Source: Lingula anatina
Lineage: Eukaryota > Animalia > Brachiopoda
NCBI GenBank assembly: GCA_051362555.1
Contig: CM120648.1
Coordinates: 11,900,587-11,964,586 of the forward strand
Length of the DNA: 64,000 nt
Reading direction: 5' to 3'
Shown piece after piece: positions 1-64,000 of this stretch. How positions within the stretch are numbered: position 1 is the first letter of the stretch; every line of letters begins with the position of its first letter. The notes under the pieces are model-generated. The model made no database searches. It was not told the origin of the DNA and saw nothing but the letters and a program-made list of their open reading frames with translations. The translations under genes were made by a program, and so were the position numbers.

Positions 1-1852
1 ACCACACCTGGTGACTGTAATAAGCTAGCAAAATGACAGGGGCGGAGGGACATATAGAACAGATGTTATCTGCTCCAAAGTCACGGGTTAAAAAACATGT
101 GTCTTTTTTTTTCTTAACCATCTGTATTTTAAGTGCTTTATCCTTCATATTATCTGCTTATGTGTGCCGTGACAGTTGTTATTACTGAACTTCCCTTTCC
201 ATATATTAATTTACTAGTAACCTTTTTTTAAAAATCTTCTTTGTAAATAAAACGACAAACCTGAATGTCATGGCTTAATCAAATTCCAGATTAAGGGAAC
301 ATGGTTAGTGAGCAAAATGTCTATATTATAAATATTAGTTTATAGTTGAATGGTTCATTATTTAAAAAAATTAAAAATATGCTAGTACAGACATGACTAT
401 AAAGAAGGAATAACATTGGGGAAAATTAAATATAAATAGTACATACATAACAATGTTTTTGTTGGTAGGAGACTATATTCATCATAACATATTCACACAC
501 TTATTAACTTTTATAATACTAAGACAAGAAGTAATTTTAACAATCTGTTTCATCGCACCTCAACAAAAATTTTGATATAAAAATGAAAATGGAAAATAAC
601 AAGTGCACTGACAAAATGATTTTTTTTAGCTTGAAACACACATGTACGTGATGACACTAGTTTACGATAAAACAACCAACACTGATGACTTGGTTCTCCG
701 TAAAAAAAACAACACGTCAAAAATGCCGTCATCTAATAGACGTACTAGTACTTTCCAAGTACAATTGCCACATACACACACAGCTTGCCTGACTGTGAAC
801 TGAGATATATTGAAAACATGGAGAACTCGTGTAACATGCACTGGATAGTGCGTATTGATTGGAGCTCCAGGAAAAATTAATTTCAAATCCCGAGAGCCGT
901 GCGAGGCAGGCCACGGTTTCAGTATTACTGCACTGCTGGAGATTATACACAGGCTGTTAGAATACTGATATGGTTTAAAGTGAAAGATTGGAGAATGGAG
1001 GGATTATTACTTTGATCTTTGGTCAGTCACACACATTCTCTCTCTCTCTTTTCCTCTCTCTCTCTCTCTCCCCACAAACAGAAATAAATTTATAGAAAGA
1101 TGATATTTCAGTGATAAATAAAAAGCATTTTGTCAAAATGCATGTGATTAAAAATGACTTCACAACTTAAAATTGTCCCCCCCCCCCCATGTGAGCCAAC
1201 TATCTTTGTGAAAATAAAAAAGGTTAGAATAACTGAAGACAAAAGCTCAGACTTAGGTTGAAGCTGATCTTGGTACCATAACCAGATTTAAGAGGGTTAC
1301 TAGTAGTCATTTCAGACTGCTACAATGTCACTAAGGTGCATGAAGCCAGTTTCAGAAAACAACTTTAGCCTGAAATCTTGGTCTAAACTTTTTGACAAAA
1401 AATAATGTCTGCTTTGGTTCTTCATGTCAAGAAAATTTCAGAGTAGCTCATATAAATAAAGTAAGTACTGGTCCGAAACATTAGGTACTGTACATCTATT
1501 TTTTTATGTATAAAAACAGGTGCTATATTTAATTTAACGATACTCTTTTACAGAATACCTCTAATTAGGACTTTGTCTTACTTCCAAATGTTTTGGCCAA
1601 TATTTTTAGACTTAAGTTCCTTACATGTAAAACAACCACCTGCCTTTTCACATTTAACAAGCTAGGCTTAGCCTATTAAGCCTATTAATTAAAATTCTTA
1701 TAATTGTAGTGCAGCCAGCCATTGAGACTGCCACCAGTTTTTATTACAGATCTGCATCAATCTCAAAAACAATAGTTGGAAAAATTTCATCTCTGTATAA
1801 AGTCTTGCCCCTACCCCTTCTCCCCAACACATAAAATACTGACTGTACTGAC

Positions 1853-2171
1853 CTGTGCTGATACCTAGGGAAGTGTCCACCGCAGTGGCTATCTGTGGAG
1901 CCGTAATGACCACCCTCTGGTCAACCACATGATACTGACCGCTGCCGCTGGTGTGATTCATGGTGTCCAGCGTCTGGAACTGACCGCCTCGCCTGTTCAC
2001 AACAGCAGTGTCCAGTTGACGGAACTGACCAGTACCACCTCCAATCTCTAGAGGCCGGAGATGTTGACCGGTGTTAGTCCCTGCGTCCAAAGTCTGAAAC
2101 TGACCAGTGGCCGTATTCCCCCCGGGGTCTAGCTGGGGCGGGAACTGACCTAACTGCCCATTGTGGTTCAT
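1853..2171 (-). CDS. First coding exon of an unidentified multi-exon gene (Gly/Gln/Thr-rich N-terminus with repeated GQFxxLD motif); gene continues off the left edge
   Basis: GC-rich, coding-like island in AT-rich DNA. ATG at 2171, acceptor at 2228-2229 (exon from 2227), donor cag|GTCAGT at 1853/1852 (phase 1). A candidate next exon starts at nt 14 (ttacag|TC ACC AGG TGT GGT = V-T-R-C-G) and is phase compatible. Candidate 5'UTR exons are 3058-3195 and ~13910-13960. Confidence 0.7.
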
Positions 2172-3057
2172 TTCAACTCAGTGAGAGAACGTGTGCAAGG
2201 CTGTTTGGGCTCTTGGCGTCATTGTAACTGTAAAATAAATCAATAAACAAAGCTATAAATACGTATCATGTATGGCTTCATTGTTTGTCGTGATATTGTG
2301 TTCTTTTCAGCTCGAAGTGCAGTGTAGAGATCAATTCAAGATGGTAGTTATGATTTTTTAAAACCCCTGTCTAGCTTCTTCGATTATCTCATAATAGAAA
2401 TCTTTCAGCTCGTATTTATTTCCATCTAGATAGTTAAATTACCAACATTAGCACCAGGAGAAGCTGATAAAAATACAATGGTGCATTAAAGTCAATCATG
2501 AATTAGAATTTAAGGTGCTGAAAATGACTTACTACTGAAATACATAGACTACTTTCTATTAATGGAGGATCAAGTAAATGTGCTTGTAGCTGACTATGTA
2601 AGATGTAGCACTTTTCTCACAATTAACATATTAATATATATTTGATAATTGCATTGCCTCGAAATCTCTACAGCACAATGGAGAAATATTGACAGCTTTC
2701 TGATACAGATGTTTTAAAATGATTTTTTTCCATGTAACATGCCACAATCTGTTATTCATGAAAAGGGACATGCTTTTACTCAAAATGAAAGATCCTGAAA
2801 TGATTGGCATGTTACTGCATTTCAAAGAACATTTGGCAATGAAAAGTCAAATTCTGGCAAGAAAACAAATTCTAGCTCACCTCAAAATTCTAAAATGCCT
2901 GGTACATTGCACAGTGCAAAGCTCACTTGGCTGTTAAAAGGTGATGTTTGGCTTCAAAACAAGAATTAACACAAGTGAATTCTTCTAATGAGATGTAATT
3001 TGCAACAATGCAGCTCTTGAGAAAACCAGGCTCATTAATATTTTTATCCCACCTTAC

Positions 3058-3195
3058 CTTTCTTTGTAGGTCTTGTCGCCGACTTATTTCTGAGAATTGA
3101 GGATTAATTTCATCCAGGCACTGGTAGCCTTGGATTTATGGCGAAAACAGCATTTTTTCTTTCTTCACAACAAGGAATGAGTTTGGTGACAGAGG
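3058..3195 (-). other. Putative non-coding 5'UTR exon of the minus-strand gene
   Basis: Minus-strand acceptor (ttttatttcag) above 3195 and strong donor aag|GTAAGG at 3058/3057. Confidence 0.45.
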
Positions 3196-5381
3196 CTGAA
3201 ATAAAATTAAAAAAAAATCTTTCCTGAGAGAAATTTTCCAATTAATTGAATGTCACTCTCTAACTAAGCAATATAACTACCTGTACTCATATAACTTATC
3301 AGGCACAGCTTAATAATGCACCATGGCTGCAGAGATGCAATATTTATTGTGCGAAAAAGACCTCATATTACGAGAAACTGCCTCTGTTTGGTCAATTATT
3401 CAGTAATTATCCAACAATTGGAAGAGGTCAGAAGGTCTGAACATCTGCCTGGACATCAACCTTCCTGGGAAAGATTTTCATTGCTTGTGTGTCTAGAACT
3501 CAATATAAATAGATATTTACCCAGGAGATGAAAATTGTCATCAAATAATGAAGCTCCCCCCCCCCCCCAAAAAAAAAGGAAAATAAAATAAAATAATCAA
3601 ATAAATGTGAAATTGTCACATTATTTAGAGTGCAGAGAGTAGAAAGTAAATACTCATTGCATATTTTGCATTTACTAGTAATGTGTCACAAAGATATTCA
3701 CTCGAACAGAGACCAAACTCACTTTTAAAAACTTTACAATGACTTATTTCTGATAATATCTATGAAAGATGTTGGTATGACAAATTCTCTATTTTAACAC
3801 ACAATTTGGCTGTGATCTTCAACTTTTCCAAGTCCACATGTAATGTTCTATGACCTAAGTTGCTAATGCTCGACCAATTCTTTATTGATCAATTGACGCC
3901 ACATATTTTCAGAAGTGCCCCAGGACCTATGGGCCATGGTTCTATCGCTGCATTTATCTTAAGTACAGTACTAGTAATATGCAGGGCCAGATCCAAGATT
4001 ATTTGTTTGGAGGGTCCAGTTTTTAAAAATGACAGGCCTTGGATGCAAAGCCAACCCGTGTCCCCTTGGTGTGGATTTTGTAGTTTTGGAGGACAAACGA
4101 TGTCATTTGATGCAGTATAAAACCATAATTCAGCTCTTCAAAATTCTAATATCATGAGGGGAATATTGGCGTTATTTTTTTCCAGAAACCAAAGGGGCGG
4201 GGGGGGGGGGGGGGTAGGACCCCCCCCCCCTGACAACCCCCCTTAATCCACCACTGATGTGATCCCTCATAATTTGCATAGTACTTTGTTGATTGATTTA
4301 ATATTTTACAGTTATGATGTGGACATTTTACAACTTATCTGAATTATAAATGCAAAGATGCAAGTAAGGCAATGCTCACAATATAAGAAATCAATTTCAG
4401 CAAATACCCCCCAAAAAACCTGCAATTCTTTAGATGTGTTCGAGATAAACAGTAATTGATCAGTACAGAGAAACACTTTGCAGTCTTCTGTCAGAAAAGA
4501 ATTTAATCAACTGTTTTATGCTTACTGCCAGTTTTGGTGTCTTCTTAAAAAGAACAGGTAAAATTAGACAGATTTCTTACACTCAAATTATGCCATTTAA
4601 CCTCAATCCCCAATGAAGTTGATACAAGGGAAGCAGACATATTGGAGTGCAAAAGTATGACTCTTTATTTTAGCTTTTACTGGGGGTGGAGGGAGACTAA
4701 ACAACTTCATGAACAAATTTTTTTCAACAAAAAACTGTTCACAAGCGACGAGAAAGTAATCAATATACTTCACAAAAAAGATCCAAAAAGATGGCAATTA
4801 TAATCTTGAACAAAAAAACTTAAACAAAACAATTCCGCCTCATTTGACAGGTTATGGCATTCTTTACTGACAAAACATTCAAGAAAAAAAGATATATCCT
4901 TACTGCAATATGTAAGCAGACTTCAGGTATTAAAATTAGCTAACATTATTACGCTTGGGCACCAACATATAAAGAACGCCAATAATACTGCCATCGCAAT
5001 AACTCTGTAAAAACTCAACCCACAATATGCACAACAACAGCTCCTTTGGAATAATTGCCTCAGACTTATTCACTCACTCACATAAAAGCAAACAATTGGT
5101 CGCCATTGTAATCGTGACAATACTAAGACCCACTTTTCTTTTTTTTATAATAAAGAATTGAAAATATCGATCTTGTGTCGCCGCAGCCTCTGATCACTAC
5201 CAGGTCAAGGTTGCAACTTCACATGACCTTTTTAAGACCAAGAAATGTAACCCTGAAGTTTTTAAAATATGTGCTCAAACTTGGTAACATGATTTTTTTT
5301 TTTTTTTTGCATATTTTTCCTTTCTCTTTGCAATGAACAAATTCATAGAAGCGTAATCATTTGTAAAAGATTTTGTGTTAA

Positions 5382-5517
5382 AGGGATAACAACTTCATTT
5401 TTGGCAAAAAAAAAAAAAAAAGAAAGGGTATTTTCCTGGTGTAAATGACAATTTTCCTGTACTTACCAATGGTACATGAGTCTGTTCGAGCATTCAAAGT
5501 TAGTCCATGCTTTTTTA

Positions 5518-5554
<37 letters not shown>

Positions 5555-5723
5555 TAATAATCTCTTGACAGGTCACATGATGCCATGATAAGCATGACAA
5601 GAATAATTGTTATAACTGCTGTTTTGGAGGTAGAAGAGAATTTATGACTACATTTCTTTGAGTTGTTTGCATGGTATTTATTGTGAAATATGAATCTCAA
5701 TTGGACAGTGAGATGTTATCCCT
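5382..5723 (-). mobile_element. Kolobok-like MITE (TTAA TSD, AGGGATAA...TTATCCCT TIRs)
   Basis: TTAA at 5378-5381 and 5724-5727. Reverse-orientation homologue of the copies at 27438 and 53683. Confidence 0.7.
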
Positions 5724-7857
5724 TTAAATATATAAAGGTTGAAAAGCTTTGAAGTTATAATCTATTTTAGACCAAACTCTTTGTCTCTTATTTCCCAGTG
5801 GCCCTGTCTCATACATATTCAAAATAGGTCTCAAGTAATTATTTTACCAGCCAAACTTTTAAGCTACTAGCCAAGGTGGTGAATGAAGAACAATCGGCTC
5901 ATTTCTAATTGTATTATTTCCAATCTGTGCCAGAAATGTACTAGCACACAATTCATCCATAAGGCTAGTGGTTCATAAGCTTAAAATTTCAACTTTTTAA
6001 AAAACATGAACAACTGCCATTTATTGTTACATGAAACCTTCTAAAATGTACACAAAATGTACTAATATCATGAAATATCATTTCCCGACCCTATGTTCTA
6101 TTTGATCCATTTCACTTTGAGTAGCAGTAAGGGACTTCAGCAAAAAATACATTATTCCATTTTTGACTTATGTATGGGAAATTTGTGAAACATGACATCT
6201 TCGGAACCTAATGCTTCTCTACATAAACCTTTCCCATTGCAGTTTACAAAAATGTCACAGTACAGCGATGATGCAGTGCTGTTTATGTTAGCGTGAACAT
6301 GGATGATTGCAAGAGACTAAACCAAGATAGTGACATAGTATTGATCTTTTTTTTCCTTGAGCTAGATTGTGGCATATAATGATGCAACAATTGCATGGTG
6401 TCCTTTTGCAAGATTGCCAGGACAGCGCTAACACTTGTCAATTGAACCTAATGCTAAAACTGACTTTGATTGGCTAAACAAAAAGAGCTTGATCTGACTT
6501 GTTTTAGTCAAATTGTTACCATCTGGATAAAAAAATTGGCAAAAAAAGTGATTAGGCTAAGCAAAAAAAAAAAAAAAAAAAATGCTAACACTACCACAGG
6601 ATTGCTTTTCAAAAAACATAATACTCATTGATTTTATATTTCCCTTTTGTTCACTTACCCATAGCAGTAATTTTAAATTTCATCCCAATCAAACTTTTTT
6701 TACTTTAAAAGGATCTAAATACCCATTAATGTATGATGTCTATCAAAAATGTACAAGTTTAAATCCATACTTATTTCTGTCGCAATGTTCTTTGCTTGAA
6801 ACATCATAACAAATCATGTCGCACAAATCAATTTTTTAACAAAAAAGGAACCAGAGGGAAATGTTTCTAATCCTCCTGTTCACCATATCAACCTGGCAAC
6901 ACATGTATAATTAAAGAGGAAGCAATAGTGCAAGCTATTTTGGATGTCCCTGTTGAATTTTTTTCCGTGGTCTGTGTCAGTGTTCAGCGCAATTTTGACA
7001 AGGTATGTTTTAACAAAGGCCGCATTCAGAACAGATGATCAGGGGATTAAATGATCTGGGGACTAAATATGGCCGACCCCACTAAAAAGCAAGCCACCTA
7101 ATTCCCTGACGGTCTCCCCGCCTCCAGACGTGCCAATAAAAATGTTTTGAATGATATGGTTACTGACAGATGTTACATTTGACACAGTGGCGGATTGAAT
7201 ACATGGTACATGACATCACTTGCAGGCTAAAAACTGGCATGAATTCTAAAATATAAATGTAAAATTTATCATTTAAGTAAAATTTATAAATGTTTTGTGA
7301 GCCATCCTATATCTGTTATGAGCATTACTGTGTCCAGAGTTACATCATAACATGTCAACTGGGCAGCCATCTCTGTCAGTTATTTTCTCAGCAAAACTGC
7401 ACTCTGTTATCTTGGTGTGACTTGCAATATATAGAGAATATAATAGGTCTTTCAACCAGTAACAATCAGGCAAATTATTATTCAATATTGTTGGTTAAAA
7501 TCTGTTATTTTCAATGGCACCTTTTTGCAAAGGGTCACATAAATATGAAAAAAAAATTCTAAAACATACCACCAAAAATTTTTACCACCAAAAAAAAAAA
7601 AAAAACCTCAAAACTTCTTAGTTAAAATGATTCTTAACGGGCCCCATACCATCGACGTTCATAAAAAAAAGCCGATGTTCAAAACAAGTGATATCCCATG
7701 AGACAAACTGATCATTGACTGTTCCACGTTAATTTATTGGTTATACCCCAGCAAAGCCAGTACAAATACTTATTTGAAGGAATTGATCTTCACACTACAG
7801 TTGATTTCCCTTGGCTTTCTACAAACCACGGCCTCTCTCAAGATGTCCGTTCACCAT

Positions 7858-8222
7858 TTTGGTCCAAGATTTGTTCACAACTGGTCCAACTTGAACTTCA
7901 CTTTGTTCTAAGATCTGTTCACAACTGGTGTAACTTGAACTTTACCTTGTTCTGAAACATGTTCACAACTGGTCCAACTTGAACTTCACCTTGTTCTAAG
8001 ACCTGATCATAACTGGTCCAACATGAAATACACCTTGTTCTAAGACCTGTTCACAACTGGTGCAACTTCAACCTTACATTGTTCTCAGACCTGTTCACAA
8101 GTGGCCCAGCTTGAACTTAACCTTGTTTTAGGGCCTGTTCACAACAGGTGCAACTTCATCTACACCTTGTTCCAAGACAAGTTTACAACTGATCCAACCT
8201 GAACTACACCTTGTTCCAAGAC
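7858..8222. repeat. 44-bp minisatellite, ~8 copies (gttcacaactggtccaacttgaacttcaccttgttctaagacct)
   Basis: Repeated unit with a period of 44 (e.g. 7873, 7917). Confidence 0.85.
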
Positions 8223-10309
8223 AGGTGAAAAAAGTTCCACAAGATTTGTTTGACATATAATAATTTGAGTTAGATGGTAATTTCTTATGCAGAATCTAAT
8301 GCACAATAATTCCTTAATGATGAATATTTGCAGCCTTTGATTATAAACACACTCAGCAGATAACGAGAAAGGTATGCACTTCTCTCATGTTTACCCCAGT
8401 GGGAATACTTCCCCAAATCACACACACCTGTCAGTGAGGGCTGAATTTTTTTGTTTTTTTCATGACTGTAACACACAAAAAAATATCTTCCCAATATGAT
8501 GCATGTTAATATTTTAAATTTTACTATTGGGGTTATGTACAGCATCTTAGGTTTGTTCTAAGCAAATAATCCCTTTACCAAAAAATAAAAGTAAATAAAT
8601 ATATGATAAGCTGTCAATGCTATTTAGGTTCTGACATGCATCTCTACTTTTTTTAATAAACAGCTTTAGGGCAGGAAGAGAAAGGAGTTAGACCGCCCCC
8701 CCCCCCCTCCCCTCCCTAAAAGAGGCTTTCTTTTCTATTCAGGAAAAAAGCATTTGCGAGAACTTACATTCAATTTATAATTTACAAGCAAGATAAGCCC
8801 CTCAAGTTGTACATCAATAAAGAAATTTAATATCTTTCAAATAATTTCTCTTCCTAAGGTAATAAATATTTCACAATATTGACCGAGATAAGACTCTTAT
8901 TGCAAGATCAATAAAGTCAGGTAATAAGTTATAGCTTTACTTAAGGGGAGGACATCAACTCGGTGCCATATGTTATTTCATAAATGAATTTACAGTTGGA
9001 AAAAATCAGCTGTGTGGAAAGAAATTGAACTCTGGTTCTCCCTGATAAGTGAAGGTCAGACTCAATAGGTGGCAATCCTTAGACGAGTCTTACAAAATCA
9101 ACATTTATGTAATTATTTGCTTTTTTTTTACTGAAAAGGTCCTGAAATAGCACGCATAAGGAATCTACTTACAAAGATCTAACAAATAGGGTGTGTGGGT
9201 GGAAATCAATCCTGAAAGGGTAAAATACTAGTACTTCATTCTTGAAAATAAAAATGTGTGAAAGAACACCAAATTTTCTAGCACAGCCATTAACATGTTC
9301 TTATCAGATAAAAACAAGGGATAATAAATACAAACACACTCAGGGGGTCAACTATTTGTCTGCCCTTGATTACTGTGTTGTAATAGTTTACATCCCATAA
9401 TGTAAGATAATGCATCCAGGCAACCCCTTCCAAAAAACTTTGGAAACCTCATTCTATAAAAAAATGAAACGTACCTTTAGGTGCAACTCTTGTGTCATGG
9501 AGAACACAGGGTTGAACCATCATACATATCATATATCTAACTATCATATGTGCTAGACAGCCAAATTCAAGATCAAAGATATGTATCATATGTCCTTTTC
9601 AAGACCCCCAAATCCACCTTCCCCTTGGTATCATTAGATATCCACTAGTTTTTGTCAAAGATAATCTACAACAGCCAAAATAAAGGAAATGATCATTTCA
9701 TAATTCTTTCCAATCCATTACTGATTTGGGAAAGACAACAAAGTTAAAACGTAGGTCCTCTGACAAAATTCGTAATCCTTTTTTTTTGTAATTCTGTATT
9801 TGACTTACCTTAAACAGCACACAGCATAGAGATACAAAGCGAGGTTTTTATTACTGTTACAGATATCTTTAGCATCATTAAACAGAAGACGTGCTTTGAA
9901 GTATGAAAACTGCACAATGGGTAATGCTATAACTGTACCTACCTATATAACAAGCAGGGACTAATACCAGTATATAATACTTCCTATTGACATGAACAAA
10001 GCAGATGCCAATTTTTGTTCAATTTAGCAACATTGATGCTGTGTATTACGGTTACCCCGTCTTTTTGATGGGGGTAAACTGTAAATTCCATAGATACTTT
10101 ATTATTATTATTTAGGTCATCATTTCTTAAAATTAGGCATTCCAATGAAGTTCTAACAACATAATTAAAAAGCAGGGTAAAAGCTACTCTACAGTTTTGT
10201 TCTACACAGTTAAAACACCACAAATACTATTAAGATATATAATTTTGTAACTATTTTAGGTATCTTAAAGTTTGATAAATTTTGCCCATTGATAAGATCG
10301 AGTCATTTA

Positions 10310-10368
<59 letters not shown>

Positions 10369-12489
10369 TTTCCTGTTCAAATGTACAAATATTCACATCT
10401 CAGGCAAATCAATAATGGATTCTTTTAGCACATTTATTTCCTGGTGTTAGTGGTTTGTTTATCTACTAGTAATTTATCATTATTTGTGTATTTATTTAAT
10501 AATTCATCTAAATCAATTGAAATCCAATTCATTCTTTCTTTATTACTCTGGGTTTTTATTATAAGTTAATTCATAGCTGGAGAAGACACAGGTTTGTTTT
10601 AGCAGCAACCAAAACTATACAATGGAACAATATAAAATATATTTCCCTGCAATAACATCTTTTTCCCATATTTTTCTTTACCAATTTTCCATTTCCACCA
10701 ATTAGTTTGTGGTAGCTAAGATAAGCTGTAGATGTTTGAATTCATTTGAATCTTTTTTTTTCTTTAAAAAGAGGTACAATAATGAGGAGCAAATGCTATG
10801 GTGTAAAAAGGTGTTCTCTTAATATTTTGGCATGAAAATCTTACATGTTACCTGTGTAGAAAAAAAATTATCTAAAATAAAATGCACAAATTATGTTTAT
10901 GTAAAAATTAATATTATTTTTAAGATTCAAGATCTCTGCTTATTGCCAAACCATCCTTTATATTATTCACAAAATAAACAAATAAAGTAAAGAATAATAT
11001 TTCTGGCTCAGAAAAAAAAACTTGCTATTTTAATAAAAAAAGTTCATAATGATATCATTTTAGCAATTACTAGTGCAATCGAAATTATTTCAGGAAGAAA
11101 CATTGCTAAATGAAATACTTTTTGATTCAGTGAGAAATGACTACATTTTAAAATGCTTTCCACAAGCAGTGAAGAAATCAACTTCTCCTTCACCCTGAAT
11201 AAAATTTAGTTCATAAACATGGACAAGAAACCTGAAGTTGTTTTTCATTTTCTGCAAAAAATCACATGAAATCTATTCCATACTTTTTACCTGTAGTTTT
11301 TGCAAGGGGTAACAAAATCAAAATGCTATCCAAAGTGAACACATAAGTGAGTTAAAAACAACAAAAAGGTGTACATAAAAGATTCCATACAAATACATGG
11401 AAACAATTACCATAACTGCAAAAGAGCTTTTTACCTAGATATTCAGTTACACCTTTTAACAAATGTGGAGGTAGAAGATATGATGCAACTCTGGCACCTG
11501 TGACTTTTAACAAAAAGAGAAATGATATCCACAAGAGGTAATGGAATCAACATTACAATCCCTGGGAATAAATCACTTGCATACTAGTGCCTGATAAAAG
11601 ACTGCACCACATAATATATCATAAAGTGAACAGTTTAAGAATAGAGGCTAGCAATGCAAAATATCTTTGTAAAGACAGTATAAAGTATTTTGGCAAAAGA
11701 AAAATAATTACAGTAAAAAAATTCTTTTAATTCTTTATAACTCTTAATTCTTATTTACTCTTTTACATCTCAAATTCAAAAACTCCAGATAAAGGTGTCT
11801 CCAAGACTTCTGAATCCCCTTTCTTCATTCAGCAATGAGACACACAATGAATGCAAAACCGTTTGATTAAGTTTTGCTAAAACATTTTTAATTCTAAGCT
11901 TCTAATTATATTTTTAGTTCTATGCTCCTAATTATTGAGTCATTCTATAGAAACAAAAACAGGTGAACAAATGCCCTAATGGAAAAAGAAAAAATTATGT
12001 ACAGGTTTCTAAGTAGTGATTTTCTGTTGACAGTTTTGGACAGGGTATATCTTAGGGGAAAATCAGTGAAATTTCCCATGTCTTTTTTTTTTCATTGCTA
12101 TATAAAAGACAGGCAAGAATTATATACTAATACTTGTAAACTAAATGGACATGTATGCAAATTGCTTGCATATTTATGACATGTTAAAAAATACAAGTCA
12201 TGGAAAAGCACAGGCCAACAATTTCATTTCTTTTAAATGTGCAACTTGACATTTTGCAACTGTAATGGCTATCAAAATAGTTAATCTGAAGATTTAAGAC
12301 AATGAAAATCCCATTATGCTATCACCTGTAACCATCAGGTATGTATGGCTATATGTACAGGGCAACTAAGGGTGAGATTTCACCTTTCAGCAATGCTTGT
12401 ATAATAATTAATTTACTGTCGTGTTTCTACAGTAAGGTATAAATGAAAATTAATATGATATGTCGATAATCTTTTAAAATAAAATTAAA

Positions 12490-12900
12490 TAAACTGTGCT
12501 CATTAAAAATACTTGTTGCTGATGGATAAAAAGGACTTTTGGTCCTTGTGGAAGTTGTTTCCTTTAGTGACCAAAGTCGCAATGATGACATAGGTAGAAA
12601 CAAGCCGTTCGCTGGGTATCCAGGGTCACTCATGATTGACCTAACTTTCTTGAGCACTCGTCTCTCACACAAACTTTCCATTGATGGAAATTCCCTCCTT
12701 ACAATGCAACTGGCAGTTTTCACTACGCGGTTGAGGCGATTCTGCTGAGCTACCATAACAGACAGTGAAACAGAGTGTCAATATGCTGTCAATCGCCACA
12801 GGGTAATATTTTACTAGCTCTTCTTGACTGACACAAAAAGTGACATCAAATGCCATATGCAGTTAAGTCTTTGCTAAGCCTTATATACAAGCTTGTCAAT
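12490..12900 (-). pseudogene. Degenerate 3' fragment of a non-LTR retrotransposon ORF2 (Rex1/Babar-like C-terminus)
   Basis: Frameshifted peptides ELVKYYPVAIDSILTLCFTVCYG and RLNRVVKTASCIV...LKKVRSIMSDPGYP...TRTKSPFYPSATSIFN resemble the conserved post-RT region of Rex1/Babar (L2-group) elements. Confidence 0.7.
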
Positions 12901-13859
12901 AATGGTGTGCCATATAAGATCATCAAATATATGTATGCCTATTTAAAATGAGTAACCACTTCATTCTTAGAATGATATATATTATGAATACCATAATTTT
13001 AATGGAGATGTGGATGTTATGAACAATATCATAAGTACAACTCTGCTTGCTTCCCTTACAAACACTGCTTTTTTTTCAATATATATCTCTTGCAATAGGG
13101 CCTATTTCATCAAACATTTTGCCTGAAGGGAACGGGGTCTCCCACCTGTATATTTAGTATCTGACAGACTTAATTATTCTTAAACCCCCCCCCCCCCCCA
13201 AAAAAAATAGTAATAATAAATAAAAGCATCCTTCAATCACTTAAAATGTAAGGAAAATACCTGTAATAAATGCACCTCACTTATTTCTCCACGTCCCATC
13301 AAAATGCCCCCCCCCCCCCCCAACTTCCCACCCCTCCCCTCCCCTCCCCCGTTGTGTCATGGTCATGGCGTCAGACAATTTTTCCTAGTCCGTAACCTAA
13401 TCATAGTGCTAGAGTCGTAGGAGTCAGAGCACTGATTTCGTGAGGGAGTGATGCCTTTTGTATACACTTTCAGTCCTTATCGATATCATTTATCATAAAA
13501 CAAGCCATAAGGCCAAGCTAAAGGTTTCCGTAGTCAAGAGTTCAGACGTGCAGGCAGTGTAACCTGTTCCCACAGCTAAAAGTACAGCCAGATAAAAATA
13601 AATGACTAATGTTATACATCAAAGTGTTGAATGGCTGTTACGGCGACAGGAAATGTAAAATACAAAACACTCACGCCCCCGGCACTATTACTGCGCATAA
13701 TGATAAAATACCTAGGACCAGTTTTTGGAACTCTTTTGCTTGTGTAGGCGAGGCGAACCGGCGTTTTTGGGCCTCAAAATTGACGTTTCTGGCACAGCGA
13801 AGCGAAATCAAACGACGTGGACCATGCATGCTATGTACCTAGAAACATATATCCCAAAA

Positions 13860-14020
13860 TCACAAAACTCGTCGCAGTTTAAGGTCGAATAAACACAGGA
13901 AACACCTACCTCATCTTCAGAGCATCGAAAAATTTTCTTTGCTTCCCAAAACACTGATTAGGCGTGCGCATCAACGGAAGTCTTCCCACAATGCACCGAC
14001 AAGAAGAAAATGGCGGCGTC
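13860..14020. promoter_or_regulatory. Bidirectional promoter between the minus-strand gene (first-exon donor at 13910/13909) and DNAJC11
   Basis: CpG-enriched island. Minus-strand donor gag|GTAGGT lies only 100 bp from the DNAJC11 ATG (14010). NRF1-like GCGTGCGCA ~13962, ETS-like ACGGAAGT ~13974, YY1-like AAAATGGCGG overlapping the ATG. Confidence 0.6.
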
Positions 14021-15814
14021 CATAGACGATTTCGAATTTTTGGAATCGGAGGATTATTATGCATTTTTGAATGTTGACCGAGAGGTAAACTGCCCCAAAC
14101 ACCATTTCTGTTTAGAGCACTATTTAATTTAATATAGATATTTATTTTGAATACTGCCAGCGTTCGCATAGCTCGTTTAAGTGCTATTGTAATAAGCACC
14201 CAGTATTTCGTTAGCGTAAACCCGTGAACCCCAGTCCAACGTGCTTTATGAAAACAAAGCTATGTTTACTGATGGCAAAAGGCTTGCTTGCGAACTTTTG
14301 GTCTAAATGAACCGAAGACTTTCTTTTTTGTATGTACACCTATTCTGTGCACTTTGTAAAGTGTAGCGTATGTATTTCGCATCTGTTTCTTTGATCATAT
14401 GTTGACTTATGTGTTCAGAAATGGGAAACGCTCACGTATGTCGGACTTTTGGGACGTTGTCATTTGTCGAACTTTGAATGGAAAGGAAAATTATGTGGGG
14501 GCTCTCTGAGGTGCTTATCTTTTCTGAGTGGTTTGAAACATTTAAGTTATAGATTCTTTAGTGTAAATTTTGAAAATATATGGTGGCATTTGATCAGATT
14601 TTTGGCAAAAAGGTTACTTCATATGAATCTTTAAAGTCAGGAGGTAATAGATTGGACTAATTTTGTTTACATTTTACCTTCTGTATATCATAATCAACAT
14701 TACAGTGATTTTTGGTTTCAACAGAACTCCAAGGTTTACATAAAACTCTAATATCCCACATTTGAATACAATTTTCTACTAAGTTCGCAGTATAAGCATC
14801 CTCTTTGTGATGTACGAACCAAACATTGAGTTTATTCGGTCATTTAAACATCCACTTCATGCTATTGTGTGATATTCAACTGAAGTACAGTTCTCTTTAG
14901 AATCTGTTCATAGTGCATAATATTGAAATCTGTTGACTAGATGGGCATTTGTATTTGTTAAGTTATACAGTGCACACAAGATTTAATATTTTAATAAGAT
15001 AATAAAAATAATAATTTAATAAATAAATGAGTGAGAGGGATACATATCACTGGGAACTTCAACTAACTTTTATCATCAAGGTATATCTTTACCAAAACTG
15101 TTAATCAAATCTGTGATTTTACTTGTGTGACTTTGAAACCATTTTGAAAAGTTTCATAAAGGAATGCAGTATATGAATATTAAATTGCTATAATTTCATT
15201 GTTCAGTTTTAGTTTTAGAGTTTTGGATGGATTTTTACCTACTTTGGCAGTTTAACCAGGAACAGGCTGATGAAAGAATACAGCATATGACTTCTAAGTT
15301 CTTATATATAAGATATATTACATATATGTAATAACACTGTTCCAGGTCACCTTTGAAGAAAAGCAGTATTAGTATGTGAGTTTATGTGTATAATTTCAAT
15401 GTTTCAGGCCACCCCAGAACAGATCAGCAACAGTTTCCGTCGCCTGAGTAAACTGTTCCATCCTGACAAGCATGCAGACAAAGATGCTAAGGCCAGTGCC
15501 CTAGAACTCTTCAATAAACTACAGGAAATATATGAAGGTGTGTCAGCATACCAATGCTAGCACTGGCTCAGCATCAAGTGCCAGTGAAATTTAAGTCAAT
15601 TTGTGGTATTTATTAATTTGTTCTGTTACTAGCCACAATATCAGACTTATGCCAGAAGAGGTCTGGTTTCTAAAAGTAATGATAGGCCAAAAATTGACCT
15701 TAACTTAAAGTCAGGTTCTTGGCATTGCAGACAGACATATTATATGTCTCTTCACTTAACACACCCTCAAGCTGTTTAACATGATAGTACTAGTTCATAA
15801 GTATGAGTAAATAT

Positions 15815-15853
<39 letters not shown>

Positions 15854-18800
15854 TTCATTCATTCAATTATTTATTTATTTATTTATTTGCAGTGCTCAGT
15901 GACCCACACAAGAGAGCCGTCTATGATACACTGGGAGTGAAAGGGCTAGAGACATATGGCAAAGAGGTGGGGTATTTATTTTTGACTGGATCGATTACTC
16001 ATCTGATCTTTGCTAGGGTACGAAGCATGGAACTTTGATTTGTAAAAAAAGGTTGCAGGGATGGGGGTTGTAAAGTACCGCATAATCCCTAATATGTCAC
16101 ACTGCTATGAACAAAAAAAGCTCATTTACATGATCATGAATAGACGGCAAATGTAACTGTACAGTGAAGACAGTGCTGTGTTTAGTGAGATTGTGTTAGA
16201 TGTACTCTGTAACAATGTAACATTTATCACTCCAGGTCGTGCTGCGTAGCCGGACTCCGCAGGAGATCCGTGAAGAGTACCAAAGACTGCTGCAGCTGGA
16301 GGAGGAGAGGCGCATGCAGAACAGTGTCAACCCAAAGGTAGGTCAAGGTCAATATTCATGTCAAGGTCAAGGTTAGGATTCATGCAGAACAATGTGAACC
16401 CAAAGGTAGGTCAAGGTCAAGTTATGCTTAAGTCATGGTTAGGATGCATAGTAAAGACAAAGTCATTATTCATAAAAAACAGTATGAACCCATTGAAAGG
16501 CGAAGGTCAGAATTTATGCCAAGGTCAAGGTCAGAGTTCATTCAGTGCAGTGTTAGCCCTAAGGTCATTGACCTTATTTCATTTCATATCATATGCATTG
16601 CTTCTCAAATTTACATGTGGCAAATAGAATAAAAAATAAATGTTTTTTCATTTGCCTCATTAAAATGTGATATAAGAAAGAATGAAGCTCACTTCTCAGA
16701 CTGCTTGGACTATGTGTTTTTTTAGGGATCCCTGAGGATACATATAGATGCAACCAACATATTTGAAGGTTACAGTGTGGATCCTGACGAGACGTAAGTA
16801 TGTTTTCTCCATTTCCTTATCTAACAAATATTCTCGTACTTGATGCACAAACACACAGTAAAACTACACAATCACAATTACCCATCTAAAATAATTGAAT
16901 GTCATTATTGCTTAACTGAGTGTTATTTTAGATTTTGGGGAGTAGAGAGGTTTATATGGCTATATAGAATAAATGCTTAGTAAATAATAAGCTGAATGTT
17001 TCAGTTGCTTTCAAAAAAAATTTCATTTAAGCGAGAGACCATGTTCCACCACATTCTCCTTTTTTTATTTAATCTTCATTCTTCTTCATATAAAGTTATT
17101 GTTTCCAGATTACTGCCCAAAATTGATATCAAGTCTATGTCCATTATGCAGTCTGTCGAGGCACCCATCACACACAATAATACCGTAGAGCTGCAGGGTA
17201 TGCTGGGAGTAGAAAATGGCTACGGAAATGGCTCCGTCAATGTTCTCTGGCGAAGACTTACAGGAATACATGGATGGTGGCAGGTAAGGGGATTGACGTA
17301 GCAGCAAACCCAGGCGCAAAATGTTCACCTGACCATGTGACAGTGTGTTAGGGTTACTTTGTTACATTTGGCACTGTGTTAGGGTGAATGTGTGTTAGAT
17401 GTGACAGTGTGTTAGATGTGACAGTGTGTTTGGTGTGACAGTGTGTTAGGTGTCATATTGTGTGTTGTACATTGTGCCATGTGGCAAACACAAAGAAGTT
17501 TTCTTATCAATGGGCCTCTTTGGAGCCCTATACTTTTATGGAATAATAATAAAAATGAAACTGGAAACTCAAAAACGTTAGAAAGTTAAAAATCGGCCTA
17601 TTAAATTTTATCAAAAAATGAGGTTTGTTATTTTTGTTATTTTTATACATTTGTATATATGTTTAAATGTTATTTTTATAGTGTAAATATAATCTTTTAT
17701 ATGCTTCATTTATTTATGTTTTATCTGCTTATTTTTACTAATGTGGTAAGGACCAAATATACCTTAAGAGATAAATCATTGAATAAATTTTGTTGGGTGA
17801 GACAAGAAGATTATATTGTCTATGTCAGCATTAGTAACTTTATACCTTAATGATGTTTGTTGCCTCTGTTCTAGTGCCAGTTAGCTGTAGGAAGTCCTCA
17901 GCCCTCTGCTTTCTCCCTCACCCACTTCAGAACACTGACCACACGATGGTGAGTACAAAGCACAGGTTAGGGTAGCCTGAAATCCATTCCTGTTGACAAT
18001 TCTGATAAATACTGGCTGTGTTGGCAAAGGTCTCTAAAAGTGTGTAATGAGGACCAGTTTTCACGCTCGACGCGGTGCGGGAGCTCTCAAATTTTTAACC
18101 TACCTCTGATCTCTTCAACTCCCACACTCCAGTAAACCCGTCCAGTATCCCCATCAATAGAGCTGTAAGTAAGGTAATATCCATCCGCTTGTTTACCAGT
18201 CAGATCATTGTGAAGTTATACTCGCCCCTCTGAGGGGAGAGTGGCCCTAACACAGGCATCTTTAGGGACGGATCCAGAAATATTTTCTGACAGTCTTCCA
18301 AATTATCTTTGTTGATCTATCCTCCTTTTTGATCATCTTTTGAAAAAAATTAAATACCCGCTAATGTAAAGTTGAAAGTCTGACCGTCTTCTGGAAGACC
18401 CAGAAGACAGCCTCAATCCGCCCCTGATCTTGTATTTTAGTGGCGCACAAGACAGGGAATAAGGCTACAGGTTTCGCTGTAACCTCTAATTCCCAATTTG
18501 AAACATTCTAATTAAATAGAAAAAAAAAGGGACAAGGGAAAAATTAGATTCTCAATTTGATATTGTTTGATGAATCAATTTTTGGAAAACGCTCATTTTG
18601 AATTTATCATTTTCATCATTTTGATTGGTTTTCATTTCAGTCACATGACAGCATCAGGAATAGTTCGAGTTCTTCCAAGGGGGTTAGATTTCAGTACAAA
18701 CTCAAGTAAGTCTGACTTTGTAGAGTTCACTTTAAGTTTTATAGTGCTAGCGTATGTCAGAGATACTATCACACCTTTTCAGGCCTGACAAACTCTTTGG

Positions 18801-21800
18801 AATAGGATTAGGATAATATTATAGTCTACTACTGTTAGACCTACTATTTAGTTGGCTATATCAAAAAGACACCTAGTGTTAAAAAGTACTAGATTTTGAA
18901 CTAGAACTTGATTTGTGAACCAGACTTGTGAGTATGGGTAAAATATTGGCTGCCAGAGAAATTGATGGCCACAGATACTGTTTCTTTTGAGATTTACTTT
19001 TTATTTGAATTATTTATTTTTTTGCCACCAGACACTGTTTCTTTTAAGATTTACTTTTTATTTGAAATATTTATTTTTTGCCAACAGACACATTTTATTT
19101 TAAGATTTTCTTTTTATTTGAAATATTTATTTTTCAGTGTTGTCCTATCAGCTGGACAGGTCACTGGTTGGCAGAATACATTTAAATATCAGACCATGGA
19201 GGCGGCATTTGTCTGTGATGAAAACTGAGCTTGTATGGCAAAACCCTAATAACCATCTAGAATTCTCTCTACAGGTATAAATAATCTTATTTTCTGTATG
19301 ATGTAATATTTGGCAGAGTTCTAGTGTCTTTTAGGGCCAGTCTCATTTTTTTTTTCTTTTTTTTTCAAAATTTATATTTTTGTATGCATGTTGCATCTAA
19401 ACTTCAGACTTACGTACTAATTAAAAATGACTGTCACAGTAACTTAAATAAGACTTATTATTTGATTACTGTTATATTTTTTTCTTCATTTTTGCAAAAT
19501 ATTTTCTGTTGTCTTTTTATTTGTTTGCAACTTCCAGGGGTTTTATAATCATTTATATTTTACAAATAAGTTAGTTAAAGATGATTATGATAATAAAGAT
19601 AATAATTATTATTATTTATAATTATATTTTATCCATCTTCAGCTAAGCATGTCAAACACCAATATAGCCTGTGTATATGTTAGGAAATTCCTGGAAGATG
19701 ATGCCAAATTCAAAGTAGTAGCAAGGTGGGTGTGGCATTAAACCAGTTTTAGAACCATTCTATATTTTATATACTTTGCATTGTGATTCACTGGAGGAGT
19801 CAAGATATCAGGAATTTATGTATTTATTTATATATTAATTTATTCAGATTTTTTTAAGTTTAGGTCATGGTTTAATTCTAAAATTTTACTTTTTATTTAT
19901 GTATAGATTTATTTTTATTATTTAGCTGTTTTGTATTTACTCTGTTTATTTTCATTGCTATTTCATTAAATTATTATTCCAGATAATTAAAGTTTGCCAA
20001 AGAAAATTAGCAAGTGTAATGTGTATGTTGAATGAAATTTGGTATATTTCAGGTTAGGTGTATAGTCTAGTATAGATGAGTATAGTTGACAGCCAAAAAA
20101 TTAGCAAGTATAGTGTATATGTGGATAGTTTATTGCAGGATGGGTGTATACTCCAGTAAATTTGAGTAAATTTGAAAGCTGAGAAGAGTAGCAAATAAAC
20201 TGTATATGTTGTATGATATGCTTCAGCTTAGGTGCATATTTCAGTATAATGAAACCCAAGAAGATTAGCAAATATATTGTAAATGCAGTATGGTATATTT
20301 CAGGCTAGGTGTTTACTCCAGTATATTTGAGTATGGCATAGCCAAGAAGATCAGCAAATACAGTGTGTTGGAGGCATATGTGTCTGTAGGAGTGCCATCT
20401 GGAGTTATGCTCAAAATCAAGTGAGTTTTGTTGCAGTTGTGTCACACCCAACACACTGTCACACGTAACACACTGTCACACGTAACACACTGTCACACCT
20501 AACACACTGTCACATCTAACACACTGTCACACCTAACACACTGTCACACCTAACACACTGTCACATCTAACACACTGTCACATCTAACACACTGTCACAC
20601 GTAACACACTGTCACATCTAACACACTGTCACACGTAACACACTGTCACATCTAACACACTGTCACATCTAACACAGTCACACGTAACACACTGTCACAC
20701 CTAACACACTGTTGTTTTACACACAATGTAAGTATTAAGGGAAACGTTAATGATAATGATATTTATTTAAATCTAAAATGTATTACTGATGTTGAGTAGA
20801 CTGAATGGCTTTGCACGAAAGCAATGTTACACAATGCCATTCTTAAGGCAATGTCCAATAACTGACATCTCGTACTTAACACAAACATACTGTCATGTCT
20901 GACACACTGTCATGCCTACCGTACCGTCACATACGACGCATTGTCACATCTTACACTCTGTCATATCAAATATATGTTGCATATAAACAGTGGCCTATTT
21001 ACACATAGCACATTAAATTACAATATAAAGTGGCACATGTGACACAATGTCAAAATTTAGGAAGTCCCATCTAGGAAAAAAAAAATAATTTTATAACTAA
21101 CAACATACTTGTCAGTCACTATGATAAAAGTGGATCACAATCATCATCAATGCACATCTGTATATTTTAAATTTTTATTCAGTTGTTTGTATTTACGTAT
21201 AAGTATATAATAAACTCACCAGAGAATAATTTGAATTAATTTATTTCCAGACTCCACCGAGGTAACCAAGACTTTCACTTCCCCATCCAGCTGTCTGATG
21301 AAATTCTTCCCAAAGCTATCTTCTACGGCACAGTGGTGCCCCTGGTGACTTACTTTGTGGTGAAGAAATTGATAGTGGACCCATTTGTACAGAAGGAAAA
21401 GGAAGAGTGAGTAGAAATTATACACAAAGCATGGATACTAGGCATGAAAGCTTTGACCTTGAAATGTGGGTCAAGGTTACTGATTTACATGAAAAAGTAG
21501 GCCAAGGTGACCTATTTATGAACTCATCTGTGAGCCCTAATGAGAGAGTTGGGTGCTGGTGGTCTTTTTTTGGTGATGGCTAATGTCCTTAATGTAGCCT
21601 TCCTCTGTATTCAGAATATTCATTCTTGAAATTATTATGAATCAGTATGGTGAAACGTAATACTCCATTCCTTTTTCTTTCCCTCTTTCTCTCATGTTGC
21701 ATTTTTAATATAATAATTATTATATTTAATGTTCTTACAGGGACACAGACAAGAAAAAAGAAAAATATGCAGATTTAATTGCTGAGAAGAGAAGACAGGC

Positions 21801-22027
21801 ACAGAGTGCTGTAAGGATCCAAACTCCAATAGTTATTAATTAATTAAAACCATTTTTAGTTAATAGAAAAGTGTTAGATAGATTTAAATGAGATTTGGAC
21901 AAATTGAAAGATTGAAAATGATATGAAAAAAAAATTGGACAATCTTTATGAAGGTAGATGTTGATATTAGGTGTACATAAAAGATGGTATTTTCTCAATT
22001 TTTTAATTATTTATTTTTATCTATTTG

Positions 22028-22058
<31 letters not shown>

Positions 22059-23616
22059 TTTCAGGTGGAGTTGATGAAGGAGACAGTTGAGAGGATACGT
22101 GAGGAAGAAGAAAGAAAGGGTGGCCTGATCATAGTGAGGGCTGTCTACGGGAAGATTATCTCCACCGATTCTGGGTAACAGACAGCAGCTTTATCTTTGA
22201 AATTTAGAACTGGAAAACAGTTAACAGATTGTAGTTTTCTCTTGTAAAAAATGCACTGTTTTACAAATACGTAATATTGCACAATGAATTGAAACTGGAA
22301 AATAAAATTTATAAATGACCTAAGTACAACAACATATATTACCTGCAAAGAGTTTCTTTTTAAGGATTTATGAAAATGAGCAAGGGGCATTTTCATATAG
22401 TATCTTTTCAGTGATTTATATTTTAAGTATTAGTGTAAAACAAAAAAAAAAAGAGAGAGAGAGAACAACCCTTTATGCTAATCCTAAAATGGATTCCATT
22501 GCAGTGACTTCAATGAAAGCCAGTGTATAGATGCTAACATCCCGCTGCAGGTCATGGTGAAAAACTCGTCTCTCATTTTGCCAGAAACAAAGTCAAAGGT
22601 AATTCTCACAGTTGAGCGCTATATGTAAGGTTTAAATTTTGAAATTACAAAAAATGAAATTATCCACATCCTGCAGTGTTAAAATGTGTAGGATTTGACA
22701 TTTTCTTACTCAGCAAATTTTATTATTTTTATATTTCTGAATCATTGAAAACATTTATGATAAAAAGCTGAATATCTGATAGAGTCATAGCATATTGAAA
22801 ATTTAATTCTTTTGTTATATTTAGTTATATTTCCTTTCTCTATTGATAATGAGTACCAAGATGTGACCCTGGCCATCCAGCAAGTAGTTTGTTTATACCT
22901 ATTTTATCAACATCACGACTACATCTCTAAAAGCAACTTCCACATGCACCAGAACTTTTACCCATTAGAAACACATATTTTTAATGAGTACAATTGATTT
23001 TCTTTTTTTGTTTTGTTTTATTTTATTTGATTAAGTTATTTTATCATCAGATCATATTGGATTTACCTATATAAGTATAGATATGACAGTAAGTTATTAT
23101 TATTATTATTTTTAGAGTGAAATTCCTGGCTTTTATGACCCATGCATGGGAGAGGAAAAACATTTGTATATCAGATACAAATTTCAGAGAAAACTGCATG
23201 ACGTTACAATAGCAGATAAAGAACCTATCAGGCTTCCTCTTGCAAGTGAGTATGGCTGGATTTAGAAGCAGGAATGTCATTTGCCAGATTTTCTGAATCG
23301 AGTTCTGGCCCAAAAACAACCCACATTACACTATGTTATAGCATAGAAAAATTTTGACAAAGGCAAAACATATTATAATAGGCTATGGGAATATGTAAAA
23401 TGTGTTTCAATTTAAAATTTTGCCGAACCCATAATACGTTTACGAAAGTTTTGATTTGACTGAAAACGCACATTTATTTAGCTTACAGAAATGGTATCCC
23501 AAAGTGAGAAGCCAGCAGCCACTGGCATTTAATTTTGAAACCTGTACATTTGCAGTAAACTTTAAATTTATATTTCAGAACACATTATCAGAAATAATGC
23601 CAGTGAAAATAGCTGA
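14010..23616 (+). CDS. DNAJC11: DnaJ homolog subfamily C member 11 (mitochondrial MIB/SAM-associated J-protein), 17 exons, 565 aa
   Basis: Exons: 14010-14084, 15408-15537, 15893-15966, 16236-16337, 16726-16793, 17109-17283, 17875-17948, 18641-18705, 19138-19274, 19643-19725, 20304-20420, 21251-21406, 21741-21810, 22065-22174, 22505-22598, 23116-23245, 23579-23616. All are GT-AG and phase-consistent (1698 nt). J-domain DYYAFLNV...LFHPDKH...LSDPHKRAVYD; family motifs RTPQEIREEY, GLIIVRAVYGK, IPLQVMVKNSSLIL, PGFYDPCMGEEKHL. Confidence 0.96.
17335..17485. repeat. 19-bp minisatellite (gtgacagtgtgttagatgt)n in DNAJC11 intron 6
   Basis: Tandem units that are the reverse complement of the array at 20440-20715. 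Confidence 0.75.
18263..18426. mobile_element. MITE with (C/T)AGGG(G/A)CGGAT...ATCCGCCCCTG TIRs and 5-bp TSD ATCTT
   Basis: TSD ATCTT at 18258-18262 and 18427-18431. Same family as 40175-40342. Confidence 0.8.
20440..20715. repeat. 19-bp minisatellite (acacactgtcacatctaac-type), ~14 copies, immediately after DNAJC11 exon 11 donor
   Basis: Clear tandem array, with a degenerate extension to ~20960. Confidence 0.9.
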
Positions 23617-23674
23617 TGCACAGAAGAAATAGAGTCACAGCAACATCATCTACCATCGAGTCACTTTCAACAGA

Positions 23675-23737
<63 letters not shown>

Positions 23738-24996
23738 GCAGAATGCCATTGCTCTGCATTAGAAACAATTTTAATTTGTAGAAATGCAATTTATGATAGT
23801 TGGAAGTATTACGTTTAATATAAAGTACTGCCTCTATAAATATGCTTGCAGGTGTGCATAATCTTTTTTTTTTTTCCTAAATAAATTGATTATTATTTGA
23901 TGAAAGAACTGTTTTTGAGGAAAATTTTAAATAAGCAACAATGTACTTTTAGATTAGCTGTTGTTCTAGAATGGAGATGTGCCAGTCTCTTCATTTTGTA
24001 TTTGGCATTCTACATTGCAACTTGCACAGATAGAAATTGAAATTTGAAAAGGACAAAGCAGGCATGCATGGTAACTGAAATTTAGGAAAATGAAATGTGT
24101 AGAGAGATAGTGAAGAAATTATCACCAGAACATCATTTTTGGTGTAAAAAAAAAATACAAGGTGCTTTGTATGTCACAGACATATTTGTTCAACTTTTCA
24201 GTTTATCTTTATCTGGCATATACATTATTACAAAGTAAAAAAATTATAGGAGGGGGAGGGGATTGCTTAAATATTAGTTTTATCTTGTCAGATATGGGGC
24301 ATTTTGCAATACTGAGGGTCTCGGAGTCACTCCTCTTCCATTATTTGGTAACAAATGGGGTGGAGGGGCAGATTCCCCCATTACTAAGGTGGGTGGGTGT
24401 GCGTTCTCTTCCTGAATCCCCTGTATCCATTGGTGAATTCAGGGTTATGTTGGGGGGGGGGGGAGCACAAAGAAAGCGTCCATCAGCAAATGCTGATTTA
24501 AGAGAATAGGCAAAGGAATAAGTAGATCATACAGATGGAAGATTGTTTGGTTTTGTCTGTATACTCTGTTTGATGGGGGAAGGACAGAGTGAGATCCCCT
24601 AGACGAAGAGTGTGTGTGTTGGGGGGAGGAGGAGGGGGTCTCTTAGTTCACCATTGTTTGCGAGTATATCTGTTTATGATATTACATGACAATGTACTGA
24701 AACAAAACAAATACAATGATATGTGATTTACTAAACCAAAACTGTTCTACAACTGCTGTAATGGTTGATTTATGCAGATTTTATTTGTAATATTTCTTTT
24801 CTTTTTCTGCCTGTACATATCGTGAATGAAGTTATTTGCAGGATGATGATGTGTGTGTGTGTGTATTGTATTTGAGAAAAATATTTATAGCATGTGGAAC
24901 AAACAAGTTTGTTATGAATAAATTGCTGTAGAATGCAAAAATACTGCTGTTTTGTTTGAAAACGAAAGCACAACATGTGCTTTAAGCAGATGTTAA

Positions 24997-25239
24997 AGGG
25001 ATAACAATTGTTCATATAAGATCAATAATTCAGAATAAATACATTGTAAAGAACTTGTAGAAATACAATGGATAAAAAAATCTATTTTGCCACCAAAACA
25101 GCAGTTGTCACAATTATTCTGGAATCTGTGCTGTACTTACCAACCAACTACATGGACCTTCATAGATGGATTTAAGTATAGAAAATTGTGGTTTACCCCA
25201 GGAAATCCATTTATGGCAAAACAAACAGTTTTCATCCCT
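24997..25239 (+). mobile_element. Kolobok-like MITE, internally deleted copy
   Basis: TTAA-AGGGATAA...ATCCCT-TTAA; internal similarity to the 27438 copy. Confidence 0.65.
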
Positions 25240-25259
25240 TTAAGAAAAATTTGCATATT

Positions 25260-25299
<40 letters not shown>

Positions 25300-25657
25300 A
25301 AAATAGCATTCACACTTGAGAGAATGAAAAAAAAAACATTATTCATTAAATTATTCAAGCAACAATAATTCTGATATATTATTTTAAAACGACTTTACAT
25401 AATTTCCATGCTGCTTTTTAAAGAACCAAAATGAAAAATAAATAGATGATATTTTTTTAAAATAGAGAAATTAATTCAAACAATGTCGTTGTCAGCCACT
25501 GATCGGATAAACCAGATATGTGTTATATCGGTGTGTAGTTGGTTTGTAACACTCTTTTGCGTTTGGAGATTGAAACATAAGGAGCAACAACATTAATTAC
25601 AAAATTTTGCAGTGAGAAGTCAGATTTGCATGGAACTTTTGGTTTATACGAATCAGG

Positions 25658-26222
25658 ATGCAGACAGCAAATCCATGGAAGAAACCGTATGTCTGCGGGT
25701 TATGTGGACACCAATTTGTGCATTTGCTAAATTTAGGTAAGTGCACTACTGGATTAATCTCTCTCTCTCTCACCAGAAAATAGAAATGTACTTGGAGAGC
25801 ACAGGTTGGGAAAGATTTTTTCCACTGAGCTCCCCATGATATTTAATATTGCATGTTACATATGCTTAATTTCATTTTTACTTCTGAAATGCCCAATCAA
25901 TTCAGAGTAGAAGTGGCCAAAATAAATAAATCTAAAAATAATAACAACAACAACAACAACAATAATAATAATAATAATAATAAAGGAAGAAAATATCCCA
26001 GAAGAGTCAGTCTTGTTTACCTTGTTACAATCATTCTAAAGCAAAGTCATTTGAAAACATAATGGGGATAGTACTACTGGTAGCAGATATGTGATTAACA
26101 ACAGCCTTCATCCCACAAAGAATTGTATCATCTGCGTTATGCTCTCAGAGTTACAGAGATAGTTTCTCCAAACAAACAAAAAGTGAGATGGTGGAATATT
26201 AAAGTGCATTAAGGGGAATTGT

Positions 26223-26275
<53 letters not shown>

Positions 26276-28324
26276 ATCCAAATCACTACTTTTTCATAAT
26301 TTTTTTTCTCTAATGGTTTAGGATTAACAAAAGTCAAATCAACTGTATTTTTTAACCAGTTTAAGTAAATTTTAGCATTTGGCTAAATTGGCAAGTGTTA
26401 ATGCTACATCAGGCAATTTAATGTGAGTTTAGCTGTTATTATTGTAACCATCCATTTAGTACATATATTGTGACCTTAGAATTTTTACTTTTGTCTTCTT
26501 TGTTTTATGGAAGTTCATTGTATATTTGCTCTTCTTTCAACAATGAAAGTACACTGCCATTTTGCTGTGTAAAATTTGAACACCAGAAATGTTTTGTTTT
26601 CAGGACTCCATGTGCGCACACTGCACCTCAACAAAGAGAGTACCTTCAAACCAAGACAGAGCAAAAGATATCCCAAAGATATTAAAAAGAGTGTTACCAG
26701 TGGTGCCTGCAAAACCAGTAAAGATAAACAAAACTATCGGGAAACAGAATCAGTACGCATGGACAGGGAGAAAGAAATTCACCTGGAACAATCAAGAGTG
26801 CTTGATACAAAAACTGATGAACTAATAACTCCTCAAACAAGGAGAAAAAGCAAAAGAATAGCATCACGGAAGATGACACAGAAAGACAAACATTACACAT
26901 CGCGGAACATGACACAGAGGGATGGACTTGGACATCATTTAACCAGGGATGTAAAAAAGAAAACTGCTCATCAAAACAAGAATGATAATCAGGATGTGTC
27001 TGATTTTGAATCATCAACAACGCCGGACAGATTTGAAGAAGAGTATTCTGGGATCTCAGTTTTACTGTATCCTGGGAAAGAAACTGCCACGCCCCCTTCA
27101 CACCCTGAGGATCCCAGTGTCCAAACCCAGGGACTCGGTGTTCTTCACCCTGGGGATGGAGGAGAACATCACACAGAGTCCAGCTCTGACTCAGGAGGGA
27201 CGGATCAGTTCTTTTTGAGGCTGCCAAACGGCAAACGCTTCCTCATCCAGAAAGAAATGGAAAGTACCGTTTTCAAGGAGGTGGACTCTTCTGCAGAGGA
27301 GGGAGAAAAAGAGAATGTGTTAACGAGTTCAATGGTGACCTGTAATATTTGTCAGAAGACTTACACGGGTATATATTATATGAATTTGCTTTTATAATAT
27401 AATAGTAAAGTATTTTATGACATTTTGTATATATTAAAGGGATAATAGCTCTTCGTATGAAATCTACATTTCACAATAAAAACATTGTGAATAACTCACA
27501 GAAATATAATATATTCTGTTTTACCACAAAAAACGGCAGTTATAGCTATTATTCTGATATCTGAGCTTGTCTTTAGACCACGTGACCTCCATTGATGGCC
27601 ATACTCTGTTAAAATCTCTTAAGAGATTTTAACAAAAAACCAAACTTTTTAGAAAAAAACCAGGGACTAACTTTGAATGTAAAAATGGATTCATTAACCA
27701 TTGGTAAGTATGGGAAAATTGTTGTTTACTCCAGGAAAATTCATTTTTTGGCCGAAAAGAAGAGTTACTATTCCTTTAATTTATTATCTTCTTATAACTT
27801 ATACACAATGATTGGCAATAATGAAAATACAAGACAGTGGGAATGATTGTTTTCATTATCAAATAGAATTACAAAATATCATATCTGATATCATGATTAC
27901 TCTTCTGGCATAGAACAAATTGATTCAATTTAGTTTGTGCCATAAACTAATTTTTTTATTTACAGCCAGGAGCATAAAGTCGCACAAATGCCGTGAGATC
28001 TGTGAACGCTGCGGTCGAGTCTTCCCACACATGAAAGCTCTTCGAAACCACCAGGCGTATGGTAATAACTGCGCTGACAGGGTGCTCCCCCTGGTGTGTG
28101 ACTTGTGCGGCTATGTTGCTAGCAATAGACACAGGTGGAAGGAACATGTCCAACAGCTGCATTCAGGTACGGTCAGGTTTACGGTAATGAATCTTATCTT
28201 TTCGATGGGCAAAAATTATCAAACTTTCAGATGCATAATTCTATAATAACAAAAATTAAACTTCTATATAATATTTTTTGCAGTTTTACTGCATAGAATA
28301 GAACTGTAGAGTAGTCTGCTTTTT

Positions 28325-28357
<33 letters not shown>

Positions 28358-31300
28358 TTATTGCGGTTCAAGTACATTTTTTACAATGACTATGACCTAA
28401 CAGTATACATAATATAATCATATAACTAAAATTACAATAGTAAATTACAATATTGTTTGTACAATAACTGTGATCACTTTTTACTTTTTACAATTGCAGT
28501 ATACGCTCGTTACTTTGGTTGACTAGGTGGTGGTTGGTTGAGAATATTTTTTCTTACCTTATTACACATTGTGATATAGTGGGCCACATTCTTTATAACA
28601 TGTAAATCGTTTGACTGCATTATGCATTTGAACTGACCCTCTGGGGTTTGTGTAGGATCTGGTTTTAGGATCTCCCTGTGTTTGGTGAGTAAGGGGCATT
28701 TTAAAAGAAAGTGTATTTCGTTTTCCACTTCATCTGAGCATAACTTGCAGATCCTTTCTTCAGGGGGTATTGATTTTGGTTTTCGGTATCTGCCTCTTTG
28801 GATTTCTAAGTCATGTGCCCCTGTTCTAAATTTTGCCAAATTTTGCATTTCATGTTTTGGTATAGGTGCTGTTGTGTACGCTTCCCTTTCATAATTTGTT
28901 TTAAATAATCGATATGTACGTAGTATGCTGTTTTCTCGCTCTATTTCTTTGAGAAACAAAAGGGTATAATGACTTTCCAGTGCTTTTTTTACTTCTGCTT
29001 TGGAGGGGGTATTAGTCTGTGTTTTCATTAGATTTTGAGTAATGTATTTGATTTCGCTTGACCAATTTTTTACCTGTGTATCCTGTTTTGTTTCATATTC
29101 ATACATTGTTTTTGCCAAGCGCTGCTTTGGCATTTCAGAAAATCTTTGCCAGTAGGATGTAGCATGACCCATTATGTCATGTGTAATTGGGAATCTACCT
29201 AGTTCTGCTTTAGCTGCTATATTACTGGCATTGCGCCTCACACCTAAAATGTATTTGCAATAGTTATTTTGTACTACTTCGAATGGCAAAGTATTCATGT
29301 ATTTAAGAGATTTTATGCTTTTAGATGCGATTGATGGTCCCCAGATTTCGCATCCGTACATCAGTATGGGTTTTATAAGGATATCGAAGAGTTTTAAATA
29401 TGTCTGGGTCATATTGTGGGTGGTGGACTGTAAAGCCTGCTTAACTGCAAAAACCGCCTTCATGGCTTTACCTTTCAGATCATCAAGTGCGCTTTTGAAT
29501 GATCCATTCGATTTGAATTTTATCCCTAAATAATTATATTCATGTGTTATTTCTATTGTTTGATGGTCTATTGTGAAATTCATGTTTGGTTTTTTGCCTG
29601 ACTTACTAAATATCATTACTTTCGTTTTGTTGGTATTGACTGTGAGCTTCCATTTTTTGCAGTAGTCCCCCAGATTGTCAAGACTTTTTTGTAGGCCCTT
29701 TGCAGATTTAGATAGAATAACGAGGTCATCAGCATATAAAAGGTGACTGATTGTAGTGTTGGCATTAATTTTTACGGGATCACATGTGCTATTGAATACA
29801 TTTTTCATATCATCTATGTAAATATTAAAAAGCATTGGACTCAAGCTGTCACCTTGCCTTATTCCTATATCTGTCTTAAAGTAGTTTGTGCGTCTTTGGC
29901 CAATTTTGACACACAGCTCTGTAGTTTGATACATGTGTTTTATTGTTCTATAAAAGTTTCCTCCTATTTTTTGTTTTAATACTTTGAGGAATAGACCTTC
30001 AATCCACACGCTATCAAAAGCTTTTTTAAGATCTATAAAACATGCGTATAACTTATTATTCTTATTGATGAATTGGTTAATAAGGCTGTTTAGAATGAAC
30101 ATATTGTCTGAGGTTCTATATGTAGGGCGGAACCCTGCTTGTTCTTTAGAAAGAGATTCACATTCTTCGATGTAGGAGAGAAGCCTTGTATTTAGAATTG
30201 AAGTGAAAAGTTTTCCTAAACAGCTGTTTATACAAATTCCTCGGTAGTTTTGTGGGTTCGAGGGATCTCCAGACTTCAGCAGTGGCTTTATCATACCTTT
30301 ATTCCAAAGAGAGGGGAATTTACCACTACCTAGGATTAGATTGAATAGTTTAGCCAGTGATTTAGCTATGAATGCGGCAGACGTTTTTAGCATTTCATTA
30401 GAGATTGTATCTTCTCCGCATGATTTTCTGATTTTCAGAGCTCTGATAGCTGATTTAATTTCCTTGATGGTGATGGGGTAGTCCAACTTTTTGAATTGTT
30501 CTTGGTCTAAGTGTTTTTCTAGGTTGGCTAGACTTTCGTGTAAGTTCTGATCATTTGGAGAGTTCTGACTCTCACCTAATTTTTTAAAGTAGTTGTACCA
30601 AGTATTGGACTCAATGTATTCCGATGAGTCACTTTTCATTTGCCCCTTCAGTTGCCCTATGATTTCCCAAAATTCTTTAGGGTTTTTATTTTCCATGTGT
30701 AATAGGTTGTTCAAAATATTGTTTTTCATTTGCTTCTTTTTATATTTTACTAGTTTTTTGTATTCTTTTGTTGCTCGATGATAACTAGTTTTCAGTGCCA
30801 TATTAAATGGGTCTCTTCTCAGCTTTTTTCCTAGTCCTATACTTTCTTTTCTTAGTATGTTACAGTCCTGGTCGAACCACAGTTGTTTCATTTTGTGTTT
30901 GGATTTTTTGTTAACATGTGAACGCCTTCTTTTGAGTGCCCGGTTTGCTGCTGATTCCATTATGTTTGTGAACTCATTCACTGCATCATTTACTCCTGAT
31001 TCGTTATTAGCAAAGGAGGTGCATTCGTAATCTATAATTTTTTGCGTTATTCCTACACTTATGAAAACCTCTTCAAAGGCTACTTTGGAGTCTTTATCCC
31101 ATATAAATTTGCTTTTAATATTTGTAGTTTCATGTTGTTGTGTTTTTTTACCTTGTGTTGTTTTCATTTCAAGAATGCATTCCAGTAAACAATGGTCTGA
31201 GATATAGTCAATGGGGTTTACACAGAAATTTTTGATTGATTTGAATAGGTCTGAACCAACCACCATGTAGTCTACCACACTATATCCATTATTACTGTGA

Positions 31301-34300
31301 CATGTATAGTATCCGAGGGTATCTCCCTGCTTTCTACCATTTAAGATACGTAACTGTGCAGAGATGCATAGGTTGACCAGTGAGTAGCCAAAAGGGTTAA
31401 TTTTGTGGTCCAGATTATTTCTTATCTTTACTCTTTTATCACAGGTATAAGTGTTTGGAAGTGGCACTCTGTTTACTTCATCATTCTCTATGTAATCTTT
31501 CATATTGTGGGTACGGCTGTTAAAGTCACCAGCTAACATTATATCTCCCTTCTGGCTATATAGAGCGATTTCCTTTTCTAGCACGTCATAAGTGCTCTGT
31601 TCAATTGTTCCACTTGTACTATTCTGTGGTTTTATATAAACAAAACAAACAAAAATATCTCTTTCAAAGCCGAAAAACTCTCTTGTTAGCCGTACCCATA
31701 ACAGATCTTCACTACTACTATCTACTCTTGTGATACCTTGCTTAAGAGTTTTTCTGTAGTATACTACTATGCCACCTGAAGGTCTACCTTTCATTTTTTT
31801 CTTATTTCGAATTTGGTGAAAATGTACATAATCACTTCCGGGGAAACTTACATTTGATCTAATGCTACTCCAGGTCTCTACAAGACCCACTATATCATAT
31901 TTAGAGAGTGTATTTACAAAGTAAGTGTCCTTAAGTTTTTCACTAAGGCCATGAACATTTCTCATTCCTATTCTAAGGTTTTGAGACATACTTCTGAATA
32001 TTGGATGCTTAAGAGCTTCTAGTATTTTAACTGTCTTACGTCTATGCAAGCTTTCTAGATTCAATTGTATCATTTTCAGTTTTTTTAGACTGGATTGTTT
32101 ACTGCGTTTATACCATTTTTCAAACTATAGGTATTGATTGCATTTAAAATCAACTTCCAAGTTCCATTGGCGTAATAACTATAATTGTTTGAACTCAGTA
32201 ATCTAGTATTGCATATGATCTATTTGGATGTAATTCTATCAACTGATAACAAACAACAGCTTAATAACTACATTGCTTTACAATTACTTAACTGTCTACA
32301 GTGACTTACCACAGCCCATCTTCTTCGGCTTCTCTATTGAATGCTTTTGAGGGGCTTAATTATGTATATGGTACCAGTATGTTATATATTGAGATTCATC
32401 GTTACTGAGAGGTCTCAGTTTTACTTTATCTTTTAAAGTCCGTCTTAAAGTCCGTCTTGTTGCAACCACCCAATAGGAATGTTCTGACCTTTAAAAATTT
32501 TTTCTTTAAAAATACAGTATTTGTTAAATTCACAATTTTCCCCCATTGAAAAGGTGGAGTTATTATTGTGCTTAAGTTTTTTAACCAACATTTAGTATAT
32601 ATAACAATAAATATGCATTGCATTGGCTGAAATAACAACTTGGTAAATAAAAAATGAAAACATTTGAAGCCTTTATATGGCTTTGACTAGTAACCTAAAT
32701 GAGAGTCTTAAGGGATAAAAAGGACAGCACTCACAATAGATTGCTTTGGTCTTGTTGTTGGTTCTCCTAACTATCTGGTCAATTCATACTTGATTGATAA
32801 AATATATACCACTTTTTTTTCAGATGTTCGGCCATTTCAGTGTTCTGTCCCAGACTGTAACAAAAGCTTCAAGGTGAAGGCTGCTCTACAACACCATATC
32901 AAATATAGGCATGGAAGTAAGTTACAGATAATGAATTCACAGTCACAATGAAGTGATGTTAGAAAGCATGCTGTCTTTAACAGTGGATCACATGATAAAA
33001 GGGCTTACACTTTAAAACGAGTAATTGTACCACCAGCGTTAGCGCTGGCGGTACACATGGTTTCGGTCTCGTCCGGATCGTTCCGCCGGCTCCGCCGGCT
33101 CCGCCGGCTCCGCCGGACGGCTACCGTTACCGCTTCTCCTCCTAGACGGTAAGGCCCCCCATACCCATCTCATGGATTTAGGTCACCTATAATCTCAACT
33201 CGTTCCACGTAAAATTTGGGCTTTGTCGGTATTGGGGTCTGGGTGTGGCACTCATTGCAATGCACCCTTGTCCAAAAATGGCAAAATTAAATGCTAATTA
33301 TCTACCCTACGGAAGGAGTTAGGGGAAAATTTTCTACAGACGGCTTTCCAAAAGTCATATGTGTAGATTTCAAATATACCCTCGGATTTGACCTTTGACC
33401 TTTACTTCAAGGTCAAATGGGCCAAAATTTTCAAAAAAATGAAATTTTTTACGAAAAAAAAATTTTTTGCCCTGTTATTCAGACACCACACAGACTTAAC
33501 CAATAATATTATTGGAAAGTGTTACCCTTCAGGTCATCTTTCATCTCCGTGAATTTGGGGTCAATCGGTGCATTTTCACAGGAGTAGCGGCCATAAGATA
33601 CCGAAACTGAAAACTGTCTCTAATTCGGGAACCGTTAATGCTAGAGACCCATTCTTTTTTGCATTTTGTAGAGCATGTAAAGCCCAACACTGGAGGTGGT
33701 CTCGGTTTTTTTGTATTCCATACGGTTTTCGAGTTACGCTGTATCAAAAAGTACATATTGGTGGTGAAAGGAAAATGTACGGAAGCCCACTGGTGCCATA
33801 TGTAGAAAAAAAAATTATCTCGAAATTTCGAGATACTATTTTGAAATTTGAACAAAAAAATTTACCACCAGCGTTAGCGCTGGCGGTACACATGGTTTCG
33901 GTCCCATCCGTTCCGTTCCGCCGGCTCCGCCGCCATGTTACCGTTACCGCTTCTCCTCCTAGACGGTAAGGGCCCCCGTACCCATCTCATGGATTTAGGT
34001 CACCTATAATCTCAACTCGTTCCATGTAAAATTTGGGCTTTGTCGGTATTGGGGTCTGGGTGTGGCACTCATTGCAATGCACCCTTGTCTAAAAATGGCA
34101 AAATTAAATGCTAATTATCTACCCTACAGAAGGAGTTACGGGAAAAATTTCTATAGACGGCTTTCCAAAAGTCATATGTGTAGATTTCAAATATACCCTC
34201 GGATTTGACCTTTGACCTTTACTTCAAGGTCAAATGGGTCAAAATTTTCAAAAAAATGAAATTTTTTACGAAAAAAAATTTTTTTGCCCTGTTATTCAGA

Positions 34301-37300
34301 CGCCACACAGACTTAACCAATAATATTATTGGAAAGTGTTACCCTTCAGGTCATCTTTCATCTCCGTGAATTTGGGGTCAATCGGTGCATTTTCACAGGA
34401 GTAGCGGCCATAAGATACCGAAACTGAAAACTGTCTCTAATTCGGGAACCGTTAATGCTAGAGACCCATTCTTTTTTGCATTTTGTAGAGCATGTAAAGC
34501 CCAACACTGGAGGTGGTCTCGGTTTTTTTGTATTCCATACGGTTTTCGAGTTACGCTGTATCAGAAAGTACATATTGGTGGTGAAAGGAAAATGTACGGA
34601 AGCCGACTGGTGCCATATGTAGAAAAAAAAATTATCTCGAAATTTCGAGATACTATTTTGAAATTTGAACAAAAAAAATTTTTATCTCGAAATTTCGAGA
34701 TAGCATTTTGAAATTTGAACAAAAAAAAAATTATCTCGAAATTTCGAGATAGCATTTTGATATTTGAGCAAAAAAATTTATCTCGAAATTTCGAGATAGT
34801 ATTTTGAAATTTGAACAAAAAAAATGCTATCTCAAAATTTCGAGATAATTTTTTTTTTCAACATATGGCACCAGTCGGCTTCCGTAAAAATGTGCAGTAC
34901 GGTAATGGATAATAAATTTTGAACTCCAGAAAAATAAAACATAATGCTTGGCAAAGCAGACAACTTGTGGTCAAAAATGACATTATTTTATCAAATTTAA
35001 ACTTCTGCAACTTCAGAGAACCTCCCATTTCAAGAACTTTGACCAAAATGACCTTTTCTTTATTTTAATTAATTTTTTCTGTAGGAAATTTATGGCACAT
35101 TATGGTAACTCCAAAATTATAACATTTAGTCCCTTATATCTCCAAAACTGGCAGAGATAGGTCCATAGTTACTATTGAAGTTGAATAGGAAGTCATATAC
35201 TGGCAATCTTACTGTGACCTTGACATTGACCTTTGACCTACTTTTCACCATGAACTGAACTTTGCAAATTTTGCTTCCCTTTTATCTCCAAAACTGGCAG
35301 AGATAGGTCCATAGTTACTATTGAAGTTGAATAGGAAGTCATATACTGGCAATCTTACTGTGACCTTGAAATTGACCTTTGACCTACTTATCACCATGAA
35401 CTGAACTTTGCAAATTTTGCTTCCCTTTTATCTCCAAAACTGGCAGAGATAGGTCCATAGTTACTATTGAACTTGAATAGGAAGTCATATACTGGCAATT
35501 TTACTGTGACCTTGAAATTGACCTTTGACCTACTTTTCACCTTGAACTGAACTTTGCAAAATTTGCTTCCCTTTTATCTCCAAAACTGGCAGAGATAGGT
35601 CCATAGTTACTATTGAACTTGCATAGGAAGTCATATACTGGCAATTTTACTGTGACCTTGAAATTGACCTTTGACCTTCTTTTCACCATGAACTGAACTT
35701 TGCAAATTTTGCTTCCCTTTTATCTCCAAAACTGGCAGAGATAGGTCCATAGTTACTATTGAAGTTGAATAGGAAGTCATATACTGGCAATCTAAATGTG
35801 ACCTTGAAATTGACCTTTGACCTACTTTTCACCATGAACTGAACTTTGCAAATTTTGCTTCCCTTTTATCTCCAAAACTGGCAGAGATAGGTCCATAGTT
35901 ACTATTGAAGTTGAATAGGAAGTCATATACTGGCAATCTTACTGTGACCTTGAAATTGACCTTTGACCTACTTATCACCATGAACTGAACTTTGCAAATT
36001 TTGCTTCCCTTTTATCTCCAAAACTGGCAGAGATAGGTCCATAGTTACTATTGAACTTGAATAGGAAGTCATATACTGGCAATTTTACTGTGACCTTGAA
36101 ATTGACCTTTGACCTACTTTTCACCTTGAACTGAACTTTGCAAAATTTGCTTCCCTTTTATCTCCAAAACTGGCAGAGATAGGTCCATAGTTACTATTGA
36201 ACTTGCATAGGAAGTCATATACTGGCAATTTTACTGTGACCTTGAAATTGACCTTTGACCTTCTTTTCACCATGAACTGAACTTTGCAAATTTTGCTTCC
36301 CTTTTATCTCCAAAACTGGCAGAGATAGGTCCATAGTTACTATTGAAGTTGAATAGGAAGTCATATACTGGCAATCTAAATGTGACCTTGAAATTGACCT
36401 TTGACCTACTTTTCACCATGAACTGAACTTTGCAAATTTTGCTTCCCTTTTATCTCCAAAACTGGCAGAGATAGGTCCATAGTTACTATTGAAGTTGAAT
36501 AGGAAGTCATATACTGGCAATCTTACTGTGACCTTGAAATTGACCTTTGACCTACTTTTCACCATGAACTGAACTTTGCAAATTTTGCTTCCCTTTTATC
36601 TCCAAAACTGGCAGAGATAGGTCCATAGTTACTATTGAAGTTGGATAGGAAGTCATATACTGGCAATTTACTGTGACCTTGAAATTGACCTTTGACCTAC
36701 CTTACAATGAACTTAACTTTGATTGCACCATTTTTAGTTATATATATTTTTTGCATATTTTGAAAATTCTTGTTGATTGCATTTTTACAGCTTGTCAAGC
36801 ACAAGACTGGTGGCTGCACCCCTTATTTTGTGTATGTGGGGGTCTATACGAATGCGCTTGCTCCAGCTGGTGGTACAATATTCGGAGGCGGTATCGCCTC
36901 TCTGATCCTCTAGTTTTAATTAAAATTTTATTAAGATATTGAATGAATACCTGTCCTTTTTGCCATTAAGATAAATGTCTCTGTATAAAAATGTTTTATG
37001 TTTTCATTGATGTAAGTTTTTCTCACTAAGACTGTTAATTGGTTAAAATCTCTTTGTGTCTTGAAAAAATAAACTCAAGAAGTTTAATTGCCTCAGGGAA
37101 GTAAGATCATTAACTGGGCAAACAGATTCTTAGAGTCCATTGTAAAACCAGCTGATGTCATTAATTCAAATATTAGTCTATAAACCCGACCTTTACTTTT
37201 TTTTTTACCACCACCAACCCTAGATTTCATTACTAAACTCTCTTATTTTAGCTACCGAGAGAAAAGTAAAATGTGAGATTTGCTCAAAAACGTGGCACCA

Positions 37301-38593
37301 TCCAGCGCAGCTCCGGACTCATATGAAAACCCACAGCGGTGAGTGGATGCATCTGGAACAGGCCTCCTAAAGGGATTGAGCATTTGCGAGCTTGAGCCTG
37401 AGATTTCTGAGCATGAATGCCCGTATTAACAACTCGAGCCACGTATTAATACCCTAGGTTCTAGATTTTGATATTGCCAGCTCGATCTTGATTTCATATA
37501 TAACCCAGATCAGCACTGTAACGTTAACACATGGAAAGGTATAGTTAATAAGCTAACTTTATAGTGCCCTGACACTCAGGGTACGAATTAAGTACCTGGA
37601 CATAAAATAAATAGCCATGAGCACAACTTTATAACACACAGATAGCTCTGACGACGTGTGCTTGTCTACTAATTTTACGTTGGGGCACTAAATTCTTGGC
37701 TCCTATTGTTCATTTCAGCATAGGTCCTCACAAATCTAAGGCTCGTGCTAGCATTCGCAATTATCGTTTATGTGGCTTGTGTTACTCTTTTAAGCTTTTA
37801 GTCACAGTAAGATATTTTTACATTGAGCAGAATACTAATATAGTCTGTTCCAATACACTTATACAGACTGAAATTATAATATTGTGGTTGTTACCAAAAG
37901 AATCACTTAATCAGAGTAAAAAAGCTGATATGTGCTGTATTAATTAGTAAACTTATCTTGAAAAGGGCTCACTCAACATTTTCTTTTAACAATAATTGTT
38001 TGAAGTAATAAAATAAGTGTTGTTTCATCACCATTTTCATTAAATATTTGATGTACAAAAGTTTTTGTCCTCTTTTTTTTGCAGGGACAAGAAACTACGA
38101 ATGTGAATTGTGTCTCAAAACTTTCACCACCAAGAGTAATCTGGACCAACACAGTAAGACTGCCCACGGCAACACTGTGTACAGCTGCGCCCTCTGCCAC
38201 TTCACCACAATACACAGAAACTCCATGAAAAGACACATGAAACTTGTGCATAAAATCCTGGAAGCTACTTTCATAGGAGAGCAGCCCCCTGGCGGTGTGG
38301 CTGTCACAACTCTAGATGTCGCCACTGAGGCTTACACTGATGATGACAATACCATAGGTGGCAGCACTGAGGTGTACACTGTTGCTGACTCAGCAAGTTG
38401 TGTTGATGCAACTGTAGATGGCAGCACAGAGGTGGTGTACACTGTGGAAAACACACCAGCAGAGGGAGACACCGTTGCAGTGGAGTCACCGACTGAGGGA
38501 GCACCATCTTTTGTAATCCTTGAAGAAACAGCTGCTGTAGAACCTGGACATATAGTTGTACAGACTGATTTAGAGCCCCATTTAACGCAGTGA
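25658..38593 (+). CDS. C2H2 zinc-finger protein, 6 coding exons, ~577 aa (one N-terminal finger, long linker, C-terminal finger cluster, acidic tail)
   Basis: Exons 25658-25736, 26604-27368, 27966-28166, 32824-32916, 37252-37338, 38085-38593; all introns are phase 1 GT-AG. Fingers: YVCGLCGHQFVHLLNL|GLHVRTLH (split by intron 1), LVCDLCGYVASNRHRWKEHVQQLH, FQCSVPDCNKSFKVKAALQHHIKYRH, VKCEICSKTWHHPAQLRTHMKTH, YECELCLKTFTTKSNLDQHSKTAH, YSCALCHFTTIHRNSMKRHMKLVH. Confidence 0.9.
27438..27775 (+). mobile_element. Kolobok-like MITE (~340 bp)
   Basis: TTAA TSDs, AGGGATAA/TATTCCT ends; nearly identical to 53683-54021. Confidence 0.8.
28321..32100 (-). mobile_element. Non-LTR retrotransposon (LINE), antisense in intron 3 of the zinc-finger gene
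   Basis: Intact APE-RT ORF, short 3'UTR, AATAAA directly followed by a poly(A) tail (poly-T 28321-28355 on +). The 5' boundary is uncertain and no TSD was found. Confidence 0.9.
28510..32073 (-). CDS. LINE ORF2: AP endonuclease + reverse transcriptase + C-terminal Cys/His knuckle (RTE-X/L2-group-like; clade unresolved)
   Basis: 1187 aa, uninterrupted. EN motifs NVHGL, LVETW, GDFNS, VDY, SDH; RT motifs FIDLKKAFD, GIRQGDSLSPMLF, LLYADDL, YLG; C-terminal RICKLC-x5-ENEIHFLLKC. Confidence 0.95.
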   Translation of the reverse strand: MIQLNLESLHRRKTVKILEALKHPIFRSMSQNLRIGMRNVHGLSEKLKDTYFVNTLSKYDIVGLVETWSSIRSNVSFPGSDYVHFHQIRNKKKMKGRPSGGIVVYYRKTLKQGITRVDSSSEDLLWVRLTREFFGFERDIFVCFVYIKPQNSTSGTIEQSTYDVLEKEIALYSQKGDIMLAGDFNSRTHNMKDYIENDEVNRVPLPNTYTCDKRVKIRNNLDHKINPFGYSLVNLCISAQLRILNGRKQGDTLGYYTCHSNNGYSVVDYMVVGSDLFKSIKNFCVNPIDYISDHCLLECILEMKTTQGKKTQQHETTNIKSKFIWDKDSKVAFEEVFISVGITQKIIDYECTSFANNESGVNDAVNEFTNIMESAANRALKRRRSHVNKKSKHKMKQLWFDQDCNILRKESIGLGKKLRRDPFNMALKTSYHRATKEYKKLVKYKKKQMKNNILNNLLHMENKNPKEFWEIIGQLKGQMKSDSSEYIESNTWYNYFKKLGESQNSPNDQNLHESLANLEKHLDQEQFKKLDYPITIKEIKSAIRALKIRKSCGEDTISNEMLKTSAAFIAKSLAKLFNLILGSGKFPSLWNKGMIKPLLKSGDPSNPQNYRGICINSCLGKLFTSILNTRLLSYIEECESLSKEQAGFRPTYRTSDNMFILNSLINQFINKNNKLYACFIDLKKAFDSVWIEGLFLKVLKQKIGGNFYRTIKHMYQTTELCVKIGQRRTNYFKTDIGIRQGDSLSPMLFNIYIDDMKNVFNSTCDPVKINANTTISHLLYADDLVILSKSAKGLQKSLDNLGDYCKKWKLTVNTNKTKVMIFSKSGKKPNMNFTIDHQTIEITHEYNYLGIKFKSNGSFKSALDDLKGKAMKAVFAVKQALQSTTHNMTQTYLKLFDILIKPILMYGCEIWGPSIASKSIKSLKYMNTLPFEVVQNNYCKYILGVRRNASNIAAKAELGRFPITHDIMGHATSYWQRFSEMPKQRLAKTMYEYETKQDTQVKNWSSEIKYITQNLMKTQTNTPSKAEVKKALESHYTLLFLKEIERENSILRTYRLFKTNYEREAYTTAPIPKHEMQNLAKFRTGAHDLEIQRGRYRKPKSIPPEERICKLCSDEVENEIHFLLKCPLLTKHREILKPDPTQTPEGQFKCIMQSNDLHVIKNVAHYITMCNKVRKNILNQPPPSQPK
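34595..34886. mobile_element. Foldback MITE with TACGGAAGCCGACTGGTGCCATATG TIRs and 6-bp TSD AAAATG (IS3EU-like ends)
   Basis: TSD at 34589-34594 and 34887-34892; internal ~57-bp units each contain the palindrome ATCTCGAAATTTCGAGAT. A truncated copy lies at 33778-33861. Confidence 0.75.
35137..36700. repeat. 146-bp satellite array, ~10.7 monomers, inside the HINE
   Basis: Monomer starts at 35137, 35283, 35429 and so on; very high identity. Confidence 0.95.
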
Positions 38594-38602
38594 TGGAGCC
38601 TA

Positions 38603-38850
38603 AGACTGAGTTTCCATACCTAAATCAATCTAACAGGATCAGTCTATCTCCAAGGGGTTTCTTGCTAAATTGCAATCAACTTAAGCAGCTTAGATGTTTG
38701 TCATACCTGCTGAAGCAGCTAGGGGTAATTAATCATTTAGCTGCTTCACTTCACGTGCCAGACATCTAAGCCACTTAAGTTGATTGCAGTTTAGTGAGAA
38801 TTCCCTTGGAGATGTATCGGTCCACAGTTAGTACGATAGGGTCTGGGAAT
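38603..38850. mobile_element. Dispersed internally palindromic repeat in the zinc-finger gene 3'UTR
   Basis: Reverse-complement homologue at 49613-49842 and a related copy at ~44560-44727. Confidence 0.6.
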
Positions 38851-40114
38851 GTTACCTAAGTCCCAGTATTGCAGGCAGTCACAGCTGGCAGAAATTTTAA
38901 ATACAGCGCCATCAGTTATAATTTAAAGATACCTCAGTATATTGAGTAAGTCTGAATCATTTACAAAACACACTTTGTTTTTACGTGTTATTCCGTATTT
39001 GAATAAAAGAATACCAATCATTTACAAGACTGTAACCTTATAATACAAGATAACTTTGGGAGGCGATGGCATCGTGAGGTGTACATGTACGATGTGGTTA
39101 ACGAATTCTTCTCAATTTATAATCACCCTTTTTTATTCTCTCTGGTTGAAAACAAAAATTGCGCATGTATGACGTCTCATGCAATCACATAGGTAAACAA
39201 CAACAAAAATCTACACGAAAATTGGTAACGTACGTAACGGTAAAGCAGTACCGGATTTTGAGGTGGGGTCAGGAGGGTCCTGACCCCCTCCGCGGTTTCT
39301 GAAAAATATATCGCACCAATATTCCCCCCCCCCCCCCCTTGAAATCAGAATTTTGACTTACTGAATTATAGCTCTAAACCGTTCAAAAGGGCACTTTGCT
39401 CTCCAAAACACAAAAAAAATTTCTGGGTCCTTGAGCAGGTCCCGAACCCCATAGAAAGGAGGCTATGGTCGGCTTCGCATCGGAGGTCTGTCGTTCCGGC
39501 CCTGATAAAGGATAGTTTTTAATCCACATACATTTATCATATCCATATCAATGACAGATATACGCGTGATCTGCTTATCTTCCGTGACTTAACTCGAGAC
39601 TACAAATATAGATTTGACATCGTGCACAGTAACACAAATAACAGTTCAAGTGGTTGACTTGGCGTTACTGCGTCTGATTAAATCATCAGCTTATAACAGC
39701 TTGGGTAATTATACTATACATATTGAATAACTCTAAACCTTTTAGATATTTCACATATAACGGAGTATCGAGTTACACGTACGGACGTACAGCAGGCGGA
39801 TTTACAGTGGAATGTTTTGCTGAGGACAGAGGGAAACGCCAATGAAACCCACAAATGAAGGAACATCGAACGTGGATATGAGATATAATGTAGATCCGAT
39901 CCCCTCGCCTCTGCTTGTGTTTTTCTTCTGGATAAATTGTTGGTCATGATTTGTGCACGTAAGCAATGAAAAACGAAACTATTTAAATGATAGACGGTGT
40001 GTATGTGAATTCTTTCTCTGCTTTGTGCTCTCTTTAAGACTTCGCAGCGGAAGAGGGATTATCTATCAGGAGACCATTTTTTGAGTCCGTCATTGTCAGG
40101 AAAATTGTCCATTT

Positions 40115-40575
40115 TTGACATCACTCTCCATTGTCGGCACAACTCTCCACTGTCGACGCAACGTACTCCCCACTCAGGGGCGGATCCAGAGAAATTTTCT
40201 GACAGTCTTCCAAATTATTTTTGTTAATCCATCCTCCATTTTTGACCGTCTTCCGACACAAAATATTAGATACCCGTCAATGTAAACTTTAAAATCTGAC
40301 CGTCTTCCTGAAGACCCAGAAGACGGCCTAAATCCGCCCCTGCCACTGCCGGCACAACGTACTCTCCACTGTCGGCACAACTCTCCACTGTCGGCACAAC
40401 GTACTCTCCACTGTCGGCACAACGTACTCTCCGTTGTCGGCACAACTCTCCACTGTCGGCACAACGTACTCCCCACTGTCGGCACAACGTACTCTCCGTT
40501 GTCGGCACAACTCTCCACTGTCGGCACAACGTACTCCCCACTGTCGGCACAACGTACTCTCCACTGTTGACGCAA
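40115..40575. repeat. 20/24-bp minisatellite (actctccactgtcggcaca[acgt]) just upstream of channel-like gene A, interrupted by a MITE
   Basis: Tandem CpG-containing units ending ~35 bp before ATG 40610. Confidence 0.9.
40175..40342. mobile_element. MITE, CAGGGGCGGAT TIRs, 5-bp TSD CCACT
   Basis: TSD at 40170-40174 and 40343-40347; homologous to 18263-18426. Confidence 0.8.
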
Positions 40576-40609
40576 CTGACCACACAGAAATAGATTTCCC
40601 ACCTTGAAA

Positions 40610-41566
40610 ATGTCAGGACAGATGAGTCGAGCAACAGACGACAGGCAACTACAAGCTCTGCTGCAGAATCTGGACTCCACGCTTACGCAGCTTCGAGGTT
40701 ACATCACAGACACAGGTGTTACTTTGTCAATAAGTGAACGACCAAGAAGAAGAAGAAAGGTAACGGTGATCTAGTGTTGTATTAATATTATCAGTTAAAG
40801 GAATAACTGTTCGTATGAGATCCACATCTTATAATAAATACGTCGATACCAACTCGTAGAAATAAGTAAATTCTTTTACCACCAAAACGGCGGCACTTAT
40901 GATTATTCTGGAAGCTGTGCTTTTCATTTGACTTTGTGGACCTTTATAACTGGCTTTACCTCCGTAATAATCTCTTAAGAATCCAATCTTTTTAGAAAAA
41001 ATGGACTAACTTCAAATGTCAGAGTGGATTCATCAACCACTCGAAAATACCGGGAAATAGTCTTTTACCCCAGGAAAATCCTTTTTTGCCAAAGCAAGCA
41101 CTACATATTCCTTTAAGTTTGATCCCGCAGTATGGTACTCAATGACCTCAGTGACAGTAGCCTATACTATGCATATTCCTTATATAAACAAGAACAGGGA
41201 AAGTAGTTAAAAACAAAAAACCAACGATCTGATTGACAGAAAAAGAGGTCAATAATTTGGATTCGAGTAAAATAAAGTAAAAGTTTCTCAATTATTAACT
41301 TGAGTTTCACAGAGAATCTAAAGTGCCACCTCTCTTTTCCTTTTGAGCTCACAACTGTGAAAGGAAAAAAAGGTTGATTTCACTTATGATTTAATATTAA
41401 ATTTAAATATTAACTCTCAGTGGCGAAAATATCCAACCCTAGTATGTCACCTATGGTACTAGTTCATTTATTTTGGATCAGTTGTTCATACATAAATATA
41501 AGACAAATATGGAAAAATAAATTTATGTAGTCGACTATCCACTGTCTAAAATGCGTTCATTTTTAA

Positions 41567-41618
<52 letters not shown>

Positions 41619-41794
41619 CATTATTATTTATTTATTTATTTATAAATGTATTTATTTGTAAAAGAGGCCGCTTGTCTGGGTCATAGTAAATTACTCATAA
41701 TTTCGTTCTAGATATGTCCGACGTGGTGGCCGTGTAAGTGCAAGCTACCCCAGACAATATACAAGTATATGTTGCTTCACACGGTTATATTACA

Positions 41795-41836
<42 letters not shown>

Positions 41837-44800
41837 TAGACTGCAACTGGCTGAAGCCAGTGGCGGAGGATTCCCCTGCAAAATAGGTGTGGAAATGCTC
41901 TTACAAGGTCATGTGAAGGTCATGGGTTAAATTTTACCCAATATTCTGAAAGAGCATGTGCGAATTGGGGGGGGGGGGGGTCAACAAAACATTACTCTAG
42001 CCCATTGCAATATTTCTCAATGAAATAGCCAAATGACCTTGAAAATGAGGGTCAAGGTCAAATTTGACATTTTATTTGGGGGTTTTGGGTATATGTTTGG
42101 GGTAGTTTACTATAGCATGCTATGACCAAAAACCAGTGTTTCATGGAGAAACTGCCAAACTCAAGATTTCTGCAATGTCATAAATATTTAAAAATCTATA
42201 TTAAAAAAAGTAATTAGGCAGTCGGTACCAAAGTACGGCTAACCTTAGATAAATATATAGGGCATTATTTGCCACTATGATTAGGGCTCTGGGCCTTCCG
42301 GTTTTTGAGATCTCGGAAACAAACCTTTTTTGAGCCCGTTTAGCCATTAGCGACCTTGACCTTGACCTACTTGCATAAAAGTAGGTCATTATCTGTGGAT
42401 TTGTCTCAGTATCATTGATCATAAGGCCCTTAGCCTTAGGGCTTATACTTTAGGCCTAATGGCAATTTCAAATTTCATAAAATTTGCCTTTAAAAGACCC
42501 TGTGACCTTGAAAAGTAGGTCAAGGTCACTGAAACTGGGTCTGTGGCATATTCTTGCCATGGGCTACCTATGATAATTATTTCAGATTTTTTGCGAAAAA
42601 AAACGCGCGGAAAGAATAATAATAATAAAAACTATAATACTACCAAAAACAATAGTATTCCCCTATGGGGAATCCTAATAATAATAATAACGTCATATTC
42701 CGTTTAAATCATTATCAGCTTTATGAATTTATTTTTCTGCTCAAGCTCAAAATTTGTCCAGGTAAAAAACTGCTTTCCTTACAAATGTAAAAATAATAAT
42801 AAAATAAAATAATTAATAGAAACAATTGCTACTTAAAGTTCAGTAACATTCAACAAATCAGAAAACGTTTGATTATGCAGGTAGCAAACGTGTTGGCGCT
42901 TGTATTTATGGATAGCACCCAAGACGAGGCTCAACCTGAAGTTATTATTGACGTGGTAAGTTGAATGTTAAACAAACTAGCACACTGTATTTCCACAATT
43001 AGCGCATTGTGTAATCAGAACTAGCACATTGTATTCCCACATCAAATGCATTGTAAATTCTTACGTATTGTATTGTCACAACTAGCACATTGTACGTCAC
43101 AACTAGCACATTGTATTGTCACAACTACCACATTGTATCTCCACATCTAGCGCATTGTAAGAACTTACACATTGTATTGTCACAACTAGCACATTGTATG
43201 TCACAACTAGCACATTGTATTGTCACAACTAGTACATTGTATTTCACAACTAGCACATTGTATGTCACAACTAGCACATTGCATTGCCACAGTTAAAAAA
43301 CAATGTTTACCAAATCAACCACAATGTTATTTTCACAACAGGCACCTTAATTGTATTGTGATAACTTAGGAACCGTTCACATGGAAAGTCTATTTTCTAA
43401 AAATCTATTTTCTATTCGCGGTGTCTTGTGATCACGGTCTGTGCCCTGAAAACCCCGTGGCGTAACTACTGGCAGCGCAGGGAGTAACTGGCTGGCACTG
43501 CCAGTAATTACGCCGCGGGGTATTCAGGGCACAGACCGTGATCACAAGATACCGCGAATAGAAAATAGATTTTTAGAAAATATGTGAATGGTCCCTTATA
43601 CATCGTATTGTCACAACTAACACACTGATGTCCAAACAAACACCGGGGTTTGTTGCAGTGAACACAATTTGTTGTCAGGCCTAATACTGTTCTTATTTTA
43701 TTTCAGAGTGCAATAGTGATGATTACAATACAATTGCTGAACTTGGTCATCGTGGTCTTCTCTACCGGTGAGTTGCCATGTTCTAAAATTAATCATCAGT
43801 TTTTTTTATTGGAATTGTACCGTTATACAGTGTATGTAATAACTGGGAGTTTCGTATTGGAATTGTACCGTTATACAGTGTATGTAATAATTGGGAGTTT
43901 CGTATTGGAATTGTACCGTTATACAGTGTATGTAATAATTAGGAGTTTCGTATTGGAATTGTACCGTTATACAGTGTATGTAATAATTGGGAGTTTCGTA
44001 TTGGAATTGTACCGTTATACAGTGTATGTAAAAATATGGAAGAAACACGAACAGACTGGCTTATAAACGTTTTTGTTAATTTTGTAAAAACATCCAAGAA
44101 GAAATATTCTGATCTTAGTGCACCGCGTTCACTGAGACAAATTAGCCCTATGTCAAGGTTGGTCTTCTAAATAATGGAACTTTTTTATTTGCAACATATT
44201 ATAAAAGTACTTAAAATATGAGGAAATTTTCAAAAAGCATCTTCGAGTATGTAATGAGCCTCTCCCTCTCTCCTTTCTACTGTCAGGTCTGAGGTTGAAT
44301 TGCTCTCTTTTGAAGAGAGGGGGAGGGTAAAGTATAAATATACCATCATCAACAAAGCATATATACTTAACCTCAAACACGACACGCAGTACATAGCGAT
44401 TCAGTTTAATTAACCAAAAATATGATATTTCCAGTGAAGCTGTCTCGGCAGATGTACTGGCACAACATCAGCAAATGGTTCTTTCTTCAAAATTACATGG
44501 CGACCGTCCTTCTCTTCAGCGGAATTTACACCATGACTCACAGAATTCACGTAAGTTAAGGACCATTACCACAGATTTTTGGATCGATCTATCTCCCTTG
44601 GGAGTCTCACTAAATTGCTATCAACGTAACCGGCTTAAATGTCTATCACGCCTAGTAAACTTGTTAGGGGGTAATTATCGAGTTAGACTGATCCAGATGG
44701 ATCTATATAGGCATGAGAACCCAGTCTTATTGTCGTCAGTTCGCTTAATTGTCTTTGCTTTGGTTCTCAATCAGTATAAAACCTAGAAAATTCTCTTTTG

Positions 44801-45244
44801 GTAAATTATGTATGGGTTAGTATTACTCCCTTTTTACTTCGAACGGTACGTTACCAAAATGGCTGTTTTAGGTCTGTTAACGGGATTCTCTTGCGTTATA
44901 GCCAGCGTATTAAGTTGCTTATCTCTGAAATATTTCTTGAATAGACCAGGGCCGTAGCCTCCGGGGGGGCAGGGGGGGCAGCTGCCCCCCCTGGGATTTA
45001 GAATTTTCCACGCTGGTAGGGGGACACCCCCTCCCCCCTCGGGGGATAAGCCCCCTCGTGTCCGCTTACTGCCCCCCCTGGCATTTTGCTCAGGCTACGG
45101 CCCTGTAGACTACATCTGTTGACTTTTTTGCAGAGACAAGGATGGCACTCCATCAATTTAGGGAACAATACAAACCAGGTGTTTTTACTTTACTTCGACA
45201 TGATGACGCTGTCCATATCAACAGCAACTCTGTGTGGTACATTA

Positions 45245-45307
<63 letters not shown>

Positions 45308-46010
45308 TATTTATCTATTTTTTTTTTTTTTTTTTTTTTTTTTGCATTCGATTTCTTACATTTTTAATAATGAAAATTAAGTTGGAAGATATGTATTTTT
45401 TTATAATTTTGGGAAATTTAAGTCTTGACAGAGCAAAATAAAAAAGTGCATTTGCGTAACCAGTAAGGGGAGGGGGAAATCATCTTTACATATCACATTA
45501 AGAATGGATTATCTATTTACAGGTGCTAGTAATATTTCCCCAGTAGATTGGTACAACTCTTTGATTCTCAGCTTACAGGTAGGTTTGAATCACTGGTTTA
45601 TATGGTGTATATAAACCATATAAACCATATAAACCAGTGATTTATATGGTGTATATGCACACTGGCTATTGCAATGGTAGGGGCGGATCCAGGATTTTTT
45701 GAAGGGGGATCCGTGGATTATGAAATCAAATGAACTTTTCTTTCAAGATTACTTCATAGGATCCATTTATATCATTTAAATTTTAGCCAATACGGTGTCT
45801 CTATTCTAGATGCTGCTGAGCTACATGTACTTTGCCTCGATAATGTCCATTGTCACGGAGGCCGGCGATCACGCGAACCAGGAGGGAGGACAAAATGGAC
45901 CTCAGCGCCAGGAGGCCGAGGACAAGGACGACCTCCGGGTGGTCGTTATTAACGAGAGGGACAGATTAATTAATGGGGGTGACAGTGACATTGGCTACCA
46001 GCGAGTGTGA
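40610..46010 (+). CDS. Channel-like gene A: 4-TM protein with K+-channel-like pore module and non-canonical filter (STATLCGASNI), 8 exons, 281 aa
   Basis: Exons 40610-40759, 41712-41795, 42881-42955, 43707-43767, 44435-44550, 45134-45236, 45523-45578, 45810-46010 (846 nt, GT-AG, in frame). Exon-by-exon homology with paralogue B supports the model. Confidence 0.88.
40799..41112 (+). mobile_element. Kolobok-like MITE, diverged copy
   Basis: TTAA-AGGAATA...TATTCCT-TTAA; homology to the 27438 copy. Confidence 0.7.
41834..42678 (-). mobile_element. Second HINE-type element (different family), inserted in a (TAA)n tract
   Basis: On the minus strand: 5' subTIR AGGATTCCCC with adjacent inverted copy; 3' GGGGAATCCT, then hairpin ACTGGCT-tc-AGCCAGT and CTAGTT. 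Interior rich in TGACCTTGA. Confidence 0.75.
42975..43290. repeat. 21-23-bp minisatellite (cacaactagcacattgtat[t]gt) directly after exon 3 donor of gene A
   Basis: ~14 degenerate tandem units. Confidence 0.85.
43369..43595. mobile_element. Palindromic MITE with TTA TSD (PIF/Harbinger-like)
   Basis: ~100-bp arms (ttttctaaaaatctattttctattcgcgg...ccgcgaatagaaaatagatttttagaaaa); TTA at 43366-43368 and 43596-43598. Confidence 0.75.
43807..44030. repeat. 48-bp minisatellite, ~4.7 copies, after exon 4 donor of gene A
   Basis: Unit tattggaattgtaccgttatacagtgtatgtaataattgggagtttcg. Confidence 0.9.
44947..45105. mobile_element. MITE, CAGGGCCGTAGCC TIRs, 5-bp TSD TAGAC
   Basis: TSD at 44942-44946 and 45106-45110; G/C-run-rich interior. 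Confidence 0.8.
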
Positions 46011-47876
46011 CGCACGCTGGATCGAATCCGAGAAACGGTGGGCGCGTTTATAGTTAACTTAGGTCGACTCATCCTGGTTCCTGGGGTTGTTTAACAGCAG
46101 AAATTTGAAGCCGTGAAAGTTTTCACTTCAACACTCGATTTAAAAAATTATTCATACAGATAATTATTGGTTACGTAATCCAATTGAATGGAATGTCGAA
46201 TGCGTTTTGTGGAAATGAAAAAGTGACTTCCATAAATGCGCCCCTCATCTTCGTTACCAAAAACGATCATACGTTTGTTCCTGATTTGCAAGCTGCATAG
46301 ACTGGAGTATGAGAGACTTGGGCAGAAAACCAAATTATCGCCAATATTGATGCAATCAAAGATTAACTTTGTGATACAATGCATTGTTAGAATTGTCGTT
46401 TATCGCTTTGTAAACAGTGCACTGAAAAAGTAGGTGGATTATCACATTGCGAAACGCGTTAATCCACATACTAGTACGTGTGTATACCTGACAATTCTGT
46501 CCTTGGGCATGGGGACCACAATCTCTTGAAAAATTTGACAGTGAAAGACCCCCCCCCCCCCTACAAGAAATAGAACGATATATTTTTTCGAAACGTTTTA
46601 TTAGACTTTAGAAATAAATAAGAAAAAAAATACAAAAATCGAAAAAAGCACTGAACTGAAATACTGTTTTCACACACAAACTAACTCATCTTACTCACTT
46701 GTTCGCTCACTTGCAAACGTTCGTTTAAAATAATATAGTAACCTTCTGGAAGCTTTTACAGTTCGTTCTAAGTGCGACCAAATGCAAACGAGGAGGCACT
46801 GCTGGAGGAGGCCCGTCATTCAGTTAATCCGACTACATACAGCGAGAGTTCCCGCGGAATTGGATCGATCTTTCTAGTACGATAGTTTCATTGGAAACGC
46901 ATCCCTAGTCACTGTAATAAATTCTAATTCTAGTAATAGGTTTTAAAACCTTGCTTGTAAAATACGACTGGATGTAAAACCAATGCAAAATTTTCAAACA
47001 TTTATTCAAAGGTAAGCATGCGCGGTGTATGAGAATAGAAACCAGTCGTATGTATGGTGTACAACAATAGAAATACAATTGATAAGTGTGACAAATACAC
47101 CAGCAGTTTGAGCGCGTGTGAGTTTGCCACACTGCAGTGACTCACGTCATGGCTGACTTCTGGCTATTATTGTAATACTTTTCTAATCAATATACCACCA
47201 CTGAAAATTGTGAACAAAACGCTAAATGAGATCGTGCCATAAAAAGTGTCAAACAGTGTGTGTTGACAGTACGGTACTACCTTCGTAAGTGTTTTCCCAC
47301 TTCGTGTTTTCTGTTGGACTCTCTTCCTAAACACTGGTTTTCAGATGACACTCGAAACTTTTTACTATCAAGTAATGCCTCTCACGATGCTGGAGACGGT
47401 AGAAGGATGCTGACAGTAGAGAAGTGAGTTTACAGGGTCTTATTCAACTCAGGGAACTTTTCAATGATGCATGAATTATTGTGAACTGTTGTCAAACTGT
47501 TGGCCGCCAAGTGTTTGGACATTGTATAACTTAGGTGGTGTCGTTTCTGCCTGAGCGTCTCAAGGACATATCTAGAGCGCGACGCACTCTTTCTTGTATG
47601 AGCTCAGCTGTAATCACGCAACACATGCGCCATCAAGTCGTCGCACTAGCTGAATCGAGAAAGTAAGGTTTTTGTGCTTTTCCTTTTGTCTTCAGGGGTG
47701 ATAAAAACTCGACGGGAGATGCTGAACTTCAATACCGGAAGAAATGAAGATATAGCTGAGCCCTTATGCACAGTGTGCGCCGGTTAAACCTAGAAAGAAA
47801 AATTACCCAAACGAGGCTGCCAAAGGGCGCCTGCATTCAAGGCAGGGCGGTGGATGTTTTAGAGTAAGTTTCCAAG

Positions 47877-50800
47877 ATGGAGAGTCGGCCAGACCGGGGG
47901 ATGTCACCACTCGGAGAACCACAGCCTTCCGACGAATATGTCACTCTGGATGGTAAAGAAGGCAAAGGGTGAGAGAAGGGTTGTTTTTTTTATGAGAATT
48001 TGTGTCTCACAGAGTGAAGTTAACAGTTGCCTCCGTGAATTAAGTAATATGGTACCCTTGCCTCAGTTTTCGGCCTAACAGCGGTAAGGGTACCGTGAGC
48101 ATTTAAGGCCAAAAACTAGGCAAATCATTCCCCATACCACAGAATGTTCTTAGTCACAGCCGACCGGTGCCTCTTCAATATCTGTTTGCAAATTTTGGTT
48201 GCCTTATATTACGTTTGATAAAGTGGCCACAGGGCCTTTATAAGCAGATGTATGTTTGATTTTTGTTTCCCCTTTTTAAGAAGTAAAATGATAACAATAT
48301 AGGCTCCATACCAGGGAAGATATTAAATCTGTCATATGATTGTTCTTTACAGTTTACTTAACTATAAACCTTTAAATAGCTACCTTAGGGTGCATACACA
48401 ACAGATGATCCTCGGACTAGTCCGCGGACCAAATATGGCCGACCCCACTTGAAAGCTATGCCGCATAATGGTCTCCCCATCTACCACACGCGCCATTCCT
48501 GCAAGTCCTAGCAATCAAAGCTAAATTTACACCTCTCCGAGATTGATACTGTGATAAGGAAATATACTTATGTATAATATGTACCAAATACATTACATAT
48601 TACTGTACAAAGTTATAAATATTGCAATTCAGTTGAAACCTAAGTGATTACCTGCAGAGCGTTCGAGAGAGATGGGAGAGGGGAGGGGGTTGGAGAGAGA
48701 GAGAGAGGGGAGGGAGATTGCATTAGATTGCATTATAGGAGATAATGTGGAATGACAATACAGTGGACAATGTTTTAACAATAAACAGTCCAAAATTTGA
48801 TTTAAAAAATCGCGGATGCAGTCGTTAGACCTAAAATCGGCAACCGCAATCCCAAATCTGCAGCTCCAACTCACAAACCGCAATCTATTTCACCCATAGA
48901 GCCCTGTTCCAGCAGTCTTTAATGAAAAAAAGGCCGAGTTTTGACTGAACTCCTTGCGTGAAGCAGATCCCATCTCATCTTGTTGACGTCACAGATTACC
49001 CACCTGGGGGAAGATATGGTCTATATCATATAGACAAGGAATGTTATCACGACGTTATTTATCACTACTGAGCAGATTGGGAGAGAGTTTTGGCCATGAC
49101 CCAAACCTGAAGAGGCATGTCAAGTCCTTGAAGTACTGCAGTATTATTGCTACCTCGGCTGCGACCTAATTTTACCCGCATCAAGAGATATAATTTATAC
49201 ATCAGTATAACAAGAGAACGTGATTTGCGCACAATGATGTTTTGAAGTATGAGTCATACGCACGCGATTATTTTTTTGTCACCTTTCTGTATAGTAAAAG
49301 CTGAGACGTATCCTGATGCTGCTTGAGACATGTACGCGTATCTTTCATAGGATTGATGTTTACATGGTAAGTTCGGAAGTTAATAATTATACATGTACAT
49401 TGATTTGTGGTGTGGCGAAAGCGCCGAAGAAGACAGTGGGATAGATGAAACCGAACTTAAGCCCAGTCAAGATCTTTATCAGTATTTTGTCATAGCCCGA
49501 ACTGTCATATATCAGTACTGCTGCCTAAGGTGCTCGATCGTAACGCTGCCGGTTGTGGTAGTCTTTGTGAGTGTTGGACAAGATACACAGGGCGCCAGGT
49601 AGGCCTAGGGACCATTCCCAGACCCTATCGTACTAACTGTGGATCGATTTATCTCCAAGGCTGAATTGCAATCAACTTAAGCCGCCCAGATGATTGTCTA
49701 CTGCAGCTGTTAGGGGGTAATTAATTATCGTTTAGCAGCTTCAGTAGATGTGCCAGACATTTAAGCTGAAAGTAATTTAGGGAGAAACCCATTGTAGATG
49801 GATCGATCCTGTTAGATCGATCTAGGTATGGGAACCCAGTCCTACATGTACCTCTGTATATTAAAGACGCCTGCCTCGGCACAACATGTAGAAGATCCGG
49901 GTCATATCGACACTGAAAAAGGCTTACACGCCTTTGTCACTCAGCGCTGACAACTAAATCAGTAGTGAATAAACGTATCGCCAGATGACGTCATTTTAAT
50001 CTATACCAGACTGGGTTTATCTGGTTGCTCTTAGATCCCAATCCCATATAAACACCGTCGTTCTACGTCAATCCAACTCTGCGGGGACTCTCCCTGTGTG
50101 CAATCAGCTTAATTGAATGACATGCCTACGGAGAGTTGGATCCATGTACATGTACGTAGATCGATTGTGTCTATGGGAATGGGCCCTAACGGTCACGTTT
50201 TCGTAATCAACATAGGCTTGCCGGCAAAAAGAAAGTGAAAGTGCGTACATGTACCCCTGTGCATTTGTAAACAGGATGAGCAATTTTCTTGTTTTCGTTT
50301 TGTCCCTTTTAGCATCAAGGACATGCCGCTACAGGTACAATCCGATCTCTCAACCAGACAGTTAGAGACACTCCTGCAGAACCTGGATAGGACATCTGCG
50401 CATGTGCGCGCCTTCTTGGCCCCCACCAATGGTCACGTGAGGCAAGAGGAGCCACGGAGGAGGCGGAAGAGGAAGGTGGGTGTTTAAGTTCACAGGAAAA
50501 AATAATTTATCCGAATTGGGCATGTGATTTAGGTATGGAAATTTGTTATCAATGTTGACAATATCTGTTTTGAGACCGTACTATTTTAAATTAAACAGCA
50601 TAATTTGGAGTCGCATTTTTCTACAGAAGGCCCAAATTTTGTTACAATTGTTGGGTGATCATCTCAAAAATTATTGGTACCGTACAATTTATTCATCTCA
50701 TTCATCATTCCATTTACAGACCCCACATTAACAACGTTTTCTGAGATGTTCACCAAAAAGCTATTGGACCATTTGGGAAATAAAGCCTCAGATAATCGGT

Positions 50801-51224
50801 AAACTTAAAATGTTAAACATTCTATGTTTGTTTCAGATATGTCCGGCTTGGTGGCCGTGCAAGTGTAAGCTGCCCAAAACGCTGTATAAGTACATGCTGG
50901 TTTTCACGTTCATTTTACAGGTAACGTACGTAACTGATCTTCTTGTAGAAATTGAAGTAGGATTGGAAACGCTGTATACATTTTTCCTTTGTTGGATCCT
51001 AAATTTAATATGAGGTGTTTATATTAATAAAAGCGGTATACAAAGTAAACGATCACAAATATATCGGAAGAACTTGTATTTTCGTTACTGACATATTTTC
51101 ATTATTGTTAATTTTTATTGGTTTTCCAGTTGTTCAACATAGTGGCTCTCACAGTGCTGGACGCCATCCCCAAGTCTGACCAATCACGAATAGAGACCAT
51201 TGTTGTGGTTTGTACAAACTCATT

Positions 51225-51267
<43 letters not shown>

Positions 51268-54200
51268 TACCCAGACATGCGCTGGCAAGCAATGTCTTAT
51301 CTTCAACTTGTTTCGAAAGAAACGTTATTGAACGGATTATTCTGTACTTGCCTGACTTACATCACGTACCTCAAACTATTTTACACCCCCAAAGTTGTGG
51401 CTAGTTTACTGCTTCTTAAATACCATATAGTATAAAAAAACATTTCGAACTTTGAAACAAATATTTTTGCAGTCAATTTCAACTAACGCGGAATAAACTT
51501 AATTATATCTTTCAGAGCGCCATCATCATGATTACGTTGCATTTGGTGAACTTGGTCATAGTGATCATGTCTACAAGTAAGTTTATCAGGATTCTTAGGG
51601 CTAATTCCCAATAAAACTATCGTTCTACGCACATCGATCCAACTCAAACTCAGTGGCAATAAACACAAATTGTATAAGTCTTTGTCATCACTGTCAAAGC
51701 GATTTTCTCTCACTTCGCCTGTGGAACTCTTCGTAAACTTTAAGAAAGTGCATTCTAGTGTGCTACACGTACATACGGAATGCTTTGTTTTGCCAAGCGC
51801 AGTTGATAACATTTCAGTTTGGTATTTTCTTATACACTTACAAACATGACCTTCCCAAAACCCCAAGAGGCCCATAAGGGATGAAAGTACCAAAGAACAA
51901 ATTTTCAGTGTTTATCTTTTAACGTGTGCATTTGCGTGAAGTGTCATACAGAATATACATAAAGCCCTGCAGTACGTAATACACATACAGTAATATGCAT
52001 TAATCTCTGTTCTTTTCCGTTTCAGTCAAGCTGTCCCGCCAAGTATACTGGCATAATGTTAGCAAGACGTTCTTCCTGCAGAACTACTTGGCCACCGTGT
52101 TACTCTTCAGCGGCATCTATAGCATGACCTACAGGATTGACGTAGGTTGCATGAACTCTTGCTGTGAACCACTTCTTAAAGGGATAACAACTGTTCATTT
52201 TGGCTAAAATATGAATGATGAATTTCCATGGGGTAAACGACAATTTTCCATACTTACCAATGGTTAATAAATCCGTTCCGACATTTAAGGTTTTTACAAA
52301 TTATCTCTAAAAAAATCTCATACGAAGAGTTGTTATCCCTTTAACCAGTACTTTGTCCGTTGAAATTGGTTTTCTGGGTTTGGTATATCTCTAATATACA
52401 GTTTTATTTTATATCAGAATGTGGATTTTCTCACCAAAAATAATTCCTCCCGTATTTGTTTCTTCAATACAGCTTTTTCCATGACAACCAAAGAATTTTG
52501 TCATAAAGCAGCTGGCCACTTAAATTTTTTTGCAAACGGAATCTGCCGCTTCACGAAGCTGTCTCTAGTCTTCTCTTCCACAATTCCTCAAAATTCCATC
52601 GAAATTTGCCGTAACATTTTGAGAGCCAAAAGCAACAGTGTTTTTGCATGCATACACACTTGAATAAAACTTTGATGTTACTAAGTTCCCGTTAGTTTAA
52701 AGATGCATACAAAGTCAATTTTTTTGTCACAAAAACCAACCAAATGCCAGCATATAGTTTCAAGTAGTATAACTAAGAGAATTACCAAAAGGCATTGTTT
52801 AATTTTACCCGAAAATGATGTTTGAACAGATTTTTCTGCTGGCATTCTAAGCTGTATGTCAATGGGGCAGGAAAGTAGGTCACGGAAGTAGGTTAAATTT
52901 ACAACCATAAATTTAAAGAAAGGAGCAGTTTAAAGGTCTTTTATGGCTGACCGAGTGATCTATTCAGTTTATCCCTTGGCATGTCGAATTTATTTGAGTC
53001 ATATAAGAATCTAGTAGAAGTGGTTTACATGTGTTACTCAGAATCCACACTCCACCGATGCTCGGTTCGTATGTACCTTTAAACGTCCTTTCAGTCACCT
53101 TTATCCATTGTTTGCCTTGTAATTTTTTATTTGCTTGTGAACATTGAAACTCAAAATAAAATACATTATCAACTAATATTTATATGTCACAAAATGTCTT
53201 GTTTAATTTTGTCATATTTTGCAGAACAACGGCTGGGCGTCTGTGAGTTTGAATCTGAATGATGAGCCCAAAATGGGATTTTTGTTATACTTTGAAATGA
53301 TGACGCTGTCCATATCCACGGCTACACTTTGTGGTAAGATTCCATGGCGGTTCCGAATAGATAAAAATCTAAATTCTGAATGTGAATAAAAATTTTCATT
53401 TTGCTGTTATAAGATTTTTATTTTGAAGCCGTACTGCCCAGGGCTACAGGGAGTATTGCCGTTTAGTGTTACTTATTTATGATGATTATCCTCCTCTATT
53501 TGATTTCAGTGTGTATTTGAATATATTTGTGATTAAGTATTATTTTTTAAGGACAAATTTGGAAATTATTTTAGAAATCAAAATTTCAAAGTCGGATCTC
53601 TTTACTTTTCAGGCGCCAGTACTATTACACCAAAACATTGGTACAACAGCCTTATTCTCTGTGTTCAAGTAAGTGGTATTAAAGGGATAATAACTCTTTG
53701 TATGAGGTCTATATTTCACAATAAAAACATTGTGAATAACTCACAGAAATATAAAATATTTTGTTTTACGACAACAACAGCAGTTATATAGCTATTATTC
53801 TGATATCTGAGCTTGTCTTCAGACCACGTGACCTCCATTGATGGCTATACTCTGTTATAATCTCTTAAGAGATTTTAACAAAAAACCAAACTTTTTAGAA
53901 AAAAAACAGGGACTAACTTTGAATGTAAAAATGAATTCATTAACCATTGGTAAGTATGGGAAAATTGTTGTTTGTTCCAGGAAAATTCATTTTTTGGCCA
54001 AAACGAAGAGTTATTATCCCTTTAAATCTTTTCTTTCATGAATTCTTTAATAAGGAGTTCACTAGAAACACTTAACATATCGTTATTTACAGTGGAAGTT
54101 TTTAACGATTTACCACTGTATACAGTAACAATGCTTTAATGGCCCTTCTTGGTCGATCAGTCTCTATGGACAGCGCAAAATAATTTTGATAGTTTCCTTG

Positions 54201-54579
54201 AATAATGCTATTAATATTGCAATTTAAACTTCTATACTTTCATTATAAAAACATTATCATTACAAGTAATTTCAATGAAAGCAGTCCCTTACATGTGGCA
54301 TTTTATTCTTTCAAATTTTAAGTGTCCAAATTTGCGTCAGTTCACAACCGCTGTCTCACCTAGCATATTCTGTTCACTTTCTTTCATCTATGTTTACATC
54401 TGTTAACTTTGTAGATGCTTCTCAGCTACATGTATTTTGCCTCCTTGATGTCCATGGGGTCAGAGTCAGGCGACCAGGCACCCCCTGCTCCCCCCTCACG
54501 AGAAGAAGAGGACGAGGAAAGCGGCAGAAGGTTGACGCACAGGGCAGAAAATGGCGGCAGTGAGTATCAGAGAATATGA
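47877..54579 (+). CDS. Channel-like gene B (paralogue of A): filter STATLCGASTI; 273 aa from ATG 50323, or 307 aa with upstream exon 47877-47968
   Basis: Exons [47877-47968], 50313(50323)-50475, 50837-50920, 51130-51207, 51516-51576, 52026-52141, 53225-53333, 53613-53668, 54415-54579. Same intron positions and phases as gene A. The upstream exon has a strong Kozak context (aagATGG) and a phase-2 donor matching acceptor 50311-50312, but is less certain. Confidence 0.86.
49613..49842. mobile_element. Dispersed palindromic repeat, inverted relative to 38603-38850
   Basis: cattcccagaccctatcgtactaactgtgga is the reverse complement of ~38820-38851. Confidence 0.6.
52180..52340 (-). mobile_element. 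Kolobok-like MITE, short copy
   Basis: TTAA TSDs, AGGGATAACAAC/GTTGTTATCCCT TIRs. Confidence 0.75.
53683..54021 (+). mobile_element. Kolobok-like MITE (~340 bp)
   Basis: TTAA TSDs; AGGGATAATAACTC/GAGTTATTATCCCT TIRs; inserted 14 nt after an exon donor. Confidence 0.85.
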
Positions 54580-55273
54580 CACCACTGCGATGTTCATATT
54601 GTCGAGGCGGCTTCTCTTGGGTTTATACTGAGCGCCATCTATACACCACGTGACTTAGAAAAGCCTTACAGGACAAGGTGCTCATGCTGTTGAGGAGGAG
54701 GAGGAAAAAGAGGAGGAAGAGGTTTCACAAAAGAGTTCTTGCCTGAAACTCACAAAAACTGATACAGTTGTCTGAACTTTTGGAACAAACAGTTTGTTTG
54801 ACCTACCTCAGTTCTAGACAATTTTGTCTAGAACATTGTGTAGCCTCTTACAGTGCGTTTTTTCATTGTGGAAATGAAATAGAAATGGACAAATATAATT
54901 AGGAGAGACAGATAAAGAGAAATCAAATGATTGATTTCCCAATTAGGTTGCCATGACGACGTACGCTAATAAAATTATTGTCAATTTTTGAGCGCATGAT
55001 GAGTAACAGTCCACAACAGGTATTGTGCACGTACATGTACCATGAAATGGTTTGTTTGACCAGTAATCGATTTTTCCAAAAAAAAAAAAAAAAAAAAAAA
55101 AGAGGAATAAAAATATAAATACGGTGTTATATTTATTTAGTTAAAATAATGATGAACGTTAAACCCGTAAGTAACACCTTTTGCTCTGGTTTACCTCCAA
55201 CTTGGTGCAAAAGAAGTTATATTTGAACTATTTTCAATTTGCAAACGTCTCACAAAGCCTGTGCCCCTTTATA

Positions 55274-55481
55274 CCCCCTTTACACTGGACGGCGTCCTTT
55301 CTGCGACCATGAAATTTGGCATCGCTGTGGTCTTAATAAGGAGGCACGAGCATTGATTTGGTATCAGAATGAATGCTCAATGATCGGCCAGTTGTCGGCA
55401 CGTAAAGTATTATAATTCTTTAACTCTCAAATGGGGCCGAACTGCTGGACGCAGAAGGGACGCCGTCCAGTGTAAAGGGGG
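55274..55481. mobile_element. MITE with ~35-bp TIRs (CCCCCTTTACACTGGACGGCGTCC...)
   Basis: Near-perfect terminal inverted repeats. Confidence 0.7.
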
Positions 55482-57330
55482 CTTTACTGACCCAAGTGGG
55501 TGGAGATGTGGGGCATCAGCAGCTGGACATCTTCGGGATTCGGAGACCATTTATGCTATTGGTGACAAAAATATCACTTTTATGGTATAGATACTCGACG
55601 TGTTTTCTAGCTTCCGGTGAGGTATGAATTTTGGACGCTTCATGGAAGAAACCAAGGGCTTTGTTAAAACACGACTCCTGAGTCTTTTGATGGTGGGTGG
55701 AAACGTCGTGCTTCATAAGTAAAGGCATATAGATTCTCTTAACACGATTAACATTACAACAGAGGATGAGAACGTAATCCACCACAAGAATATCTTCGTT
55801 TTGTGTAAAAATTTTTATTGCACCTTACTCACTGAGTGATGTTCAGAGTTTGGGATGATAATTCTATTCTTATGGTGGAATAGATTTTCATCATTTTTGT
55901 CATGATTGTAAAAGTAAATCATATTGTTTCAAAAGAAACAAACTAAAAAGGTTTTATGTGTGTGTGTGTGTGTGTGTGTGTGTTTCTGTGTGTGTATGCG
56001 TTCGTGCGTGCGTGCGTGGGGCAGAAGAAGGGACAGGTGCCGGACTAGGGGCGCACGTTGTTCCCCGATTTATGAAATGTTGGAAGGACAATTTGTCCTC
56101 ATTTGGATCGTTGTCATAACACTGGCACACTAACAGGCAAACAAATTGATACGGTATGAATCATCACTTTATGGGGGTAGAAATCGCCTCTGTTAATGAT
56201 CCTAACGATCGACTGGCGCTAAACGTTTTAGGACAAGAAAGACAATACACTGAATTATTAATGAAAAAAATGAATGTTATATGGGACCGAGCAAACAACC
56301 GAGAATAACGCAGATAAAAGGGCGTCCCATTTACTTTGAGGACACTTTGTTGGGACGAACAAAACCAATTATGTCATGATTCAGTAGCTGTATTGCTCCC
56401 ATGAGAACTAAGTAGCAAAGGGCCCAAATGCGTTTTGTGAGTGCAACATGCAAGTCTCACACAGTCCATACATCTTTATTCCAAGGGGCGCGGTGTGCAT
56501 CCCTACGAAAAGTGACCACATGTTGCTTAACGGACGACAAATAGTCCCACATCAACAATCATTTCTATGTTATAAAATCTTCTCTGACACCTGCTTTCCC
56601 GATATATAAATAATCGTTTTTTTTAATAAAGTTTTTTTGTTAGAATTCTGAAGCGAAAGAAAAAAAAAACGTTTTCGAGCTAATCAGCCTTTCATAAAAT
56701 ATGATTTATGCTACTTCCAAATTTTTGTCCGTCACCCGGGACACAAGGAAAAAACTTTAGCCATTAAATTAGTCTAAATATATAGAATTACATTATAGTC
56801 TACTTTGTCTACTTCGTTTACTTATAGTCTTATTTGGCCCAACAAAAAGTGTAGCCAAATTAAATGGAATATTGTCTCTGTGTTGTTATAGGAATAATGT
56901 TTCTGACCAATAATTATTACTTCAGTTTTAGACTGCCTTGCATCTCGCATTGATGTAGAGGTAACATTGGTCGAAAAGCTTAGACTAATTTCCATGCCTT
57001 TTATAATTGTAAACCCAGTTCCAGAAAACTTCAAAGCGACGTACGAAGTATTGCATTTACTGCGTTAAGTTCTAAGTCGAACATTCCTCTGGCAAACGAT
57101 AATGATTATAATGATATACAGTATAATGAATTCGTGTTAATTGTCCATTACACCCACAAAGTATACTTTTGATGAACATTTATTGCGCTAAAACGATATA
57201 ATCATTGTTCGTTATGTACAAACATTAGGCTTAAACATATTAAGACCATAAGGCCCAAATATATTTGTTGATTTACCAAGGTGAGGTGTTGATTTACCAA
57301 GGTGTGGTGTATGTGCGCGCGCGCGTATGC

Positions 57331-57361
<31 letters not shown>

Positions 57362-57809
57362 CGTGCGTGTATGTGTGCGTGGGCGTGTTAATATTTTCAG
57401 ATATTCATTTGCAAATGCATGGGGATGTGCGCTTTACTACTTGTGTTGTACATAAAATCACAACTGGTAATATCTACAGTTTGTCAATAAATTAATTGGT
57501 AACGAAGCCATTTACAACGTCGAAGGTAATTTACTGACGGTTCCAATTGTTTTTTCTCAGTTTATCCTTACAGTGCCTAACAAGACAAGCATAGGCTTAC
57601 GTGACATTTAGCACTTTTGATTTACGCACTTCGTCGTTCAAATAATTTGGTGCCTTTTGAAATATTGGAAAACAATTACATCAACAGAATTAGGATATGT
57701 ACCGACGATTCCAATTTCAAAATATTTGAAATACAATTAGTTTTACAAAATAAAGTGATTTAGTGGCGATTCTTATTTTACTTGACGCAATTTTTTTTTC
57801 ACGACGAAC

Positions 57810-59006
57810 CTAAAGTTTTGTGTTGTCGTTTGCAAGTGGCCGTTTACATTTTTCTCTCCCTTGAACTTCCTTTCCAGAGCTGTTATGTCGATTAATTTTT
57901 GTGGACGCAGTTTTATTTGAAATACTCCCTTTCTTGCCGTTTCCCTTTCCACAACGAAACAGTTTTAACATATCTTGACGAAACCGATTGCCCCAAAGGC
58001 AATATATGATGAAATTAACTGCCGCGTTGATTATCAAGAGCAGAGTCACAATTTGCCCAAACAGGTTTGCGCCGAATCTGGTCATTTTAAAGCTCCCTAC
58101 GATGACTAATTCGAAATAATAAATTTGGAGCAGAAAATCGGGTGTCTGACAAGCCACAAACACGAAGACCACAACAACCAGTACAAATGTAACATCGTCG
58201 CGGCCAGATTTCCCTTTTACCTCGGCGAGATTCACTCTCTGCTTGGCGGCTCGGCGGAGAGTCCAGATCAGCTTCATGTTGACGATTGCCAGTATCAACA
58301 TTGGGACGATATACATTGTAATAAAATAAAAACCAATGCCATACACGAGAAAATAAACCATAGAATTCCCCAGCTCGCTGTTCATCATTATGTGTCCATT
58401 CTCACCATCCGGGTACTTGCAAGGTACCAAATCAAGCTCAAAGAAATGAGGAATATTGTAAGCAATGGTCAAAAAGAACACGGCGACCACTTTTAACTGT
58501 GTTCTTTTTGTTCGTGGATTAGTGGCGGCTTGGATGGGATTGGTGATCACATAATGTCTGTCCAGGGTGACTAGTACTATTAACCAAACGCTCGCCTGCT
58601 GGGAGATATACATCAGGGGTTTCACGTACGGCATGAGCAGAGGATGAAGCGCCCTCAGATACCATCGTATCTGACCCGTATACTTGTTGATCCCGATGAA
58701 GACGACGTAAAAGAGATTGGAGAGAAGATAGAGCGAGTCGGAAACTGCCACACCTTGGAGCAAGATAGAAGTGGTCGTCAGAGGTCGCTCGCGGGAGAGA
58801 ACGATGATAGAGAGAGCATTCCCACAAATACCGAAGATGATAAAACCGAAACCGATTACGGAGTTGGTCCAAAAGACGGTCGTTGCGCGGGTTGGGTCCC
58901 ATACGTTCTCTGGACAAACCGTGGAGTTGACCGATGAGTTGTCCGTTAAAAAGCCCTCAAACATGACGGAGCTGTTGAAATCTGGGAATACAGTTGCATT
59001 CTCCAT
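57810..59006 (-). CDS. Class A (rhodopsin-like) peptide GPCR, FMRFamide-receptor-like family, single coding exon, 398 aa
   Basis: Seven hydrophobic segments; TM1 GICGN, TM2 AVSD, TM3 LDRH (DRY variant), TM4 YNIPHFFE, TM5 IVP, TM6 ACQTP, TM7 NAAVNFIIY. N-glycosylation sequons in the N-terminus. Acceptor at 59049-59050 implies an upstream UTR exon (candidate donor near 62105). Confidence 0.93.
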   Translation of the reverse strand: MENATVFPDFNSSVMFEGFLTDNSSVNSTVCPENVWDPTRATTVFWTNSVIGFGFIIFGICGNALSIIVLSRERPLTTTSILLQGVAVSDSLYLLSNLFYVVFIGINKYTGQIRWYLRALHPLLMPYVKPLMYISQQASVWLIVLVTLDRHYVITNPIQAATNPRTKRTQLKVVAVFFLTIAYNIPHFFELDLVPCKYPDGENGHIMMNSELGNSMVYFLVYGIGFYFITMYIVPMLILAIVNMKLIWTLRRAAKQRVNLAEVKGKSGRDDVTFVLVVVVFVFVACQTPDFLLQIYYFELVIVGSFKMTRFGANLFGQIVTLLLIINAAVNFIIYCLWGNRFRQDMLKLFRCGKGNGKKGSISNKTASTKINRHNSSGKEVQGREKCKRPLANDNTKL

Positions 59007-60782
59007 TATAGTTTCGGTTTCGTTTTCAGAGGCTACAAGTTGGTTTATCTAAAAATAATAAAAATGGATATTAAAGGCACAATAAAGCACCTAAACAAAA
59101 GTGAATCGATTAAGTAAAATATTGATAAATAAAATATTGAAAATATTAATAAAATATTAAAAATATGAATAATATATTATTTATTTATTTTTATTTTTTA
59201 TTTATCTTTATTTATTTATTTATTTATTTATTTATTGGTCTGAATAATGCAAACAATGCATGCAAAGAATAAAATGACCCGTTAGTTCGGAAAGGCGCCA
59301 TGCTATTTCCGCTTATTACTTGGAGCAATAATTGGCTGAACGTTTCAATTTAGCGTCCCCCATTTTTGACACTTACGCCCGTGCCTATTGACAATAGGTG
59401 GTCTTTTGGGACTCTCCTAACCAACCTTCGAATCCACCCTTTTCCTGCACATAGGATATCACCCATACTTTATTGAGCTTTGCTGAGGAATTTGAAATAG
59501 ACCACAAAAAGCATCTCGACTGCAAATAACAAATTCAATAACCTGCGTGGTAGTGCTACCTTCCCGGGGTGCTTATCCTAAATTGACTCCACCACGGGGA
59601 CATTTACTGGTAAGTGATTTTACGGGCCCAAGAGCTAATACTATGATACCTATCCCAAGTGACATTGCGGGCACAAATGGCGGGACACAGCGGTAAATTT
59701 GTCATGTTTTAATTGGTTATATGTTTCAGTTGACAGCCGAGCCTTCGAGTGTTTACGTGGGTCCATTTTCCTGAGGACAGTAAATTTCCCACGAGTTAAT
59801 TGCGCATTATCTTAATTTGAATTAAAGTGATGTATGGTCGCTGTTGTTAATTGGAGGCGCAATATCACACCTGAATTAATTGGAAGAGACACCAAATTTA
59901 TATCTCTGGGGTAATTATGAATAGTGCATGGCAGGCATAGTATATCAACGTAATTGGTTCATTAGTCTTTCGACATGAAAGGCGTACACCACACGTTTAT
60001 AACTTTATTTAGAAAAAAAAAAACCTGGAAATGTTAGTAATTTTATTTTAATCACCAAAGTGAACCTTATCCACAAGATGAACTGTTGAGCAAATTACCG
60101 ATTTTTGAGAATGAGACCCAATACGCCAGCACGCTTTAGATAAAGATAACAGAAAGTTAAATAAATAAATAAGTAATAAAGATATAAATAAGTGATAAAT
60201 ATATAAATTGAAAACAAACAAATACATACCTAAATAACTAACTGGCATTACCTATTTTACCCCAAACAAAAGTACTCATTATCCTCTAACGATGCAACTC
60301 AATGTCAATTTGTTTGACTTTTGGGAAGCACCATAACGCACAGCGGAGATTAAACAATCACTATGTGTGACATTTGCGACGTTACCGCTTTCAGAATATC
60401 CGTTTTGGTGTTTTGACAGCTCTTCACTATACTAATGCATATAACGTTTGTATTTGTTCGGAACGATATGTGCGTCTTTATGGTCTTCAGTAACATAGAA
60501 AGATAATTATGGCACTGTGGGACTTTTTTGTCTTTTTCCTGTCGTTCTTACCTTTTTTAGGGGGGGGGGGGGCGTTTTGGGCACAAGGATAAAAAGTTTT
60601 ACTTTTTTTTTTGGCAAATTCAAAATAGCACACGCAGATAGTTTTACTAGAATATGTAGGGTACAGGGGTTGAAAAGTGGCCCGATTTTGGCTCATTCTA
60701 CTGTTTAATGTTGCAGGGGGGGGGGGGTACCACAGAAGCTAAAGGAGAGACACCTCCCACTGTGCTTCCTCCTCCTCCTACC

Positions 60783-60816
<34 letters not shown>

Positions 60817-62494
60817 ATTAGCCTGTGTATTTAAATACCATGTCTTTCTGAAACAAGAACACAGGTAAAATACACGATAGCCTAGGAAGTGATTCTGATG
60901 GATAACAGCCCAAGCCACTTTAACTATTAGCTTTGATGAGGGATTGAGCAAAGCAATCTCTTAGGCAATTTTATAGACAAATGTGTATTACTGTTACAGG
61001 CGACAATATTAGTACGTAGGGCGGAGTCGTTTTATCCACATTGTCGCTGTAAAAAATCTATTAAAACTTCGACGTTGATTTAAAGCACAAATATGGAAGT
61101 CAACCAGTCGTGTGCTTTATATTAAGTAGATGGATCTTTTTACACACTCCATATCTCTACAGAATGTATGGTTATATTTGTGCGACGTTTCATTTACAGT
61201 GCCTTCAAATACGCATCTTGCATAATATTGTCGATCAATTCTTGTAACATCAGTATGATGTGGAGATCGAAACATATGGTCAATTAAGTAACATTTTTTA
61301 TTAATTAGTTAATACGCGACATGCCTTTGTGACACTTGATGTATGGGGGATGTACGTGGCACCTTATCAAATTATACTGCTGCATGCTTGCAGATTTAGT
61401 CATTTTTACCTCAGATTTCCCAAAGGAATCATCATATGAACTGATTGCAAAAATGATGGAAACAACAGGAATAACAATGTTATATTTAAAAAAAATTGCC
61501 TTGTAAATCACCGACTCTACGCCCTAATTAAGCGTAGATTAACTTGATATCCAGCGTCTTAAAAACAATAAACGAAAGCATTTATTTCTTATACATCTAT
61601 ATGTTGTCAAGAGCGTATTCAGACCAAGTTGTTCCGCGGACTAAATATGGCCAACTTACTTTTAAGTTTTAACTTTTAAAAAAGCAATTTTGCTAAATCC
61701 CTGATGGTCACCCCTCCCCCCCCCCTCCACACGCTCCGTCCCTGCAGGCGCCTACCAATTAAACCTCAGAGTCGAGATGAAATCCGTTCAATGGCGAGTG
61801 TGGAGGCGGGGAAACCATCGGGAAATGAGAGCCATCGCTTTCAAGTGGGCCGGCTATATTTAGTAGGCGGATTATCTGTTCTGAATACGCTCATTGTAAT
61901 CGTAGAACGAGTAGATTGTTTGCGCTTGCGGCACTTCCGACTTCGGCCGAACTCGTCAATAGCGGAAATTTGAACTTTAAAAAAAATGCGTTCAGAGTAT
62001 CTTTGAGCACATATGCTAGAGCCTATATCTTAAGGATTATTTTTGCAGTGTTTCCACGAACTGCTATATGCCGTTCCAAGAAGTACTAGAGAAAGTCTAC
62101 CTCACCATTCCCCTATAAGGTTTTAAGTTATACTTGTATCTCAGTATCTTGCTGCTTTCTTATTACGATGTGACAGGAATGGTAGTCCGCTAGGAACCGT
62201 AGTCTGCTCCCTATTACTTTATACAGGTGACATTCGTCCCCTATACTTACCACACCGACTATTTCTATCCTATATTAATCATATGGTCGGATTACGTGCG
62301 ACTACTGTATAGAAACCGAATTCCGTATAAAAATTTTTGTTTATTTATTTTATTGACATCAAATTAATTTCAAGACATGCAATAGTCAGAATAAACACGT
62401 TACACAAGTTCAGAAGTTTTTTTCTTTACTTTGTATTATAAACTCATGTGGCCAAGTGGTCGTTCTAGGAATGATAGAACACTTTGTACCCTAC

Positions 62495-62673
62495 CGCATT
62501 CGGAAAAGCGGACTAACTAGTCTGCGCATCAAGTATGGCGATCCACTTTAAAGCTTTTGTCTTATCCCCTATTAGACACTGATTTGATTCTCCGCGAGGA
62601 TTACGAAATCAACATTCAAGTGGGCCGGCCATATTTGATCTGCGGTCTACTTAGTCCGTCGTTCTGAATGCGA
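62495..62673. mobile_element. MITE family with CGCATTC...GAATGCG ends and internal AATATGGCCG/CCCACTT motif
   Basis: Inverted ends; related pieces at ~7020-7140, ~48390-48500 and ~61614-61890. Confidence 0.55.
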
Positions 62674-63631
62674 CCATATAGGAGAGAGCGGGACGCCTAT
62701 CTGGGACATTGCACGCGTACACATTAACTCCATGAAGCAAATCGATAGATAAATAAAAGAAACAGAAAAGTTGCATTTGCTTATCGCAGATAAACTATAT
62801 CGCGGACTAAGGATAAAACACACTGTTACTGTATTACGTGTGTACTAGGTTTCATAGCGGCGGTTATATTGAGGCTCAAAATCAACTCCCATGAAAAGAA
62901 ATGAACGATATTTGTGTTGTCAAAGGCTATGCCATTTTCGCGTTTGTTTATATTGTTTCATATTATTCAAGTTGTATGTTTCCTGAATACGGGACCTACG
63001 AAACTGTTCTCTTCCACTACAGATTATGTGAATATAAAAGAAAACTTACAAAAGGTTTGTAAAACTTTCACCCCATTGGGACATCAATTAGACATTATAC
63101 ACTATAAATGGACATTTGCTCTCATCTGTATTCAAATACTGTCCCCAAGTATAGGGAGGAAGGTTACTGAACGATAAAAAAATGTTTTTCTAGTGGGTCT
63201 TTTAACAGGCTTGCCAAAGTTCCACTTCAACATAGGATCAGTCAAAAACTACGACCGATAAAAATAATGATAGGCGTATAACAATGCAGTCCAAAAAAGC
63301 CACTCCTCATGCCTAAAAAAGCAAGCCATCATTTTTTGCCATTAATTTAGCGTGCCATGTATACAGATAAATGCCATTTTTACTTACTATCGAAATCAGA
63401 TAAAGTTTCTCCCTCTTTAGAATCCCTTATGTACTGTTGATCAGAAGTAAGTGTGTTCTTCGGCGCTTGACGATAAAATGAAACAAATAATGTATGAACC
63501 AAACACGGTTTTATTGCCTCAGTAATGTAATAATGAATGTGAGGGCCACGTGACTTCGGGCGACCGCTGCGGCATGACTGAGGACAAGGACGTTGCTTGC
63601 ACTCTAGTTGACACAGATAGTTATGACTTGG

Positions 63632-63804
63632 TAGACCCGTAGCCAGGGGGGGTGGGGTTCGGGGGGTTCGAAAGAACCGCCCCTTTTGCTGGAAAAAGGT
63701 CAACTCTGGGTAAAATTTGATCTAGGTACATAATTTTTTTATGGGAAAAGGTCCACTTGTTCAGAAAAAAAGCCCCCCTTTTGAAATTGCTGGCTACGGG
63801 CCTG
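63632..63804. mobile_element. MITE, YAG(A/G)CCCGTAGCCAG TIRs, 5-bp TSD CTTGG
   Basis: TSD at 63627-63631 and 63805-63809. Confidence 0.75.
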
Positions 63805-64000
63805 CTTGGATATATATCTCATGTGTCCTTAATGGAATTTTAGTGAAAGTTTTGATTCATCCAGTTATTTTATACTAAGATAATAAAAAATTGATTGAAA
63901 TAGTGGATCTTACTTTGAAACGGAGATCACTACGTTTCGACCTTATCACAAGGTCTTCTTCAAGTGGACTGATCTCCGTTTCAAAATTAGATCTAGTCTC

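Follow-up and report, generated by a model that had tools for sequence, protein, structure and literature searches.

The analysed DNA, a window of 64,000 nucleotides from contig CM120648.1 of Lingula anatina (assembly GCA_051362555.1), carries two paralogous genes, A and B, with the coordinates outlined in Table 1. Both had been noticed in a reading of the sequence alone, and the motifs named in that reading were all located where it had placed them.

Table 1 Features of paralogues A and B (positions within the 64,000-nucleotide window).
Feature	Position	Strand	Remarks
Paralogue A	40610..46010	+	8 coding exons, 281 aa; frame intact, GT..AG introns
Exons of A	40610-40759, 41712-41795, 42881-42955, 43707-43767, 44435-44550, 45134-45236, 45523-45578, 45810-46010	+	
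Filter codons of A	45227..45533	+	T-L-C 45227-45235, Gly split by intron 6, A-S-N 45525-45533
C-terminal G-Y-Q-R-V-stop of A	45993..46010	+	fits (G)YXXphi sorting consensus; putative function
Upstream coding exon of B (long isoform)	47877..47968	+	30 codons, ATG at 47877, contains Y-V-T-L; spliced to 50313
Probable alternative first coding exon of B (short isoform)	49356..49366	+	yields N-terminus of annotated isoform X2
Core of paralogue B	50313..54579	+	8 exons; aligned Met at 50323
Core exons of B	50313-50475, 50837-50920, 51130-51207, 51516-51576, 52026-52141, 53225-53333, 53613-53668, 54415-54579	+	
Filter codons of B	53324..53623	+	T-L-C 53324-53332, Gly split by intron 6, A-S-T 53615-53623
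C-terminal E-Y-Q-R-I-stop of B	54562..54579	+	fits YXXphi sorting consensus; putative function

Gene structure and constraint

The earlier description of two 8-exon paralogues with identical intron phases held for the exon number of A and for the phases (0,0,0,1,0,1,0 in both genes, 14/14 introns being GT..AG), but B has nine coding exons. Its upstream exon is in frame, agrees with the N-terminal sequence of annotated isoform X1 and is joined to the core (47968->50313) by 29 spliced reads in RNA run X1; the short exon at 49356-49366 was not seen among the RNA joints listed. Counted from the aligned Met, B spans 50323-54579 and encodes 273 aa, and its core shares 270/273 residues with the annotated Lingula anatina protein XP_013388784.1. 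A family profile run over six frames of the window ranked 15 of the 16 A/B exons at the top, exon 3 of A (E 1.9) falling below three stray matches, and no third paralogue was found within the 64 kb.

Nine RNA runs were selected by species label. For B, six of the seven core introns were present among the joints listed, so that splicing of the exons proposed earlier was borne out for these introns. The junction of intron 6, which lies inside the TLCG|AS motif, was covered by 15, 20 and 12 reads in runs X1, X7 and X9, respectively. Nine of the ten listed single-base exonic differences in the RNA of B were synonymous.

The reading frames of A and B contain neither stops nor frameshifts. Both proteins are 59% identical over 268 aligned residues (dN 0.35, dS 2.0, dN/dS about 0.17), with higher identity in the pore segment (79%, dN 0.15, dS 1.19) and about 40% at the termini. 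Judged by these substitution rates, A and B are under purifying selection. The sequence-only reading had regarded the altered filter as a conserved rewrite without decay; the dN/dS of 0.17, the intact frames and the fixation of the filter across the clade that carries it (TLCG clade, see below) agree with this. Pseudogene or decay status of the family was ruled out on the same grounds together with the synonymous RNA differences.

Pore fold, filter register and predicted assembly

Searches of Pfam and of PDB sequences with B alone returned nothing useful. A joint profile including the relatives, by comparison, matched KcsA at E 1.6e-7 with the filter aligned without gaps; TLCG members alone matched solved channels weakly (E 0.03 for a profile of 7 rows and 0.47 for one of 54). 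The full-length model (pLDDT 81.5) predicts an N-terminal helix, TM1, a long TM2, an outer helix, a pore helix, a re-entrant loop and an inner helix, the pore forming a helix-loop-helix; the four TM segments and single pore loop proposed before are thus seen in the model. Because the full-length structure search (VIA) returned designed helical bundles in its top two rows, the pore was refolded alone from 54 TLCG-clade rows, giving a pLDDT of 89. All 50 listed structural neighbours of this pore model were channels or channel complexes. The best was AKT1 (Z 12.2, 2.5 A, 102/104 residues), although the tool advises caution with helical proteins below a Z of about 13. With Foldseek, neither the full-length nor the pore model had a match at E<=0.001. 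The K+-channel pore fold claimed earlier is supported by the profile homology through relatives and by the pore-model superposition, and A and B are almost certainly homologues of this fold.

In the gapless alignment T-L-C-G-A-S-x corresponds to T-T-V-G-Y-G-D, which equates Leu with KcsA T75, Cys with V76, Gly with G77, Ala with Y78 and Ser with G79. The register assumed in the sequence-only reading was off by one residue and therefore hid the key change from Thr75 to Leu. Across 50 TLCG-clade proteins the filter is almost invariant (T 49, L 50, C 49, G 50). The two residues that follow Gly change freely among small ones, and position 80 shows no constraint; the consensus for the animal branch is T-L-C-G-[AS]-[SA]-x. 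The K+ signature T-x-G-[YF]-G is absent from this clade (Leu at position 75 in 50/50, Ala or Ser at 78 and 79 in most). For comparison, 41 GYG relatives exhibited G 41, Y/F 37, G 41 and D 40, and G-[YF]-G is present in 37/41 of these non-animal proteins.

A model of the B homotetramer scored 0.51 versus 0.00 for the best control, a result that could stem from similarity to channel tetramers of known structure. The runs had at least 82% of contacts in common (pLDDT 66) and placed the four chains around a shared axis, with L206 and G208 innermost and each pore helix packed against the neighbour's inner helix. In the calibration of the tetramer mark, 21/30 microbial pairs and 0/23 single chains passed; for eukaryotes these were 17/29 pairs (7/16 for animals, 1/7 where an older solved relative was lacking) and 0/30 single chains. 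A tetramer, as predicted, is judged very probable.

An unnamed family and its possible cellular location

By profile comparison A and B are members of an ancient, unnamed eukaryotic family with a K+-channel fold: the profile built from the 41 GYG relatives alone matched B at E 2e-43 and A at 6.5e-42 over about 250 residues. This 4-TM, one-pore family comprised 461 clusters at E<=0.001. GYG/GFG-D is retained in the named choanoflagellate, amoeba and Mantamonas members, and T-L/Q-C-G occurs in the named animal members from sponges to amphioxus, namely in sponges, cnidarians, acoels, chelicerates, molluscs, brachiopods and amphioxus. No vertebrate, insect or nematode was found among the named matches, most matches being without a name. 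The rewritten filter is accordingly family-wide and ancient and not peculiar to A and B, which was invisible to the sequence-only reading.

Among the sampled rows A and B form a duplicate pair of the Lingula lineage (SH-aLRT 100). TLCG is also carried by a second lineage, in which the entire 4-TM unit is repeated (27 two-pore relatives). A single origin of TLCG for the animal and the two-repeat lineages was rejected (AU p<0.002). One origin for both repeats inside the two-repeat lineage was compatible with the data (p 0.295), and for this reason two and not three origins are claimed, the trees suggesting that TLCG evolved at least twice. None of the 32 pattern matches from a scan of prokaryotic genomes was confirmed, and no phage relatives were found, both searches being insensitive. 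Bacterial Ion_trans_2 clusters in the ESM Atlas scored 0.79-0.83 and serve as leads only.

Channel surveys rely on mammalian templates and Pfam channel models, as described in PMC12749960. PF07885 was matched by 40/41 GYG relatives, for which NCBIfam returned K+ channel models only, and by 0/50 TLCG-clade proteins at E<=0.01. Although the inventory of animal pore-loop channels is generally considered good, 0/50 animal TLCG members matched any Pfam channel model, so that standard surveys would likely miss them. Accessions of the family were not found in the supplement of PMC12749960, a blank that carries no weight, as that study is built on other protein files. A description of the family was not found in the literature searched, which supports the earlier reading. 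The proteins lie outside the standard animal 2TM, 4TM-2P and 6TM classes, as proposed, with one pore, four TMs, two helices before the pore and no Arg/Lys repeat; the family would thus add a 4-TM one-pore class to the animal channels.

Dileucine and tyrosine motifs route mucolipin-1, LAMPs and CD63 (PMC5297682, also the source of the (G)YXXphi consensus in Table 1). Since the whole dileucine count (20/42) was confounded by the conserved helix, [DE]xxxL[LI] was counted upstream of the N-terminal helix only; it occurred in 12/39 TLCG-clade proteins versus a shuffled mean of 2.9. YG[AST]+[ILMVT] was found in the C-tail of 11/39 (shuffled 0.2), these motif rows being related and not independent. 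Three control motifs were not enriched, nor was YxxPhi in the N-tail (19/42 vs 15.4). Neither sorting motif is present in 17/39, and A and B lack the dileucine motif. YxxPhi is also used in endocytosis and TGN sorting. On the basis of the enriched motifs, an endolysosomal location has slightly better than an even chance.

Predicted permeation and comparison with known channels

The loss of the T75, Y78 and G79 equivalents would likely remove K+ selectivity. Leu in place of Thr75 would eliminate the hydroxyls of site S4, and Ala/Ser at Tyr78-Gly79 together with the loss of Asp80 would abolish the outer sites along with the bonds that support them. The remaining filter might be short, with the carbonyls of Cys and Gly lying above a hydrophobic ring of Leu residues, and through it homotetramers of A or B would pass cations without K+ selectivity. 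High K+ selectivity was reported to need four contiguous sites, and NaK and MthK variants with fewer than four are non-selective (PMC3082925). A pore that conducts and is not K+-selective is, from its sequence, an evenly balanced proposition. The free positions after Gly and at 80 would also fit a structural or plugged pore, and at the entrance to the cavity the four Leu side chains might obstruct the passage of ions. The best overall explanation, which we judge about equally apt to hold or to fail, is a duplicate pair with a replaced K+ filter, assembling as homotetramers for non-K+-selective cation conduction in endosomal/lysosomal membranes.

Rather unlikely, but first among the alternatives, is a tetrameric fold that is kept while closed to hydrated metal ions, serving as a non-conducting sensor or scaffold or passing protons, water or small neutral solutes only. 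Leu at the Thr75 position in 50/50 proteins, its contact with the Leu of the neighbouring subunit in the tetramer model, the filter without any fixed acidic residue and Ser at the hinge (KcsA G99) in 44/50 would all suit such a pore. However, Ser also occupies the hinge in 25/41 GYG relatives, and in TRP-type non-selective channels the second position ahead of the filter Gly is hydrophobic. Furthermore, T-x-C-G with its central Gly was kept from sponges to amphioxus and recurs in a separate lineage, which suggests that its geometry was selected for permeation.

For A alone, silencing has to be considered: A could be a recently silenced copy and B the working gene. Spliced A reads were sought in eight of the RNA runs and none appeared among the joints listed, with 6-30% of each run read; the last-exon bin of A had depths of 0.57, 0 and 0 in runs X1, X7 and X9, in which B was spliced, and exons 1, 3, 4 and 7 had depth 0 in 4/4 runs of one check. 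Moreover, protein searches did not return A, and its terminal branch is longer than that of B (0.33 vs 0.21). We nevertheless consider silencing improbable, since the 282-codon frame and 14 canonical splice sites are intact despite a dS of about 2, trace depth was observed over the last exon of A in runs X1 and X8, and the search covered part of each run, without tissue labels, and the joints listed. The family finding is unaffected by the state of A.

A weakly selective K+ leak, in which K+ is still preferred via backbone carbonyls only, is quite improbable. The loop length is unchanged without any indel, G77 and T74 are kept, and Shaker tolerates the S4 Thr-to-Ala exchange, which abolished selectivity in MthK (PMC4485025). 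Against this, the equivalents of T75, Y78, G79 and D80 were lost together, the second filter Gly is 99.6% conserved in K+ channels (bioRxiv 2025.01.10.630794), and the four contiguous sites needed for high selectivity (PMC3082925) argue likewise. The A/B heterotetramer of obligate or preferred partners suggested by the sequence-only reading is very improbable: the genes are in tandem on the same strand, intact and constrained, with pores 79% identical, but the duplication is restricted to the Lingula lineage among the sampled rows, the two genes share one filter, the homotetramer model of B passes, and the last exon of A showed depths of 0.57, 0 and 0 where B was spliced.

Returning to non-selective conduction, a wider scenario is possible but doubtful: a GYG 4-TM ancestor would have been converted at the animal origin to a new TLCG selectivity class, repeated independently in the two-repeat eukaryotes, and A and B would represent an unrecognised invertebrate endolysosomal channel with permeation unlike K+, NaK/CNG or TRP channels. 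Close single-celled relatives hold the K+ signature on the same scaffold, which makes the family a natural experiment on selectivity.

The pore elements of KcsA-type pores (PF07885; PDB 3pjs, 1k4c), AKT1, hERG and Kir superpose on the model at 2.1-3.1 A (top ten rows). Compared with KcsA, the TLCG clade keeps the T74, G77 and P83 equivalents, whereas T75, V76, Y78, G79 and D80 are changed to L, C, A/S, S/A and a free position, and A and B add an N-terminal helix and two N-terminal TM helices. NaK D66A (Z 11.4, 2.1 A) and HCN (Z 10.6-10.9) are likewise close to the pore model. NaK, CNG and HCN share the fold and a shortened or altered filter; NaK and CNG, however, retain T-(V/I)-G and are changed only downstream, whereas in TLCG the S4 Thr itself is Leu. 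Unlike CNG and HCN, A and B have neither a cyclic-nucleotide-binding domain nor a voltage sensor. The voltage-gated 6-TM class (Kv, KCNH, HCN, TRP) differs in the same respect: A and B have two helices before the pore and no Arg/Lys repeat, which makes classical voltage gating by TM1-TM2 unlikely. Sub-threshold Ion_trans matches of the relatives span TM1-TM2, and these helices could conceivably be a remnant of a 6-TM S1-S4 domain. K2P channels have two pore loops per chain, A and B one each; Kir channels combine two TMs with a cytoplasmic beta-sandwich, A and B four TMs with a short unstructured C-tail.

At E<=0.01, five GYG relatives matched the uncharacterised domain DUF1345 (PF07077), their alignments covering almost all of its 173 model positions; none reached the gathering cut-off of 31.8 bits (best 31.4 bits, E 1.9e-7), and B gave no match. 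As this model covers the extra TMs and the pore, a shared 4-TM one-pore layout is suggested. TRPML1 and other endolysosomal channels resemble the family in their dileucine and tyrosine motifs and non-K+ filter, a likeness that would be functional; a sequence link to them was not found, and TRPML is a 6-TM channel with a large luminal domain. Plant CASTOR/POLLUX/DMI1, which the searches did not return, have four TMs, one pore and a non-GYG filter, but this filter is unlike TLCG, and their large RCK gating domains are lacking in A and B.

Genes A and B and their transcripts

The two tandem eight-exon paralogues that the sequence-only reading had proposed were borne out: all 14 introns of A and B are GT..AG, and both genes share the phases 0,0,0,1,0,1,0. 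Over 268 aligned residues the proteins are 59% identical, and the dN/dS comparison suggested at that stage gave dN 0.35 against dS 2.0 for the whole and dN 0.15 against dS 1.19 for the pore segment (79% identity). No third copy was found in the window by a six-frame profile search. A protein search with exon 5 of A resulted in a single match, isoform X2 of Lingula anatina LOC106157612 (P0001), with which B agrees at 270 of 273 residues; A's own protein was absent from the protein search returns, those with A exon 5 included. Directly before TM1 both proteins have a polybasic run that leads into three Cys, possibly a candidate site for lipid binding or palmitoylation; this stretch is not conserved in most relatives.

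Features of the window and their positions
Feature	Position	Strand	Description
Gene A	40610-46010	+	8 exons, 281 aa
Gene B	50323-54579 (from aligned Met)	+	8 exons, 273 aa
Polybasic and three-Cys stretch, A	40745-40759 with 41712-41741		just before TM1
Polybasic and three-Cys stretch, B	50458-50475 with 50837-50866		just before TM1
GPCR frame	57810-59048	-	single open frame, 412 aa, rhodopsin-family peptide-type; 7tm_1 E 1.8e-22, 7TM_GPCR_Srw E 2.4e-20
LINE-type frame	28510-32124	-	uninterrupted, 1204 aa, endonuclease and reverse transcriptase (RVT_1 E 7.8e-36)
C2H2 zinc-finger exons	27914-28246, 38012-38593	+	flank the LINE-type frame
DNAJC11-like gene, probable	~15800-21600	+	exons; PF22774 weak, E 0.005
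Tandem repeat	40343-40567		periods 23/42/65 bp, ends ~40 bases before A start codon
Satellite	35130-36721		146 bp, 10.9 copies, 96% matches
Local duplication	33541-34711 (copies at 33.5 kb and 34.4 kb)		near-exact, ~350 bases
350-base element	40795-41116 (A intron 1), 53679-54025 (B intron 7)		67% identity

RNA of both genes was analyzed in four Lingula anatina runs, 6-30% of each run being read and 15 of 39 joints listed. Six of the seven core introns of B are among the joints listed (intron 3 is not), and reads across the intron 5 joint show an allelic difference of six letters where exon 6 begins. B was spliced in runs X1, X7 and X9; in X4 its first, second and last exon bins had zero depth. 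The first mates of all joint reads in run X1 lay on the minus strand, which fits plus-strand RNA in a usual stranded library. Furthermore, 29 reads of this run joined an extra upstream exon of B (47968 to 50313), in agreement with the annotated isoform X1, and 9 of 10 single-base exonic differences of B were synonymous among those listed (40 of 237 differences). For A, no splice joint was among those listed for the four two-gene runs and four further A-only runs; its exons 1, 3, 4 and 7 had depth 0 in all four A-only runs, and its last exon reached trace depth (0.57 in X1, 1.21 in X8). The listed RNA joints back the exon model of B, not that of A, which is an intact gene.

Elsewhere in the window, the LINE-type frame probably sits within an intron between the zinc-finger exons, and the tandem repeat could affect the promoter or 5' end of A. 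The 350-base element is likely a dispersed repeat, since RNA reads pile up to a very high depth, with loose ends, on its copy in B intron 7.

Fold, family and history

Profile matches and structural neighbours upheld the proposed K+-channel pore fold with a re-entrant loop. In a 91-row alignment (41 GYG and 50 TLCG rows) PF07885, the Pfam K+ channel pore domain, matched 40 of the 41 GYG rows and none of the 50 TLCG rows at E<=0.01, so that the anticipated Pfam hit came through the GYG relatives and not from TLCG rows. A GYG-only profile, whose 41 rows had themselves been first retrieved by a TLCG profile, found B (E 2.4e-43) and A (E 6.5e-42) across N-helix, TM1, TM2 and pore, and the joint profile detected KcsA at E 1.6e-7. 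The AlphaFold2 model of B (mean pLDDT 81.5) has helices at 18-39, 72-98, 103-140, 146-170 and 188-204, then a loop and a helix at 217-243. When a pore-only model from 54 TLCG rows (pLDDT 89) was searched against 48,161 chains, all 50 rows listed were ion channels or channel complexes, among them AKT1 (2.5 A, 102 residues, Z 12.2, where the tool advises caution below ~13 if a protein is helical) and NaK (Z 11.4, 2.1 A, 82 residues); Foldseek with the full-length and pore-only models gave zero matches at E<=0.001.

The feature was confirmed and extends beyond what the sequence-only reading had shown. A 7-sequence profile run against 1.84 billion representatives yielded 461 clusters at E<=0.001 (247 at E<=1e-10), and the best 150 of the 461 were retrieved. 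Together with earlier matches, A and B, these gave 175 gap-free pore domains, isoforms and near-copies included: 75 LCG-type, 95 GYG/GFG-type and 5 other. Named LCG-type members come from Dysidea, Oscarella, Hydra, Nematostella, Convolutriloba, Ixodes, Tachypleus (TQCG), Elysia, Babylonia, Lingula and Branchiostoma, all of them animals; calling the whole TLCG clade animal is an extrapolation from them. Named GYG/GFG members are Microstomoeca roanoka, Didymoeca costata, Salpingoeca macrocollata, Mantamonas plastica and Cochliopodium minus: three choanoflagellates, one CRuMs protist and one amoebozoan.

Several individual proteins are worth recording. A small group (P0104, P0128, P0147, P0160) carries another rewrite, M-S-[A/T]-G-[IL]-[SA], which aligns with one residue fewer. 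P0053, GYG-type and in the choanoflagellate-containing clade, also matches SH2 (E 3.2e-6) and is possibly a phosphotyrosine-linked channel by its domains. The annotated fusions of P0098 (Tachypleus) with Sec62 and of P0011 (Branchiostoma belcheri) with an adhesion GPCR may be merged gene models.

Trees were calculated for 74 of 176 domains, picked to cover the groups of a first tree (166 rows after 9 isoforms or near-copies were dropped), with filter columns removed. The phylogeny called for earlier placed A and B as sisters (support 100) and the single-domain TLCG set in one clade (SH-aLRT 98 with LG+G4; 97 with a mixture model and 17 columns around the filter dropped), which joins a choanoflagellate-holding clade with moderate support (90 and 87); the tree itself has no outgroup, and GYG is treated as the ancestral state, since it is present in the solved outgroup channels. 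Two pore domains occur in 27 of the matches, and 5 of these 27 bear a TLCG-like filter in both repeats, each nested among GYG repeats. A single origin for all TLCG filters was rejected (AU p 0.0017; second analysis p 2e-5), the p values being optimistic given groups named after the first tree and long branches. One member of this second, two-repeat lineage derives from a transcriptome set of marine protists. P0086, P0112, P0119, P0133, P0142 and P0108 are two-repeat relatives whose repeats both bear TLCG-like filters, the second repeat of P0108 showing a mixed, intermediate-like filter, V-L-C-G-Y-G-D.

Predicted assembly and sorting motifs

Four copies of B residues 62-245 scored 0.51 against 0.00 for the best control (contact agreement at least 82%, pLDDT 66), with the pore helix lying against the inner helix of the adjacent subunit; residues L206 and G208 meet across subunits in this model. 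In calibration with two copies, 21 of 30 microbial pairs reached this mark, against 0 of 23 single chains; in eukaryotes it was 17 of 29 pairs (7 of 16 from animals, and 1 of 7 lacking an older solved relative) against 0 of 30 single chains. The tetramer model of B did not draw on our family alignment, and it may have passed because it resembles solved channels. Nothing here backs the A/B heterotetramer envisaged before.

The C-terminal ends are alike (G-Y-Q-R-V in A, E-Y-Q-R-I in B), although the tails have otherwise diverged. Motifs were counted in the 39 of 50 TLCG rows with complete tails, which are related to one another. [DE]xxxL[LI] upstream of the N-helix occurred in 12 of 39 (shuffled mean 2.9, maximum 9), [DE]xxPL[LI] in 7 (shuffled 0.1), C-tail YxxPhi in 16 (6.5) and YG[AST]+[ILMVT] in 11 (0.2); three control motifs were not enriched in these rows. 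The dileucine motif is also present in 7 of 26 GYG relatives (shuffled mean 1.2) and absent in A and B, and 17 of the 39 rows have neither sorting motif. Consensus signals of this kind serve endosomal and lysosomal sorting, according to PMC5297682. An endosomal or lysosomal location is, on these motifs, marginally favoured.

The selectivity filter and known channels

Full-text searches, judged by their listings and abstract openings and with most subscription journals outside their reach, listed no paper on the family. In its available portion, a choanoflagellate channel survey (PMC11287247) treats Shaker-like channels only. A screen of 623 genomes, Lingula included (PMC12749960), combines mammalian-template models with filtering by human best hit and/or Pfam, and would likely overlook animal TLCG members. 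What emerges is an apparently undescribed family of channels with four TM segments and one pore, in whose animal branch a new filter became fixed.

No gap interrupts the KcsA alignment between the pore helix and the inner helix, and it corrects the earlier filter register, which was one residue off. B T205-L206-C207-G208-A209-S210-T211 corresponds to KcsA T74 to D80, an offset of 131 derived here from the numbering T75-V76-G77-Y78-G79 (PMC3895005) and D80 (PMC8943062). Across 50 TLCG-clade proteins the filter reads T in 49, L in 50, C in 49 and G in 50, followed by A (21) or S (20), then S (19) or A (19), then a free position; in 41 relatives, position 75 is T (24) or S (12), and positions 77 to 80 are G (41), Y (22) or F (15), G (41) and D (40).

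The best reading, to which we give an even chance, is a predicted homotetrameric, non-K+-selective cation pore, possibly endolysosomal; the strongest alternative, a non-ion pore or a plugged one, appears rather unlikely. As for the cation pore, high K+ selectivity needs four contiguous sites, and removal of site 4 (T63A in NaK2K or T59A in MthK) leaves non-selective channels, as stated in PMC3082925; Shaker with the equivalent change stays selective, according to PMC4485025. Compared with KcsA, the TLCG members have lost T75, Y78, G79 and D80 together, which would make K+ selectivity unlikely.
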